Of a DNA stretch of 64,000 nucleotides, positions 1 to 64,000 are shown piece by piece. The stretch is from a virus, in the IMG/VR virus record IMGVR_UViG_3300022752_005671, positions 64,001 through 128,000 of that record, one strand, 5' to 3'. A program made the position numbers and the translations under genes. The notes beneath the pieces are model-generated. The model searched no databases, had not been told where the DNA came from, and was given only the letters and a program-made list of their open reading frames with translations. The stretch's first letter is position 1; each line of letters begins with the position of its first letter.

Positions 1-93
1 CGTGACCAGACTCTATCAATCCCATTGCCAATCTTTTTGCAAAGGAGTTTGGTCCAGTTGTTGAACTCATGTTAACATTGTCTAAATGTACTT

Positions 94-462
94 TCATGAT
101 CTCTTTTTTACTTCTTGTATAAACGGAATTGCAAATGGAGTTTTATTAAACATCATAGCCATAAGAGCTAATTCTTTCGTGTTTATGTTTGAAAGATTAG
201 CTCTTTGAGTAAAAATGTTTGGATCAAGCTCTTGTCCTCCATTAATTGTAACTGAATCATAGTACATTTGTGCAATAAAATTTACAGATTCATTGCTCAA
301 AGGAATAGAAGATTCTTTGACAACTTCAGATAAAGAAAAGAATATATCCTGATAAATCTCAGAACAAGCTTGCGAAGTTAATTTTTCACCTTTTCTTCTT
401 AATAGACGTTCTACTAATAATTTTGAAATTGAGTCGTGAAGAGCTTCGCCTTGTTGCATCAT
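94..462 (-). CDS. hypothetical protein
   Basis: 122-aa ORF whose start overlaps the stop of the upstream glycosyltransferase by 4 nt, suggesting translational coupling; no motif recognised. Confidence 0.7.
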   Translation of the reverse strand: MMQQGEALHDSISKLLVERLLRRKGEKLTSQACSEIYQDIFFSLSEVVKESSIPLSNESVNFIAQMYYDSVTINGGQELDPNIFTQRANLSNINTKELALMAMMFNKTPFAIPFIQEVKKRS

Positions 463-1196
463 TTTACATACCCTCTATTTCTCATAAAAACTGCTTCATC
501 TCTTTGAAAAAGAGCATCATTAGTTTGATAAGTTTCTGGAATATCATTTATTGTATAATGATACATTACTCTTGGTAAGAAAACTCTTTTTTTAGAGTGA
601 TGTAACGCTGGTAAATAAATTGCCTGATCGCCGGCTCTTCTTATATAATTTCCGTCTTCACCACGATAGTTTTCATCTTTGACGTCATTCAATAATTTTT
701 TTCTAAAAGTTTTTAAATGACTTGTAACCCATGGATGTTTATAAGGGTCTGAATCTTGTGACATCGGACCGCTTATATTTTTATCGCTGAATCCCCACCT
801 GTGAGCAGTCCACAAAATATCGCAATTGCTTTGTTGATAAACTGCATCGATGATGGATAAAGCATCTAATTCAGTTAACCAATCATCAGCATCAATTCTG
901 CAAATGATATCGTCATCATTGCACATTGAAATTCCAGTTAAAACATTTGAAACTTCCCATTTTTTTTCTGAATTCCAAATATTAATAATCTTTTTTGAAT
1001 ACTCGCTGTTCAAAATAGATTTAAATTCATTACAAATTTTTTTTGATTCTTCTAAATGATCAGACGAAGAAACATCATCAATTAAAATCAATTTCCAGTT
1101 TTCATGAGATTGACCACAAATAGAATGAAGCATTCTTGACAACGTTTTAGAAGCGTTGTACATAGGAGAAATAAATACGAAGTTATTTTTTAACAT
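459..1196 (-). CDS. GT2-family (GT-A fold) glycosyltransferase
   Basis: N-terminal ISPMYNAS..LILIDDVSS and RIDADDWL (DxD) motifs typical of GT2. Confidence 0.85.
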   Translation of the reverse strand: MLKNNFVFISPMYNASKTLSRMLHSICGQSHENWKLILIDDVSSSDHLEESKKICNEFKSILNSEYSKKIINIWNSEKKWEVSNVLTGISMCNDDDIICRIDADDWLTELDALSIIDAVYQQSNCDILWTAHRWGFSDKNISGPMSQDSDPYKHPWVTSHLKTFRKKLLNDVKDENYRGEDGNYIRRAGDQAIYLPALHHSKKRVFLPRVMYHYTINDIPETYQTNDALFQRDEAVFMRNRGYVK

Positions 1197-1211
1197 ATAA
1201 ATCTTATTTCA

Positions 1212-1952
1212 CTATAAGATAGAATCTTTATCACTTTCATTCCACAACATTTCATTTGCTTTTCTATAAGATTCTTGAGTTCCAGCATCAATCCATCCGC
1301 AATTGATATCAACGACTTTTCCATTTCTGTTTTTCACAAACCAGGAACTAACATCGCTAATTTCATACTCTCCTCTTGCCGAAGGTTTTAATGTGTCAAT
1401 TACTTCAAATGCTTCGCTAGTGTAACAATATAATCCTACGATAGCTTTATCGCTGGGAGGATTTTTTGGTTTTTCAATTATGTCTATAACATTGCCTTTT
1501 TTGTCATATTCAGGAACTCCAAACCTATGAGGATCTGGTACTGATTTGGCAAATAATTTAAATGAATCATTAGAGGTTTTAAACTCTTTTATTTCTTTTG
1601 AAATAAGATCATGATCGCTAAAGATATTATCTCCAAGTAGCACGGAAAATTTTTCATCTCCACAAAATACTTTACAAAGATTAAGAGCTGCGGCTATTCC
1701 ATTCGCTTTATCTTGGACTCTATAAGTCATAGAGCAATTTAAATGTTCACCTGAACCTAATGAAGATATGACTTGTCCAGCATGATCAGTTCCAGTAATA
1801 AGCATGATGTCTTGGATTCCAGAAGAAGTAAATAAATCAATCATTCTGTAAACCATAGGAACACCTGCTACTGGAAGCAAGCATTTATTGGTGGCTTTTG
1901 TTAAAGGATATAGCCGGCTTCCTACACCACCTGCAAGTATTATGCCTTTCAT
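1212..1952 (-). CDS. rmlA: sugar-1-phosphate nucleotidyltransferase (RmlA-like glucose-1-phosphate thymidylyltransferase)
   Basis: KGIILAGGVGSRLYPLTKATNKCLLPV, LGDNIF, IIEKP, SARGEYEISD and WIDAGT motifs. Confidence 0.88.
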   Translation of the reverse strand: MKGIILAGGVGSRLYPLTKATNKCLLPVAGVPMVYRMIDLFTSSGIQDIMLITGTDHAGQVISSLGSGEHLNCSMTYRVQDKANGIAAALNLCKVFCGDEKFSVLLGDNIFSDHDLISKEIKEFKTSNDSFKLFAKSVPDPHRFGVPEYDKKGNVIDIIEKPKNPPSDKAIVGLYCYTSEAFEVIDTLKPSARGEYEISDVSSWFVKNRNGKVVDINCGWIDAGTQESYRKANEMLWNESDKDSIL

Positions 1953-3883
1953 TCTTTTTCTCCTAACATGATTTTAGGCTGAGTTCTATTGATTTTCAAA
2001 TGAGGAGTTAAAGTTTTTCCGTCCCATTTTCTATGCCAAATCCATCCACCTAATTTTTCTTTTAATTGTGATGCTTTTTCTGATATCATTTGATCTGTGA
2101 CTTTAGACCATGGAACATCAAACATCATATTTGATTCTGCTGTATCTTCATAAGTTTTCCCTGATAAAGATTCCCAATGCTTCGTCCAATAATCTCTATA
2201 CAGTTTTATTTTTCTTTCTAAATTATACCAGCTGTAATGGAAAACGCAAGGTAAACTATTAACTACGTTATTAAACCATGCATTATATTCTGTCAAAGCT
2301 TTTTCATTTCCTAACATTGCAGCATTTCTTGCTTGATCAGCTTCTGGAGAATAAAAGCTAACATGATTAATTCTTTCACCAGTATTTGAATCTATCATAT
2401 CGCAGCCGTCACCGGCAATTGCATAAAGATTTCCTGATTCATCATACTTGCGAAGATCTTTTGGAATTCCATGAGTAATGTTTTGTTTATTCCTGCTTAA
2501 TCTCCACTTCCATGGCATAATATCTGCTCGAACTTTTTCAGCGCTGCCCCAATACTCAATGACAGGAAGAGAGATTATATCAACGCCTTGTGGAAATTTT
2601 GAACATAAATCGATAATCTTTTGAGCATCATCTTCATGAACAATTTCATCAGAATCCATTTGCCAACAAAATGTTGATTTACACATCGAACGGGCTTCTG
2701 CTTTTTGCATTCCATCAAAAACTGCAAATCTAGGATGTGACCAATCTCTATGAACTTGTTTGATTTTAAGTTTTGATTCTTTTTCAGCTAGTGATTTTAG
2801 CTTTTCCCAAGTTCCATCAGTAGATCCTCCGTCGACGACACAAACTTCTTCGCAAAATGAAAACATTGATTGTATGCATTGTTCGAACGGATATTGTTGC
2901 TTAATGCAATTAAACACAGTAACATACCCGCTGACTGATGGACGGTAATCCATCATCTTTTTTATTCCATTCCAAAATACGTTTGGAGCGGTAAAAAGAT
3001 ATTCTTCTATCGAAGAAATATCGTCTGTCATGAACCATTCTTCTTTTGAATGTTGAACGTTATCATTTAAATGTAGCTTGCAGCCAAGAAGTTTTGCTTC
3101 GATGACCATTCTTGGACATGTATCTTTTCCTTTTGGAAGATAAACAAACCCTTCGGCATTAGAAAGCTTATCTAACATCGTTTCATAAGGAACATTCCAC
3201 ACAACTTCATGATTTTTAGAAGTTTCTTCACACCACTTTTTTGCTAAATCAGCACCTTTTACCCAAGAGTCTGATCCTAAAACTATCCAATTTTTTCTTT
3301 CAGACTTTGATGTTCTAACATGCTCTCTAAGTAACTTGATTGTTCCTAAAGTTTTTTTCGAAAAAACGCTGGATAAAACAACATTATCTTTTTCAGATAA
3401 AAATGGGAACATCCTGAGGTACCAATCTTTTTGAGCCTCTGACATCCACCACAATCCTCTGGACCCATAATAGAAAGCAGATATTAGTTTTCCATTCAAC
3501 TGTTCTTGACAGTCACAAGGTTTTCCTGCGTTTGATTCATGTTTTTCTGGAGATCTATATCGGCAATATTTGTAATCGTATTCTAGGATGCTATATTTCA
3601 AATTTCCTATAATTGTAGGAATTAATTCTGGATTAAGTTGAGAAAAATTCCCAAAGATCCAAAATTTATCTACACCTTGACGCAAAACATCCAAATCGAC
3701 GTCTTTGGCAAGAATTTTTACATGCGGCAAAGGACATTCCTCAATTAACGCCTCGGTCGTTAATTCCGCACCTCCAGTATAGTGTTCAGCAAATAAATCT
3801 GCTATGAAAATTACTTTAGAATTTTCTGGTAATGTAATTTTCGGCTTTTGGACATTAAAAATATTTTCGTTAAAGATGCTCAA
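1949..3883 (-). CDS. two-domain glycosyltransferase (GT-B-like N-terminal half plus GT2 C-terminal half)
   Basis: N-half has FVYLP..DTCPRMVIEAKLLGC (GT4-like); C-half has VTVFNC..VCVVDGGSTDGT and WQMDSDE (GT2). Confidence 0.75.
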   Translation of the reverse strand: MSIFNENIFNVQKPKITLPENSKVIFIADLFAEHYTGGAELTTEALIEECPLPHVKILAKDVDLDVLRQGVDKFWIFGNFSQLNPELIPTIIGNLKYSILEYDYKYCRYRSPEKHESNAGKPCDCQEQLNGKLISAFYYGSRGLWWMSEAQKDWYLRMFPFLSEKDNVVLSSVFSKKTLGTIKLLREHVRTSKSERKNWIVLGSDSWVKGADLAKKWCEETSKNHEVVWNVPYETMLDKLSNAEGFVYLPKGKDTCPRMVIEAKLLGCKLHLNDNVQHSKEEWFMTDDISSIEEYLFTAPNVFWNGIKKMMDYRPSVSGYVTVFNCIKQQYPFEQCIQSMFSFCEEVCVVDGGSTDGTWEKLKSLAEKESKLKIKQVHRDWSHPRFAVFDGMQKAEARSMCKSTFCWQMDSDEIVHEDDAQKIIDLCSKFPQGVDIISLPVIEYWGSAEKVRADIMPWKWRLSRNKQNITHGIPKDLRKYDESGNLYAIAGDGCDMIDSNTGERINHVSFYSPEADQARNAAMLGNEKALTEYNAWFNNVVNSLPCVFHYSWYNLERKIKLYRDYWTKHWESLSGKTYEDTAESNMMFDVPWSKVTDQMISEKASQLKEKLGGWIWHRKWDGKTLTPHLKINRTQPKIMLGEKE

Positions 3884-4024
3884 GTTTTCCTCAAAAACTG
3901 TTGTTAAAGAATATTTAATAAAGATCTAATTTATAAGAAGTATTAATAAGAATTAGATCTAGATTATTAATAGATCTATTGTCTTTATAGATTATTTATA
4001 ATAGCTAAATAAGTGAGGATGTAT

Positions 4025-4633
4025 ATGTCAAGGAAACAAAATTTTGAAAAAAATACATCTCTTAAAAAATTGGCTGGTCGTCCTAGAAAAGATGCAATGC
4101 AAGACGACTTACAACCTCTATCTACAAAAGCAATAGAGAAGATTGAGAATAACTATCGAATCATTTTAGAAATGCAAGATAAAATCTTATCTGCTCCTGC
4201 CATGAATGGTGGATTTACGACTTTAATGTACAAAGTTGAAAACATAGAAAAATCGCAAGGACAACTGGTAGAAAAAGTTGATCAAATTCATGGGGTTTTG
4301 TACGAGCCAGATAATGGGTTATATGCTAGACTAAAGAAAGTAGAAAATGATTGCGCTCCAAGTGAAGTATTAGATGATCTTGAAAAAGATGTTCAAGAAA
4401 TAAAAATTTGGAAAAACTCTGAAGAAAAGCAATCTGAAAAAGAAGAAATTAAAGATTCTGAAAAAGACAAACTTTTGTCAGAACATGAAGCTGTTTTAAA
4501 AGATATACAAAAAAACATATCAAAATATAACGCTGCAGCAAAATGGATAGCTGTTTCTTTAGGTGGTGGATTATTGAGCATGCTCGGAAAATTGATTTAT
4601 GAGTATGTGACAGGACACATAAAAATCGTTTAA
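4025..4633 (+). CDS. coiled-coil protein with a C-terminal transmembrane segment
   Basis: ORF 4013..4633; GAGG at 4015-4018 favours ATG 4025; hydrophobic tail WIAVSLGGGLLSMLGKLIY. Confidence 0.7.
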   Translation: MSRKQNFEKNTSLKKLAGRPRKDAMQDDLQPLSTKAIEKIENNYRIILEMQDKILSAPAMNGGFTTLMYKVENIEKSQGQLVEKVDQIHGVLYEPDNGLYARLKKVENDCAPSEVLDDLEKDVQEIKIWKNSEEKQSEKEEIKDSEKDKLLSEHEAVLKDIQKNISKYNAAAKWIAVSLGGGLLSMLGKLIYEYVTGHIKIV

Positions 4634-4673
4634 TCATTTAAACATTTAGAAAAAAACACATAATAAAGAAATT

Positions 4674-5876
4674 ATGTCTGTTTTTTTTAATGAAGACGTG
4701 TCTTCAAGAATACTTTTTGTTTTAAATAAATCTTTAGAGATTATAGAAAATTCAAAGAATCACGTTATAAACTTTGAAAAAGATAGAATCTTGTCTAAAA
4801 CAGATATTCAAACTTGCATCAATTACAAGTTTGAAGGAGAATTAGAAACTTCTATTCAAAAACTTTTAATTGAGCATGCTTTTAAAGCTGAAAAAATTTC
4901 TCCTGGTGGGTTTAAAAAAACGATAAAGTACTGTAATGATTTGTTTTTTAATAAAAAACATGATTTATTTGTGGAATCAGTTTTTTATCCTACCTTAGAG
5001 AATTTAAGGTGCATAATTAATTCATTTTGTGATGATGAGACTATTTCGAATTTATGTTTTGAAGCAATTCAATTGGCTGGATTTGGTGGGAAAATTTCTA
5101 TAGAAAAAAGCCTAAATTCTTCCACATCTATAGAATTAGTTGATGGCTATTCATTTAAACATGATCCTATAGGATTACAGCCGATAAAATTAAAACAACC
5201 TAGAGTTGTTTGCATAGATGGATATATCGAATCTGTTTCAGAGGTCAATCTACTTTTTGAAGGAGCAGTTCAACTTAAGCATCCTTTAGTTTTAATCTCT
5301 AGAGGCATGCATGAAGATGTATTAAACACTATAAAAGTTAATCGTGACAGAGGCTCGATGTTTGTTTATCCAGTTAAAATTGCTTTTGATTTAAATGGAA
5401 TAAATACGATAACTGATCTATCAACAATTTTAGGAAAACCTCCTGTTTCTTGCAATTTAGGAAATTTAATAAGTTCAACGTCAATTGAAGATTCAGTTGA
5501 AGTAAACGATATTATTATTTCTGGAAATAATTTAACCGTAAGAAATCCAAAAACTAGACATTCAGTTAACTTACACGTCAAATCATTAATAGAGAAAAGA
5601 CAATCTAGCGAAGTAAATGATGTGGAAGATTTATTGTCTTCAAGAATTAAATCTCTTTCTGGAAATTGTGTTATCATTAGACTCCCAGATAACTCAAACT
5701 ATGTAACAACTTCGCAAATAATAGATTATGTTTTAAGAGCTATTAAATCCATGTTGGATTACGGTGTCTTTTTTAAAGAAGAAAAAATTTATCTTTATGG
5801 AAGCTATAAATCTTCAAAAGAGATGTCAGATAAATTTTATTCTTTAATGAAACAAGTTTATGCGTATGTAGATTAA
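4674..5876 (+). CDS. degenerate GroEL/Cpn60-like chaperonin domain protein
   Basis: AIQLAGFGGKISIEK..ELVDGYSF..PRVVCIDGYIESVSEV..PLVLISRG..DLSTILG aligns by eye to the GroEL intermediate and apical domains; the GDGTTT motif is absent. Confidence 0.7.
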   Translation: MSVFFNEDVSSRILFVLNKSLEIIENSKNHVINFEKDRILSKTDIQTCINYKFEGELETSIQKLLIEHAFKAEKISPGGFKKTIKYCNDLFFNKKHDLFVESVFYPTLENLRCIINSFCDDETISNLCFEAIQLAGFGGKISIEKSLNSSTSIELVDGYSFKHDPIGLQPIKLKQPRVVCIDGYIESVSEVNLLFEGAVQLKHPLVLISRGMHEDVLNTIKVNRDRGSMFVYPVKIAFDLNGINTITDLSTILGKPPVSCNLGNLISSTSIEDSVEVNDIIISGNNLTVRNPKTRHSVNLHVKSLIEKRQSSEVNDVEDLLSSRIKSLSGNCVIIRLPDNSNYVTTSQIIDYVLRAIKSMLDYGVFFKEEKIYLYGSYKSSKEMSDKFYSLMKQVYAYVD

Positions 5877-5929
5877 ACTTTCTAATATTTCTTTATTTAC
5901 TTTTTCTACATTATGCGTAACATATAAAC

Positions 5930-6184
5930 ATGTCGAATATAAATCTTGATAAAACGTCTTGGGAATTAGTTGAAGTCTTAAAGGACACAGCAAAAAAGAA
6001 TCTTCTTAATGCTGTAAAAAACGAACAATTAAAGGTTGATCAAGAAGTTTTACCAAAATTATTTTCTTTAATTGATTCTTCAATGTCAGAAGGATATAAC
6101 AAAAGTTATAAAGTTTTTTCAGAAAAGTTTTTACAAGCCAGTAAGCAGGTATCTTCGCAGGAACCTTTAAAAAAAAGAAAGTAA
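5930..6184 (+). CDS. hypothetical protein
   Basis: 84-aa ORF in a co-directional gene run. Confidence 0.6.
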   Translation: MSNINLDKTSWELVEVLKDTAKKNLLNAVKNEQLKVDQEVLPKLFSLIDSSMSEGYNKSYKVFSEKFLQASKQVSSQEPLKKRK

Positions 6185-6200
6185 ATTTTTTTAAATCTTT

Positions 6201-6677
6201 ATGGCTATCTATGGTCAAAAACATTTGATAAAGTGTAGGTGTGTTTTACCTCAATTTAAAAATTCTTCAGATCCAGAAAAGAAACAACATCGATTTACGG
6301 TTTTTTCCGAAATCACTGATGATGTCGTAAAGCAAAAATTTGCGCAATGTAATAATTGCGGATTAGTACATAAAGTTACAGATATTTGTACTTCTGAAAT
6401 AATGACTGGCAAAGAATCGATGGGATCAATTTTATCAATCGATGATATTAAACCTGGATTACATCCGTCTCTAGTTTCAATATTAGAAAGACATCAGTGC
6501 GATCTTCCTACATGGGAGCATGCACAACATATTGTAGAAAATAAAAAATGGGGAGATATTGTCATTTTAACTAGCGATCTTGAAGAAGACGTGAAAAATA
6601 TCAAGTATGTTAGAATTTTGGGAGAAACGCTTTATAAAGTTGATTCTCATTCAAGAAAAGAATTAATCGGTGTATAA
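6201..6677 (+). CDS. hypothetical protein, possible Zn-binding
   Basis: CRC and CNNCG motifs; lies in operon context. Confidence 0.65.
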   Translation: MAIYGQKHLIKCRCVLPQFKNSSDPEKKQHRFTVFSEITDDVVKQKFAQCNNCGLVHKVTDICTSEIMTGKESMGSILSIDDIKPGLHPSLVSILERHQCDLPTWEHAQHIVENKKWGDIVILTSDLEEDVKNIKYVRILGETLYKVDSHSRKELIGV

Positions 6678-6918
6678 AATGCATTATGGGCAATTAACTT
6701 CAGAAAAGTTAGCAAAAGAAAACGAAGACTGTAGAAGAATAGTAAAAGAAATCCTAAATGTAGGAATGTCTCAAAGACAACATATGTTTCTTATTTATTT
6801 ACTTTCTTTAGAGTTAGAAAACATTGAATACGTGCAAGCTTTGGCTGAGCTAATTAAAGAAATAGCTGGAGATCAAATTTTTATTTCAAAGAGAGAAGAC
6901 AATGGGACGATCAGCTGA
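6670..6918 (+). CDS. hypothetical protein
   Basis: overlaps both neighbouring genes, suggesting translational coupling. Confidence 0.6.
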   Translation: MYKMHYGQLTSEKLAKENEDCRRIVKEILNVGMSQRQHMFLIYLLSLELENIEYVQALAELIKEIAGDQIFISKREDNGTIS

Positions 6919-7507
6919 ACCTCAAAATTCTAGACTAGCTCCGAGTAGAAAATCAAATTCTGATGATCACGATGCAGCGATACTAATGTCTCCAAGCGAA
7001 GATTCTAGAATCGTTGTTTTATATGGAGGGGTCAGCGAGCAATCAATTGCTGCAACAATAGTTCAGCTTTTATATCTTGCAAATCAAAATCATAAACCAA
7101 TTCATCTAGTAGTTTCCACTTATGGTGGATCAGTAGATGAAATGTTCTCTCTTTATGACACTATTAAATTTTTACCATGTCCAGTTCATACAATTGCTTT
7201 AGGAAAAGTCATGTCCGCCGGCGTTCTTCTTCTTGCTTCCGGTGTTAAAGGAAAAAGAATGATAGGATCTTCTGCTAGGTTAATGATGCATCCTATTTCA
7301 GGTGGATTTTATGGAAATGTTTTTGAATCAGTCAACGAAACCAATGAACATAAAAGATTACATCATTTGATGACAACTGCTCTTCAAAATGAAACAAAGA
7401 TGACAGTCGAACAAATCGAATCAATTATGAAATCAGGACACGACTATTATCTAACTCCTGAAGATGCTATTAAACTTGGAATCGTTGACAAAATTATCGG
7501 TAAATGA
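6902..7507 (+). CDS. clpP: ATP-dependent Clp protease proteolytic subunit
   Basis: STYGGSV, GKVMSAG (Ser), LMMHPISGG (His) and HDYYLTPEDAIKLGIVDKII (Asp): catalytic triad positions retained. Confidence 0.9.
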   Translation: MGRSAEPQNSRLAPSRKSNSDDHDAAILMSPSEDSRIVVLYGGVSEQSIAATIVQLLYLANQNHKPIHLVVSTYGGSVDEMFSLYDTIKFLPCPVHTIALGKVMSAGVLLLASGVKGKRMIGSSARLMMHPISGGFYGNVFESVNETNEHKRLHHLMTTALQNETKMTVEQIESIMKSGHDYYLTPEDAIKLGIVDKIIGK

Positions 7508-7546
7508 TAGTGTAATGTTCACAAACTAAGATATACTTTTGTATGC

Positions 7547-9193
7547 ATGCCTGCGTATGATTACAAAAAGTACTTTCCTTTTGAAAAAGTAAGGAAAGAA
7601 CAAGCTTCTGCAATTGAATTTGCTATTGATGCTTATGAATCTGGAAAAAGATATGTAGTTCTAGAACTTGGAACCGGCGTAGGAAAATCTGCAATAGGAA
7701 TTACAATTGCTAGGTATATGGAATCACATGCACCTGCAATGAGAAATGCAGATGGCGATTTAATGACAGGTGCTTATGTCATTACAACGCAAAAAATCTT
7801 ACAAGAACAATACCTAAGAGATTTTGGAGGCGGACCGAACAAAACATGTTTGGTTAGATCCATCAAGTCTAGTTCAAACTATCAATGTTCTTTTTATCCT
7901 GATCAATCTTGCGCTGAATCGAGGCGAATTTTAAGCAGCCTATCAAAACAGCTAAGCGGAACAGAGTTTCAAAAGCAATGTAAGAATCAATGTCCATATG
8001 GATTGGAAAAGCAAGAATTTATTGATTCTCCAATTTCTGTCACAAACTTTTCTTATTTTCTTGCTGAGACGATGTATGCAGGAAAGCTTGAACCGCGAGC
8101 ATTATTAATTGTTGATGAAGCTCATAATACAGAAACAGAGTTAGGAAAATTTATCGAAGTTACATTTTCTGAAAAGTTTGCAAAAGACGTGCTTAAGTGC
8201 AAACTTCCAAAGCTAATGGATCAAACTTCAGTTTATGATTGGATTTGTAAAGTTTATAAGAAATCAGTTTCAAAATATATTAAAGAACTTGAAAAAAATC
8301 TTGTAAAACTAAGCGGTGATATTGAAGGTTATGGAACTTTTTCAAAACAGTATGAAATGTTAGATAAACACATCTGCAAAATTAATAGGTTCATCGAAGT
8401 CTATAAACCTAGCAATTGGATCATGAATGTTTCTTACCCTTCTCCTGACAACAAGAAGGCCGGTAAAAAATTTGAATTTAAACCGATTGATGTTTCACCA
8501 TATAGTAATGATGTATTTTTTAAACATGGTGCAAGAGTTCTTATGATGTCAGCTACCATAGTTGATAAAGATATTTTTTGTGAATCATTAGGAATTAAAA
8601 AAGAAGATATAGCATTTTTAAACATATCTTCTCCATTTCCAATTGAGAATAGACCGATTCACTTCATTCCAGTAGGATCAATGTCAAAAAATAACATTGA
8701 TAAAACCTTACCAGTAATGGCTGAAACAGTCAGGATGTTGTTAGAAAAACATTCAAAAGAAAAAGGAATAATTCATTGTGCAAATTATAAAGTTGCAAAA
8801 TTTATTAATGATCAACTAAATGATCCTCGTCTGCTAATGCATGATTCTACTAATAGAGACCAAATGTTGAAATTTCATGTTGAATCAAAAGATCCTACTA
8901 TTCTATTGAGCCCTTCTATGATGGAAGGTGTAGATTTAAAAGACGATCATAGTAGATTTCAAATTATTTGTAAAGTTCCTTTTCCTTACTTAGGAGATCT
9001 TGTTATTCAAAAAAGAATGGAAAAAAACCAATTTTGGTATCCTTATATGACCGCAAAGTCTGTCATACAATCGTTAGGTCGTTCAATAAGAAATGAAAAT
9101 GATTTTGCGATATCATACATTCTTGATTCGGATTGGGAACGTTTCTATAAAATGAATCGATCAATGTTTCCAAAAGATTTTTTGGTATCATAA
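7547..9193 (+). CDS. DinG/XPD-family SF2 helicase with a Cys (Fe-S-type) cluster
   Basis: Walker A GTGVGKS, Cys cluster (YQC..SC..QC..QCPY), LIVDEAHN, C-terminal EGVDLKDDHSRFQIICKVPFP and QSLGRSIR. Confidence 0.88.
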   Translation: MPAYDYKKYFPFEKVRKEQASAIEFAIDAYESGKRYVVLELGTGVGKSAIGITIARYMESHAPAMRNADGDLMTGAYVITTQKILQEQYLRDFGGGPNKTCLVRSIKSSSNYQCSFYPDQSCAESRRILSSLSKQLSGTEFQKQCKNQCPYGLEKQEFIDSPISVTNFSYFLAETMYAGKLEPRALLIVDEAHNTETELGKFIEVTFSEKFAKDVLKCKLPKLMDQTSVYDWICKVYKKSVSKYIKELEKNLVKLSGDIEGYGTFSKQYEMLDKHICKINRFIEVYKPSNWIMNVSYPSPDNKKAGKKFEFKPIDVSPYSNDVFFKHGARVLMMSATIVDKDIFCESLGIKKEDIAFLNISSPFPIENRPIHFIPVGSMSKNNIDKTLPVMAETVRMLLEKHSKEKGIIHCANYKVAKFINDQLNDPRLLMHDSTNRDQMLKFHVESKDPTILLSPSMMEGVDLKDDHSRFQIICKVPFPYLGDLVIQKRMEKNQFWYPYMTAKSVIQSLGRSIRNENDFAISYILDSDWERFYKMNRSMFPKDFLVS

Positions 9194-9244
9194 TTTTACT
9201 CCTGATTCGTGATGCCTATATTTTCGCAAGGAGGATAATCCAAT

Positions 9245-9445
9245 ATGTCAGAAAATGAAGTTTTAGCAAAGTGGTCAGATCTTAAGTCTCTTGTTGAGTC
9301 TCTTGAGCATGATGTTGCAAAGAATGCCAAAGGAACAGCAGCTGCAGGCGTCAGAGTTCGTAAAGGACTGCGCGACCTTAAGACAAAAGCTGGTGAGCTT
9401 GTGAAGCTTACTCTTACCTTAGACAAGACAAAGAAGAAAGACTGA
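9245..9445 (+). CDS. histone H1-like protein, Hc1 family
   Basis: 66 aa; KNAKGTAAAGVRVRKGLRDLK resembles the Hc1 core (KGNKAA.QR.RK....L.K); strong RBS (AGGAGG) and its own terminator. Confidence 0.7.
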   Translation: MSENEVLAKWSDLKSLVESLEHDVAKNAKGTAAAGVRVRKGLRDLKTKAGELVKLTLTLDKTKKKD

Positions 9446-9472
9446 TTACCAAAATTGGTTGTTGTTTTTAAT

Positions 9473-9506
9473 GGGATACATATATTAACATGTGTATCCC
9501 TTTTTT
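9473..9506 (+). terminator. intrinsic terminator after the Hc1-like gene
   Basis: GGGATACA...TGTATCCC stem followed by TTTTTT. Confidence 0.75.
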
Positions 9507-9538
9507 ATTTAAAAAAGCAAAATTATGACGAGGTATAA

Positions 9539-9937
9539 ATGCCAGCACCAAGAAGAGCAATTTTAGCTGATATTAGTGAACAAAAGTTAGATCCAAATCA
9601 AGTTTATACACAAACTAACAAATCAGGAAAGTTTGTTGTATCTTCAGATGAAGTTGTTCAATATAAAAAGAAAGAAACTAAGTCTAGTTCAAAAGTTTTA
9701 GAACAAAAGTTATCTGTAGAAAAAACTTTAAAAAATGACGATGAATTAATAGTCATTAAAAAAGATGAAAATTTGCATGTTACTATGAATGAAGAAACAA
9801 ATGATTCTGTAAAAGCTACAGATGAAGAACATACAACTGACCATAAAGAATCTATGAATGATGTTGTAAGTTCTCAGATTATGAATGTAACTACAAAATC
9901 TTCAGAATCTTCAAAGAAAAAACAAAAGAAAAAGTGA
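9539..9937 (+). CDS. hypothetical protein (charged, low complexity)
   Basis: 132-aa ORF preceded by a GAGG RBS. Confidence 0.65.
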   Translation: MPAPRRAILADISEQKLDPNQVYTQTNKSGKFVVSSDEVVQYKKKETKSSSKVLEQKLSVEKTLKNDDELIVIKKDENLHVTMNEETNDSVKATDEEHTTDHKESMNDVVSSQIMNVTTKSSESSKKKQKKK

Positions 9938-9939
9938 AA

Positions 9940-10188
9940 TCAAATTAAAATTGAATTTTTTATCTTTTGAATGATTGTTTTTTCAATTTGACAAATTCTC
10001 ATTCTAGTTAATCCATAGATTTTTCCAATTTTTTGAAGTGTATAAGGGCCATTTTGAGAAGCAATAATAACGCAATTAAAGCTGTCGATATTGTTAATGT
10101 GATGTCGGCAGCTTTTCTTTTGGCAGCTTACTTTGTGCTTGGCATGTGCTTCAAAACATTTTATGTTGTTAATTACTGGTAATTTCAT
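9940..10188 (-). CDS. stand-alone sigma-70 region-4 HTH protein with a Cys/His-rich N-terminus
   Basis: YTLQKIGKIYGLTRMRICQIEK matches the sigma-70 4.2 pattern TLEEVG..F.VTRERIRQIE. Confidence 0.75.
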   Translation of the reverse strand: MKLPVINNIKCFEAHAKHKVSCQKKSCRHHINNIDSFNCVIIASQNGPYTLQKIGKIYGLTRMRICQIEKTIIQKIKNSILI

Positions 10189-10252
10189 TTTTAGATCTTA
10201 TCAATTAGTTTATAATCTAAGTGATAAATTTACATTGTTCATATAGAATAAC

Positions 10253-11617
10253 ATGACAAAGACATATGTTTTAGACACCAACGTTTTATTGAGTGATCCT
10301 GATAGCATCCACAGTTTTGAGGACAACGACTTATTAATTCCTATTCTTGTTTTGGAAGAGTTAGATAAACACAAAACAAGAAACGATGATGTAGGTAGAA
10401 ATGCTAGGCAGGTTAGTAGAATGCTTGACTCAATGAGAAATGAGTCAAGTTTTCATGATGGAGTAAAAACTAGAGGAGGAGGAACAATTAAGATTGTTTC
10501 TTCTGAAGTTGATCCATTGTCATTGCTTCCTAAAGAAATGTTAAAAAGCTCTAGCTTAGATAACATGATCATAGGATTTATGTTGACTCAAAAAGACAAG
10601 AACCTAGTTCTTGTTTCAAAAGATATCAACATAAGAGTTAAGTGTGACGCTCTTGGTCTAAAGTGTCAAGATTATTTAAATATGAGAATTTCTTCTGACA
10701 TTGATGAATTGTACAGAGGAGTTAAGTTAATTCATGTTAATGAAGATATCGTTGATTCATTTTATAGAGATGGAAAGATAGAGAAAGAAGTAGCGACGAA
10801 GGAACAAATTTATTCAAACCAAATAGTAATTTTAAAGACTGTCGATGAAAGAGGAAATACTGTTAAATCAGCGATGTCTAGATCTTATGAAGATGGAACA
10901 TTAAGATCTCTTTCTAAAATTGAAAGTGTTTTTGGATTAAGGCCAAGAAATAAAGAACAACTATTTTCTTTAGATTTATTAATGGACGAAAATATAAAGT
11001 TGCTTTCGATGATCGGAAAAGCTGGTTGCGGAAAGACACTTTTAGCAATTGCAGCAGGATTAGAACAATTATCTTCTGTTGGATCCCAACCAAAATATCA
11101 AAAATTAATAGTTTCGCGACCGGTTCAACCTGTTGGAAAAGACATAGGATATCTTCCAGGTACTTTAGAAGAGAAGATGGAACCATGGATAGCACCTGTT
11201 AAAGACAATCTAGATTTTCTTTTAGGTATTAATGGTAAGAAATCAGGAAGAAAATCAAAAGATAATCTAATGTCATCTGATCCTTATATGGAATTGATGC
11301 AACAAAGAGGATTAATTGAGATTGAAGCAATTTCTTTTATTCGTGGTAGATCAATTCCAAACGCATTTATTATCATTGATGAAGCACAAAATTTATCTAT
11401 GCATGAATTAAAAACCATTGTCACTAGAGTAGGAGAAGGAACAAAAATTGTTTTGACTGGAGACATTGAACAAATAGATAATGTCGAAGTTGATGCTTAT
11501 ACGAACGGTTTAACTTATGCAATTGAAAAGTTTAAAGAACATTCGATTGCAGCACATGTTACCTTACTAAAAGGAGAAAGAAGTCCATTAGCAACTTTAG
11601 CTTCAAAGATTTTGTAA
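10253..11617 (+). CDS. phoH: PIN domain-PhoH ATPase fusion (PhoH2-like)
   Basis: YVLDTNVLL (PIN), GKAGCGKT (Walker A), FIRGRSI, IIDEAQN and LTGDIEQID. Confidence 0.92.
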   Translation: MTKTYVLDTNVLLSDPDSIHSFEDNDLLIPILVLEELDKHKTRNDDVGRNARQVSRMLDSMRNESSFHDGVKTRGGGTIKIVSSEVDPLSLLPKEMLKSSSLDNMIIGFMLTQKDKNLVLVSKDINIRVKCDALGLKCQDYLNMRISSDIDELYRGVKLIHVNEDIVDSFYRDGKIEKEVATKEQIYSNQIVILKTVDERGNTVKSAMSRSYEDGTLRSLSKIESVFGLRPRNKEQLFSLDLLMDENIKLLSMIGKAGCGKTLLAIAAGLEQLSSVGSQPKYQKLIVSRPVQPVGKDIGYLPGTLEEKMEPWIAPVKDNLDFLLGINGKKSGRKSKDNLMSSDPYMELMQQRGLIEIEAISFIRGRSIPNAFIIIDEAQNLSMHELKTIVTRVGEGTKIVLTGDIEQIDNVEVDAYTNGLTYAIEKFKEHSIAAHVTLLKGERSPLATLASKIL

Positions 11618-11654
11618 GGCATTTTTATCATTCAAATAAATAATTGATATTGCC

Positions 11655-12647
11655 ATGAGCGGAATTTTAGATAACAAAACAAGAATAATGGACACGATCC
11701 TCACGTTAGAGGGTCGTCGCCAAATGGCTGATGGCAAATTAAAGATAGAATATGTAAGTTTTACAGACAATTCTACTTTTTATGATCCAGATGTTGTTAG
11801 CGGATCAGCAGATCCAACTAATAGAATTTATTTCGAACAGTGTCATTTGCCGCAAGATCAAATAACTTTTGAAGCAGATGATTCTGGTAAGTTAAAGCCA
11901 TTTAAAAATTCAGATAATATCAACGTTTCAAATTCAGGAAAAATATTTGTTTCTTCTTCAACGAATTTAACATTTTTGGAAGGAACAACATTTTCATCTA
12001 CTGCAAATGAGTTAATTGTTTCTTCTATTAAAAATTTTAATAATCTTCAAGTTATAGGAACGAAAGATTTTGTTTTTGAAAATGAAGGGTTTGAGATAGG
12101 ACCTTCTGAAGTAAATTTTGATGTTTTATATAAAAACAAAATAGGTTCCTCTGATCAAAATTTAGTTACTAATTTTAGTAAAGATTTTTTCGAAGAAAGA
12201 AATTTAGAAGAATTTCCAAGTCTTTTTAATAGTAAATGGTTAGATAAAGTTATAAATTTTAAATATTTACCACCAATTAATAAGGTTTTTGATAAAAACA
12301 TCACTAATAAATCAACATCTCAATTTTTAGAAAATAATAAAATTGGTGATTATAAAGATTTAAAAAGTAAATCTTATACTGTAGTTGATCTTGAAAAAGA
12401 TTTAGAAGATATTGAGAAAAAAGGATTAAAAAAATCTATAACGTTTGATCCAACTTCTTTAAATAACAATATCGTTTCTCAATTTTTTGAAATAAGCGAA
12501 ATTGAAATAAAAAAATTAGACGTTATTGATTATGGAACTTATTTTAACAATGGTAAATTAAAACATGCGTTTTTTGTTGGGAAAATAATGATAGATGCTG
12601 ATGATTCGCAATGTTTTATTAATTTGTTTACTTTAGTTTTCGAATGA
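11655..12647 (+). CDS. putative virion structural (baseplate-region) protein
   Basis: N-terminus (GILDNKTRIMDTILTLEGRRQM) is paralogous to that of 21149..21880; lies at the start of a large structural gene run. Confidence 0.55.
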   Translation: MSGILDNKTRIMDTILTLEGRRQMADGKLKIEYVSFTDNSTFYDPDVVSGSADPTNRIYFEQCHLPQDQITFEADDSGKLKPFKNSDNINVSNSGKIFVSSSTNLTFLEGTTFSSTANELIVSSIKNFNNLQVIGTKDFVFENEGFEIGPSEVNFDVLYKNKIGSSDQNLVTNFSKDFFEERNLEEFPSLFNSKWLDKVINFKYLPPINKVFDKNITNKSTSQFLENNKIGDYKDLKSKSYTVVDLEKDLEDIEKKGLKKSITFDPTSLNNNIVSQFFEISEIEIKKLDVIDYGTYFNNGKLKHAFFVGKIMIDADDSQCFINLFTLVFE

Positions 12648-12657
12648 GGCATTTGTT

Positions 12658-15141
12658 ATGTACGTTAATAGTGGCGAAAAAGAAAATAGAATTTTATTTG
12701 TAGATGATGACTTTGCATTTCTACATAAGATTTATCCTTTAGATCAAACGATAACTAATGTTTCTAAAGATTTACATTTTAAGTTTCGTTGTAAGGTTTC
12801 TCAAACGTCAGCTATAAAAGAAGGTGTATATTCTGTCGTCGTAACAGTTAAATCCGTTAATAAACAAATACCAACAATAGTGCCTAATGATTTAGAGTCT
12901 TTTGAAGGCAATGATATTGCAGAAAATATTTTAACTAATGCTTCAAAAATTAAAAATCAAAGTTTTAGAGAAGAAGCAAGCATAATATCTGAAAAAATTA
13001 TAGACATTACTTCAAAAATTGATAACAGGTTTTTAACTGCTATAAGGAATAACGTAATAGAAGAATCACAATTCTTAAAAACAAAAGTTATAGTAAAAAA
13101 GAAAAAAGATCCTAATGAAACATCTCAAGAAAGTTTAGAAAAAAGAACACAAAGAATTTCATTAAAATCTAGGTCGCTTGATCTTTTACTTTTAAGAAGT
13201 ACTCCCAAAATTAAATCAGAACAAATAAAGACTAGATTCAAACTTTTAAATTCATCTATCAGTCCATCTTCTATAACTTTATTAGAAAACAAAACGTTGA
13301 CTCCTTATTCTTCGCTTCTAGGTTCTAATTCTAGTAGCAATAATCAACAAAAAAGTTTTTTAAAAAATGACTTATTAGAATCTTTATATTTTTTTCATGA
13401 GTTTGAAAATATTGATAATGAAAATGATCATGAAAAAAAAGCTCTTAATAATCCTTACATGACAATTGTAGGACAGCAATTTGATGATCTTATAGAAGTA
13501 AGTACAAATTTTGTTTTTAAAGAAAATATAATGTATGTTCCTTTTTTAATAGTTGAGTTTAAGCTTATAAAAAACGTACTAGATTCTTTTAGAAATATTC
13601 AAAAAATTGTAATTGAAGCAGTAGAAAAAACGTTAGATTTAAAGCCTTATTACAATCAATTTTTTTCTAGAGAATTAAAACCTTTAAGAGTAGGAGTTTC
13701 TAAAAGTTTTCAAAAAAACTCAAATTATGTTTGTTTTGAAATACAAAATACGAATGAAGGAGCAGGTACTGCAAACATTTATAGAAAAAGTTTAAATTAT
13801 TTTAACGATTCTCATTTTCAAAAAATTACAAACATTCCATTTAGCACAAAAAATCAAATCAATTTTTATAAACACAATGACGTTGATGATGCGATCTATA
13901 GAGTTGTATACCAAAATTCAACGACAAACGAACTTTCAAATGATTTTACTGATGTTGTAGTAAATGATCCAAGAAAAATTAATTTTAATGACGTTATGGT
14001 CATCCCTTATTTATCAAGAGGAAAAATTTTTGTTAGCTTAATTAACGATTCTTATAATTTCAACGTTGTATCATGTAAGATTTTTTCAAAAAATTTGACA
14101 AAAAAAGAATCTAACTACGTATATCAAGCAACGTTTGATGTTAGTAAAGGAACGCAATCAGAAATTGCGATTACTAGAGATTTAGTTTTTTATAACACTT
14201 ATGAAATACGAGCAAAATTAGTTTTTGAGAACGGAGTAGAAGTTTTTTCTAAGTATTCAGGAATAATTCAGTACATTCCATATATTGGAGATATTTACAA
14301 CGTAAATATTACGGATTTTAGCACTGAAACTGATGACGTTACGTTCAACATTTTTGCTGAATTGCAACAAGATCAAGTAGGATTAATACAGAATTTGTTA
14401 TCGCAAGTTTCAGCGCAGTATAATACAGATTTTAATTCAGGAAGAGAAGCTGAATATGATAAATTTGTTGCATTTCAAATATTAAGATACGATTTATTAG
14501 ACGGAAGTTTTGAAGATTTTGGAATTGTACCTAATAATTCTTCATTTTCTGATGCTACAATATCAAAAATAAAAGGTATCCCCAACGCAATTGCAGAAAA
14601 AGCTTATACATACATAATTTCTCCATTAATAAGAGAACCATCGTCTGTTACGGAAATAGATAAAGAAATTGAAGATCAAGAAACAAATAAAACATATTCT
14701 TCAAATTTTAGAAAGTTTAGACATCCTCTAGCTTTGTCTAGAGGAAACATAATGTCAGAAAATAAAGTTAATAATGATGTTGTTCCTGACATGTTATATG
14801 GAATGGTAGCAAATTCTTTAAAAATAAATGTGCAAGCTGCAAAAAAGTACCCCACAATTTCTGATTTTATTGCTTTTAAATCAAAAGGAAAAGTTATTTT
14901 AACTTGGAATATTAATAAAAAAGAAATACAATTTGATCATATTTTAATTTTTAAAGAAAATAATGGAATTAAAACTTTGATTGGAAAAACTCACGGATTA
15001 AAAGACAACTATACATTTTTTTATGATTTAACTAATCACGATCTTGGAAATATCAGATTTGTGTTAACCCCTATAGAACAAGATTATTCTACTGGATCGT
15101 CAATAATATCTGATTATGTTTTAATTAATAGCGTGGAATAA
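12658..15141 (+). CDS. large putative structural protein with beta-rich (Ig/Fn3-like) C-terminus
   Basis: 827-aa ORF in the structural run; C-terminal VILTW..FDHILIF..YTFFYD pattern. Confidence 0.5.
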   Translation: MYVNSGEKENRILFVDDDFAFLHKIYPLDQTITNVSKDLHFKFRCKVSQTSAIKEGVYSVVVTVKSVNKQIPTIVPNDLESFEGNDIAENILTNASKIKNQSFREEASIISEKIIDITSKIDNRFLTAIRNNVIEESQFLKTKVIVKKKKDPNETSQESLEKRTQRISLKSRSLDLLLLRSTPKIKSEQIKTRFKLLNSSISPSSITLLENKTLTPYSSLLGSNSSSNNQQKSFLKNDLLESLYFFHEFENIDNENDHEKKALNNPYMTIVGQQFDDLIEVSTNFVFKENIMYVPFLIVEFKLIKNVLDSFRNIQKIVIEAVEKTLDLKPYYNQFFSRELKPLRVGVSKSFQKNSNYVCFEIQNTNEGAGTANIYRKSLNYFNDSHFQKITNIPFSTKNQINFYKHNDVDDAIYRVVYQNSTTNELSNDFTDVVVNDPRKINFNDVMVIPYLSRGKIFVSLINDSYNFNVVSCKIFSKNLTKKESNYVYQATFDVSKGTQSEIAITRDLVFYNTYEIRAKLVFENGVEVFSKYSGIIQYIPYIGDIYNVNITDFSTETDDVTFNIFAELQQDQVGLIQNLLSQVSAQYNTDFNSGREAEYDKFVAFQILRYDLLDGSFEDFGIVPNNSSFSDATISKIKGIPNAIAEKAYTYIISPLIREPSSVTEIDKEIEDQETNKTYSSNFRKFRHPLALSRGNIMSENKVNNDVVPDMLYGMVANSLKINVQAAKKYPTISDFIAFKSKGKVILTWNINKKEIQFDHILIFKENNGIKTLIGKTHGLKDNYTFFYDLTNHDLGNIRFVLTPIEQDYSTGSSIISDYVLINSVE

Positions 15142-15144
15142 GCA

Positions 15145-18100
15145 ATGTTAAAAACAGTAAGAACAACCAGATCTCCTGCAATTTTAGGAAATGTTTCTGT
15201 CCAACCAAGGCCGACTCAAACAACTTCAACTGGAACAACTACTCAAACAACTGCAAGCGGTACAGCTGTTCAAACTTCAACAGGAACGACTACTCAAGTA
15301 CCGACTACTGGTACTACTACTCAAACTTCTTCATCTGGAACCACGAAACCTAAAAAAAATCAAAAAGCACAACAAGCTTCTCAATCGCAAACGAACGCTA
15401 GTCAACCCCCTAAAGATGCTATAAAAGGTCCTTCTACCGATATAGGAACTCCGCAAGCTTTACCGCCGCCTTTGAATCCAGAATCTCCAGAATATAAAGC
15501 AGGAATAGCTTTTTATCGACCTGAAATCATTTCTTTAACAAATTTTACCCCTCTTTACGATGAGCAAGGAAATTCTACAGAATATGGAGAATTATTCGAC
15601 GCTTTGATAGAAACACTAAGAAAAACAGATATAGATGCAAGAAATTTTATTGAATCTTCTCCTCAACAGCAACAATTGATATTGCAAAATAATGAAAAAC
15701 TAAAAAAAGAACTTGATGAATTAAATTCAAACTTTAAACAATTAGCATCACATATTAGATATTTTGCTACATTAATAAATCGTTATAATCCAAGAACTTA
15801 TAAATTTTCTCCTCAAGAAATTTTATCTTCGTTATTTAGTGATAGAAATTCTTATACAAACTATTCATCATTAGTTTCATATGTTGAAAAAATGCAATCA
15901 ACTTATGATTTAGCATTAGCTAATAGCGAAGCAAAAAGAACACTTTCTAATCCTACATTAGAAGATATAAGAAATTTTAGTATGACTAAGCTGTGGGTAG
16001 AGTCAATTGAAAAAATGAAACAATTGATTTTTTCTCATAGTACAAAAAACATGGATCAAAAATTTGCAGATGCGATTCTTTTAGGTGCGTATTCCGACTT
16101 AAAATCTTCTGGAAGAATTACCGTTGATTCTCTTCTTGAATCGACAGGTAAAGGATCATTGATGTTTTCTAGTTTAATGAAAAAAAGGTTTTCATTTGTT
16201 CCCGTAGTTTATGCAAGTAATCCGCAATATAGTCAAAATGTTTACGGAAGCGCAACAATGTTGCATGTCTTATTGAAAGAAATTAGACAAAGAATGATCC
16301 TTCAAGCAATCGGTCAAACAAACTTTGATTTGGCTACAAGAAATGCAAAAGTTAATTCTTCAATAATAGACAAGTATGCTACTTCACAAGGAACATACGT
16401 TCAAAGATTTACTCCATTCGAGGGAAATAAACTTTATGATTTAGGGGTTTTTGCTGATATTAATAATAGAAATAACAATGTTTTTGCGCTAGAACCTGGA
16501 AGTCTTCAAAATAATAATGTAAGTGGATTCAAGTATTTTTTTGAGCAATTAGGAACAGAATTATTTTATTCAAGCGCTGGGACTACAGACATTATCTCTT
16601 CAAACGTTACTAAAATAGATGATTATTTATCATTTTTGAATAAAACTTACGATAATTTTTTAAATTATATAAAAAATTCTGGTGTTTTACCAATTGATCA
16701 AACTAATCTTTCTACTTCTTTTTCCTTGGATCCAATTCAATTTTTTGAAAATGAAATTTATAGCAAGTTTGTCGATGCAACAGGAAAATCAAAAATAGAA
16801 AAAGATTTGAGATTACAATCTGATGCAGAAAAGAGAGTAGGAACACCCGACGCAATAATATTAGGGTTATTTTTCTTAGCTTCAGGTGCACCTTCTTCAA
16901 TGGACATAATGAAACCGACGGACGTAAGAAGAAAGCAACGCCGTTTAGAGATACAACGAATTAATACCAGCGAAGATGTGAGGTATTTTGATTATAAAGT
17001 TACAGCCCGCGATTTAGTTAATGTTGAAGGAGGAGCACAAGCGTTTCTTACTTCAGAAATTAGAACTGCACTATACAATTATATAACAAGTAGAGTTCAA
17101 TCAGATGAAACTAACTTAGAGCCTGATAAAAATGTTTTATATATGATAAATGATACTCTAACTAACATAGCAGATGTTGTTGGAACAGGATTAGACGTCG
17201 GATTCGAGTTCGGAAAAAATTCTTATAATAGTGCCGTTGATAAAGGCAACGACGTATACTATAATGGACAAAATTTAGGTAAAGCCACTGAAGACGGAGA
17301 GATTAATTCTGTAATTGTTGCAGTTCGTAAAGACGGAGAAGGTGATCAAAATTATGGTTATGAATCAGCTTATGTAGGTCCTGATAAGTCTGGAGATAAC
17401 GCTTCATTCAGATATTCTGTTCCCGGTGATGATATTCAAATTTCAGCAATATGGGACATGGTTCCTTTTGATGGTGCAAATCTAACAAGAGATGATCCTG
17501 CTTATTTTATACATATGAGAAAATATTTTGCAGAATCAGAATTTATGACTTTGATAGTCGAAATTATGAAACCTTTCATTCAAAATGAAGTTTTTAGAGA
17601 TTTTGCGCCAATCATGTTCGATTTAATTTGTACGTTTTTAGGTCTATTTACTCCAATCAATGATATAAGAGTATACATCGATGACTGGTATTACGATCCT
17701 GATAACAGTGCAGCTTCAAAAGATGTTTTTAACATTACCGAACATTTAAAAAGCGCGTTAGTTTTTACTGCAAATTTATCAAAACCTGCAGAAGGAGGAG
17801 CTGGAGTTTCTGCTATTAAGTCTTCTATTGATAATTGCCTCATTTCAGAAACGACAACATTGATTGGGTTAATATTTTCAGTATTAGACATTCTTAGTAA
17901 GCAAAGAAATATCTTGACTCAGGTAAAAGAAAAAATAAATGCATTTTCCCAAGTTTCTCAAACAATCGGAAAATACGTCGATAATGATCCAAGAAAATTT
18001 GCTTTGTTATTTAATGAAAGACAAATATCTTCAACATTAAATTCTTTTCAAGATTTTTATGATTCATATAGCTCATTTTTTGCTGAAAACAAAGGTGTAA

Positions 18101-19131
18101 CTCCTTCTACAGAAATTTTTGACAAGTATTTAAATAGATTAAGTTATTCTCCAAAAATGGTTTCTATATTGAGACAATTTTTTAAAAACGAAGAATACAC
18201 TTCAAAAAAAGGTTACAATAAGCAAATTTTAACAGTTGGAATTCCTCAAGGATTAATTTCAGAATTAAATAAAAAACTACTTCAAAAGATACCTAATCCT
18301 TCTATAACAAAAAATGTAACTAATATCGTATTTAAAATACTTTTATATAAAGTAGATTTATTAAATGATGATTTAATTTTCTTACCAAAAAAGTTTTTAT
18401 TTGAAATTTCAAGATTTAACGTAAAAAATTATTCAAAAATTAGTGATATAAATTCTGCTCAATTGAACTTTTCAGGATTTGAAAATTCATTACCAACATT
18501 ATTTTCAACGAGAAGTTTCCAAGTTTTTAACACAGATTTAAATTCTAATTCTACAGATTTGTTCTTTGAAAACAAGCCTACAGCTTCATCATTAACTCCA
18601 TTTTCTACTGGTAACCAAATCGTTGACTCGAATGTTTATTCTTCAGGATTAACAGAAAAAGAAAAAATAGAAATTTTAAACAATCATTCTTTAAGTTTCG
18701 TTTTAGAAAATTATTTGAATTTACTTTCTGGAATGAATTTTACAGAAGATACTTTCCCTTTATTGGATCTAGCTGATTTAAATTCATTGTTTAGAGAGCT
18801 TGTTACGCCTAACATGCAACCTTATCAAAAGGCTATTCAAACAGCACTTAGTCAAAGCCCTTCAGACGTAAATCCTTATCTAAAAAGGATAATATCTCCC
18901 AAGGTTTTTGATAGAGTATTCAACATAATATTTGATCCAGATTCATTTATTGTTGATAATCAAAAGACTAATATCAGCATTAGAAATAGTATGGTACAAA
19001 AAGGTATTATAGAAGAAGTTTCTGCGCCCTCGCTTGACGGAAAAACGTATTATAAAAACGTTGAAAAATCTTTTAGAGATCCTACACTAAATTCTTATTT
19101 TATCAATATTGAGTCTTATTCTATTCTTTAA
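15145..19131 (+). CDS. large putative structural protein with a Thr-rich N-terminal linker
   Basis: 1328-aa ORF; TTTQ/TGT repeats at aa ~24-67. Confidence 0.55.
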   Translation: MLKTVRTTRSPAILGNVSVQPRPTQTTSTGTTTQTTASGTAVQTSTGTTTQVPTTGTTTQTSSSGTTKPKKNQKAQQASQSQTNASQPPKDAIKGPSTDIGTPQALPPPLNPESPEYKAGIAFYRPEIISLTNFTPLYDEQGNSTEYGELFDALIETLRKTDIDARNFIESSPQQQQLILQNNEKLKKELDELNSNFKQLASHIRYFATLINRYNPRTYKFSPQEILSSLFSDRNSYTNYSSLVSYVEKMQSTYDLALANSEAKRTLSNPTLEDIRNFSMTKLWVESIEKMKQLIFSHSTKNMDQKFADAILLGAYSDLKSSGRITVDSLLESTGKGSLMFSSLMKKRFSFVPVVYASNPQYSQNVYGSATMLHVLLKEIRQRMILQAIGQTNFDLATRNAKVNSSIIDKYATSQGTYVQRFTPFEGNKLYDLGVFADINNRNNNVFALEPGSLQNNNVSGFKYFFEQLGTELFYSSAGTTDIISSNVTKIDDYLSFLNKTYDNFLNYIKNSGVLPIDQTNLSTSFSLDPIQFFENEIYSKFVDATGKSKIEKDLRLQSDAEKRVGTPDAIILGLFFLASGAPSSMDIMKPTDVRRKQRRLEIQRINTSEDVRYFDYKVTARDLVNVEGGAQAFLTSEIRTALYNYITSRVQSDETNLEPDKNVLYMINDTLTNIADVVGTGLDVGFEFGKNSYNSAVDKGNDVYYNGQNLGKATEDGEINSVIVAVRKDGEGDQNYGYESAYVGPDKSGDNASFRYSVPGDDIQISAIWDMVPFDGANLTRDDPAYFIHMRKYFAESEFMTLIVEIMKPFIQNEVFRDFAPIMFDLICTFLGLFTPINDIRVYIDDWYYDPDNSAASKDVFNITEHLKSALVFTANLSKPAEGGAGVSAIKSSIDNCLISETTTLIGLIFSVLDILSKQRNILTQVKEKINAFSQVSQTIGKYVDNDPRKFALLFNERQISSTLNSFQDFYDSYSSFFAENKGVTPSTEIFDKYLNRLSYSPKMVSILRQFFKNEEYTSKKGYNKQILTVGIPQGLISELNKKLLQKIPNPSITKNVTNIVFKILLYKVDLLNDDLIFLPKKFLFEISRFNVKNYSKISDINSAQLNFSGFENSLPTLFSTRSFQVFNTDLNSNSTDLFFENKPTASSLTPFSTGNQIVDSNVYSSGLTEKEKIEILNNHSLSFVLENYLNLLSGMNFTEDTFPLLDLADLNSLFRELVTPNMQPYQKAIQTALSQSPSDVNPYLKRIISPKVFDRVFNIIFDPDSFIVDNQKTNISIRNSMVQKGIIEEVSAPSLDGKTYYKNVEKSFRDPTLNSYFINIESYSIL

Positions 19132-19153
19132 ATAATTAAATTAATAAATAAAA

Positions 19154-21082
19154 ATGGCAATAGTATCATCAATACCTTCTAAAGTTATTTATTCAGTCGA
19201 CGTTCCAGAAGTCGATAAGTTTAAAACAGAATTCATATACAATTACTTTGTTCCAGATGAATCGGTTCAAGATTATAAAGAAAGTAGAGATGGGTTGAAC
19301 ATCTTAGCGGATAAAATGAATTTATCTTATGATGTTTTAAAACAACCAGGTAATTTAGTAGAAGGGTATTTAAATACCAATAATAGAATTTCAGATTTAA
19401 AAAAAATTCCAAGATATGTAAAGCTTACGTGGTCGAATAACTTTAAGTTTTTATCCAATAAGAATGATCTAAATAGTTCTAAAGAAACTTCTACTTTAAA
19501 AAATGCTAAAGGTAAAACATCAACAAAATCTTCGGATAAAACAGCATTGAATAAAGAGGCTATTTTTAATAAAGTTATTAAAGAAGATGAATTTGCAAGC
19601 AGTTATTACACTGCAATTCAATTTAATAATCATAATTTATCGCAACAAATTTCTTCAATATTTAACGATATTGGAACAGACGATGATCTTAGAGACAACT
19701 TTCCAAGAAAAGTTGCCGCTTCAAACCAGGTATTTGATGAATCTAATACCAAGCTTCAAGCTTCGATGGCGGCTGTAGCATATCAAAAAGAAGGGCTTGA
19801 GTTAAAAAAGCGAGTTGAAGATGATTATCTAAAAAAGATAAATTCTACAAAATTTTATTCACAAATTAATAATAATTTTTTATATTCTTTAATTTCAGAA
19901 GCATTATCTAATTCAAGTCCAAATAATTCTTTTCATGATGGCTTTAAAAACTATGCCCAATCAGTTGTAAAGCTAGACACAAATTACAAACTTACAAACG
20001 ATGAATATAAGGCTTCTATACCGTATCATACTACTTATCAAAATGATTTAAGATCTAATCTTGATAATGACGCAACATTTTCAGTCGCGGGGTATGTAAT
20101 AGAAAAGTTTGAATTATTTCCTGATAACAAAATTAATAAATTTGATCCTATAGTAATAGAAGGTGGAGCCAACAGCGGATACATAGATTTTCAAATCAGA
20201 TATGGAGCTATATACGTTTATAGCATAAGAACGATACTTGATGTAACTTATAATGCGATAGACAATAGCAATTTTAAATTTGTTAGAGTTGGATCTTATC
20301 TTTCGTCAAAAGAAACTTCAATAACAGTTCAAACAATTGAACATGTAGCACCTCCGCCTCCTGCTGATTTTAAGATTATTTGGGATTACGATAGATTTAA
20401 TCAAAATACTGTTATATTCGATCATGAAAATAATAGACCATTCCCAGATACTGGAGTAAGAGGGTCATTAATGTTAGCATGGTCTATGCCAGTTAATTCT
20501 CAAATGGACATAAAAAAGTTTCAAGTTTTTAGAAGAAAATCTTTAGATGATCCATTTGAATTGATAAAAATGTATGATTTTGATGATTCTTTTGTTAAGT
20601 TTATTCCTCTTGAAGATAGAGTTTCTAATAATTTAATTTCTACTTCTGAAGATCCATTTTTGTATTTTTATGATGACGATTTTTATAAAAACTCTGAATA
20701 CATTTACGCAATTGCTTCAATTGATGCTCATGGACTAACATCAAATTATTCAGAACAATTTAAAATAACTTTTAATTCTTTTTCTAACAAATTAGAAAAA
20801 ACGTTGGTATCTATTTCTGGAGCTCCAAAATCATACCCAAATCTTTATTTAGAAAAAGATTTATTTGTAGACACTATCAAAACGTCCAACAAGAACATTA
20901 TGAATATCTATTTAAATCCAGATTGTATTAGGATTAATACTCGTGAAAACAGCCATCAAGAAGTTTTACAAATGAAAACTTCAAGTCAAAAAGCAAATAT
21001 TAAGTATTGCATTAATGTTATTAACACGGACGTTCAAAAAAGCCGTCAGCTTAATATAAACGTTTCGAAAAAAGTATTTTAA
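19154..21082 (+). CDS. putative baseplate/structural protein with Fn3-like domains
   Basis: APPPPADFKIIWD and YIYAIASIDAHGLTSNYS are Fn3-like signatures. Confidence 0.55.
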   Translation: MAIVSSIPSKVIYSVDVPEVDKFKTEFIYNYFVPDESVQDYKESRDGLNILADKMNLSYDVLKQPGNLVEGYLNTNNRISDLKKIPRYVKLTWSNNFKFLSNKNDLNSSKETSTLKNAKGKTSTKSSDKTALNKEAIFNKVIKEDEFASSYYTAIQFNNHNLSQQISSIFNDIGTDDDLRDNFPRKVAASNQVFDESNTKLQASMAAVAYQKEGLELKKRVEDDYLKKINSTKFYSQINNNFLYSLISEALSNSSPNNSFHDGFKNYAQSVVKLDTNYKLTNDEYKASIPYHTTYQNDLRSNLDNDATFSVAGYVIEKFELFPDNKINKFDPIVIEGGANSGYIDFQIRYGAIYVYSIRTILDVTYNAIDNSNFKFVRVGSYLSSKETSITVQTIEHVAPPPPADFKIIWDYDRFNQNTVIFDHENNRPFPDTGVRGSLMLAWSMPVNSQMDIKKFQVFRRKSLDDPFELIKMYDFDDSFVKFIPLEDRVSNNLISTSEDPFLYFYDDDFYKNSEYIYAIASIDAHGLTSNYSEQFKITFNSFSNKLEKTLVSISGAPKSYPNLYLEKDLFVDTIKTSNKNIMNIYLNPDCIRINTRENSHQEVLQMKTSSQKANIKYCINVINTDVQKSRQLNINVSKKVF

Positions 21083-21148
21083 ATCTATTATAAAAATAGT
21101 TAGAAAATTTACTTTTGATTATAGTTACTGTAGATTTATTGAGGAAGT

Positions 21149-21880
21149 ATGGGATTTCTTGATCATAGCACAAATAATATAATTTTAGATGCAGTACTAA
21201 CAGATACCGGTCGTCAATTTTTATCAAAAAATGATGGCTCTTTTAGCATTTTTAAGTTTGCTTTAGGAGACGATGAAGTCAATTATAATCTTATTAAAAA
21301 GTATGGTCGAAGTGTAGGAAGGGAAAAAATAGAAAAAAATACTCCTATATTTGAAGGGCTAACAAATCAATCTCAAGCTCAAAAATGTAAATTAATCAGC
21401 GTTTCAAATCCAAATTTAATAAGATTACCAAACCTTACGTTTACTGGTGATTCTTCTGTTAGCTCAGGAGAAGTTACCTTGTATAATATCGGAGGAACAA
21501 GAGGATTAAAGACAAGCGCTACGATGACTCTAGAACAAACTATTTTGAATGAACAGTTTGTTGATGTAGAGCTGAGAGATCAAATATATTCAGTAGATGT
21601 TCCTAATTTATTTTTACGAGTAAACGAAGGTAGAGTAACTCCAAACAACATTGATAATCAACAAAGAGCTTATTACATGTTGACTAGAACGGGATCTTCC
21701 GCAACGTCTGGCGGGTCTACTTTAACATTTAGTATTTCTGTTAAGTCTTTAACTCAAACTTTATATGACGTTTACGGAGTAGGAACTTCAAAAAACGTAA
21801 TTAAAACTTACGTTAGAGTAACAGGAATGCAGTCAGGTACAGTTAAAGATATTGCTGTCAATATCAATCAAACAACATAA
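21149..21880 (+). CDS. putative baseplate/tail structural protein
   Basis: GFLD..IILDAVLTDTGRQFL..FALGDDEVNY; strong RBS; preceded by ATAGTTA. Confidence 0.55.
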   Translation: MGFLDHSTNNIILDAVLTDTGRQFLSKNDGSFSIFKFALGDDEVNYNLIKKYGRSVGREKIEKNTPIFEGLTNQSQAQKCKLISVSNPNLIRLPNLTFTGDSSVSSGEVTLYNIGGTRGLKTSATMTLEQTILNEQFVDVELRDQIYSVDVPNLFLRVNEGRVTPNNIDNQQRAYYMLTRTGSSATSGGSTLTFSISVKSLTQTLYDVYGVGTSKNVIKTYVRVTGMQSGTVKDIAVNINQTT

Positions 21881-21892
21881 GAATAAAATAAA

Positions 21893-23107
21893 ATGGCGAC
21901 ATATAAAAATATAGAACCCTCAGATGTAAAAACTGCTAGATCTTTTTTAAGTCAGCTAATTGACGTTATCCAAGAAGACATCAGCGGATCTTCTTCTAGA
22001 AGAAAATATCAAGTTTTCGTTACTGGAGGAATTGGACCAGGCATTACTTCATCTTTGTTTCAAACGGTATATGATCAAGATTTTACGTTACAAACAGCAA
22101 ATCAAGTTTTTGATTGTACAATAGGGTTATTTCAAAACTCTAATATTGTATCTTCTTCTTTGGCTGGTATAGATGCAGTAGGAAAAGAATTATTCCCATC
22201 TTCTTCTTTAATGATGAGAGAAAAGATGGATAATTATCGACAGTTTTCACAAACTCTTTTAGGAGATTCAAACTCTCAATTTTCAGCTCCATATAATTCT
22301 CAAGATGTTAATGATAAAATTGACGCAGCATTTTTTATTGCATTTAAGAGATTATTTGCAAGAGATCAAATTAAACGTGAATCTTTTGCGATGAGATTTT
22401 ATCAGTCAGCATCTCTTACTAGCGTCGACGGCTTAGGGTATCCAGATAAACAAAACATGTATATTACTTCTGAGTCAGGAGTTTCAATATATGCTGATAT
22501 AGGTTCTTCAAATGAAAGATTCACCACGTTTGGAGGTCAACTAGGAAACATTGTTGATTCAGCAGACACGACTAGAACGGTCGGATTAATGTTCTATGAT
22601 AGAGGAATTGCCGTTTTTGATCTTGAAAAAATTGTTTCAGGATCTCAATTTATATCCGGAACGATTGACGCAATGGCTCCCACTGGATATACAATACTTG
22701 GAAATTATAATACTGAAACTGCAAGAACTTCTAAATTTATTCCTGATTTTATTGTTTCTGCATCAATTGATAACGTAGTTGATCATATTTGTTCTACACG
22801 CTTTAGCTCAGGATCTCAAACTGCAATAACATTCCAAAACACAACGAATATTAATAGTACGTTAATATTCTGTAGAGCTGGTGCGGATGAATTCAACTAT
22901 TCTTCAAATCCAACATTCACAGATTCAAATAATAGAATAGTTGTCATAGATCCTGGAAATGAAGACACACAACAAACATTTACTTTTATTACATCAGTCG
23001 GATTATATGATGCAAATGATAACTTACTAGCTGTAGCTAAGTTAAGTCGTCCTGTTGAAAAGAGTCCTGAAAGGGATTTGACATTTAGAGTTCGATTAGA
23101 TTTTTGA
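21893..23107 (+). CDS. putative tail-collar/baseplate wedge protein
   Basis: C-terminal FITSVGLYDANDNLLAVAKLSRP resembles tail-collar fibre C-termini. Confidence 0.55.
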   Translation: MATYKNIEPSDVKTARSFLSQLIDVIQEDISGSSSRRKYQVFVTGGIGPGITSSLFQTVYDQDFTLQTANQVFDCTIGLFQNSNIVSSSLAGIDAVGKELFPSSSLMMREKMDNYRQFSQTLLGDSNSQFSAPYNSQDVNDKIDAAFFIAFKRLFARDQIKRESFAMRFYQSASLTSVDGLGYPDKQNMYITSESGVSIYADIGSSNERFTTFGGQLGNIVDSADTTRTVGLMFYDRGIAVFDLEKIVSGSQFISGTIDAMAPTGYTILGNYNTETARTSKFIPDFIVSASIDNVVDHICSTRFSSGSQTAITFQNTTNINSTLIFCRAGADEFNYSSNPTFTDSNNRIVVIDPGNEDTQQTFTFITSVGLYDANDNLLAVAKLSRPVEKSPERDLTFRVRLDF

Positions 23108-23185
23108 TTTTTTATTATTGCTTTTTGCCATAATAAAATGTCATGTCATCATATTTTTAATGATGTATAATTACTTGAGAATTAG

Positions 23186-25813
23186 ATGTCCATTTTTAAA
23201 GTTAATCCTACTGATTTTCAAAGTATAACAGTAACTACTAATCCATTTAGACATTATTCATCTAGTTCTAAAGGAACGACTGGTTCTATACTTTTATTTT
23301 CAAAAGAAAATAAAGTTGAAAAAGATGTTGAAGAAAGTAATTTATTATCTTTTAATGAGTCAACTTTTGCTAACAGTTTGGTAAATTTAACAAAAAAAAC
23401 CTTAGGATCTAAGGGGAATATTTATCCTTCATTAGCAGGTTTTTTAGATTCTGTTAATAAATTAAGTCTTACTGAAAAGAATAAAAAAGTTTTAAACATA
23501 GTTAGATTTACTCCGACAACTCATTTTACTTCAGGGACATTAAAAAAACTCTTAATAAAAGACAATCTATCAACCTATTATAGATGTAGATATCCTTCTT
23601 CAAATTGGGGATATTCAAATTATCATAGTTTAAATTTCTTTTCGTCTTCCACTGTCCCTACATCTTCAGTTCTTTTATATCCAAACATAGATGATGGAAG
23701 AATGCCGTCTGGATATGCTCCAGGTAGATATGCCGTCAGCGGCGCATTTAGCTTTGATTTTTATATTAATCCAAGATATAGAACTTTAGATTCTAAAGGG
23801 CATTTTAAAGCTGGAACTATTTTTCATTTATCTTCAAGTTATGCTTTATCATTAGTGACAGGTTCAGAAAAAGATGTTAATGGATTACCTGCAGCATTTC
23901 GTTTGCAACTACAATTAAGTCATAGCGCAGATATTCCCCCATCATTGGCAATTGCAGGATCTTCTCCTAAAAATTTTATATTTTTATCAAACGACAATGC
24001 TTTAAAATGGAATCATTGGCATCATGTAGTCGTTCGTTGGGGAACAAATTTAATTAATAATGGAACTGGGTCTTTTAACATCGATGGAGTTGATAAGGGT
24101 ACTTTCGTTGTACCTTCTTCTTCTATTGCTTTTAAAACCACATCGATTCACATACCTTATGCTTTATGCATTGGAAATTTTTATGAAGGAAGAAATAATA
24201 GTACAGCAGAAAGTCAGTCTCAGTTTTTCAATGCTTCAGCATATTATGAAGGTACCAGCCGTGTAGCAAGGTTAATCACTGAAAATTATGTTAACCCAAC
24301 AAATTTTTCTTTTAATCATCCTCTTCAAGCTGAACTGCATGATCTTTCAATAAAGAGATTTTATGTAAATGATTTTGACATAATTTCTTCAAGCTCTACT
24401 GGAATTACAAATTTTAATAATGTTTGTTTTTATGTTCCTCCGTTTTTTACTATGGATTCTCCTATAAAGGTGGGAACATCTGCAGCAACAGTGAACACTA
24501 CAGTCGGGGTTCCTTATTCTCTTTCTTATGCAGCTCCCGGGATAACTACGACACCATTTAATACGTGGCTGGCATTTGGTGTGAATGGACATTACATTAA
24601 TACTGAAAATTTTCTAAAAGATTTTGCTCCCGTGTTTAATCCTGGAATTTCTACAGTGTTTAATACTCCTTCCGACAAACAAGGTATTTTCCCAAGACAA
24701 TATTCGTTGTCAGCTTCATTAGTTCAAGTAGGATCTAATATTGGAAAAACTGCAAATGAAATTTTGTATAGTCAACCCTCAGTTAGAAAAAGAAATTTAA
24801 CGATACTGCCATGTGATGACGGTAATTTTTATCCAAATTATGATATTTTACTAACTTCATCATTAAGAGTTTTAACATATAGAGATGTTGAAACATTTAA
24901 TCAAAATCCATCTGACATTTTTTATACTGACGATTTACTTAAAAAATCTCCTGGATTTATAAGCTTAAATTTTAATAAGAATAAATTTGATATGATTTTT
25001 AGCGGATCAAGATTTAATTCTACGATTCCTATTGATCAAACAGCTAACAAAATAGTTAAAACAGCAATTTCAAAAGAAGAAGAATGGTCTAATGACAATG
25101 TCGGTTTCTATCCTGAAAAGCCAACAGGGCTAGCAAAATCTCAAATTATAAAAAAATTCCAACAATTTCGTTCTTTAGCAAGAAGCACTTTTAATAAAGT
25201 TACTTCATCAGATAGATTTTTTGTTACGCAAAGTCAATTTCCTCTTTCAATTCCTGTAAGAACTCAAGATATATCGTCAAATCAAGTTACGTTTTTTGAT
25301 ATAAGCAATTTATTTTATGGAATGAATATTGAACCAGGTAGCTTTACTATTACTGATTCTGCCATGACGGGATCAGGAGGTTCAGTAAGTATTACTATAA
25401 AAGATGATGGAAATGGAACTCTTTATAGAGCTGATTCATTGACGCCACATTGTACGTGGAATTCAGTTGGAACGATTTATTATGATGAAGGAATTATTGC
25501 AATTAAAAATCCTCATTTGTATTTCTTCGGTCAAGATCAATATGAATTATCTTTTAGGGGAGAACAAAATTTGCATATTCTGAGAGTAGAGACCGCAGCT
25601 CCAACAAATTATTTAAATTCTTCTTCTAATCCTTCATATGCAAACGTTCCATCAACTTTGCGTTTAAACGAATTTGATAAAGACTTTGTTTACATAACGG
25701 GAATAAATTATCATGATGATAACTTAAATGTCATTATGAAAACTCAACTAGCACAGCCAATAATGAAAAGACCTTCAGAAAAAATGTTGTTCCGCGTTAA
25801 GTTTGATTTTTAA
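23186..25813 (+). CDS. putative tail/baseplate protein with a LamG/concanavalin-like domain
   Basis: FSFDFYINP..WNHWHHVVVRW (LamG-like); C-terminus paralogous to 21893..23107. Confidence 0.55.
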   Translation: MSIFKVNPTDFQSITVTTNPFRHYSSSSKGTTGSILLFSKENKVEKDVEESNLLSFNESTFANSLVNLTKKTLGSKGNIYPSLAGFLDSVNKLSLTEKNKKVLNIVRFTPTTHFTSGTLKKLLIKDNLSTYYRCRYPSSNWGYSNYHSLNFFSSSTVPTSSVLLYPNIDDGRMPSGYAPGRYAVSGAFSFDFYINPRYRTLDSKGHFKAGTIFHLSSSYALSLVTGSEKDVNGLPAAFRLQLQLSHSADIPPSLAIAGSSPKNFIFLSNDNALKWNHWHHVVVRWGTNLINNGTGSFNIDGVDKGTFVVPSSSIAFKTTSIHIPYALCIGNFYEGRNNSTAESQSQFFNASAYYEGTSRVARLITENYVNPTNFSFNHPLQAELHDLSIKRFYVNDFDIISSSSTGITNFNNVCFYVPPFFTMDSPIKVGTSAATVNTTVGVPYSLSYAAPGITTTPFNTWLAFGVNGHYINTENFLKDFAPVFNPGISTVFNTPSDKQGIFPRQYSLSASLVQVGSNIGKTANEILYSQPSVRKRNLTILPCDDGNFYPNYDILLTSSLRVLTYRDVETFNQNPSDIFYTDDLLKKSPGFISLNFNKNKFDMIFSGSRFNSTIPIDQTANKIVKTAISKEEEWSNDNVGFYPEKPTGLAKSQIIKKFQQFRSLARSTFNKVTSSDRFFVTQSQFPLSIPVRTQDISSNQVTFFDISNLFYGMNIEPGSFTITDSAMTGSGGSVSITIKDDGNGTLYRADSLTPHCTWNSVGTIYYDEGIIAIKNPHLYFFGQDQYELSFRGEQNLHILRVETAAPTNYLNSSSNPSYANVPSTLRLNEFDKDFVYITGINYHDDNLNVIMKTQLAQPIMKRPSEKMLFRVKFDF

Positions 25814-25815
25814 AA

Positions 25816-26214
25816 ATGACTAAGAAAAAAAGAAAAAGAAAAAGAAAAAGTCATTATCATACAGGGGTTCATATCTCTCCGATTGCTGGTCAATGTAGAT
25901 ACCGTTCAGGTTGGGAACAAAAATACATGCAGCATTTAGATGCGGATCCCGATGTGGCATCGTGGTCATATGAAAAACTTGTTATTGAATATGTCTCAAA
26001 TAAAAAGACAAAGAAAATTAGAAAGTATTATCCAGATTTTCAAGTTGAGTACAAAGACGGAAAAAAGTTTGTCATAGAAGTAAAACCATCTCGTAAGCTG
26101 TTGCAAGATTCAGTTATGAAAAAAGTAAAAGCTGCAAAAGAATGGTGCACGGAACATGATATGACATATAAAATATTGACTGAAATAGAATTAAAAGACA
26201 TTGGTCTAATTTAA
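25816..26214 (+). CDS. gp4: head completion nuclease (T4 gp4-like, TnsA-N PD-(D/E)xK fold)
   Basis: YRSGWEQKYMQHLD..WSYE..YYPDF..IEVKP. Confidence 0.8.
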   Translation: MTKKKRKRKRKSHYHTGVHISPIAGQCRYRSGWEQKYMQHLDADPDVASWSYEKLVIEYVSNKKTKKIRKYYPDFQVEYKDGKKFVIEVKPSRKLLQDSVMKKVKAAKEWCTEHDMTYKILTEIELKDIGLI

Positions 26215-26258
26215 AATAATTTTACTTCAGGCATCTTAGATTAAGAATTTCATGTTAT

Positions 26259-26891
26259 ATGGCATATCATGGATACATTCCTTTTATCAAACAGCTTTTA
26301 TTAAACATAGAATCCCCAAAGGTTTTAGAAGTTGGAACTGATAAAGGAATGTCGACAATTCCGTTGGTTGTTTTTCTATTGAGATTAAAACAAAACTTTG
26401 AGTTTGTTGGAATCGATGTCTTGGTTCAAGAATCTTTAAAAATAATGTTAAAAAACATTGAAGCGTCTTCAACACAAAAGATCTCTTTGTATCAAGATAG
26501 CAGTTTGAATGTTCTTCCTGCTTTGGCTAATGACTCTAATAAATTTGATGTTATTTTATTAGATGGAGATCACAATTATTATACTGTTTCAAGCGAGCTC
26601 AAACATTTAGATAAATTGCTTTCTGACGATGGAATTGCAATAGTTGATGATTATCATGGTAGATGGGCAGATAAAGATTTATGGTATTCAGAACGTGATG
26701 AATATCAAGATGTTTCAAACGTGACAAAAAAAGTTGAAACAGAAAAGCGCGGAGTGAAGCCAGCAGTTGATGAATTTTTGGAAGAAAATCCTGGTTGGGA
26801 ATCTGGGGTTTTGATGCAAGGTGAACCGATTATCTTAAAACGTAAACGTATTGAAAAATCCATGTTTTCACAGAGTTTATTCGAAAAATGA
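26259..26891 (+). CDS. class I SAM-dependent methyltransferase (Methyltransf_24-like)
   Basis: VLEVGTDKGMST and DVILLDGDHNY..DDY motifs. Confidence 0.8.
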   Translation: MAYHGYIPFIKQLLLNIESPKVLEVGTDKGMSTIPLVVFLLRLKQNFEFVGIDVLVQESLKIMLKNIEASSTQKISLYQDSSLNVLPALANDSNKFDVILLDGDHNYYTVSSELKHLDKLLSDDGIAIVDDYHGRWADKDLWYSERDEYQDVSNVTKKVETEKRGVKPAVDEFLEENPGWESGVLMQGEPIILKRKRIEKSMFSQSLFEK

Positions 26892-27454
26892 AACTAAATC
26901 TAGGGTTAGACGTTTCAACGACAATTACTGGTATATGCATCTTAGATCCTAAGATCATTCCAGATGATAGAGGATCCCACATTTTATATTTAGACAGAGT
27001 CGAATTCAAAAAATGTAAGACCTTGTGGGAAAAAGCAGATCTAATTGCATTCGAAATGCATGAACTATTAAGAAAATTCCCAGGTGAGTATACCGTTGCT
27101 CTTGAAGAGCCGCTGATGGGATTTAGAACAGGAATGTCTTCTGCGGCAACGATTACGACGCTGATGAGATTCAATGGAATCGTTTCATATATTTCGAGAG
27201 AAATATTCAAAGTTGATCCGCAATACATAGCTTCATCATCTGCAAGGAAACTTTGTGGAATTAAGATGCAAAAGACGTCAATCGCTGGGATGAGTGGAAA
27301 AGAGCAAGTCTTCAAGTACATGTCTGAAAATGACTTGAAGCATATAGATTGGCCGAAGAAAAAGAACGGTGAAGCTGTTGACTGGAGTCGAGATGCGACG
27401 GATGCATATGTCATAGCAAGAGCCGCGACTTTGCTTACAGAAAATAAATCTTGA
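26888..27454 (+). CDS. RuvC-like Holliday junction resolvase
   Basis: LGLDVSTTITG, VALEEP and DATDAYVIA acidic catalytic motifs. Confidence 0.8.
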   Translation: MKLNLGLDVSTTITGICILDPKIIPDDRGSHILYLDRVEFKKCKTLWEKADLIAFEMHELLRKFPGEYTVALEEPLMGFRTGMSSAATITTLMRFNGIVSYISREIFKVDPQYIASSSARKLCGIKMQKTSIAGMSGKEQVFKYMSENDLKHIDWPKKKNGEAVDWSRDATDAYVIARAATLLTENKS

Positions 27455-27489
27455 AAAATCTTCCTTAGTTTTATTACTTTTTATTTGTC

Positions 27490-28452
27490 GTGCATTCGCT
27501 TACTGACAAGATAAAGTTTTATGAGTCGATATTTGGTCGTGGAAGAATTTCTGGTAATGGCAAAAATTTTGACGTAAGATGTCCCATTTGCGCTCCATCT
27601 GATCCATCTAAAAAGAAGCTGGCTATCCGGACCGATGATGACGCAAACCATTGTTGGGTTTGCGGATGGAAGGCCAGAAGCCTTGCTCCGCTCTTGAGAA
27701 AATTTGGATCTCAAGAGCATTTAGACGTTTACAAGAAATTGACTGGTGTGACATTAGTCACTGCAGAAGTTCAAAAACAACAGAAAATCGAGCTTCCTAA
27801 AGATTTTCAATTATTAACTCTAGCCAACTATGAAGATCCGGATGTCAAGGCAGCTTGGAGATATGTGTACTCTAGAGGATTGTTAGATCGCGATGCATGG
27901 TACTTTAAGTTTGGAGTATCTGATGAGCCACGTTGGAAAAGACGAGTTATCATGCCATCATTTGATTCTAATGGAGAATTAAATTATTTTGCAGCTCGAG
28001 CCATAGATAAAGACAGAAAGCCAAAATACGATAATCCTGACATCGACAAGAATCCAATAGTTTTTAATGAGATCAATATTGATTGGACTAAGAGATTGAT
28101 CTTATGTGAGGGACCGTTTGATTTGGTGAAATGTCCGGAAAATTCTACTGCATTATTGGGATCAGATTTGGATGAACGCCACGAGATTTTGAATAAGATA
28201 TTGTTGAATAATACTCCAGTTGCTCTTGCACTCGATGGCGACATGTGGAGCAAGAAAACTCCGAAGATAGTCAAGAAGCTTCAGGAATACAATGTTGACG
28301 TTGTTGTCGTCGACGTTAGACCTTGGGGAGATCCTGGAAGCATGTCGAAAGCTGAATTTGAAGAAGCCCTTCAGATTGCGAAACCCTTATACTGGGAAGA
28401 TAGATTTTTAACAAAACTTGATAAGTTTGTATCCTCAAGTTTTAGATTTTAA
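27490..28452 (+). CDS. DNA primase (Zn finger plus TOPRIM, T4 gp61-like)
   Basis: CPIC..HCWVCG Zn finger; LCEGPFD and ALDGD TOPRIM motifs; GTG start. Confidence 0.85.
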   Translation: MHSLTDKIKFYESIFGRGRISGNGKNFDVRCPICAPSDPSKKKLAIRTDDDANHCWVCGWKARSLAPLLRKFGSQEHLDVYKKLTGVTLVTAEVQKQQKIELPKDFQLLTLANYEDPDVKAAWRYVYSRGLLDRDAWYFKFGVSDEPRWKRRVIMPSFDSNGELNYFAARAIDKDRKPKYDNPDIDKNPIVFNEINIDWTKRLILCEGPFDLVKCPENSTALLGSDLDERHEILNKILLNNTPVALALDGDMWSKKTPKIVKKLQEYNVDVVVVDVRPWGDPGSMSKAEFEEALQIAKPLYWEDRFLTKLDKFVSSSFRF

Positions 28453-28497
28453 ACGCTTATTGAACACTAGTTTCAAGTAGTATACTGTAAATTACTA

Positions 28498-31400
28498 ATG
28501 ACTATCATCGCGCATACAGCAGACATTCATTGGCGAGGATTGAGCCGCCATGATGAATACAGAGAGGTATTTTCTGCTTTCATCAAGGATTGTAAGAAAA
28601 ACAAAGTAGACCACATTTTTGTAGGCGGAGATATCTTTCATACTAAGACTTCAGGAATATCTCCTGAGTACATTGAACAGTTAACTTGGTGGTTAGAAGA
28701 AATGTCTAATGTGGCTACGGTTCATTTGACGTTAGGTAACCATGATGGTAATCTAACTAATCTATCTAGACAAGACGCAGTATCTCCTATAGTTCAAGCT
28801 CTCAATCATCCAAAGATTAAACTCTATAAAAAAAGTGGAGTTTATGAATTTGAATCTGGAATTAATTGGTGTGTATATAGTTTATTTGATGAAGAGGGTT
28901 GGCACACAGTCAAACCAGAACCAGGAAAGATCAACATCGCATGTTATCATGGACCGGTTTTGGGTTGTGTAACTGAATCCGGATGGGAGATTGATGAATC
29001 TCACATCAAAATAGATTTTTTTAAAGATTATGATTTTTCATTTCTTGGTGACATTCACCAAATGCAGTATCTAGGATATAGAGAAGATTCCAACGGCGAA
29101 AAAAAGCCTTGGATAGCATATCCAGGAACTCCTCTACAACAAAATTATGCAGAAGAGTTAAATCATGGATATCTTCTTTGGAAGATCAAATCTTCCGTTG
29201 ACTGGGACGTTACTTTTAAGAAGCTTCCCAACCCAAAGCCGTACGTGACCATTCAATGGAATGGTTCAAAACAAGAGTTTCTTGAAGAAGCTTCCAAGTA
29301 TCCAAAACAAACTAGATTTAGAATTAAATCAGCGTTAGATCTTTCACAAGATGATGTTTCATATTTGAATGAAACTTTAAAATCTGCGTATTCGGCCACA
29401 GAAGTAACCTTTAAATCTGAATATAGAGCAGAAAGTGAAACGATAAAAGCTGGTTCATCTACAATTGCAAAATCTGATCTAACATCATCAGAAGTAATTC
29501 TTGGATTAATTCAAACTTATTGCAAAGAAAATGGAAATACCAACGTTGATTGGGAAGTTATATCTAATCAAATTAAAAAATACATGTCTGCAGTCTCTTC
29601 ATCTGAAGACTACGTTAAAGGATCAAAGTGGTCTCTTAGACATTTGAAATGGGACAACACTTTCGCTTACGGCGAAGACAATGAAATTGATTTCACTAAA
29701 CTGAACGGTATTGTTGGGGTTTTTGGTCCTAATAGAATTGGGAAATCTTCTATTGTCGGTACTTTAATGTATTGTCTTTTTAATACGACTGATAGAGGAT
29801 CGTTAAAAAACCTTCATGTTTGCAACATTAGGAAAAATCATTGTTATGCAAGAGCAATTTTTGATCATAACGGAAAAATTTATATTTCAGAAAGACAGAC
29901 AGCAAAGTCTATCAATAAAAAAGGAATTACTACAGCATCAACATCATTGAATTTTTTTAGAATGAGAGATGATGGTGATGTTGATGATTTGTGTGATGAT
30001 GTTAGAACTGGAACTGAAAAGGTCGTTAGAAATCTTATCGGCACTAGCGAAGATTTTTCTTTAACTTCTTTGTCTGCACAGGGCGACATCAATGCATTCA
30101 TTTATCAAGGATCTACTAGAAGAAGAGCATCAATTTCTAGATTTTTAGGATTAGACATCTTTGATAAGATGTGCGATTTGTCTTCAAAAGATTTAAGTTC
30201 ATATAAATCACAGTTAAAAAACTTTCCAGAAAAAAATTGGGACGAACTGCAACTAGAACATGGATCTAAAATCTTACAATTGTCAGAAAAAATTGATGAG
30301 TTAATATCTTGTATTTCTTCAGCACAAGATCAATGCTCAGAACTTCGTTCTCAATTATCAACCCACCAAGGGCATAAACCAGTAACTCTTCATGATGTTG
30401 AAATTCAAGAAAAAAGAGTTAATTCTTTAAAGGCTTCTTGTAATGAAGCATGTTCAAAGATTGACATTTTAAATGTTGACATTCAATCATTAAAAGAAAA
30501 ACTGAAAGTTGTAGAAGAAGTTGAAGCGTCAGATGATATTGAAGATTTAAAATGTAAATTAAGTAAAATTGATGCTTTAGAAAAGTCGATTTTAGAACTA
30601 CAACATTTGCATGAAAAAGAATCTACGCTGTTAAAAACTCAGCAAAAATCTTTAAAAATTTTAGATGAAGTTCCTTGCGGAGATGAATATCCTACTTGCA
30701 AATTTATTAAGGATGCTCATCAAAACAAAGAAAAGATATCTCATCAAGAAGAAAAGATTCGATCATCATTGAAAAAGTTGAACGAATTAAATGATGCATT
30801 AAAGATTCTAGAAAAAGATTCATTAATTTCAAAGATTAATAAACTTGAAAAAGCTTCAACATTATTGTCCAAGCTTCATCTTGAAATTTCTAGAAAAGAA
30901 ACAGAAGTTGAAAAGATAAGATCTACATGTGACTCTACTAGAGCAGCATTAAATGAAGCAGAACAGCGGTTAGTTGATCTTCAAGAAGCATTAAAAAATG
31001 ATGAAAATTCTGAAGTTGTTTCTTTAAGGTCAAAATTAGAAACATTATCTAGATCAATTAGAGGATGGGATGATGAGAAGTTGACATTGGCAACACAAAA
31101 AGGAAAGCTAATGTCAGAAATTGAAAAACTTGAATCAGAAAAAGAATCAAGAAATTCTCTTTTAAAGACGATGAAGACTTATGAGATAATTTCTGGGGCT
31201 TTTTCTAAAAAAGGTATTCCATTAATCATTACGAGATCGCAGCTACCTGTAATCAATGCAGAAATTTCAAAAATTTTGCACGGGATTGTTGATTTTTCTG
31301 TAGAGCTTGAAAATGATGATGAATCAGACGCTTCTGAAATTTATATCAACTATGGTGATTCAAGAAGAATCATAGAGTTATGCAGTGGAATGGAAAAAAC

Positions 31401-31656
31401 AATAGCATCTATTGCATTGAGGGTTGCTTTAGTTAATATCTCTTCGATGTCAAAATCTGACATGCTTGTTATTGATGAAGGATTTGGAACTCTTGATGAT
31501 GCAGGAGTTGAAGCTTGCAATAGGTTATTAACAAGTTTGAAAAAATATTTTAGACTTATTCTAGTAATTACTCATGTAGATGGAATAAAAGACATAGCGG
31601 ATCATGTTCTTGAAATAACGAAGAATGAAAAAGATTCAAAGGTAGTTTTTGTATGA
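28498..31656 (+). CDS. fused Mre11/SbcD nuclease-Rad50/SbcC ATPase (gp47-gp46 fusion)
   Basis: HTADIH, GGDIFH, GNHD and GDIH phosphoesterase motifs; GPNRIGKSS Walker A; coiled coil with CGDEYPTC hook; LCSGMEK signature; LVIDEGFG Walker B; ITH. Confidence 0.9.
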   Translation: MTIIAHTADIHWRGLSRHDEYREVFSAFIKDCKKNKVDHIFVGGDIFHTKTSGISPEYIEQLTWWLEEMSNVATVHLTLGNHDGNLTNLSRQDAVSPIVQALNHPKIKLYKKSGVYEFESGINWCVYSLFDEEGWHTVKPEPGKINIACYHGPVLGCVTESGWEIDESHIKIDFFKDYDFSFLGDIHQMQYLGYREDSNGEKKPWIAYPGTPLQQNYAEELNHGYLLWKIKSSVDWDVTFKKLPNPKPYVTIQWNGSKQEFLEEASKYPKQTRFRIKSALDLSQDDVSYLNETLKSAYSATEVTFKSEYRAESETIKAGSSTIAKSDLTSSEVILGLIQTYCKENGNTNVDWEVISNQIKKYMSAVSSSEDYVKGSKWSLRHLKWDNTFAYGEDNEIDFTKLNGIVGVFGPNRIGKSSIVGTLMYCLFNTTDRGSLKNLHVCNIRKNHCYARAIFDHNGKIYISERQTAKSINKKGITTASTSLNFFRMRDDGDVDDLCDDVRTGTEKVVRNLIGTSEDFSLTSLSAQGDINAFIYQGSTRRRASISRFLGLDIFDKMCDLSSKDLSSYKSQLKNFPEKNWDELQLEHGSKILQLSEKIDELISCISSAQDQCSELRSQLSTHQGHKPVTLHDVEIQEKRVNSLKASCNEACSKIDILNVDIQSLKEKLKVVEEVEASDDIEDLKCKLSKIDALEKSILELQHLHEKESTLLKTQQKSLKILDEVPCGDEYPTCKFIKDAHQNKEKISHQEEKIRSSLKKLNELNDALKILEKDSLISKINKLEKASTLLSKLHLEISRKETEVEKIRSTCDSTRAALNEAEQRLVDLQEALKNDENSEVVSLRSKLETLSRSIRGWDDEKLTLATQKGKLMSEIEKLESEKESRNSLLKTMKTYEIISGAFSKKGIPLIITRSQLPVINAEISKILHGIVDFSVELENDDESDASEIYINYGDSRRIIELCSGMEKTIASIALRVALVNISSMSKSDMLVIDEGFGTLDDAGVEACNRLLTSLKKYFRLILVITHVDGIKDIADHVLEITKNEKDSKVVFV

Positions 31657-31952
31657 AAGATTGGAAACCTTATCTAAATGATAGATTAATCAAAGAGCAT
31701 GAAGGATTTTATGTTATTAAGCCTTCAGAAGAAAGAAATTTTGTGCCGATAGTGTGTCCAGTTTGCAATTATTTAATGAGAACTTTGGACGATGAAAAGT
31801 CATATAGACAATTTGAATGTTGCGAAAGTTGTGAGACTTATTGGGCACGTCCTAATTTAACTGCGTGGAGAAATGGGTGGAGACCTGATAAAAAAGATAT
31901 ATTGAAAAAGTTTTCTGATGGAAAAAAGATATTATCAAACGTGCACATTTGA
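31653..31952 (+). CDS. small Cys-rich (Zn-finger-like) protein
   Basis: CPVC and CCESC motifs; overlaps the upstream stop. Confidence 0.65.
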   Translation: MKDWKPYLNDRLIKEHEGFYVIKPSEERNFVPIVCPVCNYLMRTLDDEKSYRQFECCESCETYWARPNLTAWRNGWRPDKKDILKKFSDGKKILSNVHI

Positions 31953-31985
31953 ATTATCTCAATATTTAATTGGTAGAGATATAAT

Positions 31986-32366
31986 ATGTCAGATTTAGAT
32001 TATAACGCACTAGGCCAAGCTATCGATACGACATGGGGAAAATCATCATCTCCTATTGTGAATTCATTTTCAGTAAAAATGTCTTTAGTCGGTCCAGATA
32101 TGCTTAAAGTTTCTTATCAAACCGTCGTTAATTTTGCATCAGAACGACAAATGTTACAAGTTAAGTTACAAGAACAAGATTTGTCTTCTAATAACATCAA
32201 ATCCGTGCTTGATGCTGTAAAAAATTCTTATAAAGATTTAACAAATAAATCTCTTAAGTTAAAAGAAGTTAGTTCTGGAGATTCTGTGGAAATTATTGGA
32301 ATGGCAGTTCATAACCCAAAGAAAACAGCAATTTACAGAAAAAATGTTATGTTTCAAGTAGGATGA
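31986..32366 (+). CDS. hypothetical protein immediately upstream of the terminase
   Basis: 126-aa ORF preceded by ATATTTA. Confidence 0.65.
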   Translation: MSDLDYNALGQAIDTTWGKSSSPIVNSFSVKMSLVGPDMLKVSYQTVVNFASERQMLQVKLQEQDLSSNNIKSVLDAVKNSYKDLTNKSLKLKEVSSGDSVEIIGMAVHNPKKTAIYRKNVMFQVG

Positions 32367-32367
32367 A

Positions 32368-34002
32368 ATGCAAGAAAAACCGCTGACAAAGCATCAGCAA
32401 ATTAATGAAATCGTTAGATGCGGAAAAGATCCTGCATACTTTATAAGAAAGTATGCAAGAATTCAACATCCGCTAAAGGGAACGATACCATTTGATTTAT
32501 ATCCTTTTCAAGAAAATTGTCTGGATGATTTTCAAAAGAATCGTTTTAATATAGTTCTAAAATCAAGACAGTTAGGATTATCAACAATTTCTGCTGCATA
32601 TGCAGTTTGGTTAGCTATTTTTTATAAGGATAAAAACATTCTTGTAATTGCGACAAAATTAGCTACTGCTCAAAACTTTATTCGTAAAGTTCATGTAATG
32701 CTTCAATCGTTACCTAAGTGGCTATTGATGCCAAAATTTGAACCTTCGAAACAGCAAATTTCTTTTAGCAATGGTTCCATCGTTAAAGCAGTTCCTACAT
32801 CTGAAGATGCAGGACGCTCAGAATCTCTTTCATTATTGATAGTTGACGAATGTGCATTTATTAGAGATTTTGATACGATATGGACAGGCTTATATCCTAC
32901 CCTGACGACTGGAGGTAATGCTATATTAATTTCATCTCCAAATGGTGTCGGAGGTCTTTACTACCGCCTTTGGGTTGAAGCAGAAGCTGGAACGAATGAA
33001 TTTAATCCGATAAGGCTTCCGTGGACTGTGCATCCTGAACATGATGAAGAATGGTTCATTAAAGAAACAAGAAATCTTCCTAAGAAAAAAGTAAGCCAAG
33101 AATATCTTTGCGATTTTATCTCTTCAGGAGATACTTTTTTACAGTCTGAAGATTTAGAAGATTTAAGGTCGTTAGTTAGACATCCCATAGAAAAATCTGG
33201 ATTTGATAGAAACATTTGGATATGGGAACATCCAATCGTTGAAAAAAGATATGTTATTTCAGCTGATGTTTCTAGAGGCGATGCGGCTGATTATTCTGCA
33301 TTTCATATTTTAGATCAAAAAACCTGTGAAGTTGTTGCAGAATACATGGGCAAAATACCTCCTGAAAAATTTGCTGATTTACTATCCGAATGGGGAAAGA
33401 AATACAACAACGCTTTGATTTGTCCAGAAAACAACACGTTCGGATACTTCGTTAACGTTAAGCTTAGAGATACAGGATATCCAAAGTTGTACTATTCTAG
33501 CCACAGAGGAGACCCATTTTCTTATAGTCCAGTTAATCAAGATGAATTACCTGGGTTTCAAACGAATCAAAAATCTAGAGTACAAATTCTTACTAAATTA
33601 GAAGAATTAATCCGTAATAAGACTTTAAAAAGTCATTCTCAAAGGCTTTATGACCAACTACAAGCCTTTATATGGAACGGAAATAAACCAATGGCATCTA
33701 AAGACAGTCATGATGACTTAATCATGAGTCTTGCTATTGGAAGTTGGCTAACGGAAGGCGCACAAGGAACCAATGATTCTGGTTACGCTATGGCCATGGC
33801 AATGTTAAAAGCTACAGGCGTAGCAAGCATTGATGCAAGATCAATTCCAAATAATCCTACATACGCATTAGGTTCAAATTCTAAAAATCAAAGCCAAATC
33901 AATCCTGCAAACGTTTATAAACTTAGAGAATCATCTCAAGTAAAACATTTAGATCCAAAAACGAATCATGGAATGGATGATTTTTCATGGTTGTATAAGT
34001 GA
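32368..34002 (+). CDS. gp17: terminase large subunit (T4 gp17-like)
   Basis: KSRQLGLST Walker A, LLIVDECAF Walker B, ISSPNG, ISADVSRGDAADYS and HDDLIMS nuclease motifs. Confidence 0.95.
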   Translation: MQEKPLTKHQQINEIVRCGKDPAYFIRKYARIQHPLKGTIPFDLYPFQENCLDDFQKNRFNIVLKSRQLGLSTISAAYAVWLAIFYKDKNILVIATKLATAQNFIRKVHVMLQSLPKWLLMPKFEPSKQQISFSNGSIVKAVPTSEDAGRSESLSLLIVDECAFIRDFDTIWTGLYPTLTTGGNAILISSPNGVGGLYYRLWVEAEAGTNEFNPIRLPWTVHPEHDEEWFIKETRNLPKKKVSQEYLCDFISSGDTFLQSEDLEDLRSLVRHPIEKSGFDRNIWIWEHPIVEKRYVISADVSRGDAADYSAFHILDQKTCEVVAEYMGKIPPEKFADLLSEWGKKYNNALICPENNTFGYFVNVKLRDTGYPKLYYSSHRGDPFSYSPVNQDELPGFQTNQKSRVQILTKLEELIRNKTLKSHSQRLYDQLQAFIWNGNKPMASKDSHDDLIMSLAIGSWLTEGAQGTNDSGYAMAMAMLKATGVASIDARSIPNNPTYALGSNSKNQSQINPANVYKLRESSQVKHLDPKTNHGMDDFSWLYK

Positions 34003-34028
34003 GAGTATACATATAAGCATTCGAGGTA

Positions 34029-34334
34029 ATGAACATGACATTGAGTAAAAAAAAGCTTCAACTTTCTTTGAATGAAGATGCAAAAACTATTTATGAAGGA
34101 TTAAATTCTCAAGAAGCACGAGATTTATTCAAATGCGTTACTGATTTATACGAAGAAGTTAATGAATTTGAGAATTGCGCACCACCTGCTGCCATCGATG
34201 CATTATCTCCTCATTTAAATCATGTTAGAGAAATGCTTGAAATGATGATGCAAAATCCAATGAATTATGTTTCTAACCTTCAAAAAGAAAAGGAAGAATC
34301 CCAAAAAGTTGTATTGAAGCCAACAAAAGCCTGA
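34029..34334 (+). CDS. hypothetical protein
   Basis: lies between terminase and portal; GAGG RBS. Confidence 0.6.
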   Translation: MNMTLSKKKLQLSLNEDAKTIYEGLNSQEARDLFKCVTDLYEEVNEFENCAPPAAIDALSPHLNHVREMLEMMMQNPMNYVSNLQKEKEESQKVVLKPTKA

Positions 34335-34394
34335 TTTTTTTAATCAACTAATAATTTAGGTTTTATAATATTTGATTGAAGGTTAAGACTAAAA

Positions 34395-36341
34395 GTGTCA
34401 AAAGAAAATCAAAATTTATTTCAACGATTGAGCCGTTTGTTTAAAAGCGGTCCTGTAGTAAAGCGTAAAGTAAAATCGATTGATACTACAATTGCAGTCG
34501 CTGACAAGACCAAATCTTCTGGTGCTCTTCTTTTCCAAAGATCTACATCTCCAACTTACTCTGTAATAACTGCAAATTCTTATAATCTCTCAGAACGTTT
34601 GATGAGATATCAAGATTTCCAAGAAATGGAATATACTGCAGAAATTGCAGCTGCTATGGACATCTATGCTGACGAAACAGTTGCACAAGATGATAAAGGA
34701 AGGGTTCTTCACGTTTATTCTGATGATGAAAAAATTAGAGATATTTTAGAAGATCTTTTCTACAACGTTTTGAATGTAGAATTTAATCTTCGATCTTGGG
34801 CTCGTAACCTTGTCAAATATGGCGACTTTTTTCTCTATAATGATGTTTCACCAACGCAAGGCGTAATTCATGCTTTCCCAATCCCAGTAAATGAAATTGA
34901 ACGTGAAGAGAATTATGATAGAGAAGATCCATTTGCGGTTCGTTATCGATGGTCAACTCTTGGGAACAGAACATTAGAAAATTGGGAAGTTACGCATTTC
35001 CGTCTTTTAGGAAATGATATGTTTCTTCCTTATGGATCATCGCTAATCGAACCAGCTAGAAGGATTTGGAGACAGTTAATTCTTCTAGAGGATGCAATGT
35101 TGGTTTATCGTGTTGTTCGCGCTCCTGAACGCCGTGTGTTTTATATTGACGTTGCTAATATTCCTCCTGAAAACGTTCCAATGTATGTTGAGGAACAACG
35201 AAAGAATCTTCGTACAAATCAAGTAATTGACAGAAATACTGGAAGAGTAGATTTAAGGTATTCTCCTCTAAGCGTTGAAGATGATTACTTCATTCCAGTC
35301 AGAGGCGGAGAATCAGGTACAAGAATTGATACTTTGGCCGGCGGCCAAAATGCTGCAACCGTTGAAGACGTTCAATATATGCAAAAGAAATTATTTGCAG
35401 CATTAAAAGTTCCAAGAGCTTATCTAGGATATGATGAGATGTTGTCTTCTAAGGCAACATTAGCTCAAGAAGATATTCGCTTTTCTCGTACAATAAGCGT
35501 TATTCAAAAAACTCTTATTTCTGAATTAAATAAATTAGCAATCATTCATTTATATTCTCATGGATATGACGGCGAAGAATTGCAAAATTTTACATTAAGG
35601 CTATCTAATCCTTCTACTATAGCGCAGCAACAAAAGCTTGAATTATGGAAATCTAAATTTGAAATTGGAGGATCTCTTCCAGAAGGAATGGGAAGTAAAA
35701 GATTCGTTCAAAAAGAAATTTGGGGTCTTAATGACGATCAAATTGATGAAATTAACGATCAAAGACTTAAAGAGAAAGTTACAGATCTTGGAATTGAAGG
35801 AGCGACCGCAGAAGCTGGAGAAGCTAGTCCCGAACAACCAGCAGCAGAAGAACCAGCTGCCGGAGAAGAAGCAGGAGGCGAAGAAGCCTCGGCCGGCGAA
35901 GATTTATTTGCAAATGATGACGTTAGCGATGATGCTTCTTCAAACTCAAAGCTTTTGATGTCAAGCAATATTGATGATGACGTTTTGCCAAGCATTGATG
36001 AAAAAGATTCAGCCCCAGTAAAGCCGAATGCTTATTCAAAAAAATACGCTTATAATCGTAAACGCCGCAGAGTGCAAAAGCACATACCAGATTTTAATAC
36101 TATGTTAAGTTCAAAAAACTCTTCATTATCTGATCCTCATGACAAAAACTGGATGAAGAGTTTGGTTAGCAATCCATTTGGAGAATCGGTAGATTTATCT
36201 AATGTGAGAAGTTCGCCTCCTCCTCTTTCTCCAAACATGATATCAACTTTAAAAAAGATGTCTAATACTTTCGGTATCGTTTCTAAAAAAGAAGGATTAT
36301 TAACTGAATCTGAAGAAATAGATATTGAAGTTAAAGAATGA
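34395..36341 (+). CDS. gp20: portal protein (T4 gp20-like) with an acidic C-terminal extension
   Basis: EDAMLVYRVVRAPERRVFYIDVANIP, EDDYFIPVRG, IDTLAGGQN, LFAALKVP. Confidence 0.93.
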   Translation: MSKENQNLFQRLSRLFKSGPVVKRKVKSIDTTIAVADKTKSSGALLFQRSTSPTYSVITANSYNLSERLMRYQDFQEMEYTAEIAAAMDIYADETVAQDDKGRVLHVYSDDEKIRDILEDLFYNVLNVEFNLRSWARNLVKYGDFFLYNDVSPTQGVIHAFPIPVNEIEREENYDREDPFAVRYRWSTLGNRTLENWEVTHFRLLGNDMFLPYGSSLIEPARRIWRQLILLEDAMLVYRVVRAPERRVFYIDVANIPPENVPMYVEEQRKNLRTNQVIDRNTGRVDLRYSPLSVEDDYFIPVRGGESGTRIDTLAGGQNAATVEDVQYMQKKLFAALKVPRAYLGYDEMLSSKATLAQEDIRFSRTISVIQKTLISELNKLAIIHLYSHGYDGEELQNFTLRLSNPSTIAQQQKLELWKSKFEIGGSLPEGMGSKRFVQKEIWGLNDDQIDEINDQRLKEKVTDLGIEGATAEAGEASPEQPAAEEPAAGEEAGGEEASAGEDLFANDDVSDDASSNSKLLMSSNIDDDVLPSIDEKDSAPVKPNAYSKKYAYNRKRRRVQKHIPDFNTMLSSKNSSLSDPHDKNWMKSLVSNPFGESVDLSNVRSSPPPLSPNMISTLKKMSNTFGIVSKKEGLLTESEEIDIEVKE

Positions 36342-36416
36342 TTAAAAAATTTTTAATTTCCTAATTGTATTATATTATTTATTTTTTATAACCACTAAAG
36401 AAAGGATCTGACCTTA

Positions 36417-37274
36417 ATGTCGGTTCATAATAAAAAAAGAAATACTGGTTTGTTATACGAATTTTTAATAAAGACGATATCACAAGCCTTAGTAGATGAT
36501 GATAAGAAAAAATCTTCAAAAGCATTGAAGATCGTAAAAACGTATTTCAAACCAGGAACAGAACTTTATAAAGAGTTTCGTTTAATAAACTCAATTATAA
36601 AGACAACAGTTAGTTCAGAAGCTGTAGCTGCTTCGATATTAAATGAAGCAAAGTTAGCTGCAAGATCTCATGATTTAAATGAACTTGATAAAGAAAAATC
36701 TTTATTAATTAGATCAATAAATCATCAATTAAATGATGATCATTTTTATGACCAACATATCTCAGAATATAAAACTTTTGCTACTGTTCAAAACTTACTA
36801 AACGATTGGAGATCAAAATCCCCTGATCTTTCTCGGATGGCATCATATGAAGATCAAATCGTTAATTGGCTTGTGACCGCGAAACAAGAGAAAAGTGATC
36901 ACATTGTTGTTGAAGGATCGCAAGGTTCAAATAGACTATTAATGAAGATCATGATGAAGAAGCTTGGAGAGAAATATGATAATTCTCTTACAAATGAGCA
37001 AAAATCTTTAATAAAAGCATACGCGTTTTCATCAGCAAATGATGATAATAAAACAATTTTATTAAAAATTAAAGAAATTAAAGAAAAGCTTATTAATTCA
37101 ATAAATTCTTATCTTTTAGAAAACTCTAAGAGCGAAAAATATCTATCAGATAAGTTAAATGAAGTGAAATCTAATTTGCTTGTTGATCATGAACAAGTAA
37201 ATGACTCTATTGTTGCTGAATATATGTTATACATCAAATTAATTGATGAATTGTCAGGAGGAGAAAATGTCTGA
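36417..37274 (+). CDS. head-module hypothetical protein
   Basis: 285-aa ORF between portal and prohead protease. Confidence 0.65.
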   Translation: MSVHNKKRNTGLLYEFLIKTISQALVDDDKKKSSKALKIVKTYFKPGTELYKEFRLINSIIKTTVSSEAVAASILNEAKLAARSHDLNELDKEKSLLIRSINHQLNDDHFYDQHISEYKTFATVQNLLNDWRSKSPDLSRMASYEDQIVNWLVTAKQEKSDHIVVEGSQGSNRLLMKIMMKKLGEKYDNSLTNEQKSLIKAYAFSSANDDNKTILLKIKEIKEKLINSINSYLLENSKSEKYLSDKLNEVKSNLLVDHEQVNDSIVAEYMLYIKLIDELSGGENV

Positions 37275-37878
37275 TTTAAGATTAATTAACTCGTATCAGG
37301 TTTTTGATTATACTCCTGAACAAATTAAAGAAGCAAAAGAAGAAAATTCTGGTAAAGTCGTGATGAAAGGTGTTTTACAAAAATCAGATACCTTGAATCA
37401 AAATGGCAGAATTTATCCTCGTAACGTTTTGGAACGTGAAGTTCGTAACTATCAAAAGTTTATCATCGAAAATCGTGCATTAGGTGAATTAGACCACCCA
37501 GATTCTTCTGTTGTTAATCTTAAGAATGTTTCTCACATTGTAAGAGAAGCATATCTTGATGGTGATGTAGTTTATGGATCTGTAGAAATACTGGACACAC
37601 CTTCTGGAAAAATATTACAATCTCTCGTTGAGTCAGGAGTGAAACTTGGAATTTCTTCTAGAGGAGTAGGAACGACAAAAAAGCAAGGCGACTATCAAAT
37701 AGTTCAAGACGATTTTCAATTAATTTGTTGGGACTTCGTTTCTGAACCTTCTACACCAGGAGCATTCATGATGGCAGAAGGAAGACAAATTAATCCAGAT
37801 GAATTACAAAGAGTATTCACAAAATCGGATAGAATTGATAGAATACTCAATGATATTCTTACTTCGAAAGGTAAATGA
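37267..37878 (+). CDS. gp21: prohead core protease (T4 gp21-like)
   Basis: NQNGRIYP, ALGELDHP, GISSRG and DFVSEPS; AGGAGGAG RBS supports ATG 37267 rather than 37243. Confidence 0.92.
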   Translation: MSDLRLINSYQVFDYTPEQIKEAKEENSGKVVMKGVLQKSDTLNQNGRIYPRNVLEREVRNYQKFIIENRALGELDHPDSSVVNLKNVSHIVREAYLDGDVVYGSVEILDTPSGKILQSLVESGVKLGISSRGVGTTKKQGDYQIVQDDFQLICWDFVSEPSTPGAFMMAEGRQINPDELQRVFTKSDRIDRILNDILTSKGK

Positions 37879-38288
37879 ACATGGGAATGAATGATCCAAG
37901 AATTGGTTTTAATTCAGTTACTGAATTCATGGGGTCTGGACTTCCATGGGTGTTATCAGAGACTATATCAAGCACTGTTGTACAACATTCATTTGAAAAG
38001 GTTACAAAACATATAAAGATAAGAAATCATGCAGCTGATGGAGTCTATGTTAGATTAGGTTTTACTAGAAATGGAATTAACGGCGTCGGCGCAAATTATT
38101 ATTATAAAATAAACGGTCAAGAAACTTTAGAGCTTGACGCAAGAGTAAAAGAAATATTTCTTTTAAGAGATGCAGCGACCGATTGTGCAGTCAGCGTATA
38201 TGTCGAGTTGGTTGGTATTGATGCTTCAATGATGCCAGTTTTGACAGGATCAGTTGGCGGCACGGCATTCTGGGAAGGTGTTGGTTGA
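37875..38288 (+). CDS. head-module hypothetical protein
   Basis: 137-aa ORF coupled to the protease stop. Confidence 0.65.
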   Translation: MNMGMNDPRIGFNSVTEFMGSGLPWVLSETISSTVVQHSFEKVTKHIKIRNHAADGVYVRLGFTRNGINGVGANYYYKINGQETLELDARVKEIFLLRDAATDCAVSVYVELVGIDASMMPVLTGSVGGTAFWEGVG

Positions 38289-38291
38289 CAT

Positions 38292-38711
38292 ATGGGAATT
38301 ACTAAAGGACAATTAAAAGCTATTGTTAAAGAATGTCTTGTGGAGATTCTTGCTGAAGGAATTGGTTCTTCTAATAAATCTTCAATTCAAGAATCTTCTA
38401 CTAAGACTCAAAAAATGCAAGAAAAAGTTGTATCTCCCCGTAGAGGAGAACATGTTAAGTACAGCAAAACCATTGCCGAGACAATTAAACGTGAATCTAA
38501 TGGTAATTCAGTAATGGAGTCAATCTTTGCAGATACGGCAGCAAACACTTTGCCAATTATGTTAAATGAATCGCAACATGCTCAACCATTGGCACCTGCT
38601 AGCTCTATAGAAGGTGCAGTAGCAAGAAGTACCCCAGAACAGTTATTCGGAAATGACGTTGCTTCTAAGTGGGCTGAATTAGCATTTTCTGAAACGCCAA
38701 AGAAATTTTAA
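38292..38711 (+). CDS. head-module hypothetical protein
   Basis: N-terminal ITKGQLKAIVKE motif. Confidence 0.65.
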   Translation: MGITKGQLKAIVKECLVEILAEGIGSSNKSSIQESSTKTQKMQEKVVSPRRGEHVKYSKTIAETIKRESNGNSVMESIFADTAANTLPIMLNESQHAQPLAPASSIEGAVARSTPEQLFGNDVASKWAELAFSETPKKF

Positions 38712-38765
38712 TTTTTTTTTTAGTAACAATAATTAAAGTATATATATTTGCACGAGGTTTATATC

Positions 38766-39068
38766 ATGAAGCTTACATCAACAGTATTAAAGAGAATTAT
38801 TGCAGAAGAAGTTGCCAAAATCAAGGAAGCAAAACTTTTTGGTGACATGGAATCTACAGAGGATGCAGCAAAGGACGCAGAAGAAGTTGATGCTGATGAA
38901 TATGCAGATTCTCTCGAGCATCATGTAGATCACTATAAGGCTCTTGGATTAGAAGAAGCTCGTTTAGTCAAGAGACTTTCTCAAATTCAAGAAGCAAAGA
39001 AAAAAGTTGCAAAAAAAGTTGTTGCAAAGAAAGCAGCAGCAAAAAAAGCACCAAAAAAGTCAAAGTGA
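38766..39068 (+). CDS. putative internal head protein with a Lys/Ala-rich H1-like tail
   Basis: GAGG RBS supports ATG 38766; MKLTSTVLKRIIAEE N-terminus; AKKKVAKKVVAKKAAAKKAPKKSK C-terminus. Confidence 0.65.
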   Translation: MKLTSTVLKRIIAEEVAKIKEAKLFGDMESTEDAAKDAEEVDADEYADSLEHHVDHYKALGLEEARLVKRLSQIQEAKKKVAKKVVAKKAAAKKAPKKSK

Positions 39069-39110
39069 TTTGATTATTTGTTTTTGTAGATTTTTATAGG
39101 AGGAAATGAC

Positions 39111-39605
39111 ATGGCTGGTCAAGGAAAATATACAGTTTATGCCCCACCGAGCAATGAAAAGAACAACTTGCTAGCAAAGTTATTTCCAAGCTCACCTACT
39201 TCAGGATTTGTTGGTAAAGAAGAAGATTATAAAAAAATCATTCTAAACCAAGGAAATTTGGTTCTTAAGAACGGATTACAACCTGGAGATTCATACTTCG
39301 GAACAGGAGTGAACATGGATTTTGCCGGCGCGCCAGATATCATCAAAGGTGCCGACGGTTTGTGGAAACAAGCTGGAGACCCAGCAAATTCGTTCGCTCC
39401 TGATTTGTCATCACCTGGACCAGGAAAGACAGATGGAACTGACAAGAGCGCTGATCCTGGATTAAAGGCAGTCGATCTTAAGCCAACTTATGTGCCAGGC
39501 GGTCCAAACACTGGAACTAGAAATCCAGCAGATTTTGCGAAGAAGATTGCAGCACAAACTTTAGGAGTCCAAACGAAGATGGGCTCTTCAGATTCTACTG
39601 GTTGA
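39111..39605 (+). CDS. Gly/Pro-rich head-module protein
   Basis: strong AGGAGG RBS; lies directly before the scaffold gene. Confidence 0.65.
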   Translation: MAGQGKYTVYAPPSNEKNNLLAKLFPSSPTSGFVGKEEDYKKIILNQGNLVLKNGLQPGDSYFGTGVNMDFAGAPDIIKGADGLWKQAGDPANSFAPDLSSPGPGKTDGTDKSADPGLKAVDLKPTYVPGGPNTGTRNPADFAKKIAAQTLGVQTKMGSSDSTG

Positions 39606-39620
39606 TTGCGGAGATAAAAA

Positions 39621-41552
39621 ATGTCAAAAGAACTATACGAAGAAGCTATTGCTGATTTAAAGAAAGTAAAAGAAGTTGCAGAGGATAATGCAAAACGTGC
39701 AATCGTTGAAGCTGTAGCTCCTCGTATAAGAGAACTAATAGAAAAAGAATTATTAGGCGAAGCAGCCGATGAAGGTATGGGTTGCGAATCTGATGAAGAT
39801 GAAGAAAAGCCTGATAAGATTTTGACAGATAAAAAGCCCGCTGATTCTTCTGAAGAATCAAACGAATCTACAGTTTCCATGGAGACAGTCACTAACGAAG
39901 TTGACGAAACTCTAAACGTAGAAGAAGCTGTTGAAAAAGTTGTTTCGACATCTTCTCCGGATGGAATAGATGAGGTAGAACAAAAATTACTCTACATTGA
40001 AAGAATGTTAGGCAAACTTACATCAACATCAACACGTTTGTCTGAATCAAACGCATTTAACCTTAGTTTAATTAATTTAAATGAAATGGTTGAAGCTATA
40101 TACGGATATATTCAAGAAAATGTAGAGGATCCTAATGTCAGATTAGGGTATGGATTAAAATTAAGAAAGTGTTTAACCAAACTTGAAAAACTTCAGGAGA
40201 CAAAAATGAATCGAGATCTTTTAAATGAAGAAGACGTTGCTTTAACAATCACAGGACTCCCAGATGATCTTGATCTTGAGGGTCTTGGAGTTACTCTACA
40301 AAAAGGTGAAGAGGGAGAAGAAGCTCCTGAAGGCGAAGAAGCCGAAGCCCCCGAAGGAGAAGAAGAAGCTCCTGAAGGTGGTGAAGGTGAAGAAGCCTTA
40401 GCCGGTGAAGAAGATATGCTCGGTGGCGAGGACGAAGTCGGCAAGAAAGAAGAATCTCTCAATCTTAGCGATGATATGTTAGTTGAGATTGATGAGAACA
40501 TGCTCCGTCGCGAAATTGCAAAGATGAAAGCGCTTCGTGAAGCTCATGATGAATCACATGATGTTCAAGCTTGGGGTCACGGTGCCGGCGAAGTTTCTGA
40601 TGAATTTGTTGAGGACGACATGGGAGAACCTCTCGAATTAGATCTATCTGAAGCTTTGGCTGAGCTTGATGGTGCAGCATCTCAAGGAACTCCTGCAGAG
40701 CTTGAAGATTATGCAGCAGAAGCTTCTGAAGTTGACGAAATGGAAGAAGTCGACGAAATGTATGAAGTTGATGAAATGGATGATGCGCATGAAGCTAAAG
40801 TTGGTCATGCTCAACTCGAAGTTGACGTTGATGAAGAACTTGAAGAAGTCATGAGCCAAGCAAAAGATTCTGAGGAACATAATACCAAAGGTAAGAATGT
40901 TCAATCAAGACAACCAGAATCAGTTCAAACAGAATCCATTCGTAAAGAAATGGCCAAAGAGCTTAAGCTTCAAGAGGTGCTTCGTAAACGCGCTTCTGAA
41001 TTAAAGAAGCTCTATGAAGCAACAAAGAAAGTTGCAACTAAGTCTTCAACACTTGTTGAGACAAAGAAAGCGGCAGCACATGGTGCAAAAATCAAGACTG
41101 CATACGCTGAAACAGCTGAACTCTACAACGGTTCAGTAACTAGATTTAATAAGCTTTCACGAGCCTTGTCAGAAAGTGCTCGTAAGAACGTTCGCTCAAA
41201 TAGCAACGTCACACCTGCTGCTAGCGCGGGAACAGATACGCTAAGCAAGAAGTTGGCAGAAACGAATCTGCTCAACGCTAAGCTTCTCTTCACAAATAAG
41301 CTCCTTCAAACAGAGTCGCTCACAGCTCGCCAAAAGGCACAAATAATTGAGCAACTTGATGGAGCAGAAACAGTTCGTGAAGCAAAGCTTGTGTACGAGA
41401 GCCTTTCAAAGGCTTTAGTGAAGACTCGTACGACTGTGACCGAAGGTCGCGTTCTAGGATCATCTTCACAAGCTACACGTCCAGCTTCAACCCAAACACT
41501 CAACGAAGGGTTTGAAGCAGAGCGTTGGGCAAAACTCGCCGGAATCAAGTGA
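39621..41552 (+). CDS. prohead core scaffold protein (gp22-like)
   Basis: very acidic and coiled-coil, directly upstream of the capsid gene; NLLNAKLLFTNKL..ETVREAKLVYESL C-terminal block. Confidence 0.75.
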   Translation: MSKELYEEAIADLKKVKEVAEDNAKRAIVEAVAPRIRELIEKELLGEAADEGMGCESDEDEEKPDKILTDKKPADSSEESNESTVSMETVTNEVDETLNVEEAVEKVVSTSSPDGIDEVEQKLLYIERMLGKLTSTSTRLSESNAFNLSLINLNEMVEAIYGYIQENVEDPNVRLGYGLKLRKCLTKLEKLQETKMNRDLLNEEDVALTITGLPDDLDLEGLGVTLQKGEEGEEAPEGEEAEAPEGEEEAPEGGEGEEALAGEEDMLGGEDEVGKKEESLNLSDDMLVEIDENMLRREIAKMKALREAHDESHDVQAWGHGAGEVSDEFVEDDMGEPLELDLSEALAELDGAASQGTPAELEDYAAEASEVDEMEEVDEMYEVDEMDDAHEAKVGHAQLEVDVDEELEEVMSQAKDSEEHNTKGKNVQSRQPESVQTESIRKEMAKELKLQEVLRKRASELKKLYEATKKVATKSSTLVETKKAAAHGAKIKTAYAETAELYNGSVTRFNKLSRALSESARKNVRSNSNVTPAASAGTDTLSKKLAETNLLNAKLLFTNKLLQTESLTARQKAQIIEQLDGAETVREAKLVYESLSKALVKTRTTVTEGRVLGSSSQATRPASTQTLNEGFEAERWAKLAGIK

Positions 41553-41560
41553 TTCTCGAG

Positions 41561-41580
41561 TTAACAACTTTTAACAACTT
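41561..41580 (+). repeat. perfect 10-bp tandem repeat (TTAACAACTT x2) upstream of the capsid RBS
   Basis: read directly at 41561-41570 and 41571-41580. Confidence 0.85.
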
Positions 41581-41604
41581 TTTGATACGCACAGGAGAAA
41601 AACA

Positions 41605-43476
41605 ATGAAGACTTTTACAATCGATCAATTAGCGCAAGGCATCCGTGAGAAGCACGTTGGAGCCGAGCGTGCACGTTTAACAGAAAAGTGGAGCCGCACA
41701 GGTCTCCTCCGCGGTCTCGATGGACAACGCCGTGAAATGATGGCACAACTCCTCGAGAACCAAGCTGCTCAAGTCCTCAAGGAGAGCTCATCTCTCTCAA
41801 CAGGCGGAGCTAACGTTACAGGATCTGGCCAAATTCAAGGTTTCAGCAACATTGCATTTCCAATCGTTCGTCGCGTGTTCGGTGGCCTCGTTGCCAACGA
41901 GCTCGTGTCAATCCAACCAATGAGCCTCCCCTCAGGACTCATCTTCTATTTGGATTACACATACGGCACAAACGTTGGTCAACCCGGCGTTGCTGGTTCA
42001 ACATACACCAAGGGACAATCCATTTATAACAACCCCACCGGCCGCGGAGTCCAATCTGGATCTCTTGCAACTGGTGGTATGTATGATCTTGTTGGTTCTG
42101 GTTACTCAAAAGTCACTGGTTCAGCAACTCTTACATTCGATGGAACAATCGTAACAGGTTCTTTCGGTGGAGTAAACGGTGATACATTCTCATCAGGACT
42201 CGTCCTCACAGTAGGAACACAGTTCAGCGGCAGCAACGCTCGCCTCATGGACTTCGATTCTCAAGTTGAGACAGCACTCACAAATAATGACCTCGACACA
42301 ATGTTCGCATTCGTTCCCACATCACAACTCTCTGGTGCAGACCTCCTCGCAGTCGACCAAGTGGCCCTTTTCCAAGGACCAGGCGGCGCAACTGCATGGG
42401 GCGAGACATACCAAGGTGGAACAGGAGTCCTCAACCTTCGCCGCCTTAACAAGCGTGGAGATTGGAACGGTTCAACTTCAACATTCACACCAAACCCACT
42501 CGGCGGATCTCATATCCTCATGGTGATTAAGTGTGCAAACGCTGGTGCATTTAGCACATCTACAGCTGGCAAGGTCTCCTTCGTCAAGTCAGACTCAGTT
42601 TCAGCTCTCGGCGCTGATGCTGCTGGAACAGGTGCAACACTCACAGTTCCATCATTCGAATCTGATTTCGGAACAACACCATCTCCAGCAATCCCAGAGA
42701 TTGATATCAAGATTGAGTCTCTTGCAATCACTGCAACAACCCGCAAGCTACGCGCTCGCTGGTCACCAGAACTTGCACAAGACCTCAATGCATATCACTC
42801 AATGGATGCAGAGGTTGAGCTCACTTCAATCCTCTCTGAGCAAATCGCTCTCGAGATTGATCGTGAAATTCTCAACGACCTCGTTACACAAGCCAACGGC
42901 GCTAACTACTACTGGTCACGCGCTCCAGGCAAGTTCGTCAACAAGACAACAGGCGCTGCAGTAACCCTTGCCTCATCCCTCTCAATCGGACCAGCCTTCA
43001 CCGGTACAGTTCGTGAGTGGTACGAGACACTTGTCGAGACAATCATCGACGTTGCAAACACCATCCACCGCAAGACACTCCGCGGAAGCGCAAACTTCCT
43101 CGTCTGCGGACCAGAAGTTGCAACAGTCCTTGAATCCTCAGTTCTCTACAAGCCCAAGTTCTCCATCGACGGTGAGGGACAAGTTGCTTCTCCATTCACA
43201 ATCGGTGCAGAGGCAATCGGCTCACTCAGCAACCGCTTCACAGTTTACAAGGATCCTTACTTCGTTCGTAACAAGATCCTCGTCGGCTACAAGGGTGGTT
43301 CCTACCTCGAGACCGGCTACGTCTACGCACCATACGTTCCACTCATTGTGACACCAACAATCTTCGCACCAGAGGATTTCACACCACGTAAGGGCGTGAT
43401 GACTCGCTACGGTAAGAAGATGGTTCGTTCCGACTTCTTCGGGACGGTCACATGCTTGGACATGAACATCATCTGA
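41605..43476 (+). CDS. gp23: major capsid protein (T4 gp23-like)
   Basis: FPIVRRVF..VSIQPMSLPSGLIFYLDY; RKLRARWSPELAQDL..EAELTSILSEQIALEIDREI-like block; FYAPYVPL-like GYVYAPYVPL; TRYG. Confidence 0.96.
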   Translation: MKTFTIDQLAQGIREKHVGAERARLTEKWSRTGLLRGLDGQRREMMAQLLENQAAQVLKESSSLSTGGANVTGSGQIQGFSNIAFPIVRRVFGGLVANELVSIQPMSLPSGLIFYLDYTYGTNVGQPGVAGSTYTKGQSIYNNPTGRGVQSGSLATGGMYDLVGSGYSKVTGSATLTFDGTIVTGSFGGVNGDTFSSGLVLTVGTQFSGSNARLMDFDSQVETALTNNDLDTMFAFVPTSQLSGADLLAVDQVALFQGPGGATAWGETYQGGTGVLNLRRLNKRGDWNGSTSTFTPNPLGGSHILMVIKCANAGAFSTSTAGKVSFVKSDSVSALGADAAGTGATLTVPSFESDFGTTPSPAIPEIDIKIESLAITATTRKLRARWSPELAQDLNAYHSMDAEVELTSILSEQIALEIDREILNDLVTQANGANYYWSRAPGKFVNKTTGAAVTLASSLSIGPAFTGTVREWYETLVETIIDVANTIHRKTLRGSANFLVCGPEVATVLESSVLYKPKFSIDGEGQVASPFTIGAEAIGSLSNRFTVYKDPYFVRNKILVGYKGGSYLETGYVYAPYVPLIVTPTIFAPEDFTPRKGVMTRYGKKMVRSDFFGTVTCLDMNII

Positions 43477-43502
43477 TAGTCGGAAGCGACCATCTTTGAT
43501 AT

Positions 43503-43536
43503 GAAAGGCCTTCGAAAGAAGGCCTTTCTTGTTTTT
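43503..43536 (+). terminator. intrinsic terminator after the major capsid gene
   Basis: 11-bp stem GAAAGGCCTTC / GAAGGCCTTTC with a GAAA loop, then TTGTTTTT. Confidence 0.9.
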
Positions 43537-43669
43537 GTCTATAGGACATAATATAAGCGTTAAAATATCTTAAATTGTCTTCGACTTTATACATTATAGA
43601 CGTCGTGATGCAAGATCTTCGCGAAGAATTTAAAGCAATTTTTAACTTATTAAAAATGATTAGTGATTT

Positions 43670-43676
43670 ATATTTA
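43670..43676 (+). promoter_or_regulatory. candidate late-promoter heptamer ATANTTA
   Basis: ATATTTA 8 nt before a structured leader; the same heptamer recurs before many structural genes. Confidence 0.45.
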
Positions 43677-43683
43677 TCGACAC

Positions 43684-43745
43684 AACCGGACGCGGTAATT
43701 AACTGAAACTGTAGCTGGTTTGATCATTCTAGTTAAAAAAAGGAA
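43684..43745 (+). promoter_or_regulatory. structured 5' leader with pseudoknot potential
   Basis: stem 43684-43696 / 43708-43720 (G-U pairs, bulges); loop TTAACTG is complementary to TAGTTAA at 43730-43736, just before the RBS. Confidence 0.4.
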
Positions 43746-43752
43746 AATTACA

Positions 43753-44187
43753 ATGCCAAAAGTCGTTATTAATGATTCTCAAGGTTTGGTTCAACAGTCA
43801 GGTTCAGGTTTTGAAATTTCTTCCAGCGTAGATCTTGGTGGCGCTGCTAAAATTTCATCAACATTCGGTCTTACAAATATAGGAGCAAAGACAGCGGGTA
43901 CAACTCAAACAGAAGCTGGTTCTACTGCAATTACAAATGTTGTAACGGTAGCCACTGTTTCTAATGCGAATGATGGACTTAAGCTTCCAGCTGGAGTTGC
44001 AGGCGACATTAGAATAATTTCTAATATTAGCGCAAACGCTGCAAAGGTTTACACTAACGGTACTGACAAAATTAATGGATCTGACCCAGGAGCTTCTGGG
44101 AATGCTACTGTCGTTGTTGCGTCAAAGACGACTATCTTCGTATTTACAGGTGATGATCACGGTTGGGCAACTATTATAAGCGCATGA
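43753..44187 (+). CDS. putative capsid decoration/fibre-like small structural protein
   Basis: AAGGA RBS supports ATG 43753; Gly/Thr/Ala-rich and beta-rich; lies after the capsid gene with its own terminator. Confidence 0.6.
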   Translation: MPKVVINDSQGLVQQSGSGFEISSSVDLGGAAKISSTFGLTNIGAKTAGTTQTEAGSTAITNVVTVATVSNANDGLKLPAGVAGDIRIISNISANAAKVYTNGTDKINGSDPGASGNATVVVASKTTIFVFTGDDHGWATIISA

Positions 44188-44230
44188 TGTATATGATTTT
44201 TACATGATCATACACTAATTTAGCAACAAG

Positions 44231-44260
44231 GGACGATCATCTGATCGTCCTTTTTACTTT
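44231..44260 (+). terminator. intrinsic terminator
   Basis: GGACGATC-ATCT-GATCGTCC followed by TTTTTACTTT. Confidence 0.85.
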
Positions 44261-44308
44261 TGCATGATAATATAAAAAATATTTTAACATATTTGATTAA
44301 TCACCCCC

Positions 44309-44632
44309 ATGAACCGGCGCCGCGCAGGACAACCAAAATTAATTAAAAAACATTGTGAAATTTGTTATTTTGATAAACCTGAAGCAATAAATTTTCATCA
44401 TATCATTCCTAAACGTGACCCACGATGTACAAATGATAATCATAACATAGCGATCGTTTGCCATTCATGTCATGACTTAATTCATGCAGGAAAAATCATA
44501 ATAATAGGCGTGTATTCGTCAACAGGAGGTAGGAAGCTAATGTGGTTCCGCCAAGGAGAAGATCCACCGTTAGAGGAAGAATTCTGGATGGTCAAAGAAA
44601 ATCCTTTGGTAATATTGAGGGGGAAACATTAA
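44309..44632 (+). CDS. small HNH endonuclease
   Basis: CEIC..HHIIP..NIAIVCHSCHDLIH (Zn-HNH pattern). Confidence 0.85.
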   Translation: MNRRRAGQPKLIKKHCEICYFDKPEAINFHHIIPKRDPRCTNDNHNIAIVCHSCHDLIHAGKIIIIGVYSSTGGRKLMWFRQGEDPPLEEEFWMVKENPLVILRGKH

Positions 44633-44673
44633 TCTTTTTTTATAAATTTTTTAATGGGAAATATAATTGTTTT

Positions 44674-46143
44674 ATGACCATTAAAAAAGATCTATTTAAA
44701 AAAGGAATCATCACTGCTTCTGCGTTGATTGCTTGTTTGTATGGATGTGAACGTCCGAATCCGTATAAGTTATCGGGTGATACATCTGCAGTTTTTGAAG
44801 ATTGTCCAACTCCGAAATTTCCTGATGAAAACGTTTCTTCGCAAGTTTCATCCACCTCAACCAGCGGAGAGATGACGACAGGAAAGACAGTTGGACCATC
44901 AGTTACAGCAACAGTTGGGACAGGATATCAAGATGAGCAACAACAAGAGCAGACAGAATTAGATAAGAGAGAGTTTGATTATTCTGAAGCATTGAGAACA
45001 GCTAGCATCTTAATTGTTGGAGATGCTCCTACATTGTCTGAGATATATGAACTCGGCGATTTGCCTCTTGAGCAGCAAAAAGCAAAATATGAAGAGTTGG
45101 TTGACAAAAAGCTATCTGATTCTCGATTTGCAGATACACTTATAGAATTCTTTAAGTATACTTTTAAGATGGGCGGAGCAGCTACAATTTCAGGTGAACC
45201 TACTAGAGATACAGCTCCAACGTTTGCAGCTAGGATTGTTTATGAAGAGAAAGATTGGAGAAACATTCTTACTCAAGTTTCTAATACGTGTCCGACATAT
45301 AATGCCACGACAAAGATTTTTACCGATGGAAATTGCATGAATTTACCAGCAGGGATGAATCATTCTGGAATTTTGACAGATCCAGGCGCACAAAGTCTTT
45401 ATTACGGTAATTTGTCATTTCGTCGTAATCGATTTTATCATGAAACTTTTTTATGCAGATCAGGAAATGAGCAATCAGGTGGAGAGCCGACTGACAATCC
45501 ACCGACAGATGCTCCTTGTTCTGGAGGAACATCCATCCCAGGATATCAAAATAAATGGCCTGTTAATGAGATTGCAGGTGTGTGTAATGGTGGCCGCGTA
45601 GATTTTCATGCGTATAATAATTCAAATGTTTGTGCAAATTGTCATGCAACATGGAATCATAGAGCACCATTGTTTAGTCAGTTCGATTCCAAGGGAGTAT
45701 TTCAATCTTTAACACCTGCAGGAGAATATTCGGTATTCGTTCCTGTTGAAGGTTCTCCTAGAGCAAAGTTATCTGATTGGTTATGCATTGGATCTTCATG
45801 CCCTAATGGAGGAAATAATACAACTGCTTGGAAGAAGTCCATGAAAGTTAATGGAGTAGATACATCTGCAAATGCTAACACGATTAATGAGTTAGGACAA
45901 GTTATGTCTCAAGATGATGAAGTCGTAGAATGTGCGGTGAAAAGAATGTGGAACTATGCAATGGGCCGTGCAGATATAACTGAAATAGGAGGACGTTCTT
46001 GGGTCAATTTGCCTGACAGAAATGATCCAAACCCAGAATTAGTTACCATGTCAAAATTGGTCTTGCAATTTAAGAATAACGGATATAATCTAAAGAAAGT
46101 TTTTAGATCCATTCTTGTATCAGAGGATTTTACGAGGTTTTAA
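44674..46143 (+). CDS. lipoprotein with DUF1549/DUF1588/DUF1585-like segments and a CxxCH motif
   Basis: from ATG 44674: basic N-region, hydrophobic core and LYGC lipobox; ALRTASILIVGDAPT..YEELVDKKLSDSRF; SGILTDPG; CANCH; CAVKRMWNYAMGR..FKNNGYNLKKVFRSIL.SEDF. Confidence 0.75.
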   Translation: MTIKKDLFKKGIITASALIACLYGCERPNPYKLSGDTSAVFEDCPTPKFPDENVSSQVSSTSTSGEMTTGKTVGPSVTATVGTGYQDEQQQEQTELDKREFDYSEALRTASILIVGDAPTLSEIYELGDLPLEQQKAKYEELVDKKLSDSRFADTLIEFFKYTFKMGGAATISGEPTRDTAPTFAARIVYEEKDWRNILTQVSNTCPTYNATTKIFTDGNCMNLPAGMNHSGILTDPGAQSLYYGNLSFRRNRFYHETFLCRSGNEQSGGEPTDNPPTDAPCSGGTSIPGYQNKWPVNEIAGVCNGGRVDFHAYNNSNVCANCHATWNHRAPLFSQFDSKGVFQSLTPAGEYSVFVPVEGSPRAKLSDWLCIGSSCPNGGNNTTAWKKSMKVNGVDTSANANTINELGQVMSQDDEVVECAVKRMWNYAMGRADITEIGGRSWVNLPDRNDPNPELVTMSKLVLQFKNNGYNLKKVFRSILVSEDFTRF

Positions 46144-46144
46144 T

Positions 46145-47152
46145 ATGAAGATTATAAAAAATGGATTATTGTTTAGCGTTGTCCTAGTCGGATCTTTTGC
46201 ATGTGGGTCTAATTCTCCTAACATAGGAGAAGATGAATGTCCAGATCAAAATGAAGTTATTTCATCAACGATAGCAGTACAAGCTTCAACAACTGTCGTA
46301 ACAGCCGGAGCTGGAGGGTCTGTAAATGTTTCTGCGTCATCTTCTGTCACTTCGACTTCGACCGGAGGAGAACCTCAACAAAAATTTGACGTTCCTTCTT
46401 CAGATGAAATTATGTCTCGTTTACATAGCTGTCATAAGCTGTCATATCAACAATTAGGAAATTTTTTAAGAAATAGAGGTGCCTTAATTCCTCCTGGAAA
46501 TGTTTCAGATGTCCGTACAACACAGGTTTCAATTCTTGGTGTAACACAAACATTGGGGTCTATATTTGGTGGCAGCGGAACTTCTTGCGAAATGGCAATA
46601 ACAACAGCCAATGGAACGAATGATCCAGTTTGTCCTGCAGGAGAGGTTTGTTTTTGCAATCAAGACGATAAGATGAATCAAGTAAATCGTAGTTGTTTAG
46701 ATGTTGGAAATAACTCCCCCGACGCAGCTGATGGTTATTGCGTATCAAAGCCTGCAACGGCTGGATATCTTTATTTTTCTGGAAAAGACGCGTTAGGAGT
46801 TCCAAAACTTGATTCTAGATTAGGAGAGAAGGAAGAACACTCAACTGCTTCTGCAATGAAATTAATGGACATCTTCATACAAGCTGCTCCTCAAATTATT
46901 GCAAACATAGGTGATCAAACAAAAGCTCCTGCGTGTACTCTAAACGGAAAAAATAAACAAATGTTTGCAGCAGATGGTAGTTGTGTGGAGGAATCTGTCA
47001 GTTGCTTAATTGGAACGCCTGCTACTGAAGATCACATGCTATTATGTAACTTATTGGTTAGTAAGGCAGATAAAAGTAATTTATCTGATGTTATGAAGAA
47101 GCGAAATATTGCCGTAGCTGTTTTGTTATCTGCAGCGCATTCATGTCAATGA
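46145..47152 (+). CDS. Cys-rich secreted lipoprotein
   Basis: ATG 46145 is 1 nt after the upstream stop; MKIIKNGLLFSVVLVGSFAC lipobox; Ser/Thr linker; many Cys residues. Confidence 0.72.
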   Translation: MKIIKNGLLFSVVLVGSFACGSNSPNIGEDECPDQNEVISSTIAVQASTTVVTAGAGGSVNVSASSSVTSTSTGGEPQQKFDVPSSDEIMSRLHSCHKLSYQQLGNFLRNRGALIPPGNVSDVRTTQVSILGVTQTLGSIFGGSGTSCEMAITTANGTNDPVCPAGEVCFCNQDDKMNQVNRSCLDVGNNSPDAADGYCVSKPATAGYLYFSGKDALGVPKLDSRLGEKEEHSTASAMKLMDIFIQAAPQIIANIGDQTKAPACTLNGKNKQMFAADGSCVEESVSCLIGTPATEDHMLLCNLLVSKADKSNLSDVMKKRNIAVAVLLSAAHSCQ

Positions 47153-47164
47153 AGGGAAAAGAAA

Positions 47165-48766
47165 ATGGGAAATTGGAAATTAAAGCAACTTAGAGATGAA
47201 CGTCGTAGAACATTTTTAAAGATGTGTACCGTTGCGGCAGCTGCAATAGGTATTGAAAGATCTAGACTTTTAAACTTCCTTGCTGATGAAGGAGGTTATG
47301 GATTGGCAGAAGCAGCTGGTTCAACATATGGGCGATCATTGCTTGTTCCATCTCCAAATGGCGTGTATGCTTGGTTTCAAGAACTTTGGCCAGTTGCAGA
47401 CGTCGGATTGAAAGCATGCCAAAATGCAAATGTTCCCGGATTGTCTTCAAATTTTGGAGGAACGTCTTCATACCTCTACACTTCCCAATATGGATATAAC
47501 CCAGCTAACGGATATCGAGGAACCTATGCTTGGGGTAAAGGTAATCCAATGCCTACATTACCGATGGGGGTAAAAGGATGGAACGGCGGAGATAGATCTT
47601 TCTTTTATAGTCCTCATGCTCCATGGTTTGATCACAACGCTGGAACTCCAAAATATCCTGTGACTGCGTTTATGTCAGGTAAGGATGAAACCCACACAGA
47701 ATTTCCAATTTCTCATATGTCTTTGTCTGGAAATTCATCATTACAAGCAGCGTTAGCTTCTCTTGGTGCAGCTGGGTCATCTGCGATAGTACCTGTTCTT
47801 GGTATAGATCCAGTCAAATATGGTAGAGCTCCTGGTGCCCCAGAAGTTGCCACGGTCCCATCTTCTGCAGGAATGATTGATCTATTTAATTCTGCAGCAA
47901 GCCAATTCGCTTTGGCAACTAAAGTTGACCAAGAGTTGTTTGAAACTTACTATAAGGCATTAGTTGGTCTTAGAAAGTCTTCAGAGAGATCATCATGGGC
48001 TCCGCAAATGTCAATCACGAAGAATGCTGCTAGAATCATTGGTCTTAATTTCGCATCGCAACTTACTCCTACGAGTCAAGATCTTACAGATTTCGGTATC
48101 CAAGACATGATTGATAGCATTAATGCATCATCTACGTATATGACTTCAACTCAAAGAAATGGTATTGAAGAATTTGGTAGAACACTAATCGTTGTGGCAA
48201 AGGCATTCTCATTAGGTCTATCCAAAACTGCCATCGTAGCCTTATCCCCAGGTCCAACCTCCGATACGACCTTCACAGACCCCCACGTTACATTTGATAA
48301 TATGACCTTAATGAACCAGGGTCGAAATACCACAAAACATTTAGGGAAGGTTCTGGATGGCTTCTACAACTATCTATCTCAACAGGTAGATCCTGAAAGT
48401 CCAACTGAAAAGCTGGATAAGAGTACTGTGTTCGTTGCATATGGCGATACGCCGCACACCCCGCTTGTCGGAAATACCTGGCCTGATGCAACTCCTGATG
48501 CTTGTAATTGGATGTACGTCATGGACCCAAGAGGGCACATCAAGAACGGATGGTTCGGTCACGTGTATGCCAATAAAGTTGGAGGTAAAAATGCAGTTGG
48601 ATTTAATCCTCTAACCGGTGTTGATGACATGACGAAAACTTCTGAACAAGTTTCTTCTTTTGGATCGACAGCGACAGTGTTTGCAGTTGCAAATGGAGAT
48701 TCAAATAAGACTTCAGAATATGGAAATTCTCCAAACGTAGTTTCTGCTTTGATTAATCAAAAGTAA
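47165..48766 (+). CDS. twin-arginine (Tat) exported DUF1501/DUF1552-like protein
   Basis: RRRTFLK Tat motif, hydrophobic stretch and AEAA cleavage site; FTDPH and LDKSTVFVAYGDTPHTP resemble the DUF1501 DTH and LDDTLVVVMSEFGRTP motifs. Confidence 0.72.
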   Translation: MGNWKLKQLRDERRRTFLKMCTVAAAAIGIERSRLLNFLADEGGYGLAEAAGSTYGRSLLVPSPNGVYAWFQELWPVADVGLKACQNANVPGLSSNFGGTSSYLYTSQYGYNPANGYRGTYAWGKGNPMPTLPMGVKGWNGGDRSFFYSPHAPWFDHNAGTPKYPVTAFMSGKDETHTEFPISHMSLSGNSSLQAALASLGAAGSSAIVPVLGIDPVKYGRAPGAPEVATVPSSAGMIDLFNSAASQFALATKVDQELFETYYKALVGLRKSSERSSWAPQMSITKNAARIIGLNFASQLTPTSQDLTDFGIQDMIDSINASSTYMTSTQRNGIEEFGRTLIVVAKAFSLGLSKTAIVALSPGPTSDTTFTDPHVTFDNMTLMNQGRNTTKHLGKVLDGFYNYLSQQVDPESPTEKLDKSTVFVAYGDTPHTPLVGNTWPDATPDACNWMYVMDPRGHIKNGWFGHVYANKVGGKNAVGFNPLTGVDDMTKTSEQVSSFGSTATVFAVANGDSNKTSEYGNSPNVVSALINQK

Positions 48767-48920
48767 AAACTAATTATTCTATTTCATTTTTATTATCAAG
48801 CGGTCAGCAACGATCTCTCGATTTTTCTTTTCTTGTACACGGAATGCCGTTATTAGTATCCTTTCTACTACCGGCAACAAGCCGACATTGAATAAATTTA
48901 AATAATTGGAGAATAAGTTT

Positions 48921-49187
48921 ATGCCAAAGAATAAGAAGACAGTTGTAAAGACAAACAAGAATGCAACAATCCGGACACGCAGAGATCGAACTGGTAAGCT
49001 TCGCACAGAGACAGCTCGCCGCGATGATGGATTTAATGCAGCTCTTACGACAGACGTTCGTAATGATTCGACTCGATTCTTCATTGATTTTGATCAACAG
49101 ACTGTTGAGTTTAGTGGTCGCGAGGCTCGCACGCTTTATCGACTTCTTCGTACTCATTACGCTTACACTGGTAAGCCACGCCGTTGA
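48921..49187 (+). CDS. small Arg-rich hypothetical protein
   Basis: GGAGA RBS supports ATG 48921; followed by a terminator. Confidence 0.7.
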   Translation: MPKNKKTVVKTNKNATIRTRRDRTGKLRTETARRDDGFNAALTTDVRNDSTRFFIDFDQQTVEFSGREARTLYRLLRTHYAYTGKPRR

Positions 49188-49209
49188 GACTTACTTAGTT
49201 AGCTTATGT

Positions 49210-49241
49210 GGAGAGGCCGCAAGACCTCTCCTTTTATTTTT
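49210..49241 (+). terminator. intrinsic terminator
   Basis: GGAGAGG..GCAA loop..CCTCTCC followed by TTTTATTTTT. Confidence 0.8.
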
Positions 49242-49258
49242 ATAGGAGGTACGTTGAA

Positions 49259-49783
49259 ATGCAAATTAGCAAACAAACTGCAATGTCATTGATTAAAGTA
49301 CTGAGCCATTATAATTCTATCACGATGTGTGGAGGTAATTTTCCTGTCATCAATAATGTTGATGAATTACTAGAAGATTTTGAAAGTTATGTTCTAGACA
49401 TTGACGATGATAAGAAAACATTCACTGATACTATTAAGGTTGACGAGGACATTTATCCTGAAGCTCTTTGTGAATTGCCTGGAGTGAGTGGTCATATCAA
49501 TAATTCTTCTGCTGGTGACCCAGGAGATGATATTAAGTTTTCTTTCAGGAAAATTTCCAATGATGAATCTGGAGAAGTAGACACATTTTTAATGATTAAT
49601 GATTGTTCTGACTCAATTGGTCCAATTACTTACTTGCGTCTTTTTGATAGAGAACTACAAGTAGCTACAGGACAAGGTTCTTATAGAACATGGCACTATT
49701 TTGATATTGAAACAGTTCCTACTTCTTGGGTAAGAGTATTTGGTCAATCATCAAACTATTTTAGAGTCATTAACTGGCAGTAA
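49259..49783 (+). CDS. hypothetical protein
   Basis: AGGAGG RBS supports ATG 49259 within ORF 49208..49783. Confidence 0.7.
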   Translation: MQISKQTAMSLIKVLSHYNSITMCGGNFPVINNVDELLEDFESYVLDIDDDKKTFTDTIKVDEDIYPEALCELPGVSGHINNSSAGDPGDDIKFSFRKISNDESGEVDTFLMINDCSDSIGPITYLRLFDRELQVATGQGSYRTWHYFDIETVPTSWVRVFGQSSNYFRVINWQ

Positions 49784-49840
49784 AATATTACATAACAAAT
49801 GACTATAGTGCCACGTTAATCGTTTAGAATTAAATACTTA

Positions 49841-50062
49841 TTGATTAACGTGGCACAAATTATTAAACCTTCTACAGTGGCAATAACTTTATTAAAAACT
49901 CGTGATGAGTTAAATGGGTTATTACAGCTTATTCGTTCTTGGAGAATAAACGGAATAAATGGATCAGGTATAGTTCCTATTGCGATATTGCCATTAGAAA
50001 CAAAATTAGAAAAATCAATCAAAGATATTGAATCTATGATTAAGATTGCTGCAAAAGTTTGA
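49841..50062 (+). CDS. hypothetical protein
   Basis: short co-directional ORF with a TTG start. Confidence 0.45.
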   Translation: MINVAQIIKPSTVAITLLKTRDELNGLLQLIRSWRINGINGSGIVPIAILPLETKLEKSIKDIESMIKIAAKV

Positions 50063-50074
50063 AGTAAATTATAT

Positions 50075-50263
50075 ATGTTTAATATGTCTGCAACAACTGA
50101 AAATTTACTATTACAAATCATTGAATTAGAGCAAAAGATTCTTGAAGTAAAATCTCGAGGACAAAATTCATTTGAATTAGAAGAAACATTGGTTGTGCTT
50201 AAGGGTAAATTTGCTATGATGAATGAAGCCTTGAGCATGCGTCAAGGTATCTTGAAAGGATGA
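50075..50263 (+). CDS. small coiled-coil hypothetical protein
   Basis: coupled to the next ORF (ATGA overlap). Confidence 0.55.
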   Translation: MFNMSATTENLLLQIIELEQKILEVKSRGQNSFELEETLVVLKGKFAMMNEALSMRQGILKG

Positions 50264-50484
50264 ATATGCAAAGAGTAGATTTATATCAACCGATGATTCA
50301 TGCTAGAGTTGGAGCCCCTCCTCTTGTTATTAACGTAGGTGTTAATAGATCAGGAGCAGAAACTATGGGAGGTATGGTTGAGAATGTAGTAAGACCAGAA
50401 TCTTATGTTTTATTATCAGCACTGCCAGATGAGCTTAGAGAAAGAGTAAAGACGGCAATTCAAGCTATCATTTCATCCATGTGA
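50260..50484 (+). CDS. hypothetical protein
   Basis: ATGA overlap with the previous gene; directly upstream of the endolysin. Confidence 0.6.
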   Translation: MNMQRVDLYQPMIHARVGAPPLVINVGVNRSGAETMGGMVENVVRPESYVLLSALPDELRERVKTAIQAIISSM

Positions 50485-50491
50485 GATCACC

Positions 50492-51280
50492 ATGGTTCAA
50501 ATAATTCGATTAGGATCAACAGGACTAGATGTTGAAAAGTGGCAAATATTCTTAAGAGGATTGTCACAAAATAGTTCTATCATCGTAAATGGAAATTTTG
50601 ATTCATTTACTGAAAGAGAAACAAAGGCATTTCAATCTAAGAAAGGGTTAGTTCCTGATGGAATTGTTGGACCCAAAACGTTGGCAATTGCATTACAGTC
50701 AGGATATCCCTTAATGGATGATCCAACGTCAGACATTAATGGTCCAAATTGGCCGCCTCGTCCTGCGATCGGACCATTAAGCGTAGTTGATCGCGAAAAA
50801 CTTTTTGGAAGATTTACGTATATTTCATCGCCGACATTTGCAAATCCAGAAGCCATAACGATTACTGGCAGCTGGATTCAAAACAATATATCTTCAGTAA
50901 AAATTCCTGAGTTAAGCGGAGTTGCTGGTGCACCTTCTTCTTGTAACATTCAAATTCATTCATTTTTATCAAATCAAATGATGAATCTATTTAAAGCTTG
51001 GGATAAAGAAGGATTAAAATATTTGATGATGTCTTGGGGAGGATCTTGGAGCCCCCGTTTCATTAGAGGATCAAGAACAACATTATCAAACCATGCTTGG
51101 GCGACTGCGTTTGATATTAACGTTCAATGGAACCAGCTTGGTGCACAACCTGCATTACGAGGAGAAACTGGCTCAGTTAGAGAACTTGTAGAAATTGCAT
51201 ACGATCATGGGTTTTATTGGGGCGGTTGGTTTCCAAAAAGACCTGACGGAATGCATTTTGAAGCCTACAAAATCATTTAA
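50492..51280 (+). CDS. endolysin: peptidoglycan-binding domain plus M15-family Zn peptidase
   Basis: IRLGSTGLDVEKWQ..FQSKKGLVPDGIVGPKT (PG_binding_1); SNHAWATAFDIN (SxHxxxxAxD) and DGMHFE. Confidence 0.88.
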   Translation: MVQIIRLGSTGLDVEKWQIFLRGLSQNSSIIVNGNFDSFTERETKAFQSKKGLVPDGIVGPKTLAIALQSGYPLMDDPTSDINGPNWPPRPAIGPLSVVDREKLFGRFTYISSPTFANPEAITITGSWIQNNISSVKIPELSGVAGAPSSCNIQIHSFLSNQMMNLFKAWDKEGLKYLMMSWGGSWSPRFIRGSRTTLSNHAWATAFDINVQWNQLGAQPALRGETGSVRELVEIAYDHGFYWGGWFPKRPDGMHFEAYKII

Positions 51281-51296
51281 ATACATAGTTAATCTC

Positions 51297-51680
51297 GTGC
51301 CAGTCAGTAAAGATCTTTCTCGTACCAGGAAGGCTTATTCATATTTTAGGCCTCGACCAATTATTCGTGAAATTACTACAGAACAAGAAATGATTAACAT
51401 TAATAATGTAACTACGCAAATTAATTTACTAACGCAAACAGTTAGTGCGAATAACATTATATGGAATGAAATTCCTTCAGGAACTATTGATGGAATGAAT
51501 GCTTCATTTACTCTTGCATATACTCCTCATTCTGGTTCAAAGTTGCTTGTTTTCGTAAACGGAGTGTTACAAGAAATAAAAGATGAAAATTCAGATTTTA
51601 CCATTTCTGATAAAATAATAACATTTTCATCTGCTCCAAGAAGAGATTCTAAGATTTTGGTCACTTACGCAAAATCTTGA
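51297..51680 (+). CDS. small putative virion protein
   Basis: GTG 51297 follows ATAGTTA; EIPSGTIDG.N.SFTL..LLVFVNGVLQ..DFTISDKIITFSSAP is a beta-domain common in phage structural proteins. Confidence 0.6.
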   Translation: MPVSKDLSRTRKAYSYFRPRPIIREITTEQEMININNVTTQINLLTQTVSANNIIWNEIPSGTIDGMNASFTLAYTPHSGSKLLVFVNGVLQEIKDENSDFTISDKIITFSSAPRRDSKILVTYAKS

Positions 51681-51686
51681 TTTATT

Positions 51687-52304
51687 TCAAGCTTTTGGCT
51701 TTCTTCCACGCTTCTTTTTTTCAGATTCTTCTGAAACTTTTTGTTTTTCTAAAGCTTTTTTTCTTCTCTCTGCAATGTCTAAAGCAGCTCGTCCAGCTCT
51801 CGTTGTGGGATCCTTGTCTGGTCTAACCCTTGTCGATCTCTCTTTAGTTACAGTTGCATCTTGCTGTTGTGTTTCTTCTTTTTTAGCTTCTTCTAAACGA
51901 GTTTTTATTGCAGAATCATGATTCGTTTTTGAAGCGACTAGTTTTTCTAAATCCTGCCGCAAAAAAACAATTTCTCCTTGCTTGGAATAAAAAAGCCTGT
52001 CTGATTCTAATGATTCATTTTTAGAAAAGTTAACCACATTATTCAACACTGTTTCTACAAAATCAGAGATGTCTTTTGAAAGTTTTTGCTGCGAAACTAA
52101 TTCTGCTAATTCTTTCTTTTTCTGTTTCACATGTTTGCCAATTTTTTCAGTCAATTCTTTAGATCCGACCGTATAACCTTCTAAACGTTTTAAGCTTTCT
52201 ACTAAAGAATTTAATTGAGTTTTTTTATCTATGATCAATTCTTCTAATAGTTTTGATCTAGAAGCTAATGTTTTAATTGTTGCGTTGTCTTTTTCTTGGC
52301 TCAT
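51687..52304 (-). CDS. coiled-coil hypothetical protein with a basic C-terminus
   Basis: 205-aa ORF. Confidence 0.65.
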   Translation of the reverse strand: MSQEKDNATIKTLASRSKLLEELIIDKKTQLNSLVESLKRLEGYTVGSKELTEKIGKHVKQKKKELAELVSQQKLSKDISDFVETVLNNVVNFSKNESLESDRLFYSKQGEIVFLRQDLEKLVASKTNHDSAIKTRLEEAKKEETQQQDATVTKERSTRVRPDKDPTTRAGRAALDIAERRKKALEKQKVSEESEKKKRGRKPKA

Positions 52305-52355
52305 AAATTAATTTTGAAAAATATACTGATAAAATATTGTATAATATTTTGTAGT

Positions 52356-52386
52356 AAAAATAAAAAGGCCCGGATTTCTCCGGGCC
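52356..52386 (-). terminator. intrinsic terminator for the minus-strand fibre gene
   Basis: GGCCCGGA-GAAA-TCCGGGCC followed by TTTTTATTTTT on the minus strand. Confidence 0.88.
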
Positions 52387-52429
52387 CCCGCAATCAGTTA
52401 GTCTTGATTGCTATATCGTAGCCGTATTA

Positions 52430-54628
52430 TCAGCCGCGCACGATGACGGTGATGACGTCTTCAGCAACGAGTGCAGACACGATCGAAGAATCGAAAGTGA
52501 CTGATGTTGTTGAAATTGAGGTGAGGTCGCGGCTTGGAGCCATGAGAACACCGTTGAGGTAGACGTCAACCAACTTGTGGTTAGCTGAAGCAAGAGGTCC
52601 TTGGCCTACGAAGCTAAGGACGTTTCCTGCAAAGTCAGCTGCACCGTATGTTGACTTGGAGAGGTTTCCACCTTGGTTAGCTGCATCAAGATCGCTGCGA
52701 AGTTCATTGAGTGCGCCAACGATTGTTGTTGCATCGAATGCTGCATCGAATGTGGTGTATTCTGCTGCTGACATGAGACCCATGGAGTTACCATTTGCGG
52801 AGAAGGAGAGGTCATCAGCTGCTGAAATTGACATTTCTGCAACTGAAGAGAGTGATACTCCTGCTGGTGATGCAGAGAGGGAACCACTGAGGCTTCCTTC
52901 CATTCCACCTAACTTGACAGAGCTCATCCATGCTGGAACAAGTGCTGCACCATCGAGATCAGCTGGAGAATCTCCTGCTGGGTTGTGGGCAACTTGTGCG
53001 AAGATGAGTTCACCTGCGCCACCATCTTGTCCAACGATGAGGTCAGATCCAGCACCAGCTCCCTTGCTGAGGACGATACCGGAGTCAGAAGAACCGGCAG
53101 ATCCTGTTGCAAGGTAGATGAATGCATCCTTAACCTTCATGTTTTCAGTTTCAATGTAGGTGAATGCGCCCTTTACGAGGAGGTCGCCGTCAACTTGTGC
53201 ATTGCCTGAAACGCGAAGGCCGCCGTTGATGGAAAGATCAGATCCATCGAAGGTGAGCTTTTGTTCATCCTTCATTGAACCGTCTGAGTCAACGATGTAA
53301 AGACGTGTTGCTGTATCGCCATCAATGCTGATCTTGTTTGCTGTTAAGTCTGCATTGACATCGAGAGCTGCTCCGCTTACAGACACTCCGTTTTGGAATG
53401 TTGCTGCGCCTGCGACATCGAGGGTTGAGTCGAAATCGACAGCACCATCAACGTCGAGTGTTCCTGTTGTTGCAACGTTTCCGGAGCCATCTGCTACCGT
53501 GAATGCACCGTCAACATCAATTCCGCCATCGAGTGATGCGAGACCTGCGACGTCGAGTGTTCCTGTTGTTGCAACGTTTCCAGAGCCGTCTGCTACTGTG
53601 AATGCGCCATCAACATCGATTCCACCGTCAAGTGATGCAAGTCCTGCAACGTCAAGGGTTGATGCGAAGTCAGCTGCTCCATCAACGTCAAGGGTTCCTG
53701 ATGTTGCAACGTTTCCAGAGCCATCTGCTACTGTAAATGCACCGTCGACATCGATTCCGCCGTCAAGCGATGCAAGTCCTGCAACGTCAAGGGTTCCTGA
53801 TGTTGCAACGTTTCCAGAACCATCTGCTACAGTGAATGCACCGTCAACGTCGATTCCGCCGTCAAGTGATGCAAGTCCTGCAACGTCGAGGGTTGATGCG
53901 AAGTCAGCTGCTCCTGCGACAGAAAGAGATCCTGAGATTCCTGCTGCGTGTGCGAGGTAGAGAGAATCTGCATCAACAACTCCTGCAAATGAAGCATCGC
54001 CGAGAACTGCAAGATCTTCAGAAACCGTGAGGTCTCCTGTGATTGCTGCTCCGCCTACGATTGAAGCTCCACCTGCAGAAATTTCGAGACCAGCAGAACC
54101 GCTGATTGCTGAATCGAATGTTGCAATTCCGCCAACATCGAGTGCTCCTGCGATATCTGCAAATCCAGAAACGTCGAGGTTTCCAGTGATGTCAAGTTTA
54201 GATCCATCATAAACAAGGTTTGATGAATCAGCAATTTCACCGGATGCTCCAACGATGTAGAGGTTACCTGGGCTGTTGTCTCCATCAATCTTGATTTCGT
54301 TTGCGGAAACTCCGCCGTTGAAATCAGCAGCTCCTGCAACTTGGAGTGTGCTGTCGAGTGTAGCAGCTCCTGTCACATCAACTGTGCCTTGGAAATCTGC
54401 GTTTGCTCCTGACATATGAACAGCTGCGTAGATGTCTGAGAGGTCTTGTGAACCATCAAGAGCATCGTACCAGTTTGACTTACCAACGATCTTGTTGATT
54501 TGTGAGCGAAGTGCATCAAGGTCACCCTTTAATGTAGACTTGCTTGCAAGGCCAGAGCCTGCTGCAAGTGAATCGTCAAAAGAAAGTGAACCACTGATTT
54601 GTGATTGTTGTATCTTTGAAATAGCCAT
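52430..54628 (-). CDS. repeat-rich beta-helical fibre/decoration protein
   Basis: 732 aa, Asp/Gly/Ala/Ser-rich with 6-residue periodicity; four 33-aa repeats; C-terminal VYLNGVL domain; codon bias like the capsid gene. Confidence 0.75.
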   Translation of the reverse strand: MAISKIQQSQISGSLSFDDSLAAGSGLASKSTLKGDLDALRSQINKIVGKSNWYDALDGSQDLSDIYAAVHMSGANADFQGTVDVTGAATLDSTLQVAGAADFNGGVSANEIKIDGDNSPGNLYIVGASGEIADSSNLVYDGSKLDITGNLDVSGFADIAGALDVGGIATFDSAISGSAGLEISAGGASIVGGAAITGDLTVSEDLAVLGDASFAGVVDADSLYLAHAAGISGSLSVAGAADFASTLDVAGLASLDGGIDVDGAFTVADGSGNVATSGTLDVAGLASLDGGIDVDGAFTVADGSGNVATSGTLDVDGAADFASTLDVAGLASLDGGIDVDGAFTVADGSGNVATTGTLDVAGLASLDGGIDVDGAFTVADGSGNVATTGTLDVDGAVDFDSTLDVAGAATFQNGVSVSGAALDVNADLTANKISIDGDTATRLYIVDSDGSMKDEQKLTFDGSDLSINGGLRVSGNAQVDGDLLVKGAFTYIETENMKVKDAFIYLATGSAGSSDSGIVLSKGAGAGSDLIVGQDGGAGELIFAQVAHNPAGDSPADLDGAALVPAWMSSVKLGGMEGSLSGSLSASPAGVSLSSVAEMSISAADDLSFSANGNSMGLMSAAEYTTFDAAFDATTIVGALNELRSDLDAANQGGNLSKSTYGAADFAGNVLSFVGQGPLASANHKLVDVYLNGVLMAPSRDLTSISTTSVTFDSSIVSALVAEDVITVIVRG
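53420..53923 (-). repeat. intragenic tandem repeats: 12+33+33+12+33+33+12 codons
   Basis: 99-bp units at 53887-53789, 53788-53690, 53653-53555 and 53554-53456, separated by 36-bp units. Confidence 0.92.
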
Positions 54629-54692
54629 TTTACCACCTAGATTGGTTGTTGTTTACGCAATGCCAGCACCACGCTGGATCTATGCGCAAATA

Positions 54693-54699
54693 TAAATAT
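54693..54699 (-). promoter_or_regulatory. candidate late-promoter heptamer ATATTTA for the fibre gene
   Basis: minus-strand ATATTTA directly before a stem-loop leader. Confidence 0.4.
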
Positions 54700-54737
54700 T
54701 CTGAAACGAATCGATCTACAATCGTGGCGATGAACTA

Positions 54738-54759
54738 TTTGTCATAATTTTGTCATAAC
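54738..54759 (+). promoter_or_regulatory. Pho-box-like 11-bp direct repeat
   Basis: TTTGTCATAAT TTTGTCATAAC compared with the E. coli Pho box CTGTCATA(A/T)A(T/A)CTGTCA(C/T). Confidence 0.45.
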
Positions 54760-54876
54760 TTATTTTTTGTAGATTACAAGCTCAAGATGTTCATTACGTG
54801 ATAAAAATGTTTGAGATGTTTTGATTGACTACCATATTTTTATATGAACGTCTAGAGCGTTGAGGAACGAATTAAC

Positions 54877-56064
54877 ATGACGACATTTTCAGCAACAATA
54901 AATCCAACGCCGTTCGGCTTTTTTGATGCAGAAACTTCATTTCAAACAGAAGCAGATTCAATGGTCTTGTTCGTTAAGCGTAAGCTTGGCGATGATGTAC
55001 TTTCTGTTGAATTAACTAAAAAGGAAATTTGGGCATGTTTTGAAGAAGCATGTTGCGAATATTCACGTTTAATTCATGAAATGAAAATAACTTCTGATTT
55101 AACCAATGTCTTAGGAATGCCTACTGGTTCTACTGACTTGACAAATAGGTACGCAAAAAGAACTGTAGAGTATCTTTTAAGAATGGCAGAACCTTATGCG
55201 ACTGAAGCATACATAGGAGGATCTTATGATGCAACTTTAGGATATGTTGAATTAGTTTCTGGGCAGCAAGATTATAACATTTATAAAGATGTTAAAATTG
55301 CATCAGGTAGCCAAGCTGGTTCTGTATTATATGATACATTGGCAACGGGATCGAAAGGAAAATTAAAAGTTGTAGAAGTTTTTCATCTTGAACCATTGGC
55401 TGCTCAACAATTCTTATTAAATGCATCCAATGTAACTAACTTCCTTGCTACTAATTTTAACTATGAATCTTATGTAAACTCTACTGTTTTCTATGTTCTT
55501 CCAGTATTTGAGGATGTCTTAAGAAGAGGCATGTTAGAAACAGCATTTAGAGTTAGAAGGTCAAATTATTCTTATGAAATAATAGGAAGCAATTTAAGGA
55601 TTTATCCGACTCCTTCTACTGATCTACAAATGGGTAAACTTTTTATTAAATTGATGACGCCCCATAATCCGTTAAGCCCCACTGCATATGCGGATGATTC
55701 AATTTATGGAATATCTGGTCCAAGCAATGTTCCTTTTGGGAATATTCCATTCGTTACCATAAACCAACCAGGAAAACAATGGATCAGACAGTACACGTTG
55801 GCGTTGTGCAAAGAATTATTAGGATTGATTCGTTCTAAATTTTCTTCAATACCGATTCCTAATGCTGAATTGACATTAAACGGTGCTGAATTAGTTTCAC
55901 AAGGACGAGAAGATAAAGACAAGCTATCAACCCAAATGAAAGAATTTTTATCAAACTTAACCCACGCTAAGCTATTGGAACAAGATGCTTTGGCGGCAGA
56001 AAACATGCAAAAGCAGCTTAGATACATCCCAATGCCATTAGGAAAATCTATTCAAATTGGATAA
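54877..56064 (+). CDS. gp13: neck protein (T4 gp13-like)
   Basis: RKLG..LSVELT; WIRQYTLALCKELLG.IRSKF..IP....TLNGAEL; position before gp14/gp15/sheath. Confidence 0.8.
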   Translation: MTTFSATINPTPFGFFDAETSFQTEADSMVLFVKRKLGDDVLSVELTKKEIWACFEEACCEYSRLIHEMKITSDLTNVLGMPTGSTDLTNRYAKRTVEYLLRMAEPYATEAYIGGSYDATLGYVELVSGQQDYNIYKDVKIASGSQAGSVLYDTLATGSKGKLKVVEVFHLEPLAAQQFLLNASNVTNFLATNFNYESYVNSTVFYVLPVFEDVLRRGMLETAFRVRRSNYSYEIIGSNLRIYPTPSTDLQMGKLFIKLMTPHNPLSPTAYADDSIYGISGPSNVPFGNIPFVTINQPGKQWIRQYTLALCKELLGLIRSKFSSIPIPNAELTLNGAELVSQGREDKDKLSTQMKEFLSNLTHAKLLEQDALAAENMQKQLRYIPMPLGKSIQIG

Positions 56065-56110
56065 TGGGATTTAATCATTATTTACCTACTTAATTTTTAA
56101 GGACATTATA

Positions 56111-56782
56111 ATGGCACGTCTTTTTATCACTAAAAGAGAGATAAACTTTATATCTGACATCACAAAAGAGATAGTGAAAGATGTAGTCGGCCAAAAAATT
56201 TACTATTATCCTGTCTCAGAAACAAAAACTAAATCTCATGAAGTGTATGATGAAGCACTTCAAAAAGTGTTTGACAATCCTGTCATTGTTGATGTTTTAG
56301 TAAACAGCGAGTTTCAAACTGAGACAAAAATTAACAAATTTGGTATAGATTCTCAATTTACTTTAGAAGTATACATTCAACACAGAGATATGATAGAAAA
56401 AGGAATCAATCCAGCCATTGGAGATTATTTTTCATTCGGAGCGATTTTTTACGAAATTACAGAATATAAGTACATGAGAACGATCTATGGACAAGCTGAA
56501 AACATAGATGGAGTATCGTTGATCGGTACTAGAGTTCGTGAAAGTCAATTTAAGGCTCTCACGAATGGTCCTACAGATATCAAATACACAGATCAAGATG
56601 CGGTTCAAGAAACGTTCGTTCAACAAAGAGGGTATGCAACTGACTCTGACGGAAATGAGACCGGCGACGTAAGAGATCTTGTTAAGAATGGAGTTCTTGA
56701 TGAACCGTTGACTGGCCGTAAAGAAGTTTCGCCTAAAGGAGACTCGACGGGGGTTGGAAGTTCATTCTACGATGAGGATTGA
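56111..56782 (+). CDS. gp14: neck protein (T4 gp14-like)
   Basis: GQKIYYYP..YDE..KFGID..IGDYF; synteny with gp13 and gp15. Confidence 0.7.
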   Translation: MARLFITKREINFISDITKEIVKDVVGQKIYYYPVSETKTKSHEVYDEALQKVFDNPVIVDVLVNSEFQTETKINKFGIDSQFTLEVYIQHRDMIEKGINPAIGDYFSFGAIFYEITEYKYMRTIYGQAENIDGVSLIGTRVRESQFKALTNGPTDIKYTDQDAVQETFVQQRGYATDSDGNETGDVRDLVKNGVLDEPLTGRKEVSPKGDSTGVGSSFYDED

Positions 56783-56784
56783 TT

Positions 56785-58116
56785 ATGCCTACTAGATTTA
56801 ATTCAAAAAGTCAAAAGAGGTTTGGAGTCGCAGGGATTAATTTAGATAATCACCAAGGCACTCCTGATCTAACAATACCATCAGTAGGTATAGAAGATGT
56901 TGACGTTTCATTATTTAAATTGTTTGATAATGAAATTAAATTGCAGGTAGGAGGAGATAATGGCGATTTTAAAAAGGTGCCAATCATCTTTGCAACAGGA
57001 GAAAAATGGGCGTTATTAAAGAAAAAGCGCGCATTAAGAGATAAAAATAATTCTTTAATCCTTCCTTTATTGACAATTTCAAGAACTTCAATTTCTCAAG
57101 ATTTATCCTCGGACATTGCTGGCAGAGGAATTAATCAACAAACTGGAGAAATAGTGATACGCAGAAGGTTAGACAAATCTGATCGTGGATATCAAAATTT
57201 AATCAATAGATTTCTTTTAAAAAATCAAAAAAATGTTGCAACCAATCCCGATTTAGATCATGTTGAAGGTCAACTATTGACAGATAGAAAAATAGGAGAA
57301 GATTCTACAGATCCAGTCATCGAAAGCGGAGCATGGCTAGCAGATATAAAAAAGAATAATATTTACGAAACCATTGTCGTCCCTTCTCCTCAATTCTATA
57401 ATGTCACATATGACGTTACGATGTGGACTCAATATACGCAACACATGAATCAATTGTTAGAACAATTGGTTTCCTCATTTTTACCTCAAGCAAATTCATG
57501 GAAGTTAGAAACTCCTAAGGGGTACTGGTTTATAGCAACAGTAAGCAATAATTCCTACGATCCAGAAAATAATTTAGATGAATTAGGACAAGAAGAAAGA
57601 GTCATTAAGTATAAATTTACTGTTAATGTAAAAGCTTACATTTTTGCATCCAAATTCCCAGGAAATGGAGTCCCAATAAAACGTTTTGTGTCATCTCCAA
57701 CCATCAAGTTTGATGTAGAACCATCAGGAGGTTCGGGGTTCTCATCTGCTGAAAGCCAAAATCCATTTTTAGGATCTGACGATCCAACGCTACCATTAAG
57801 CGATTCTAAAAATAAACATCTTGGCCAGAGATTAACAGGAGGAACAAGATTATACGATCCTTCCGCGACGGACTCAGAAGATCCAGCCTTGAGGTCAAGA
57901 GCTGCAAAACAATATAATCCCGTTTATAAAAAAATTATTTCTAGTGATCTTTCTGGTAAAGAAACCGTTTCGTATGTAAGAGCATACCCTGTGAATCAAG
58001 CATCAGGAGAGTCTGTGATTAAAATAACCCCTCAGCCAGCTTCTAATCAAGCACCACTTACTGCAGAATCTTTGTTAGGCGGAATAACGTACCATATTAT
58101 TCAAGATGATGAATAA
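56785..58116 (+). CDS. gp15: tail sheath stabiliser/terminator (T4 gp15-like)
   Basis: KVPIIFATGEKW..LPLLTISR..PSP...NVTYDVTMWT; synteny with neck and sheath genes. Confidence 0.7.
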   Translation: MPTRFNSKSQKRFGVAGINLDNHQGTPDLTIPSVGIEDVDVSLFKLFDNEIKLQVGGDNGDFKKVPIIFATGEKWALLKKKRALRDKNNSLILPLLTISRTSISQDLSSDIAGRGINQQTGEIVIRRRLDKSDRGYQNLINRFLLKNQKNVATNPDLDHVEGQLLTDRKIGEDSTDPVIESGAWLADIKKNNIYETIVVPSPQFYNVTYDVTMWTQYTQHMNQLLEQLVSSFLPQANSWKLETPKGYWFIATVSNNSYDPENNLDELGQEERVIKYKFTVNVKAYIFASKFPGNGVPIKRFVSSPTIKFDVEPSGGSGFSSAESQNPFLGSDDPTLPLSDSKNKHLGQRLTGGTRLYDPSATDSEDPALRSRAAKQYNPVYKKIISSDLSGKETVSYVRAYPVNQASGESVIKITPQPASNQAPLTAESLLGGITYHIIQDDE

Positions 58117-58138
58117 AAGTATTTTTGATTTTTTTCGA

Positions 58139-58145
58139 ATACTTA
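58139..58145 (+). promoter_or_regulatory. candidate late-promoter heptamer ATACTTA
   Basis: lies before sheath gene 1; an identical heptamer at 61233-61239 precedes sheath gene 2. Confidence 0.5.
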
Positions 58146-58182
58146 TAAGAGAAGTTTATTCATCATATGAAGGAGCAGGATA

Positions 58183-61100
58183 ATGGCTGAGCAGGTTTTT
58201 AGGTCTCCTGGGTTTTTTGAGAGAGAAATTGAATTAAAAGCACCACCTACTGGAGGTCCATCAGGTGTACCAGCTGGTGTAATTGGTATGTCAAATAAGG
58301 GTCCGGCATTTGTGCCAGTGACTGTTGCAACTTTTAATGAATTCGTTAGCATTTTTGGTAATCTTGATCCAAAGAAGTTCGGTCCTTATGCTGTAAATGA
58401 ATTTTTAAAGAACAGAACTGCTCTTACTTATATGAGAGTACTCGGCGCTGGAGCAAACAAGAATTCAACAGACATTTCTTCAACTTCAGTGACTGGCAGA
58501 GTAAAAAATGCAGGTTTTAAGTTAGAGGGAAACGTATCAGCCCATGATTCTAAGGCACGTCATAATGGTGCAGTACAATTTTTAGTTGCAGACCATACTC
58601 TTCAAACTAATGAAGCGTATGGGATGCCTATGTTTACAGACAACGATTCTCGTACCTCAGCAACAAACGTTAATTTAGTTCGCGGCGTTGTTATGTTAGC
58701 TTCTGGTGCAAGAATGATGGTTCTTGATGGAAACGAAAGCGTTCCAGCTGCATTCATTGGGGCAACAACTGTAGATGATGCAGCACAAGTAAAAAGCGGA
58801 AAATTTAAGTTGATTATTTCTTCGGCACTTGGATCAACTTATGCATTTGATGATAAGATTCCTGGAGTTAAGATTTATACTGCTTCAATGAATCCATCAA
58901 ACGTGGATTATTTTGCGAAAGTATTGAATAGAGACCCTGAAAAATTTGAGCAATATCAACACGTTCTTTATTCAGATTTTGCAGTTGATGATGAAGTTGC
59001 ATCAGTGGTCAATGATGATTATGTTGCAGTATTATCAGGTTCATCATTAACAAGCAACGTTTCTGGAGAACCAACTACTGAATTTAGAAAAGCATTTGGA
59101 GCATATGATACAAGATTCTCGTCTCCAAAAACTTCTTATTTCATTTCTCAACCTTTCGGAACAACAGAATATGATTTGTTCCAAATTGAGTCTCTTGATG
59201 ATGGAGCTTATGCTAATAGCCTCTATAAGGTTTCTATTTCAAATCTTAAAGTTTCTGAAAATGAAGCTTATGAATATGGAACATTCAACGTTCAAATTCG
59301 CGATTGGAACGATACCGACATCAATCCTTCTGTCATCGAAGAATTTGTAAATTGTTCATTAGATCCTGATTCAGATAACTACATCGGAAAAGTTATTGGT
59401 GATCGTAAGGTAACTTACGATTTTGATCAAGATATAGTTTCTGAAAGAAGAATTATCACGAGTGGTAAGTATGATAACGTTTCAAAGTACGTTAGAGTTG
59501 TCATTTCTCAAGATGTTGAAGATAAGAAAGTTCCTGCTAAATCACTACCATTCGGATTTAGAGGTCCAGAACTTTTGAAGACTAATGATGCTTTAACTGA
59601 TGGAGCCACAAGCGCAAAGAGATTAGCTGGAGTGTTTAGCGTTGACGCTGTAGGAATTCTATCACAATCAATTCTTCCACCGGTTCCATTTAGATTTAAG
59701 GTTACAAAAGGACCGATGACGTCTCCTGCTTGGGACGGTGATCCAGGACCTCAAGAAGTAGCTTCTCCTCAATTCTATTGGGGCGTCAAATTTGAAAGAA
59801 ATGATGTTCCACTTAACGTAAACCTTTCTGAAGTAAAAAATTCGCTTCTAGAGAGCTATACAAAATTTGCAGGTATCAAAAAGCTTGATGTTCTTGTAAC
59901 TGGATCTGGAGCAGATACATTTAACAACAACAAGTTCTCATTGTCTAAGGTTGCATTCTCTGCTGGAACGATTGCTGGATTAACAGGAACCGTTCGATCT
60001 CACATGAAAGAAGCAGCTTATATCAGAAATGCAAAAGTTGATCCAACAGCATATACGATAAATGATCCTACTCTAGGAAACAGAATAACATTTGCATCTC
60101 TGCTATCAAACGGAGAACCTTATGAGTTCAACAAATATTCATCATTTGCTAAATTCACGACATTTATGCAAGGCGGATTTGATGGATTAAACATTCTAGA
60201 CCCTGCAGCGTCAAGAATGAATGATAAGGCAACATCATTTGAAACTCCTCTTGGCGGAGCTTCATCAACATTTGTATCACCTGGAATGTTGACAAACCTT
60301 GCCGGCGTTGGTGTTGATAACAACGCCGTCAATTCTTACATAACTGCAGTTGATGTTATGACAGATCCTCTTCAAGTTAATGTCAACTTGTTAGCACTTC
60401 CTGGTATCCGTGAAGATTACATCACAAATTACACTGCAAAGAAAGTTCGTGATTATGGCCTTTCAATGTACGTAATGGATCTTCCAAATTATGATGATAA
60501 TGATGGTAGAATTTATGATGATTCAACAAATAGAATTAACATAGAAAACACCGCCGCGACATTTGAAGCAAGATCATTCGACAACAACTACGTTGCTGCT
60601 TACTTCCCAAATGTTTACGTAAATGATGAAACTAACAAACGTTATGTTAAAGTTCCTTCATCAGTTGCTGCTTTAGGAGCTTTAGGATTCAATGACAGAG
60701 TTGCATATCCATGGTTTGCACCAGCAGGATTTAATAGAGCAGCTCTAGATTTCGTCAACAACGTTGAAGTTAGATTGAATGTTTCTGATAGAGATAGACT
60801 TTATGATGCTAGAATCAATCCGATTGCAACATTCCCACGATTGGGATTTGTGATTTACGGACAAAAGACTCTTCAAATAAGAAAGTCTGCTCTTGATAGA
60901 GTCAACGTTCGTAGACTTCTTCTTGAAGTTAAGAGATTAATCATTAACATTGCAAATAGAATCGTGTTTGAACAAAACACCCCCGCCGTTAGAAACAAGT
61001 TTGTTGCTGATTCAGTTCTTCAATTAGGACTTATTCAAGCGCAAGCTGGTATCGAGGCATACCAAGTTGTGATGAATGAAACAAACAATACGCAAGAAGA

Positions 61101-61209
61101 CGTCGATCTAAACAGATTGAACGGTAGAATCGTTGTTGTTCCAACTAGAGCAATAGAATTCATTGCAATTGACTTTATTGTCACAAATGCAGGAGTTCAG
61201 TTCGTTTGA
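58183..61209 (+). CDS. gp18: tail sheath protein 1 (gp18-like)
   Basis: FRSPGFFEREI, KGPAFVPV; C-terminal PWFAPAGFNR, INPIATFP, IYGQKTL, DRVNVRRLL, PTRAIEFIAIDF. Confidence 0.95.
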   Translation: MAEQVFRSPGFFEREIELKAPPTGGPSGVPAGVIGMSNKGPAFVPVTVATFNEFVSIFGNLDPKKFGPYAVNEFLKNRTALTYMRVLGAGANKNSTDISSTSVTGRVKNAGFKLEGNVSAHDSKARHNGAVQFLVADHTLQTNEAYGMPMFTDNDSRTSATNVNLVRGVVMLASGARMMVLDGNESVPAAFIGATTVDDAAQVKSGKFKLIISSALGSTYAFDDKIPGVKIYTASMNPSNVDYFAKVLNRDPEKFEQYQHVLYSDFAVDDEVASVVNDDYVAVLSGSSLTSNVSGEPTTEFRKAFGAYDTRFSSPKTSYFISQPFGTTEYDLFQIESLDDGAYANSLYKVSISNLKVSENEAYEYGTFNVQIRDWNDTDINPSVIEEFVNCSLDPDSDNYIGKVIGDRKVTYDFDQDIVSERRIITSGKYDNVSKYVRVVISQDVEDKKVPAKSLPFGFRGPELLKTNDALTDGATSAKRLAGVFSVDAVGILSQSILPPVPFRFKVTKGPMTSPAWDGDPGPQEVASPQFYWGVKFERNDVPLNVNLSEVKNSLLESYTKFAGIKKLDVLVTGSGADTFNNNKFSLSKVAFSAGTIAGLTGTVRSHMKEAAYIRNAKVDPTAYTINDPTLGNRITFASLLSNGEPYEFNKYSSFAKFTTFMQGGFDGLNILDPAASRMNDKATSFETPLGGASSTFVSPGMLTNLAGVGVDNNAVNSYITAVDVMTDPLQVNVNLLALPGIREDYITNYTAKKVRDYGLSMYVMDLPNYDDNDGRIYDDSTNRINIENTAATFEARSFDNNYVAAYFPNVYVNDETNKRYVKVPSSVAALGALGFNDRVAYPWFAPAGFNRAALDFVNNVEVRLNVSDRDRLYDARINPIATFPRLGFVIYGQKTLQIRKSALDRVNVRRLLLEVKRLIINIANRIVFEQNTPAVRNKFVADSVLQLGLIQAQAGIEAYQVVMNETNNTQEDVDLNRLNGRIVVVPTRAIEFIAIDFIVTNAGVQFV

Positions 61210-61232
61210 TCTAAAAATTCTTATGTAATTTG

Positions 61233-61239
61233 ATACTTA
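61233..61239 (+). promoter_or_regulatory. candidate late-promoter heptamer ATACTTA
   Basis: lies before sheath gene 2. Confidence 0.5.
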
Positions 61240-61266
61240 TCAAGCAAGTTGTAGGAGCGAAAATAA

Positions 61267-64000
61267 ATGGCACAGCTCAAATTCGGAAGCGCAGGAGTAA
61301 CGACAAGAGAAATTGATTTAACAGGACCCGTTTCGGCGTCTCCTTCAGGTGTTCCTGCAGGGATAATTGGAACATCAGTTAAAGGACCGGCATTCGTTCC
61401 TTTAACATACGGTACATTGAGCGATTTCTTTGCAAAGTTTGGTGAAAGTGATTCTAAGAAATTTGGACCGATGGCGGTAGCAGAATGGATGAAGAGAGCT
61501 ACTTCCGTAACTTACCTTAGAGTTTTAGGCGTAGGTGATGGAAAGAAAAGAGTAGCTAGCGGCCAATCTGCAGGTGACGTAACAAATTCTGGATTTACTG
61601 TTGGTGAACAACTTCCTTCTTCCAATGGAACGTTATCATCTAACACATATGCAAATTCTGAAGGCGTTTTAGGAAGAACATACTTCTTGGGATGCTTCAT
61701 GTCAGAATCTGCAGGATCTAACGTCTTTAACGCAGCTGGATTACAAGGAACAGGAAGCGTTAATGGAATTGGATTGAACACTGCTGTGCCAATTGTTCGA
61801 GGAATTTTAATGGCTCCATCTGGAGTTATTTTAAGATTATCAGCTTCTGCTGTAGGGTTGGATTCAAGCAAGCCTTCTTCAACTTTGGTCGGAAATGATG
61901 AATCTGCAAAAGGAACATCTTTAGGTTCTCTTGTCTTAGGATCAGGAACATCCGCAAAACAAGAATTTACCATTTTGCTAAATGGACATAAGGGAACAGA
62001 CTCTTCATATCCAAATGTTCTTACTGCTTCTTTCGATGTGACTGCAGCAAATTACATCAGCAAAGTTTTAAATACTGATCCTTATAAGATTCAACAAGCT
62101 GGTCATTATCTTGCTGCACACTGGGATATTCATCCAACTTTAGCAGTGGTAACTGGCGTAGGCGTAGTATCTGCAGTACCAGTTAATCAAAGCGAAAGAT
62201 CAGCATTCTTGTTAACTTCATCATTATCAAGAAATGTTGGATCTTCTACTGTTCCTAACTATGAAGGATTTAGAGATAGATTCTCTAATGGTAAATCGCC
62301 TTGGGTCGTATCACAAAAGTTTGGTGGATCTCAAGTAAACTTATTCAAACTTCATTCATTGGATGCAGGAGCTGGAATCTCTAATAAGTTTAAGATTTCT
62401 ATTTATAATATTGTTCCTTCATCAGATCCATTAAACAAATATGGTTCATTTAGCTTAGCTGTAAGAAGCCTAACTGACACAGACATTGATCAAAAAGTTC
62501 TTGAGCGTTGGGAAGGACTTAACCTAGATCCTTCATCTGATAGATACATCGGCAAGGTCATTGGAGACGTTAATGCTTATTATGACTTTGATAGAGATGA
62601 TGCAGCTCAAAAGCTTGTCATTGAAGGAAATTATGAACTAAGATCTAGATACATTAGAGTTGAAGTATCAACCGCAGTTGCTGAACAAGCTGTTGATCCA
62701 ACAGCTCTTCCAATGGGATTTAGAGGAATTTCTCACTTAGTTACGTCAGGTTCAGCTCCTCTTGCCTCACTAGGCGGAGTAGATGCATCTGCATTATCTA
62801 ATTCTACATTTACAAGAAACACCGTTGAACCTCCTCTTCCATTTAGAAATCATTTAAATGACGGAACCGGCCAACAAACTCAAGTAAATTCAAGATATCA
62901 CTGGGGAGCTAAGTTTGAACACATTACAAGCTTAACAGAACAAAACAGTTCAGTTCTTCAAGATAAGTCTTTCAACAGCTTTACGAAACATTTCCCAGGA
63001 CATTCAACATCTAATGTCAATTTTGTGGTTGGTGATAATTCTGGTGTAGCTGATACAGCACAAAATGGTATCATTGATGCAGACAGGTTCTGCGGCAATT
63101 TATTCACATTAGAAAACATCAAGATCACGACTGGATCCAACGGAACAGTCGCTCAAAATGATGATTGGAAATATGCATCTTATGTCAGAAATGGTAACAT
63201 AGTTGCAGATGACGTAGCAAAGACTCGTGCTGTTCAAGTCAGTGATCTTTCTAATTCTCAAAATCGTAAATTCCTTAAGTTCTCATTCATTATGCAAGGC
63301 GGATTTGATGGTGTTAACATTTTTGATAAGGATGAATCAGAGATTAATAACGCAGCAGTAGTTGCGGATATGGATGATGCTAACAGAGGAAGATCATCAG
63401 GTCCAAACGTATCTGCATACGTCAAGGCTCTTGAAGTGATGAAGAACACAACCAATGTTGACATCCAACTCTTAGCAATTCCAGGAATTCGTGCACCAAT
63501 TGTTACAGATGAAGCAATAAGAGCAACAGAAGAACGTTTCGATGCACTTTATATCATGGACATTGAACAAGTTGACAAGGATGGAAATCTTATCAATATC
63601 ACTTCAAACGTCAAGCCATCCGTCACGGAGACAGTTGCACAACACAAGGCAAGAAACCTTAATACATCATTTGCTGCATCTTACTTCCCAGACGTATTAA
63701 TTAAGGATCCTTCACTTCAAACTAACTCAGTCATTGTTCCACCATCCGTCGTCGTGATGGGAGCATTGGCATTGAATGACGCCTTAGGATATCCATGGTT
63801 TGCACCAGCAGGATTAACAAGAGGAGAACTTCCATCAACGTTAGAGACAAGCATTCAGCTTAAGGATGCAGATCTTGATTCTCTATATGATGAAGACATC
63901 AACCCTCTATATGCTCCTGCAACTGCAACCCGCGGAGGAACAAATCCAAAGGGAGGAGTTGTTGTGTGGGGACAGAAGACGATGCTTCAATCAGCATCTG
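61267..64000 (+). CDS. gp18: tail sheath protein 2 (gp18-like), partial, runs off the window end
   Basis: not in the ORF track because no stop lies in the window; ATG 61267 after AGGAG; MAQLKFGSAGVTTREIDLTG..KGPAFVPL..; ends in frame with PWFAPAGLTRG..INPL..VVWGQKTMLQSAS. Confidence 0.93.
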   Translation, partial: MAQLKFGSAGVTTREIDLTGPVSASPSGVPAGIIGTSVKGPAFVPLTYGTLSDFFAKFGESDSKKFGPMAVAEWMKRATSVTYLRVLGVGDGKKRVASGQSAGDVTNSGFTVGEQLPSSNGTLSSNTYANSEGVLGRTYFLGCFMSESAGSNVFNAAGLQGTGSVNGIGLNTAVPIVRGILMAPSGVILRLSASAVGLDSSKPSSTLVGNDESAKGTSLGSLVLGSGTSAKQEFTILLNGHKGTDSSYPNVLTASFDVTAANYISKVLNTDPYKIQQAGHYLAAHWDIHPTLAVVTGVGVVSAVPVNQSERSAFLLTSSLSRNVGSSTVPNYEGFRDRFSNGKSPWVVSQKFGGSQVNLFKLHSLDAGAGISNKFKISIYNIVPSSDPLNKYGSFSLAVRSLTDTDIDQKVLERWEGLNLDPSSDRYIGKVIGDVNAYYDFDRDDAAQKLVIEGNYELRSRYIRVEVSTAVAEQAVDPTALPMGFRGISHLVTSGSAPLASLGGVDASALSNSTFTRNTVEPPLPFRNHLNDGTGQQTQVNSRYHWGAKFEHITSLTEQNSSVLQDKSFNSFTKHFPGHSTSNVNFVVGDNSGVADTAQNGIIDADRFCGNLFTLENIKITTGSNGTVAQNDDWKYASYVRNGNIVADDVAKTRAVQVSDLSNSQNRKFLKFSFIMQGGFDGVNIFDKDESEINNAAVVADMDDANRGRSSGPNVSAYVKALEVMKNTTNVDIQLLAIPGIRAPIVTDEAIRATEERFDALYIMDIEQVDKDGNLINITSNVKPSVTETVAQHKARNLNTSFAASYFPDVLIKDPSLQTNSVIVPPSVVVMGALALNDALGYPWFAPAGLTRGELPSTLETSIQLKDADLDSLYDEDINPLYAPATATRGGTNPKGGVVVWGQKTMLQSAS

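Follow-up and report, generated by a model that had tools for sequence, protein, structure and literature searches.

What are three genes for predicted exported proteins doing among the structural genes of a T4-like phage? The window that we analyzed, a 64,000-nucleotide stretch from position 64,001 to 128,000 of the IMG/VR record IMGVR_UViG_3300022752_005671, carries these genes on the + strand at 44674-46143 (g1), 46145-47152 (g2) and 47165-48766 (g3). The gaps are 1 nt between g1 and g2 and 12 nt between g2 and g3, and the sequence GAGG lies just 5′ of g2 and AGGGAA just 5′ of g3. An earlier note, made from the DNA alone, had described the trio as tightly packed between a capsid module and an endolysin, and this layout is borne out: the 5′ neighbors encode a T4-type terminase, portal, prohead protease and gp23 MCP (41605-43476), and the 3′ neighbors are an M15_4 plus PG_binding_1 endolysin gene (50492-51280) and gp13-like, gp15 and sheath genes.

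Such a position, inside the late structural/lysis region and about 1.7 kb upstream of the endolysin gene, could be taken to mean that the lipoproteins of the trio act like spanins or as virion-associated proteins. We consider this highly improbable, since the trio proteins are far larger than spanins and have no PHROG matches, and since their full-length orthologues form a bacterial chromosomal operon with no phage genes nearby. The start of g1 is also unlike those of the neighboring structural genes in having its own promoter-like element and no Shine-Dalgarno sequence upstream. This element, TTTATA-17-TATAAT (44639..44667, + strand), scored 10/12 matches in a consensus scan and ends 6 nt before the g1 ATG; by the same type of scan, promoter-like sites in the trio region are not enriched over chance. 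In most of 16 related loci a T-run is followed by a TATAAT- or TATTAT-like element located 6-10 nt upstream of the ATG, and an element so close to the start codon was found for only 2 of the 29 window genes checked, most of the others having a GGAG-type Shine-Dalgarno sequence. Possibly, then, translation of g1 starts on a leaderless or short-leader message.

The product of g1 (44674..46143; 489 aa) is a predicted lipoprotein in which a DUF1549-like helical N-domain is followed by a Cys-rich middle region containing CxxCH and then by a DUF1585 C-terminal domain. Both of the motifs claimed for it in the earlier note hold up. Its lipobox region (LYGC, 44734..44748, + strand) ends in Cys25, the predicted site of lipidation, which is invariant in 31 sequences; 32 of 38 g1 copies, including the one in the window, strictly satisfy the PROSITE PS51257-type lipobox rule, and the rest have near-lipoboxes in which the Cys is conserved. 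The single CxxCH (CANCH; C320, C323 and H324 within residues 320-324, 45631..45645, + strand), a candidate haem c attachment site, is retained in 44/44 long g1 copies, and beside it N328, H329 and R330 are invariant. The domain blocks that had been proposed for g1 fare unevenly. PSD2/DUF1585 (PF07624) passes the Pfam cut-off at residues 402-432 (26.5 bits vs 25.8) and matches 24 of 31 g1 relatives (E <= 0.01). PSCyt2/DUF1549 (PF07583) falls below its cut-off in the window protein (16.1 vs 29.8 bits), although 28 of the 31 aligned relatives match it (E <= 0.01; best 5.3e-10). PSCyt3/DUF1588 (PF07627) is also below cut-off (14.2 vs 27 bits, residues 309-344, containing CANCH...FSQFDSKG) and matches 4 of the 31 (E <= 0.01). 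The AF2 model of g1 has a pLDDT of 71, with residues 1-90 (the signal peptide and a Ser/Thr/Gly linker) predicted to be disordered and the CxxCH stretch (residues 316-326) below 50. Compared with solved structures, it gave no match (best Z 3.7), and a cytochrome c fold was not detected in it, so the CxxCH could bind something other than haem.

For g2 (46145..47152, + strand; 335 aa), the lipobox and the many cysteines noticed previously are likewise confirmed: Cys20 of its SFAC lipobox fits the strict rule, as do 38 of 51 copies (the others being near-lipoboxes with the Cys conserved), and the protein has 14 Cys, a Ser/Thr linker and a C-terminal ..AHSC[EQ]. Its invariant residues are C20, H94, C96, K98, C264, C280, C287, C301 and C334. 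No Pfam family matches g2, and its Atlas model weakly resembles DUF1553/PSD1 and DUF1800 models.

The third protein, g3 (47165..48766, + strand; 533 aa), is the presumed catalytic subunit and carries the twin-arginine signal of a predicted Tat substrate. In its RRRTFLK motif (residues 13-19, 47201..47221, + strand), which in the window is followed by MCTVAAAAIGI, R14, R15, F17, L18 and K19 are invariant; RR.[F..] is kept in 50/50 copies. TIGR01409 TAT_signal scores 16.7 bits, exactly its cut-off, Pfam TAT_signal is found in 20 of 52 family members, and the Tat signal of a NiFe-hydrogenase small subunit can be aligned with the g3 N-terminus. The invariant motif and the TIGR01409 score agree with the Tat signal that had been read from the DNA.

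A DUF1501/1552-like core had also been claimed for g3, and here the answer depends on the level of comparison. At the HMM level the claim fails: DUF1501 (PF07394) has no match to the window g3 at E <= 10 or to any of the 52 family members at E <= 0.1 (in three Polyangiaceae genomes it matches other genes, not the trio g3), and DUF1552/HXXSHH (PF07586) has no match to the family, with no H..SHH motif present in g3. When g3 was aligned with seven true DUF1501 proteins, hhalign gave a probability of 5.6% (E 0.007), placing the g3 motifs DPH, GDTPK and WPD on the DUF1501 motifs DTH, EFGRT and GrDH. At the fold level the claim stands. The AF2 model (pLDDT 82.8) aligns over 407 residues, at an Atlas TM of 0.60/0.67, with a cluster that is 100% DUF1501, the nearest named model cluster, and at 0.51/0.59 with a DUF1552 cluster.

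This model has the core alpha/beta fold of the alkaline phosphatase (AP) superfamily. All 47 chains that VIA-align returned at Z >= 8 belong to that superfamily, the best scores being Z 11.8 (253 aligned, 4.1 A), 11.4 for PafA and 11.0-11.2 for NPPs; Foldseek E-values were weak (0.07), yet its matches were all of this one kind. The core is shared with type I sulfatases, PafA, NPP/ENPP, cofactor-independent PGM, EptA/MCR-1 and LtaS (Z 11.8 to 8, 216-274 residues at 4.0-5.2 A), and the Asp/His motifs of g3 follow the sequence order of the metal ligands in these enzymes. The motifs T-H-T (176-178), D-P-H (372-374), G-D-T-P-H (427-431) and W-P-D (439-441) are found in 48-50 of 50 copies and are equally conserved in phage and bacterial ones. 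In contrast to the known enzymes, to which it is 5-13% identical, g3 has no evident first metal-binding Asp or recognizable nucleophile motif, it has a long variable insert (residues 77-165), and its partners are haem-motif and Cys-rich lipoproteins. At the position after strand 1, where the canonical first metal-binding Asp lies elsewhere in the superfamily, the Asp is absent and the position is not conserved; g3 may therefore have an unusual chemistry, or no catalytic activity at all, as with PbgA/YejM, which is also among its fold matches.

Where did the trio come from? At least 34 other phage contigs (33 from IMG/VR and one of 273 kb) carry g1-g2-g3 in the matching slot, at 61-97% identity. 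In the same order, the genes form a chromosomal operon at 20 MAG loci of Polyangiaceae/Polyangia (GC 0.63-0.74), where clpB and glmS are frequent neighbors and the operon is in some cases duplicated; the Polyangiaceae MAG proteins are 59-77% identical to those of the phage trio, and Polyangiaceae genomes carry 1-5 copies. Of 151 sampled Polyangiaceae genomes, 55 encode a member of the g3 family, as do 10 of 301 genomes in a sample of the phylum. In trees with the bacterial homologues, a check that the earlier note had proposed alongside a search of phage databases, the phage g3 clade (SH-aLRT 89-97) is nested among copies from lake Polyangiaceae, inside a clade with 99% support, and a single metagenome (3300020578) yielded both a MAG contig (L004) and phage contigs (L008, L017) with the trio. 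This nesting indicates that Polyangiaceae myxobacteria were the source, and that the genes were taken long ago by an ancestor of a large freshwater T4-like phage clade. In three related phages (L072-L074), deeply divergent trios, which we call type B, fall in the other bacterial clade, which has 100% support; the MCP of L074 is 80% identical to that of the window. Grouping all phage copies in one clade is rejected (AU test, p = 0.00026), and by this phylogenetic evidence the type B trio was captured separately from bacteria.

Because the nearest named homologues come from bacterial MAGs, one might ask whether the window contains an assembly chimera or host contamination, as the earlier note had been careful to raise. 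Synteny and composition refute this: at least 34 independent contigs, obtained from many samples, have the trio in this slot, and the GC3 of the trio (0.22-0.30) is like that of the other phage genes (0.18-0.27) and not that of the bacterial copies (0.85-0.93). Nor are there signs of decay, the other outcome that would have told against the proposal. None of the 152 trio genes has an internal stop, all copies are intact, and dN/dS is 0.07 for g1, 0.17 for g2 and 0.04 for g3, with synonymous sites saturated (median pS ~0.78). These values indicate that the genes have taken on the base composition of the phage and are kept by strong purifying selection.

Some phages whose MCPs are 75-81% identical to that of the window phage have no cassette, which implies that the trio is dispensable and belongs to the variable content of a slot where homing endonuclease genes abound. 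Directly 5′ of the cassette lies a gene for an HNH homing endonuclease (44309..44632, + strand; 107 aa; Pfam HNH 23.6 bits vs a cut-off of 21.4); a homologue adjoins the trio in most related phage loci, and in L074 and L128 the slot is filled by NUMOD3 endonuclease-like ORFs. We regard the HNH gene as an element that flanks the cassette and may help to mobilize it. An endonuclease-rich variable slot after the capsid gene would explain both the patchy presence of the trio and its replacement by a second version. The same two features, adjacent or slot-filling HNH and NUMOD3 genes and patchiness among close relatives, would be expected if the trio were selfish or neutral cargo, spread only by the adjoining endonucleases in a recombination hot spot with no benefit to the phage. 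Such an account is very unlikely, given the low dN/dS across saturated synonymous divergence, the lack of internal stops and codon use that has fully converged on that of the phage; the two separate captures of the whole three-gene unit further argue for a selected function. The trio thus lies in a bona fide phage genome, nests within a host clade, is intact and appears to be under purifying selection, as expected of phage auxiliary genes. The central idea of the earlier note, that the phage acquired and has retained an intact envelope system reliant on its host, is supported by the family and signal assignments (for g3, the family at the fold level only) and by synteny, GC3 and dN/dS.

The closest known relatives of this system are bacterial. 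In Planctomycetota, Verrucomicrobiota and Lentisphaerota, PSCyt1/PSCyt2/PSD1 (DUF1549/DUF1553) proteins pair with DUF1501 genes that encode a Tat signal, in modules whose function is stated as unknown in both reports (Kamneva et al. 2012, PMC3542564; He et al. 2017, PMC5615132). Like the trio, these modules encode a CxxCH PSCyt/PSD-type protein beside a Tat-exported AP-fold protein, and like the bacterial trio they are multiplied within genomes; the PSCyt2 matches of 28/31 g1 relatives and the DUF1501 cluster nearest to g3 extend the likeness. They differ in that the trio has three genes rather than two, with the partner split into two lipoproteins, in that g3 lacks a DUF1501 HMM match, and in that the trio is confined to Polyangia and phages and is virus-carried. 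With the pairs of PSCyt3/PSD (DUF1588, DUF1585, DUF1592, DUF1595, DUF1587) and DUF1552 proteins, g1 shares DUF1585, which reaches its cut-off, and DUF1588, whose weak match coincides exactly with CxxCH...FD..G, and g3 shares the structural resemblance to the DUF1552 cluster, although not the HXXSHH motif or a PF07586 match. Since its N-terminal half is DUF1549-like, the architecture of g1 mixes the two module types.

How might such a module serve a phage? We propose that the infected cell makes the three proteins and that host machinery sends them to the envelope. There g1 and g2 would be exported by Sec and lipidated by Lgt/Lsp, g1 would probably be given haem at its CxxCH by the host cytochrome c maturation system, and g3 would be exported folded via Tat, so that the three could form a periplasm-facing complex at the membrane. 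Within this complex, g3 would use its conserved Asp/His/Thr center to process an ester-type substrate (phosphate, sulfate or the like). The haem and Cys-rich lipoproteins would serve as its anchor and might also connect it with redox chemistry. TatC and Cytochrom_C_asm are encoded in three trio-bearing Polyangiaceae genomes. Neither was found in the phage record, which is weak evidence because that record is only ~52% complete. The GC content of the phages (35-47%) is separated by an unusually large gap from that of Polyangiaceae (63-74%), which counts against Polyangiaceae as the host.

All three products carry predicted envelope-targeting signals, the fold matches of g3 at Z 8-10 include the envelope-modifying transferases EptA/MCR-1, LtaS, BcsG and GacH, and the cassette varies among related phages, as is common for exclusion genes. 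The trio might therefore serve superinfection exclusion or receptor masking, its lipoproteins and exported enzyme altering or covering a surface structure and so blocking adsorption or injection by further phages, like T5 Llp and other phage lipoproteins. We think this unlikely: uninfected Polyangiaceae already hold their own similar copies, so on a trio-bearing host the modification would be present beforehand and exclusion would have no new barrier to add. Moreover, g3 lacks an EptA/LtaS-type membrane domain, and its catalytic-looking motifs are no less conserved in bacteria than in phages.

We favor, with a probability of roughly 60%, a host-derived auxiliary envelope module of Polyangiaceae origin that is maintained by selection and tops up a host activity. 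Because Polyangiaceae already carry one to five copies, the phage copy would most likely top up or replace an activity that fades in a long infection, in nutrient scavenging or periplasmic redox; creation of a new trait is less likely. Both the chemistry of the module and its benefit to the phage are deduced from these comparisons. Cyanophage pstS, phoA and psbA provide a precedent: they are host-derived, under purifying selection and patchy in related phages, and are thought to sustain host functions in infection, with psbA and pstS the model for genes that sustain a fading one. The trio resembles them in its host origin, purifying selection and patchiness, and differs in being a whole three-subunit exported module, predicted to need host Lgt/Lsp, Tat and probably Ccm.

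We found no paper describing such a phage module. As a more specific and tentative idea, possible although we would not bet on it, the trio may be a new kind of phage auxiliary system: a three-subunit periplasmic enzyme in which c-type haem and Cys/His-rich lipoproteins couple electron transfer to a non-canonical AP-fold subunit, installed via host Tat, Lol and Ccm and keeping a nutrient-releasing or redox reaction running during infection. If this is true, the small, single-copy and twice-captured trio would be the simplest available model for the unexplained PSCyt/DUF1501 modules that occur by the dozen in Planctomycetota and Verrucomicrobiota.

The three closely packed + strand genes that lie between the capsid gene gp23 and an M15 endolysin gene, here called g1 (44674-46143, 489 aa), g2 (46145-47152, 335 aa) and g3 (47165-48766, 533 aa), constitute a new phage-borne three-gene variant of the bacterial PSCyt/PSD + DUF1501-type module. 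They are separated by 1 nt (g1-g2) and 12 nt (g2-g3), with GAGG preceding g2 and AGGGAA preceding g3. Our ORF analysis matched the earlier note in the gene layout, both lipoboxes, the CANCH motif of g1, the cysteine richness of g2 and the RRRTFLK sequence of g3. The g1 protein carries a lipobox ending at Cys25, a Ser/Thr/Gly linker and a single CANCH (residues 320-324). The DUF1549/1588/1585-like blocks previously proposed for it are borne out in part: PSD2/DUF1585 is the sole family to reach its Pfam cut-off (26.5 bits vs 25.8), and the matches to PSCyt2/DUF1549 and, across the CxxCH stretch, PSCyt3/DUF1588 are colinear and sub-threshold. Among 31 aligned g1 relatives, PSCyt2 matches in 28 and PSD2 in 24, and Cys25, C320, C323, H324, N328, H329 and R330 are invariant. 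The AF2 model is mostly helical (pLDDT 71), and comparison with the PDB returned no solved structural relative (best VIA Z 3.7, best Foldseek E 1.7).

The start of g1 differs from those of the neighbouring structural genes, most of which have GGAG-type sites. It has no Shine-Dalgarno sequence; a TTTATA-17-TATAAT arrangement ends 6 nt 5′ of its ATG (region 44636-44676), and most of 16 related loci have a TATAAT- or TATTAT-like element, preceded by a T-run, 6-10 nt before the g1 ATG. Just 2 of 29 genes in the window have such an element so close. Promoter-like sites in the trio region are no more frequent than chance would give and the g1 pattern is one of sequence only; as it stands, g1 may have a promoter of its own and a transcript that is leaderless or nearly so, unlike its structural neighbours.

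The g2 protein has a lipobox ending at Cys20, a linker resembling that of g1 and 14 cysteines, and it found no match in Pfam, PHROG or NCBIfam. Across the family, seven cysteines are retained beyond the lipidated Cys20, with C96, C264, C280, C287, C301 and C334 invariant and C32 kept in at least 90% of copies; H94 is also invariant, H232 and H332 occur in at least 90% of copies, and the C-terminus reads ..AHSC[EQ]. The ESM Atlas model of g2 shows a weak resemblance to those of DUF1553/PSD1 and DUF1800, a predicted likeness that we regard as a lead, not a result. Our search found no longer, fused forms of g2, although such an absence is weak evidence. 'New_glue' Pfam matches in g2 relatives proved to be low-complexity Ser/Thr/Gly linkers. 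We also considered and rejected the idea that g1 and g2 are full-length paralogues: their profiles share just the N-terminal lipoprotein signal and the ..[DE]CP Cys that follows it, 12-19 residues past the lipidated Cys (44746-44808, residues 25-45 of g1; 46202-46243, residues 20-33 of g2). Since this Cys is common to both proteins and the number of conserved cysteines is odd in each (excluding the lipidated and CxxCH cysteines), an interchain g1-g2 disulfide near the membrane anchor is conceivable, if speculative.

The N-terminus of g3 consists of RRRTFLK followed by a hydrophobic stretch. Its AF2 model (pLDDT 82.8, pTM 0.83) has an alkaline-phosphatase-superfamily fold: VIA-align gave Z scores of 11.8 against a sulfatase, 11.4 against PafA and 11.0-11.2 against NPPs, and every one of the 47 chains at Z ≥ 8 belongs to that superfamily. 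The nearest named ESM Atlas clusters are DUF1501 (TM 0.60/0.67) and DUF1552 (0.51/0.59), both largely from Myxococcota. The DUF1501/1552-like core claimed for g3 thus stands as a resemblance of fold, but not as a Pfam domain match, and the HXXSHH motif is missing. No Pfam domain was found in g3 or in 52 family members, except for TAT_signal in 20 of the 52; a Tat signal was also the only NCBIfam match for any of the three proteins, and a PDB-sequence profile search with the g3 family returned only the Tat signal of a hydrogenase. HMMER, run exhaustively over 1.84 billion representatives, yielded only 211 relatives of g3. Aligned with a set of seven genuine Polyangiaceae DUF1501 proteins, the g3 profile gave a statistically weak match (probability 5.6%, E 0.007) that places DPH, GDTP(H/K) and WPD opposite DTH, EFGRT and GrDH. 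On the predicted structure, we take g3 to be a remote, structure-level relative of DUF1501 that is a member of neither the DUF1501 nor the DUF1552 Pfam family. Its conserved Thr/His/Asp motifs suggest an alkaline-phosphatase-type metal centre, the chemistry of which may be unusual because the usual first Asp is absent. Residues 31-52 (47255-47320), after the Tat hydrophobic stretch and ahead of the fold's first strand, are unusually conserved (LLNFLADEGG...LAEAA): several positions are invariant, and the segment closes with an AxA-like site. This could be a docking segment, or else a long signal peptide that plays a second role.

The source record is a 187 kb linear IMG/VR virus, estimated by CheckV to be ~52% complete. 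By gene annotation, the window (35% GC) encodes a T4-type morphogenesis block, including the large terminase (32368-34002), portal gp20 (34395-36341), prohead protease (37243-37878), major capsid protein gp23 (41605-43476), gp15 (56779-58116) and tail sheath (58183-61209). Downstream of gp23 come two terminator-like hairpins with a small ORF, then an HNH endonuclease gene (44309-44632) and the trio; the M15/PG_binding_1 endolysin (50492-51280) lies after it. Against the INPHARED phage collection, the capsid protein reaches no more than 47.5% identity; its closest matches there belong to an uncultured 484 kb phage and to myoviruses of Flavobacterium and Microcystis. Metagenomic relatives of the phage reach 200-298 kb. 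The capsid gene has 51% GC and a GC3 of 0.48, against 35% for the genome and a GC3 of 0.18-0.27 for other genes, perhaps because this gene, as the most highly expressed, has adapted its codons to a GC-rich host. Just upstream of it, a 643 aa ORF (39621-41552) with no Pfam or PHROG match is 57-89% identical in most relatives that keep the region, and just 37-41% in two related contigs, L038 and L074. Elsewhere, a single 1052 aa ORF (28498-31656) encodes both a calcineurin-like phosphoesterase domain (Mre11/gp47-like) and an SMC/SbcC ATPase (Rad50/gp46-like) and looks like a fusion of both T4 recombination nuclease subunits; the 732 aa product of a − strand gene (52430-54628), which runs opposite to the surrounding virion genes, matches a bactofilin-type beta-helix; and the 1039 aa portal gene product of a related 273 kb phage (L002:1-740) has Intein_splicing and HNH_3 matches that suggest an intein within the portal gene.

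Searching IMG/VR with the g3 family recovered 33 contigs at 80-97% identity, and the same genes are on one 273 kb ENA contig. In every locus long enough to judge, the order g1-g2-g3 is kept between gp23 and the endolysin/gp13 genes, and every copy is full length, free of internal stops and in possession of its lipoboxes, CxxCH and Tat motif. The GC3 of the window trio (0.22-0.30) is close to that of other phage genes (0.18-0.27) and far from that of bacterial copies (0.85-0.93). The shared slot, the intact copies and the phage-like GC3 together rule out an assembly chimera, and with it the chimeric host insert that the earlier note had named as a possible refutation. Nor are these degenerate copies evolving neutrally, the other refutation it had named: median dN/dS (Nei-Gojobori, pairs with unsaturated dS) is 0.07 for g1, 0.17 for g2 and 0.04 for g3, and over all pairs median pS is saturated at ~0.78 and pN is 0.12-0.24. 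By these sequence measures, the trio has been kept functional through a long phage diversification. Tblastn found no match to g1 or g3 in INPHARED phage records, and PHROGs and PADLOC gave none for g1, g2 or g3. Readings of the trio as a defence system or as spanins were considered and rejected.

The closest non-phage homologues (59-77% identity) lie on lake Polyangiaceae MAG contigs with a GC content of 0.63-0.74, again in the order g1-g2-g3. These bacterial trios are flanked by ordinary bacterial genes such as clpB, glmS, a histidine kinase, nuo genes and GH35, with no phage genes on the contigs. Three distinct contigs share the position adjoining clpB, another arrangement is a tandem trio on one contig, and one MAG has three copies. 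Of 151 genomes sampled from that GTDB family, 55 carry the g3 family, with 1-5 matches apiece; phylum-wide sampling found it in only 10 of 301. In the ML tree, 28 phage g3 sequences form one clade (SH-aLRT 89; 97 in a reduced set with 17) within a 99% supported lake Polyangiaceae clade that is itself nested among other Polyangiaceae. We infer a single old transfer from a lake Polyangiaceae lineage to the ancestor of this phage group, which makes lake Polyangiaceae the probable hosts of these phages. The main argument against such hosts is the 20-35 point gap in GC. A single Lake Tanganyika metagenome yielded one trio-bearing MAG contig as well as several of the phage contigs. The earlier proposal of an intact system captured and kept by the phage is supported by the common slot, the nested position in the tree and the low dN/dS.

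A second version of the trio came to light when IMG/VR was searched with the other major bacterial g3 clade. It is found on three contigs (L072-L074), one of which (L074, 200 kb) encodes a capsid protein 80% identical to the window's and has the trio shortly after gp23 (L074:6066-9371). This type B trio is shorter (388, 241 and 459 aa) and 32%, about 40% and 34% identical to g1, g2 and g3, with the lipoboxes, CANCH, AHSCE C-terminus and RR motif all present. Because its g3 falls in the other, 100% supported Polyangiaceae clade, we conclude that it was captured separately; an AU test rejected a single grouping of all phage copies (delta lnL 177, p = 0.00026). Four other relatives with 75-81% capsid identity (L081, L082, L098 and L128) lack the trio in the 10 kb that follow gp23. 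There the slot is taken up by genes of the HNH or NUMOD3 homing-endonuclease type; L081 has additional cargo in it, such as a DNA ligase, a sigma factor and UvdE. Endonuclease genes of this type occupy the slot in the window (the HNH gene at 44309-44632), L074 (3878-5311) and L128 (11973-13424). This post-capsid slot resembles a hot spot for cargo, in which endonucleases may mobilise the genes beside them. The absence of the trio and the varied slot content among close relatives imply that it is dispensable cargo in a recombination-prone slot; it has been acquired at least two times.

What is established of the mechanism is the origin, conservation, targeting signals and fold of the trio. Beyond these, g1 and g2 would be exported by Sec and then lipidated, g1 would receive haem from the host Ccm or Ccs system, and g3 would be exported folded through Tat. 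TatC and cytochrome c assembly proteins are encoded in three trio-bearing Polyangiaceae genomes, and none was found in the phage record, which is incomplete (~52%). A complex prediction for g1 (residues 96-489) with g3 (28-533) scored 0.00 vs a mark of 0.32, which speaks neither for nor against binding. For the role of the trio, we favour sustaining or boosting a host activity (nutrient release or periplasmic redox) over exclusion, since module-bearing Polyangiaceae already make it.

In bacteria, PSCyt/PSD + DUF1501 (and DUF1552) modules are described as abundant, conserved, of unknown function and important (PMC3542564, PMC5615132), and few modules of unknown function have multiplied in aquatic bacteria as much as such pairs. 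Our literature search found no paper on a phage-borne version. The best match in BFVD, not significant at E 0.27, was a 'DUF1501 domain-containing protein' of an uncultured Caudovirales phage (A0A6J5M742), a UniProt/BFVD entry whose DUF1501 name was automatically assigned; its presence in UniProt implies that true DUF1501 genes occur on phage contigs too, apparently without a published description. Here, a compact three-gene relative has been taken twice by large lake phages and kept under strong selection, which implies that the module is a self-contained unit with an activity worth having during infection. As phage cargo it would add a class absent from the literature we searched, a predicted multi-subunit exported complex drawing on three host export and maturation pathways, and it points to uncultured freshwater Polyangiaceae as likely hosts of a widely distributed group of T4-like phages of 200-300 kb.
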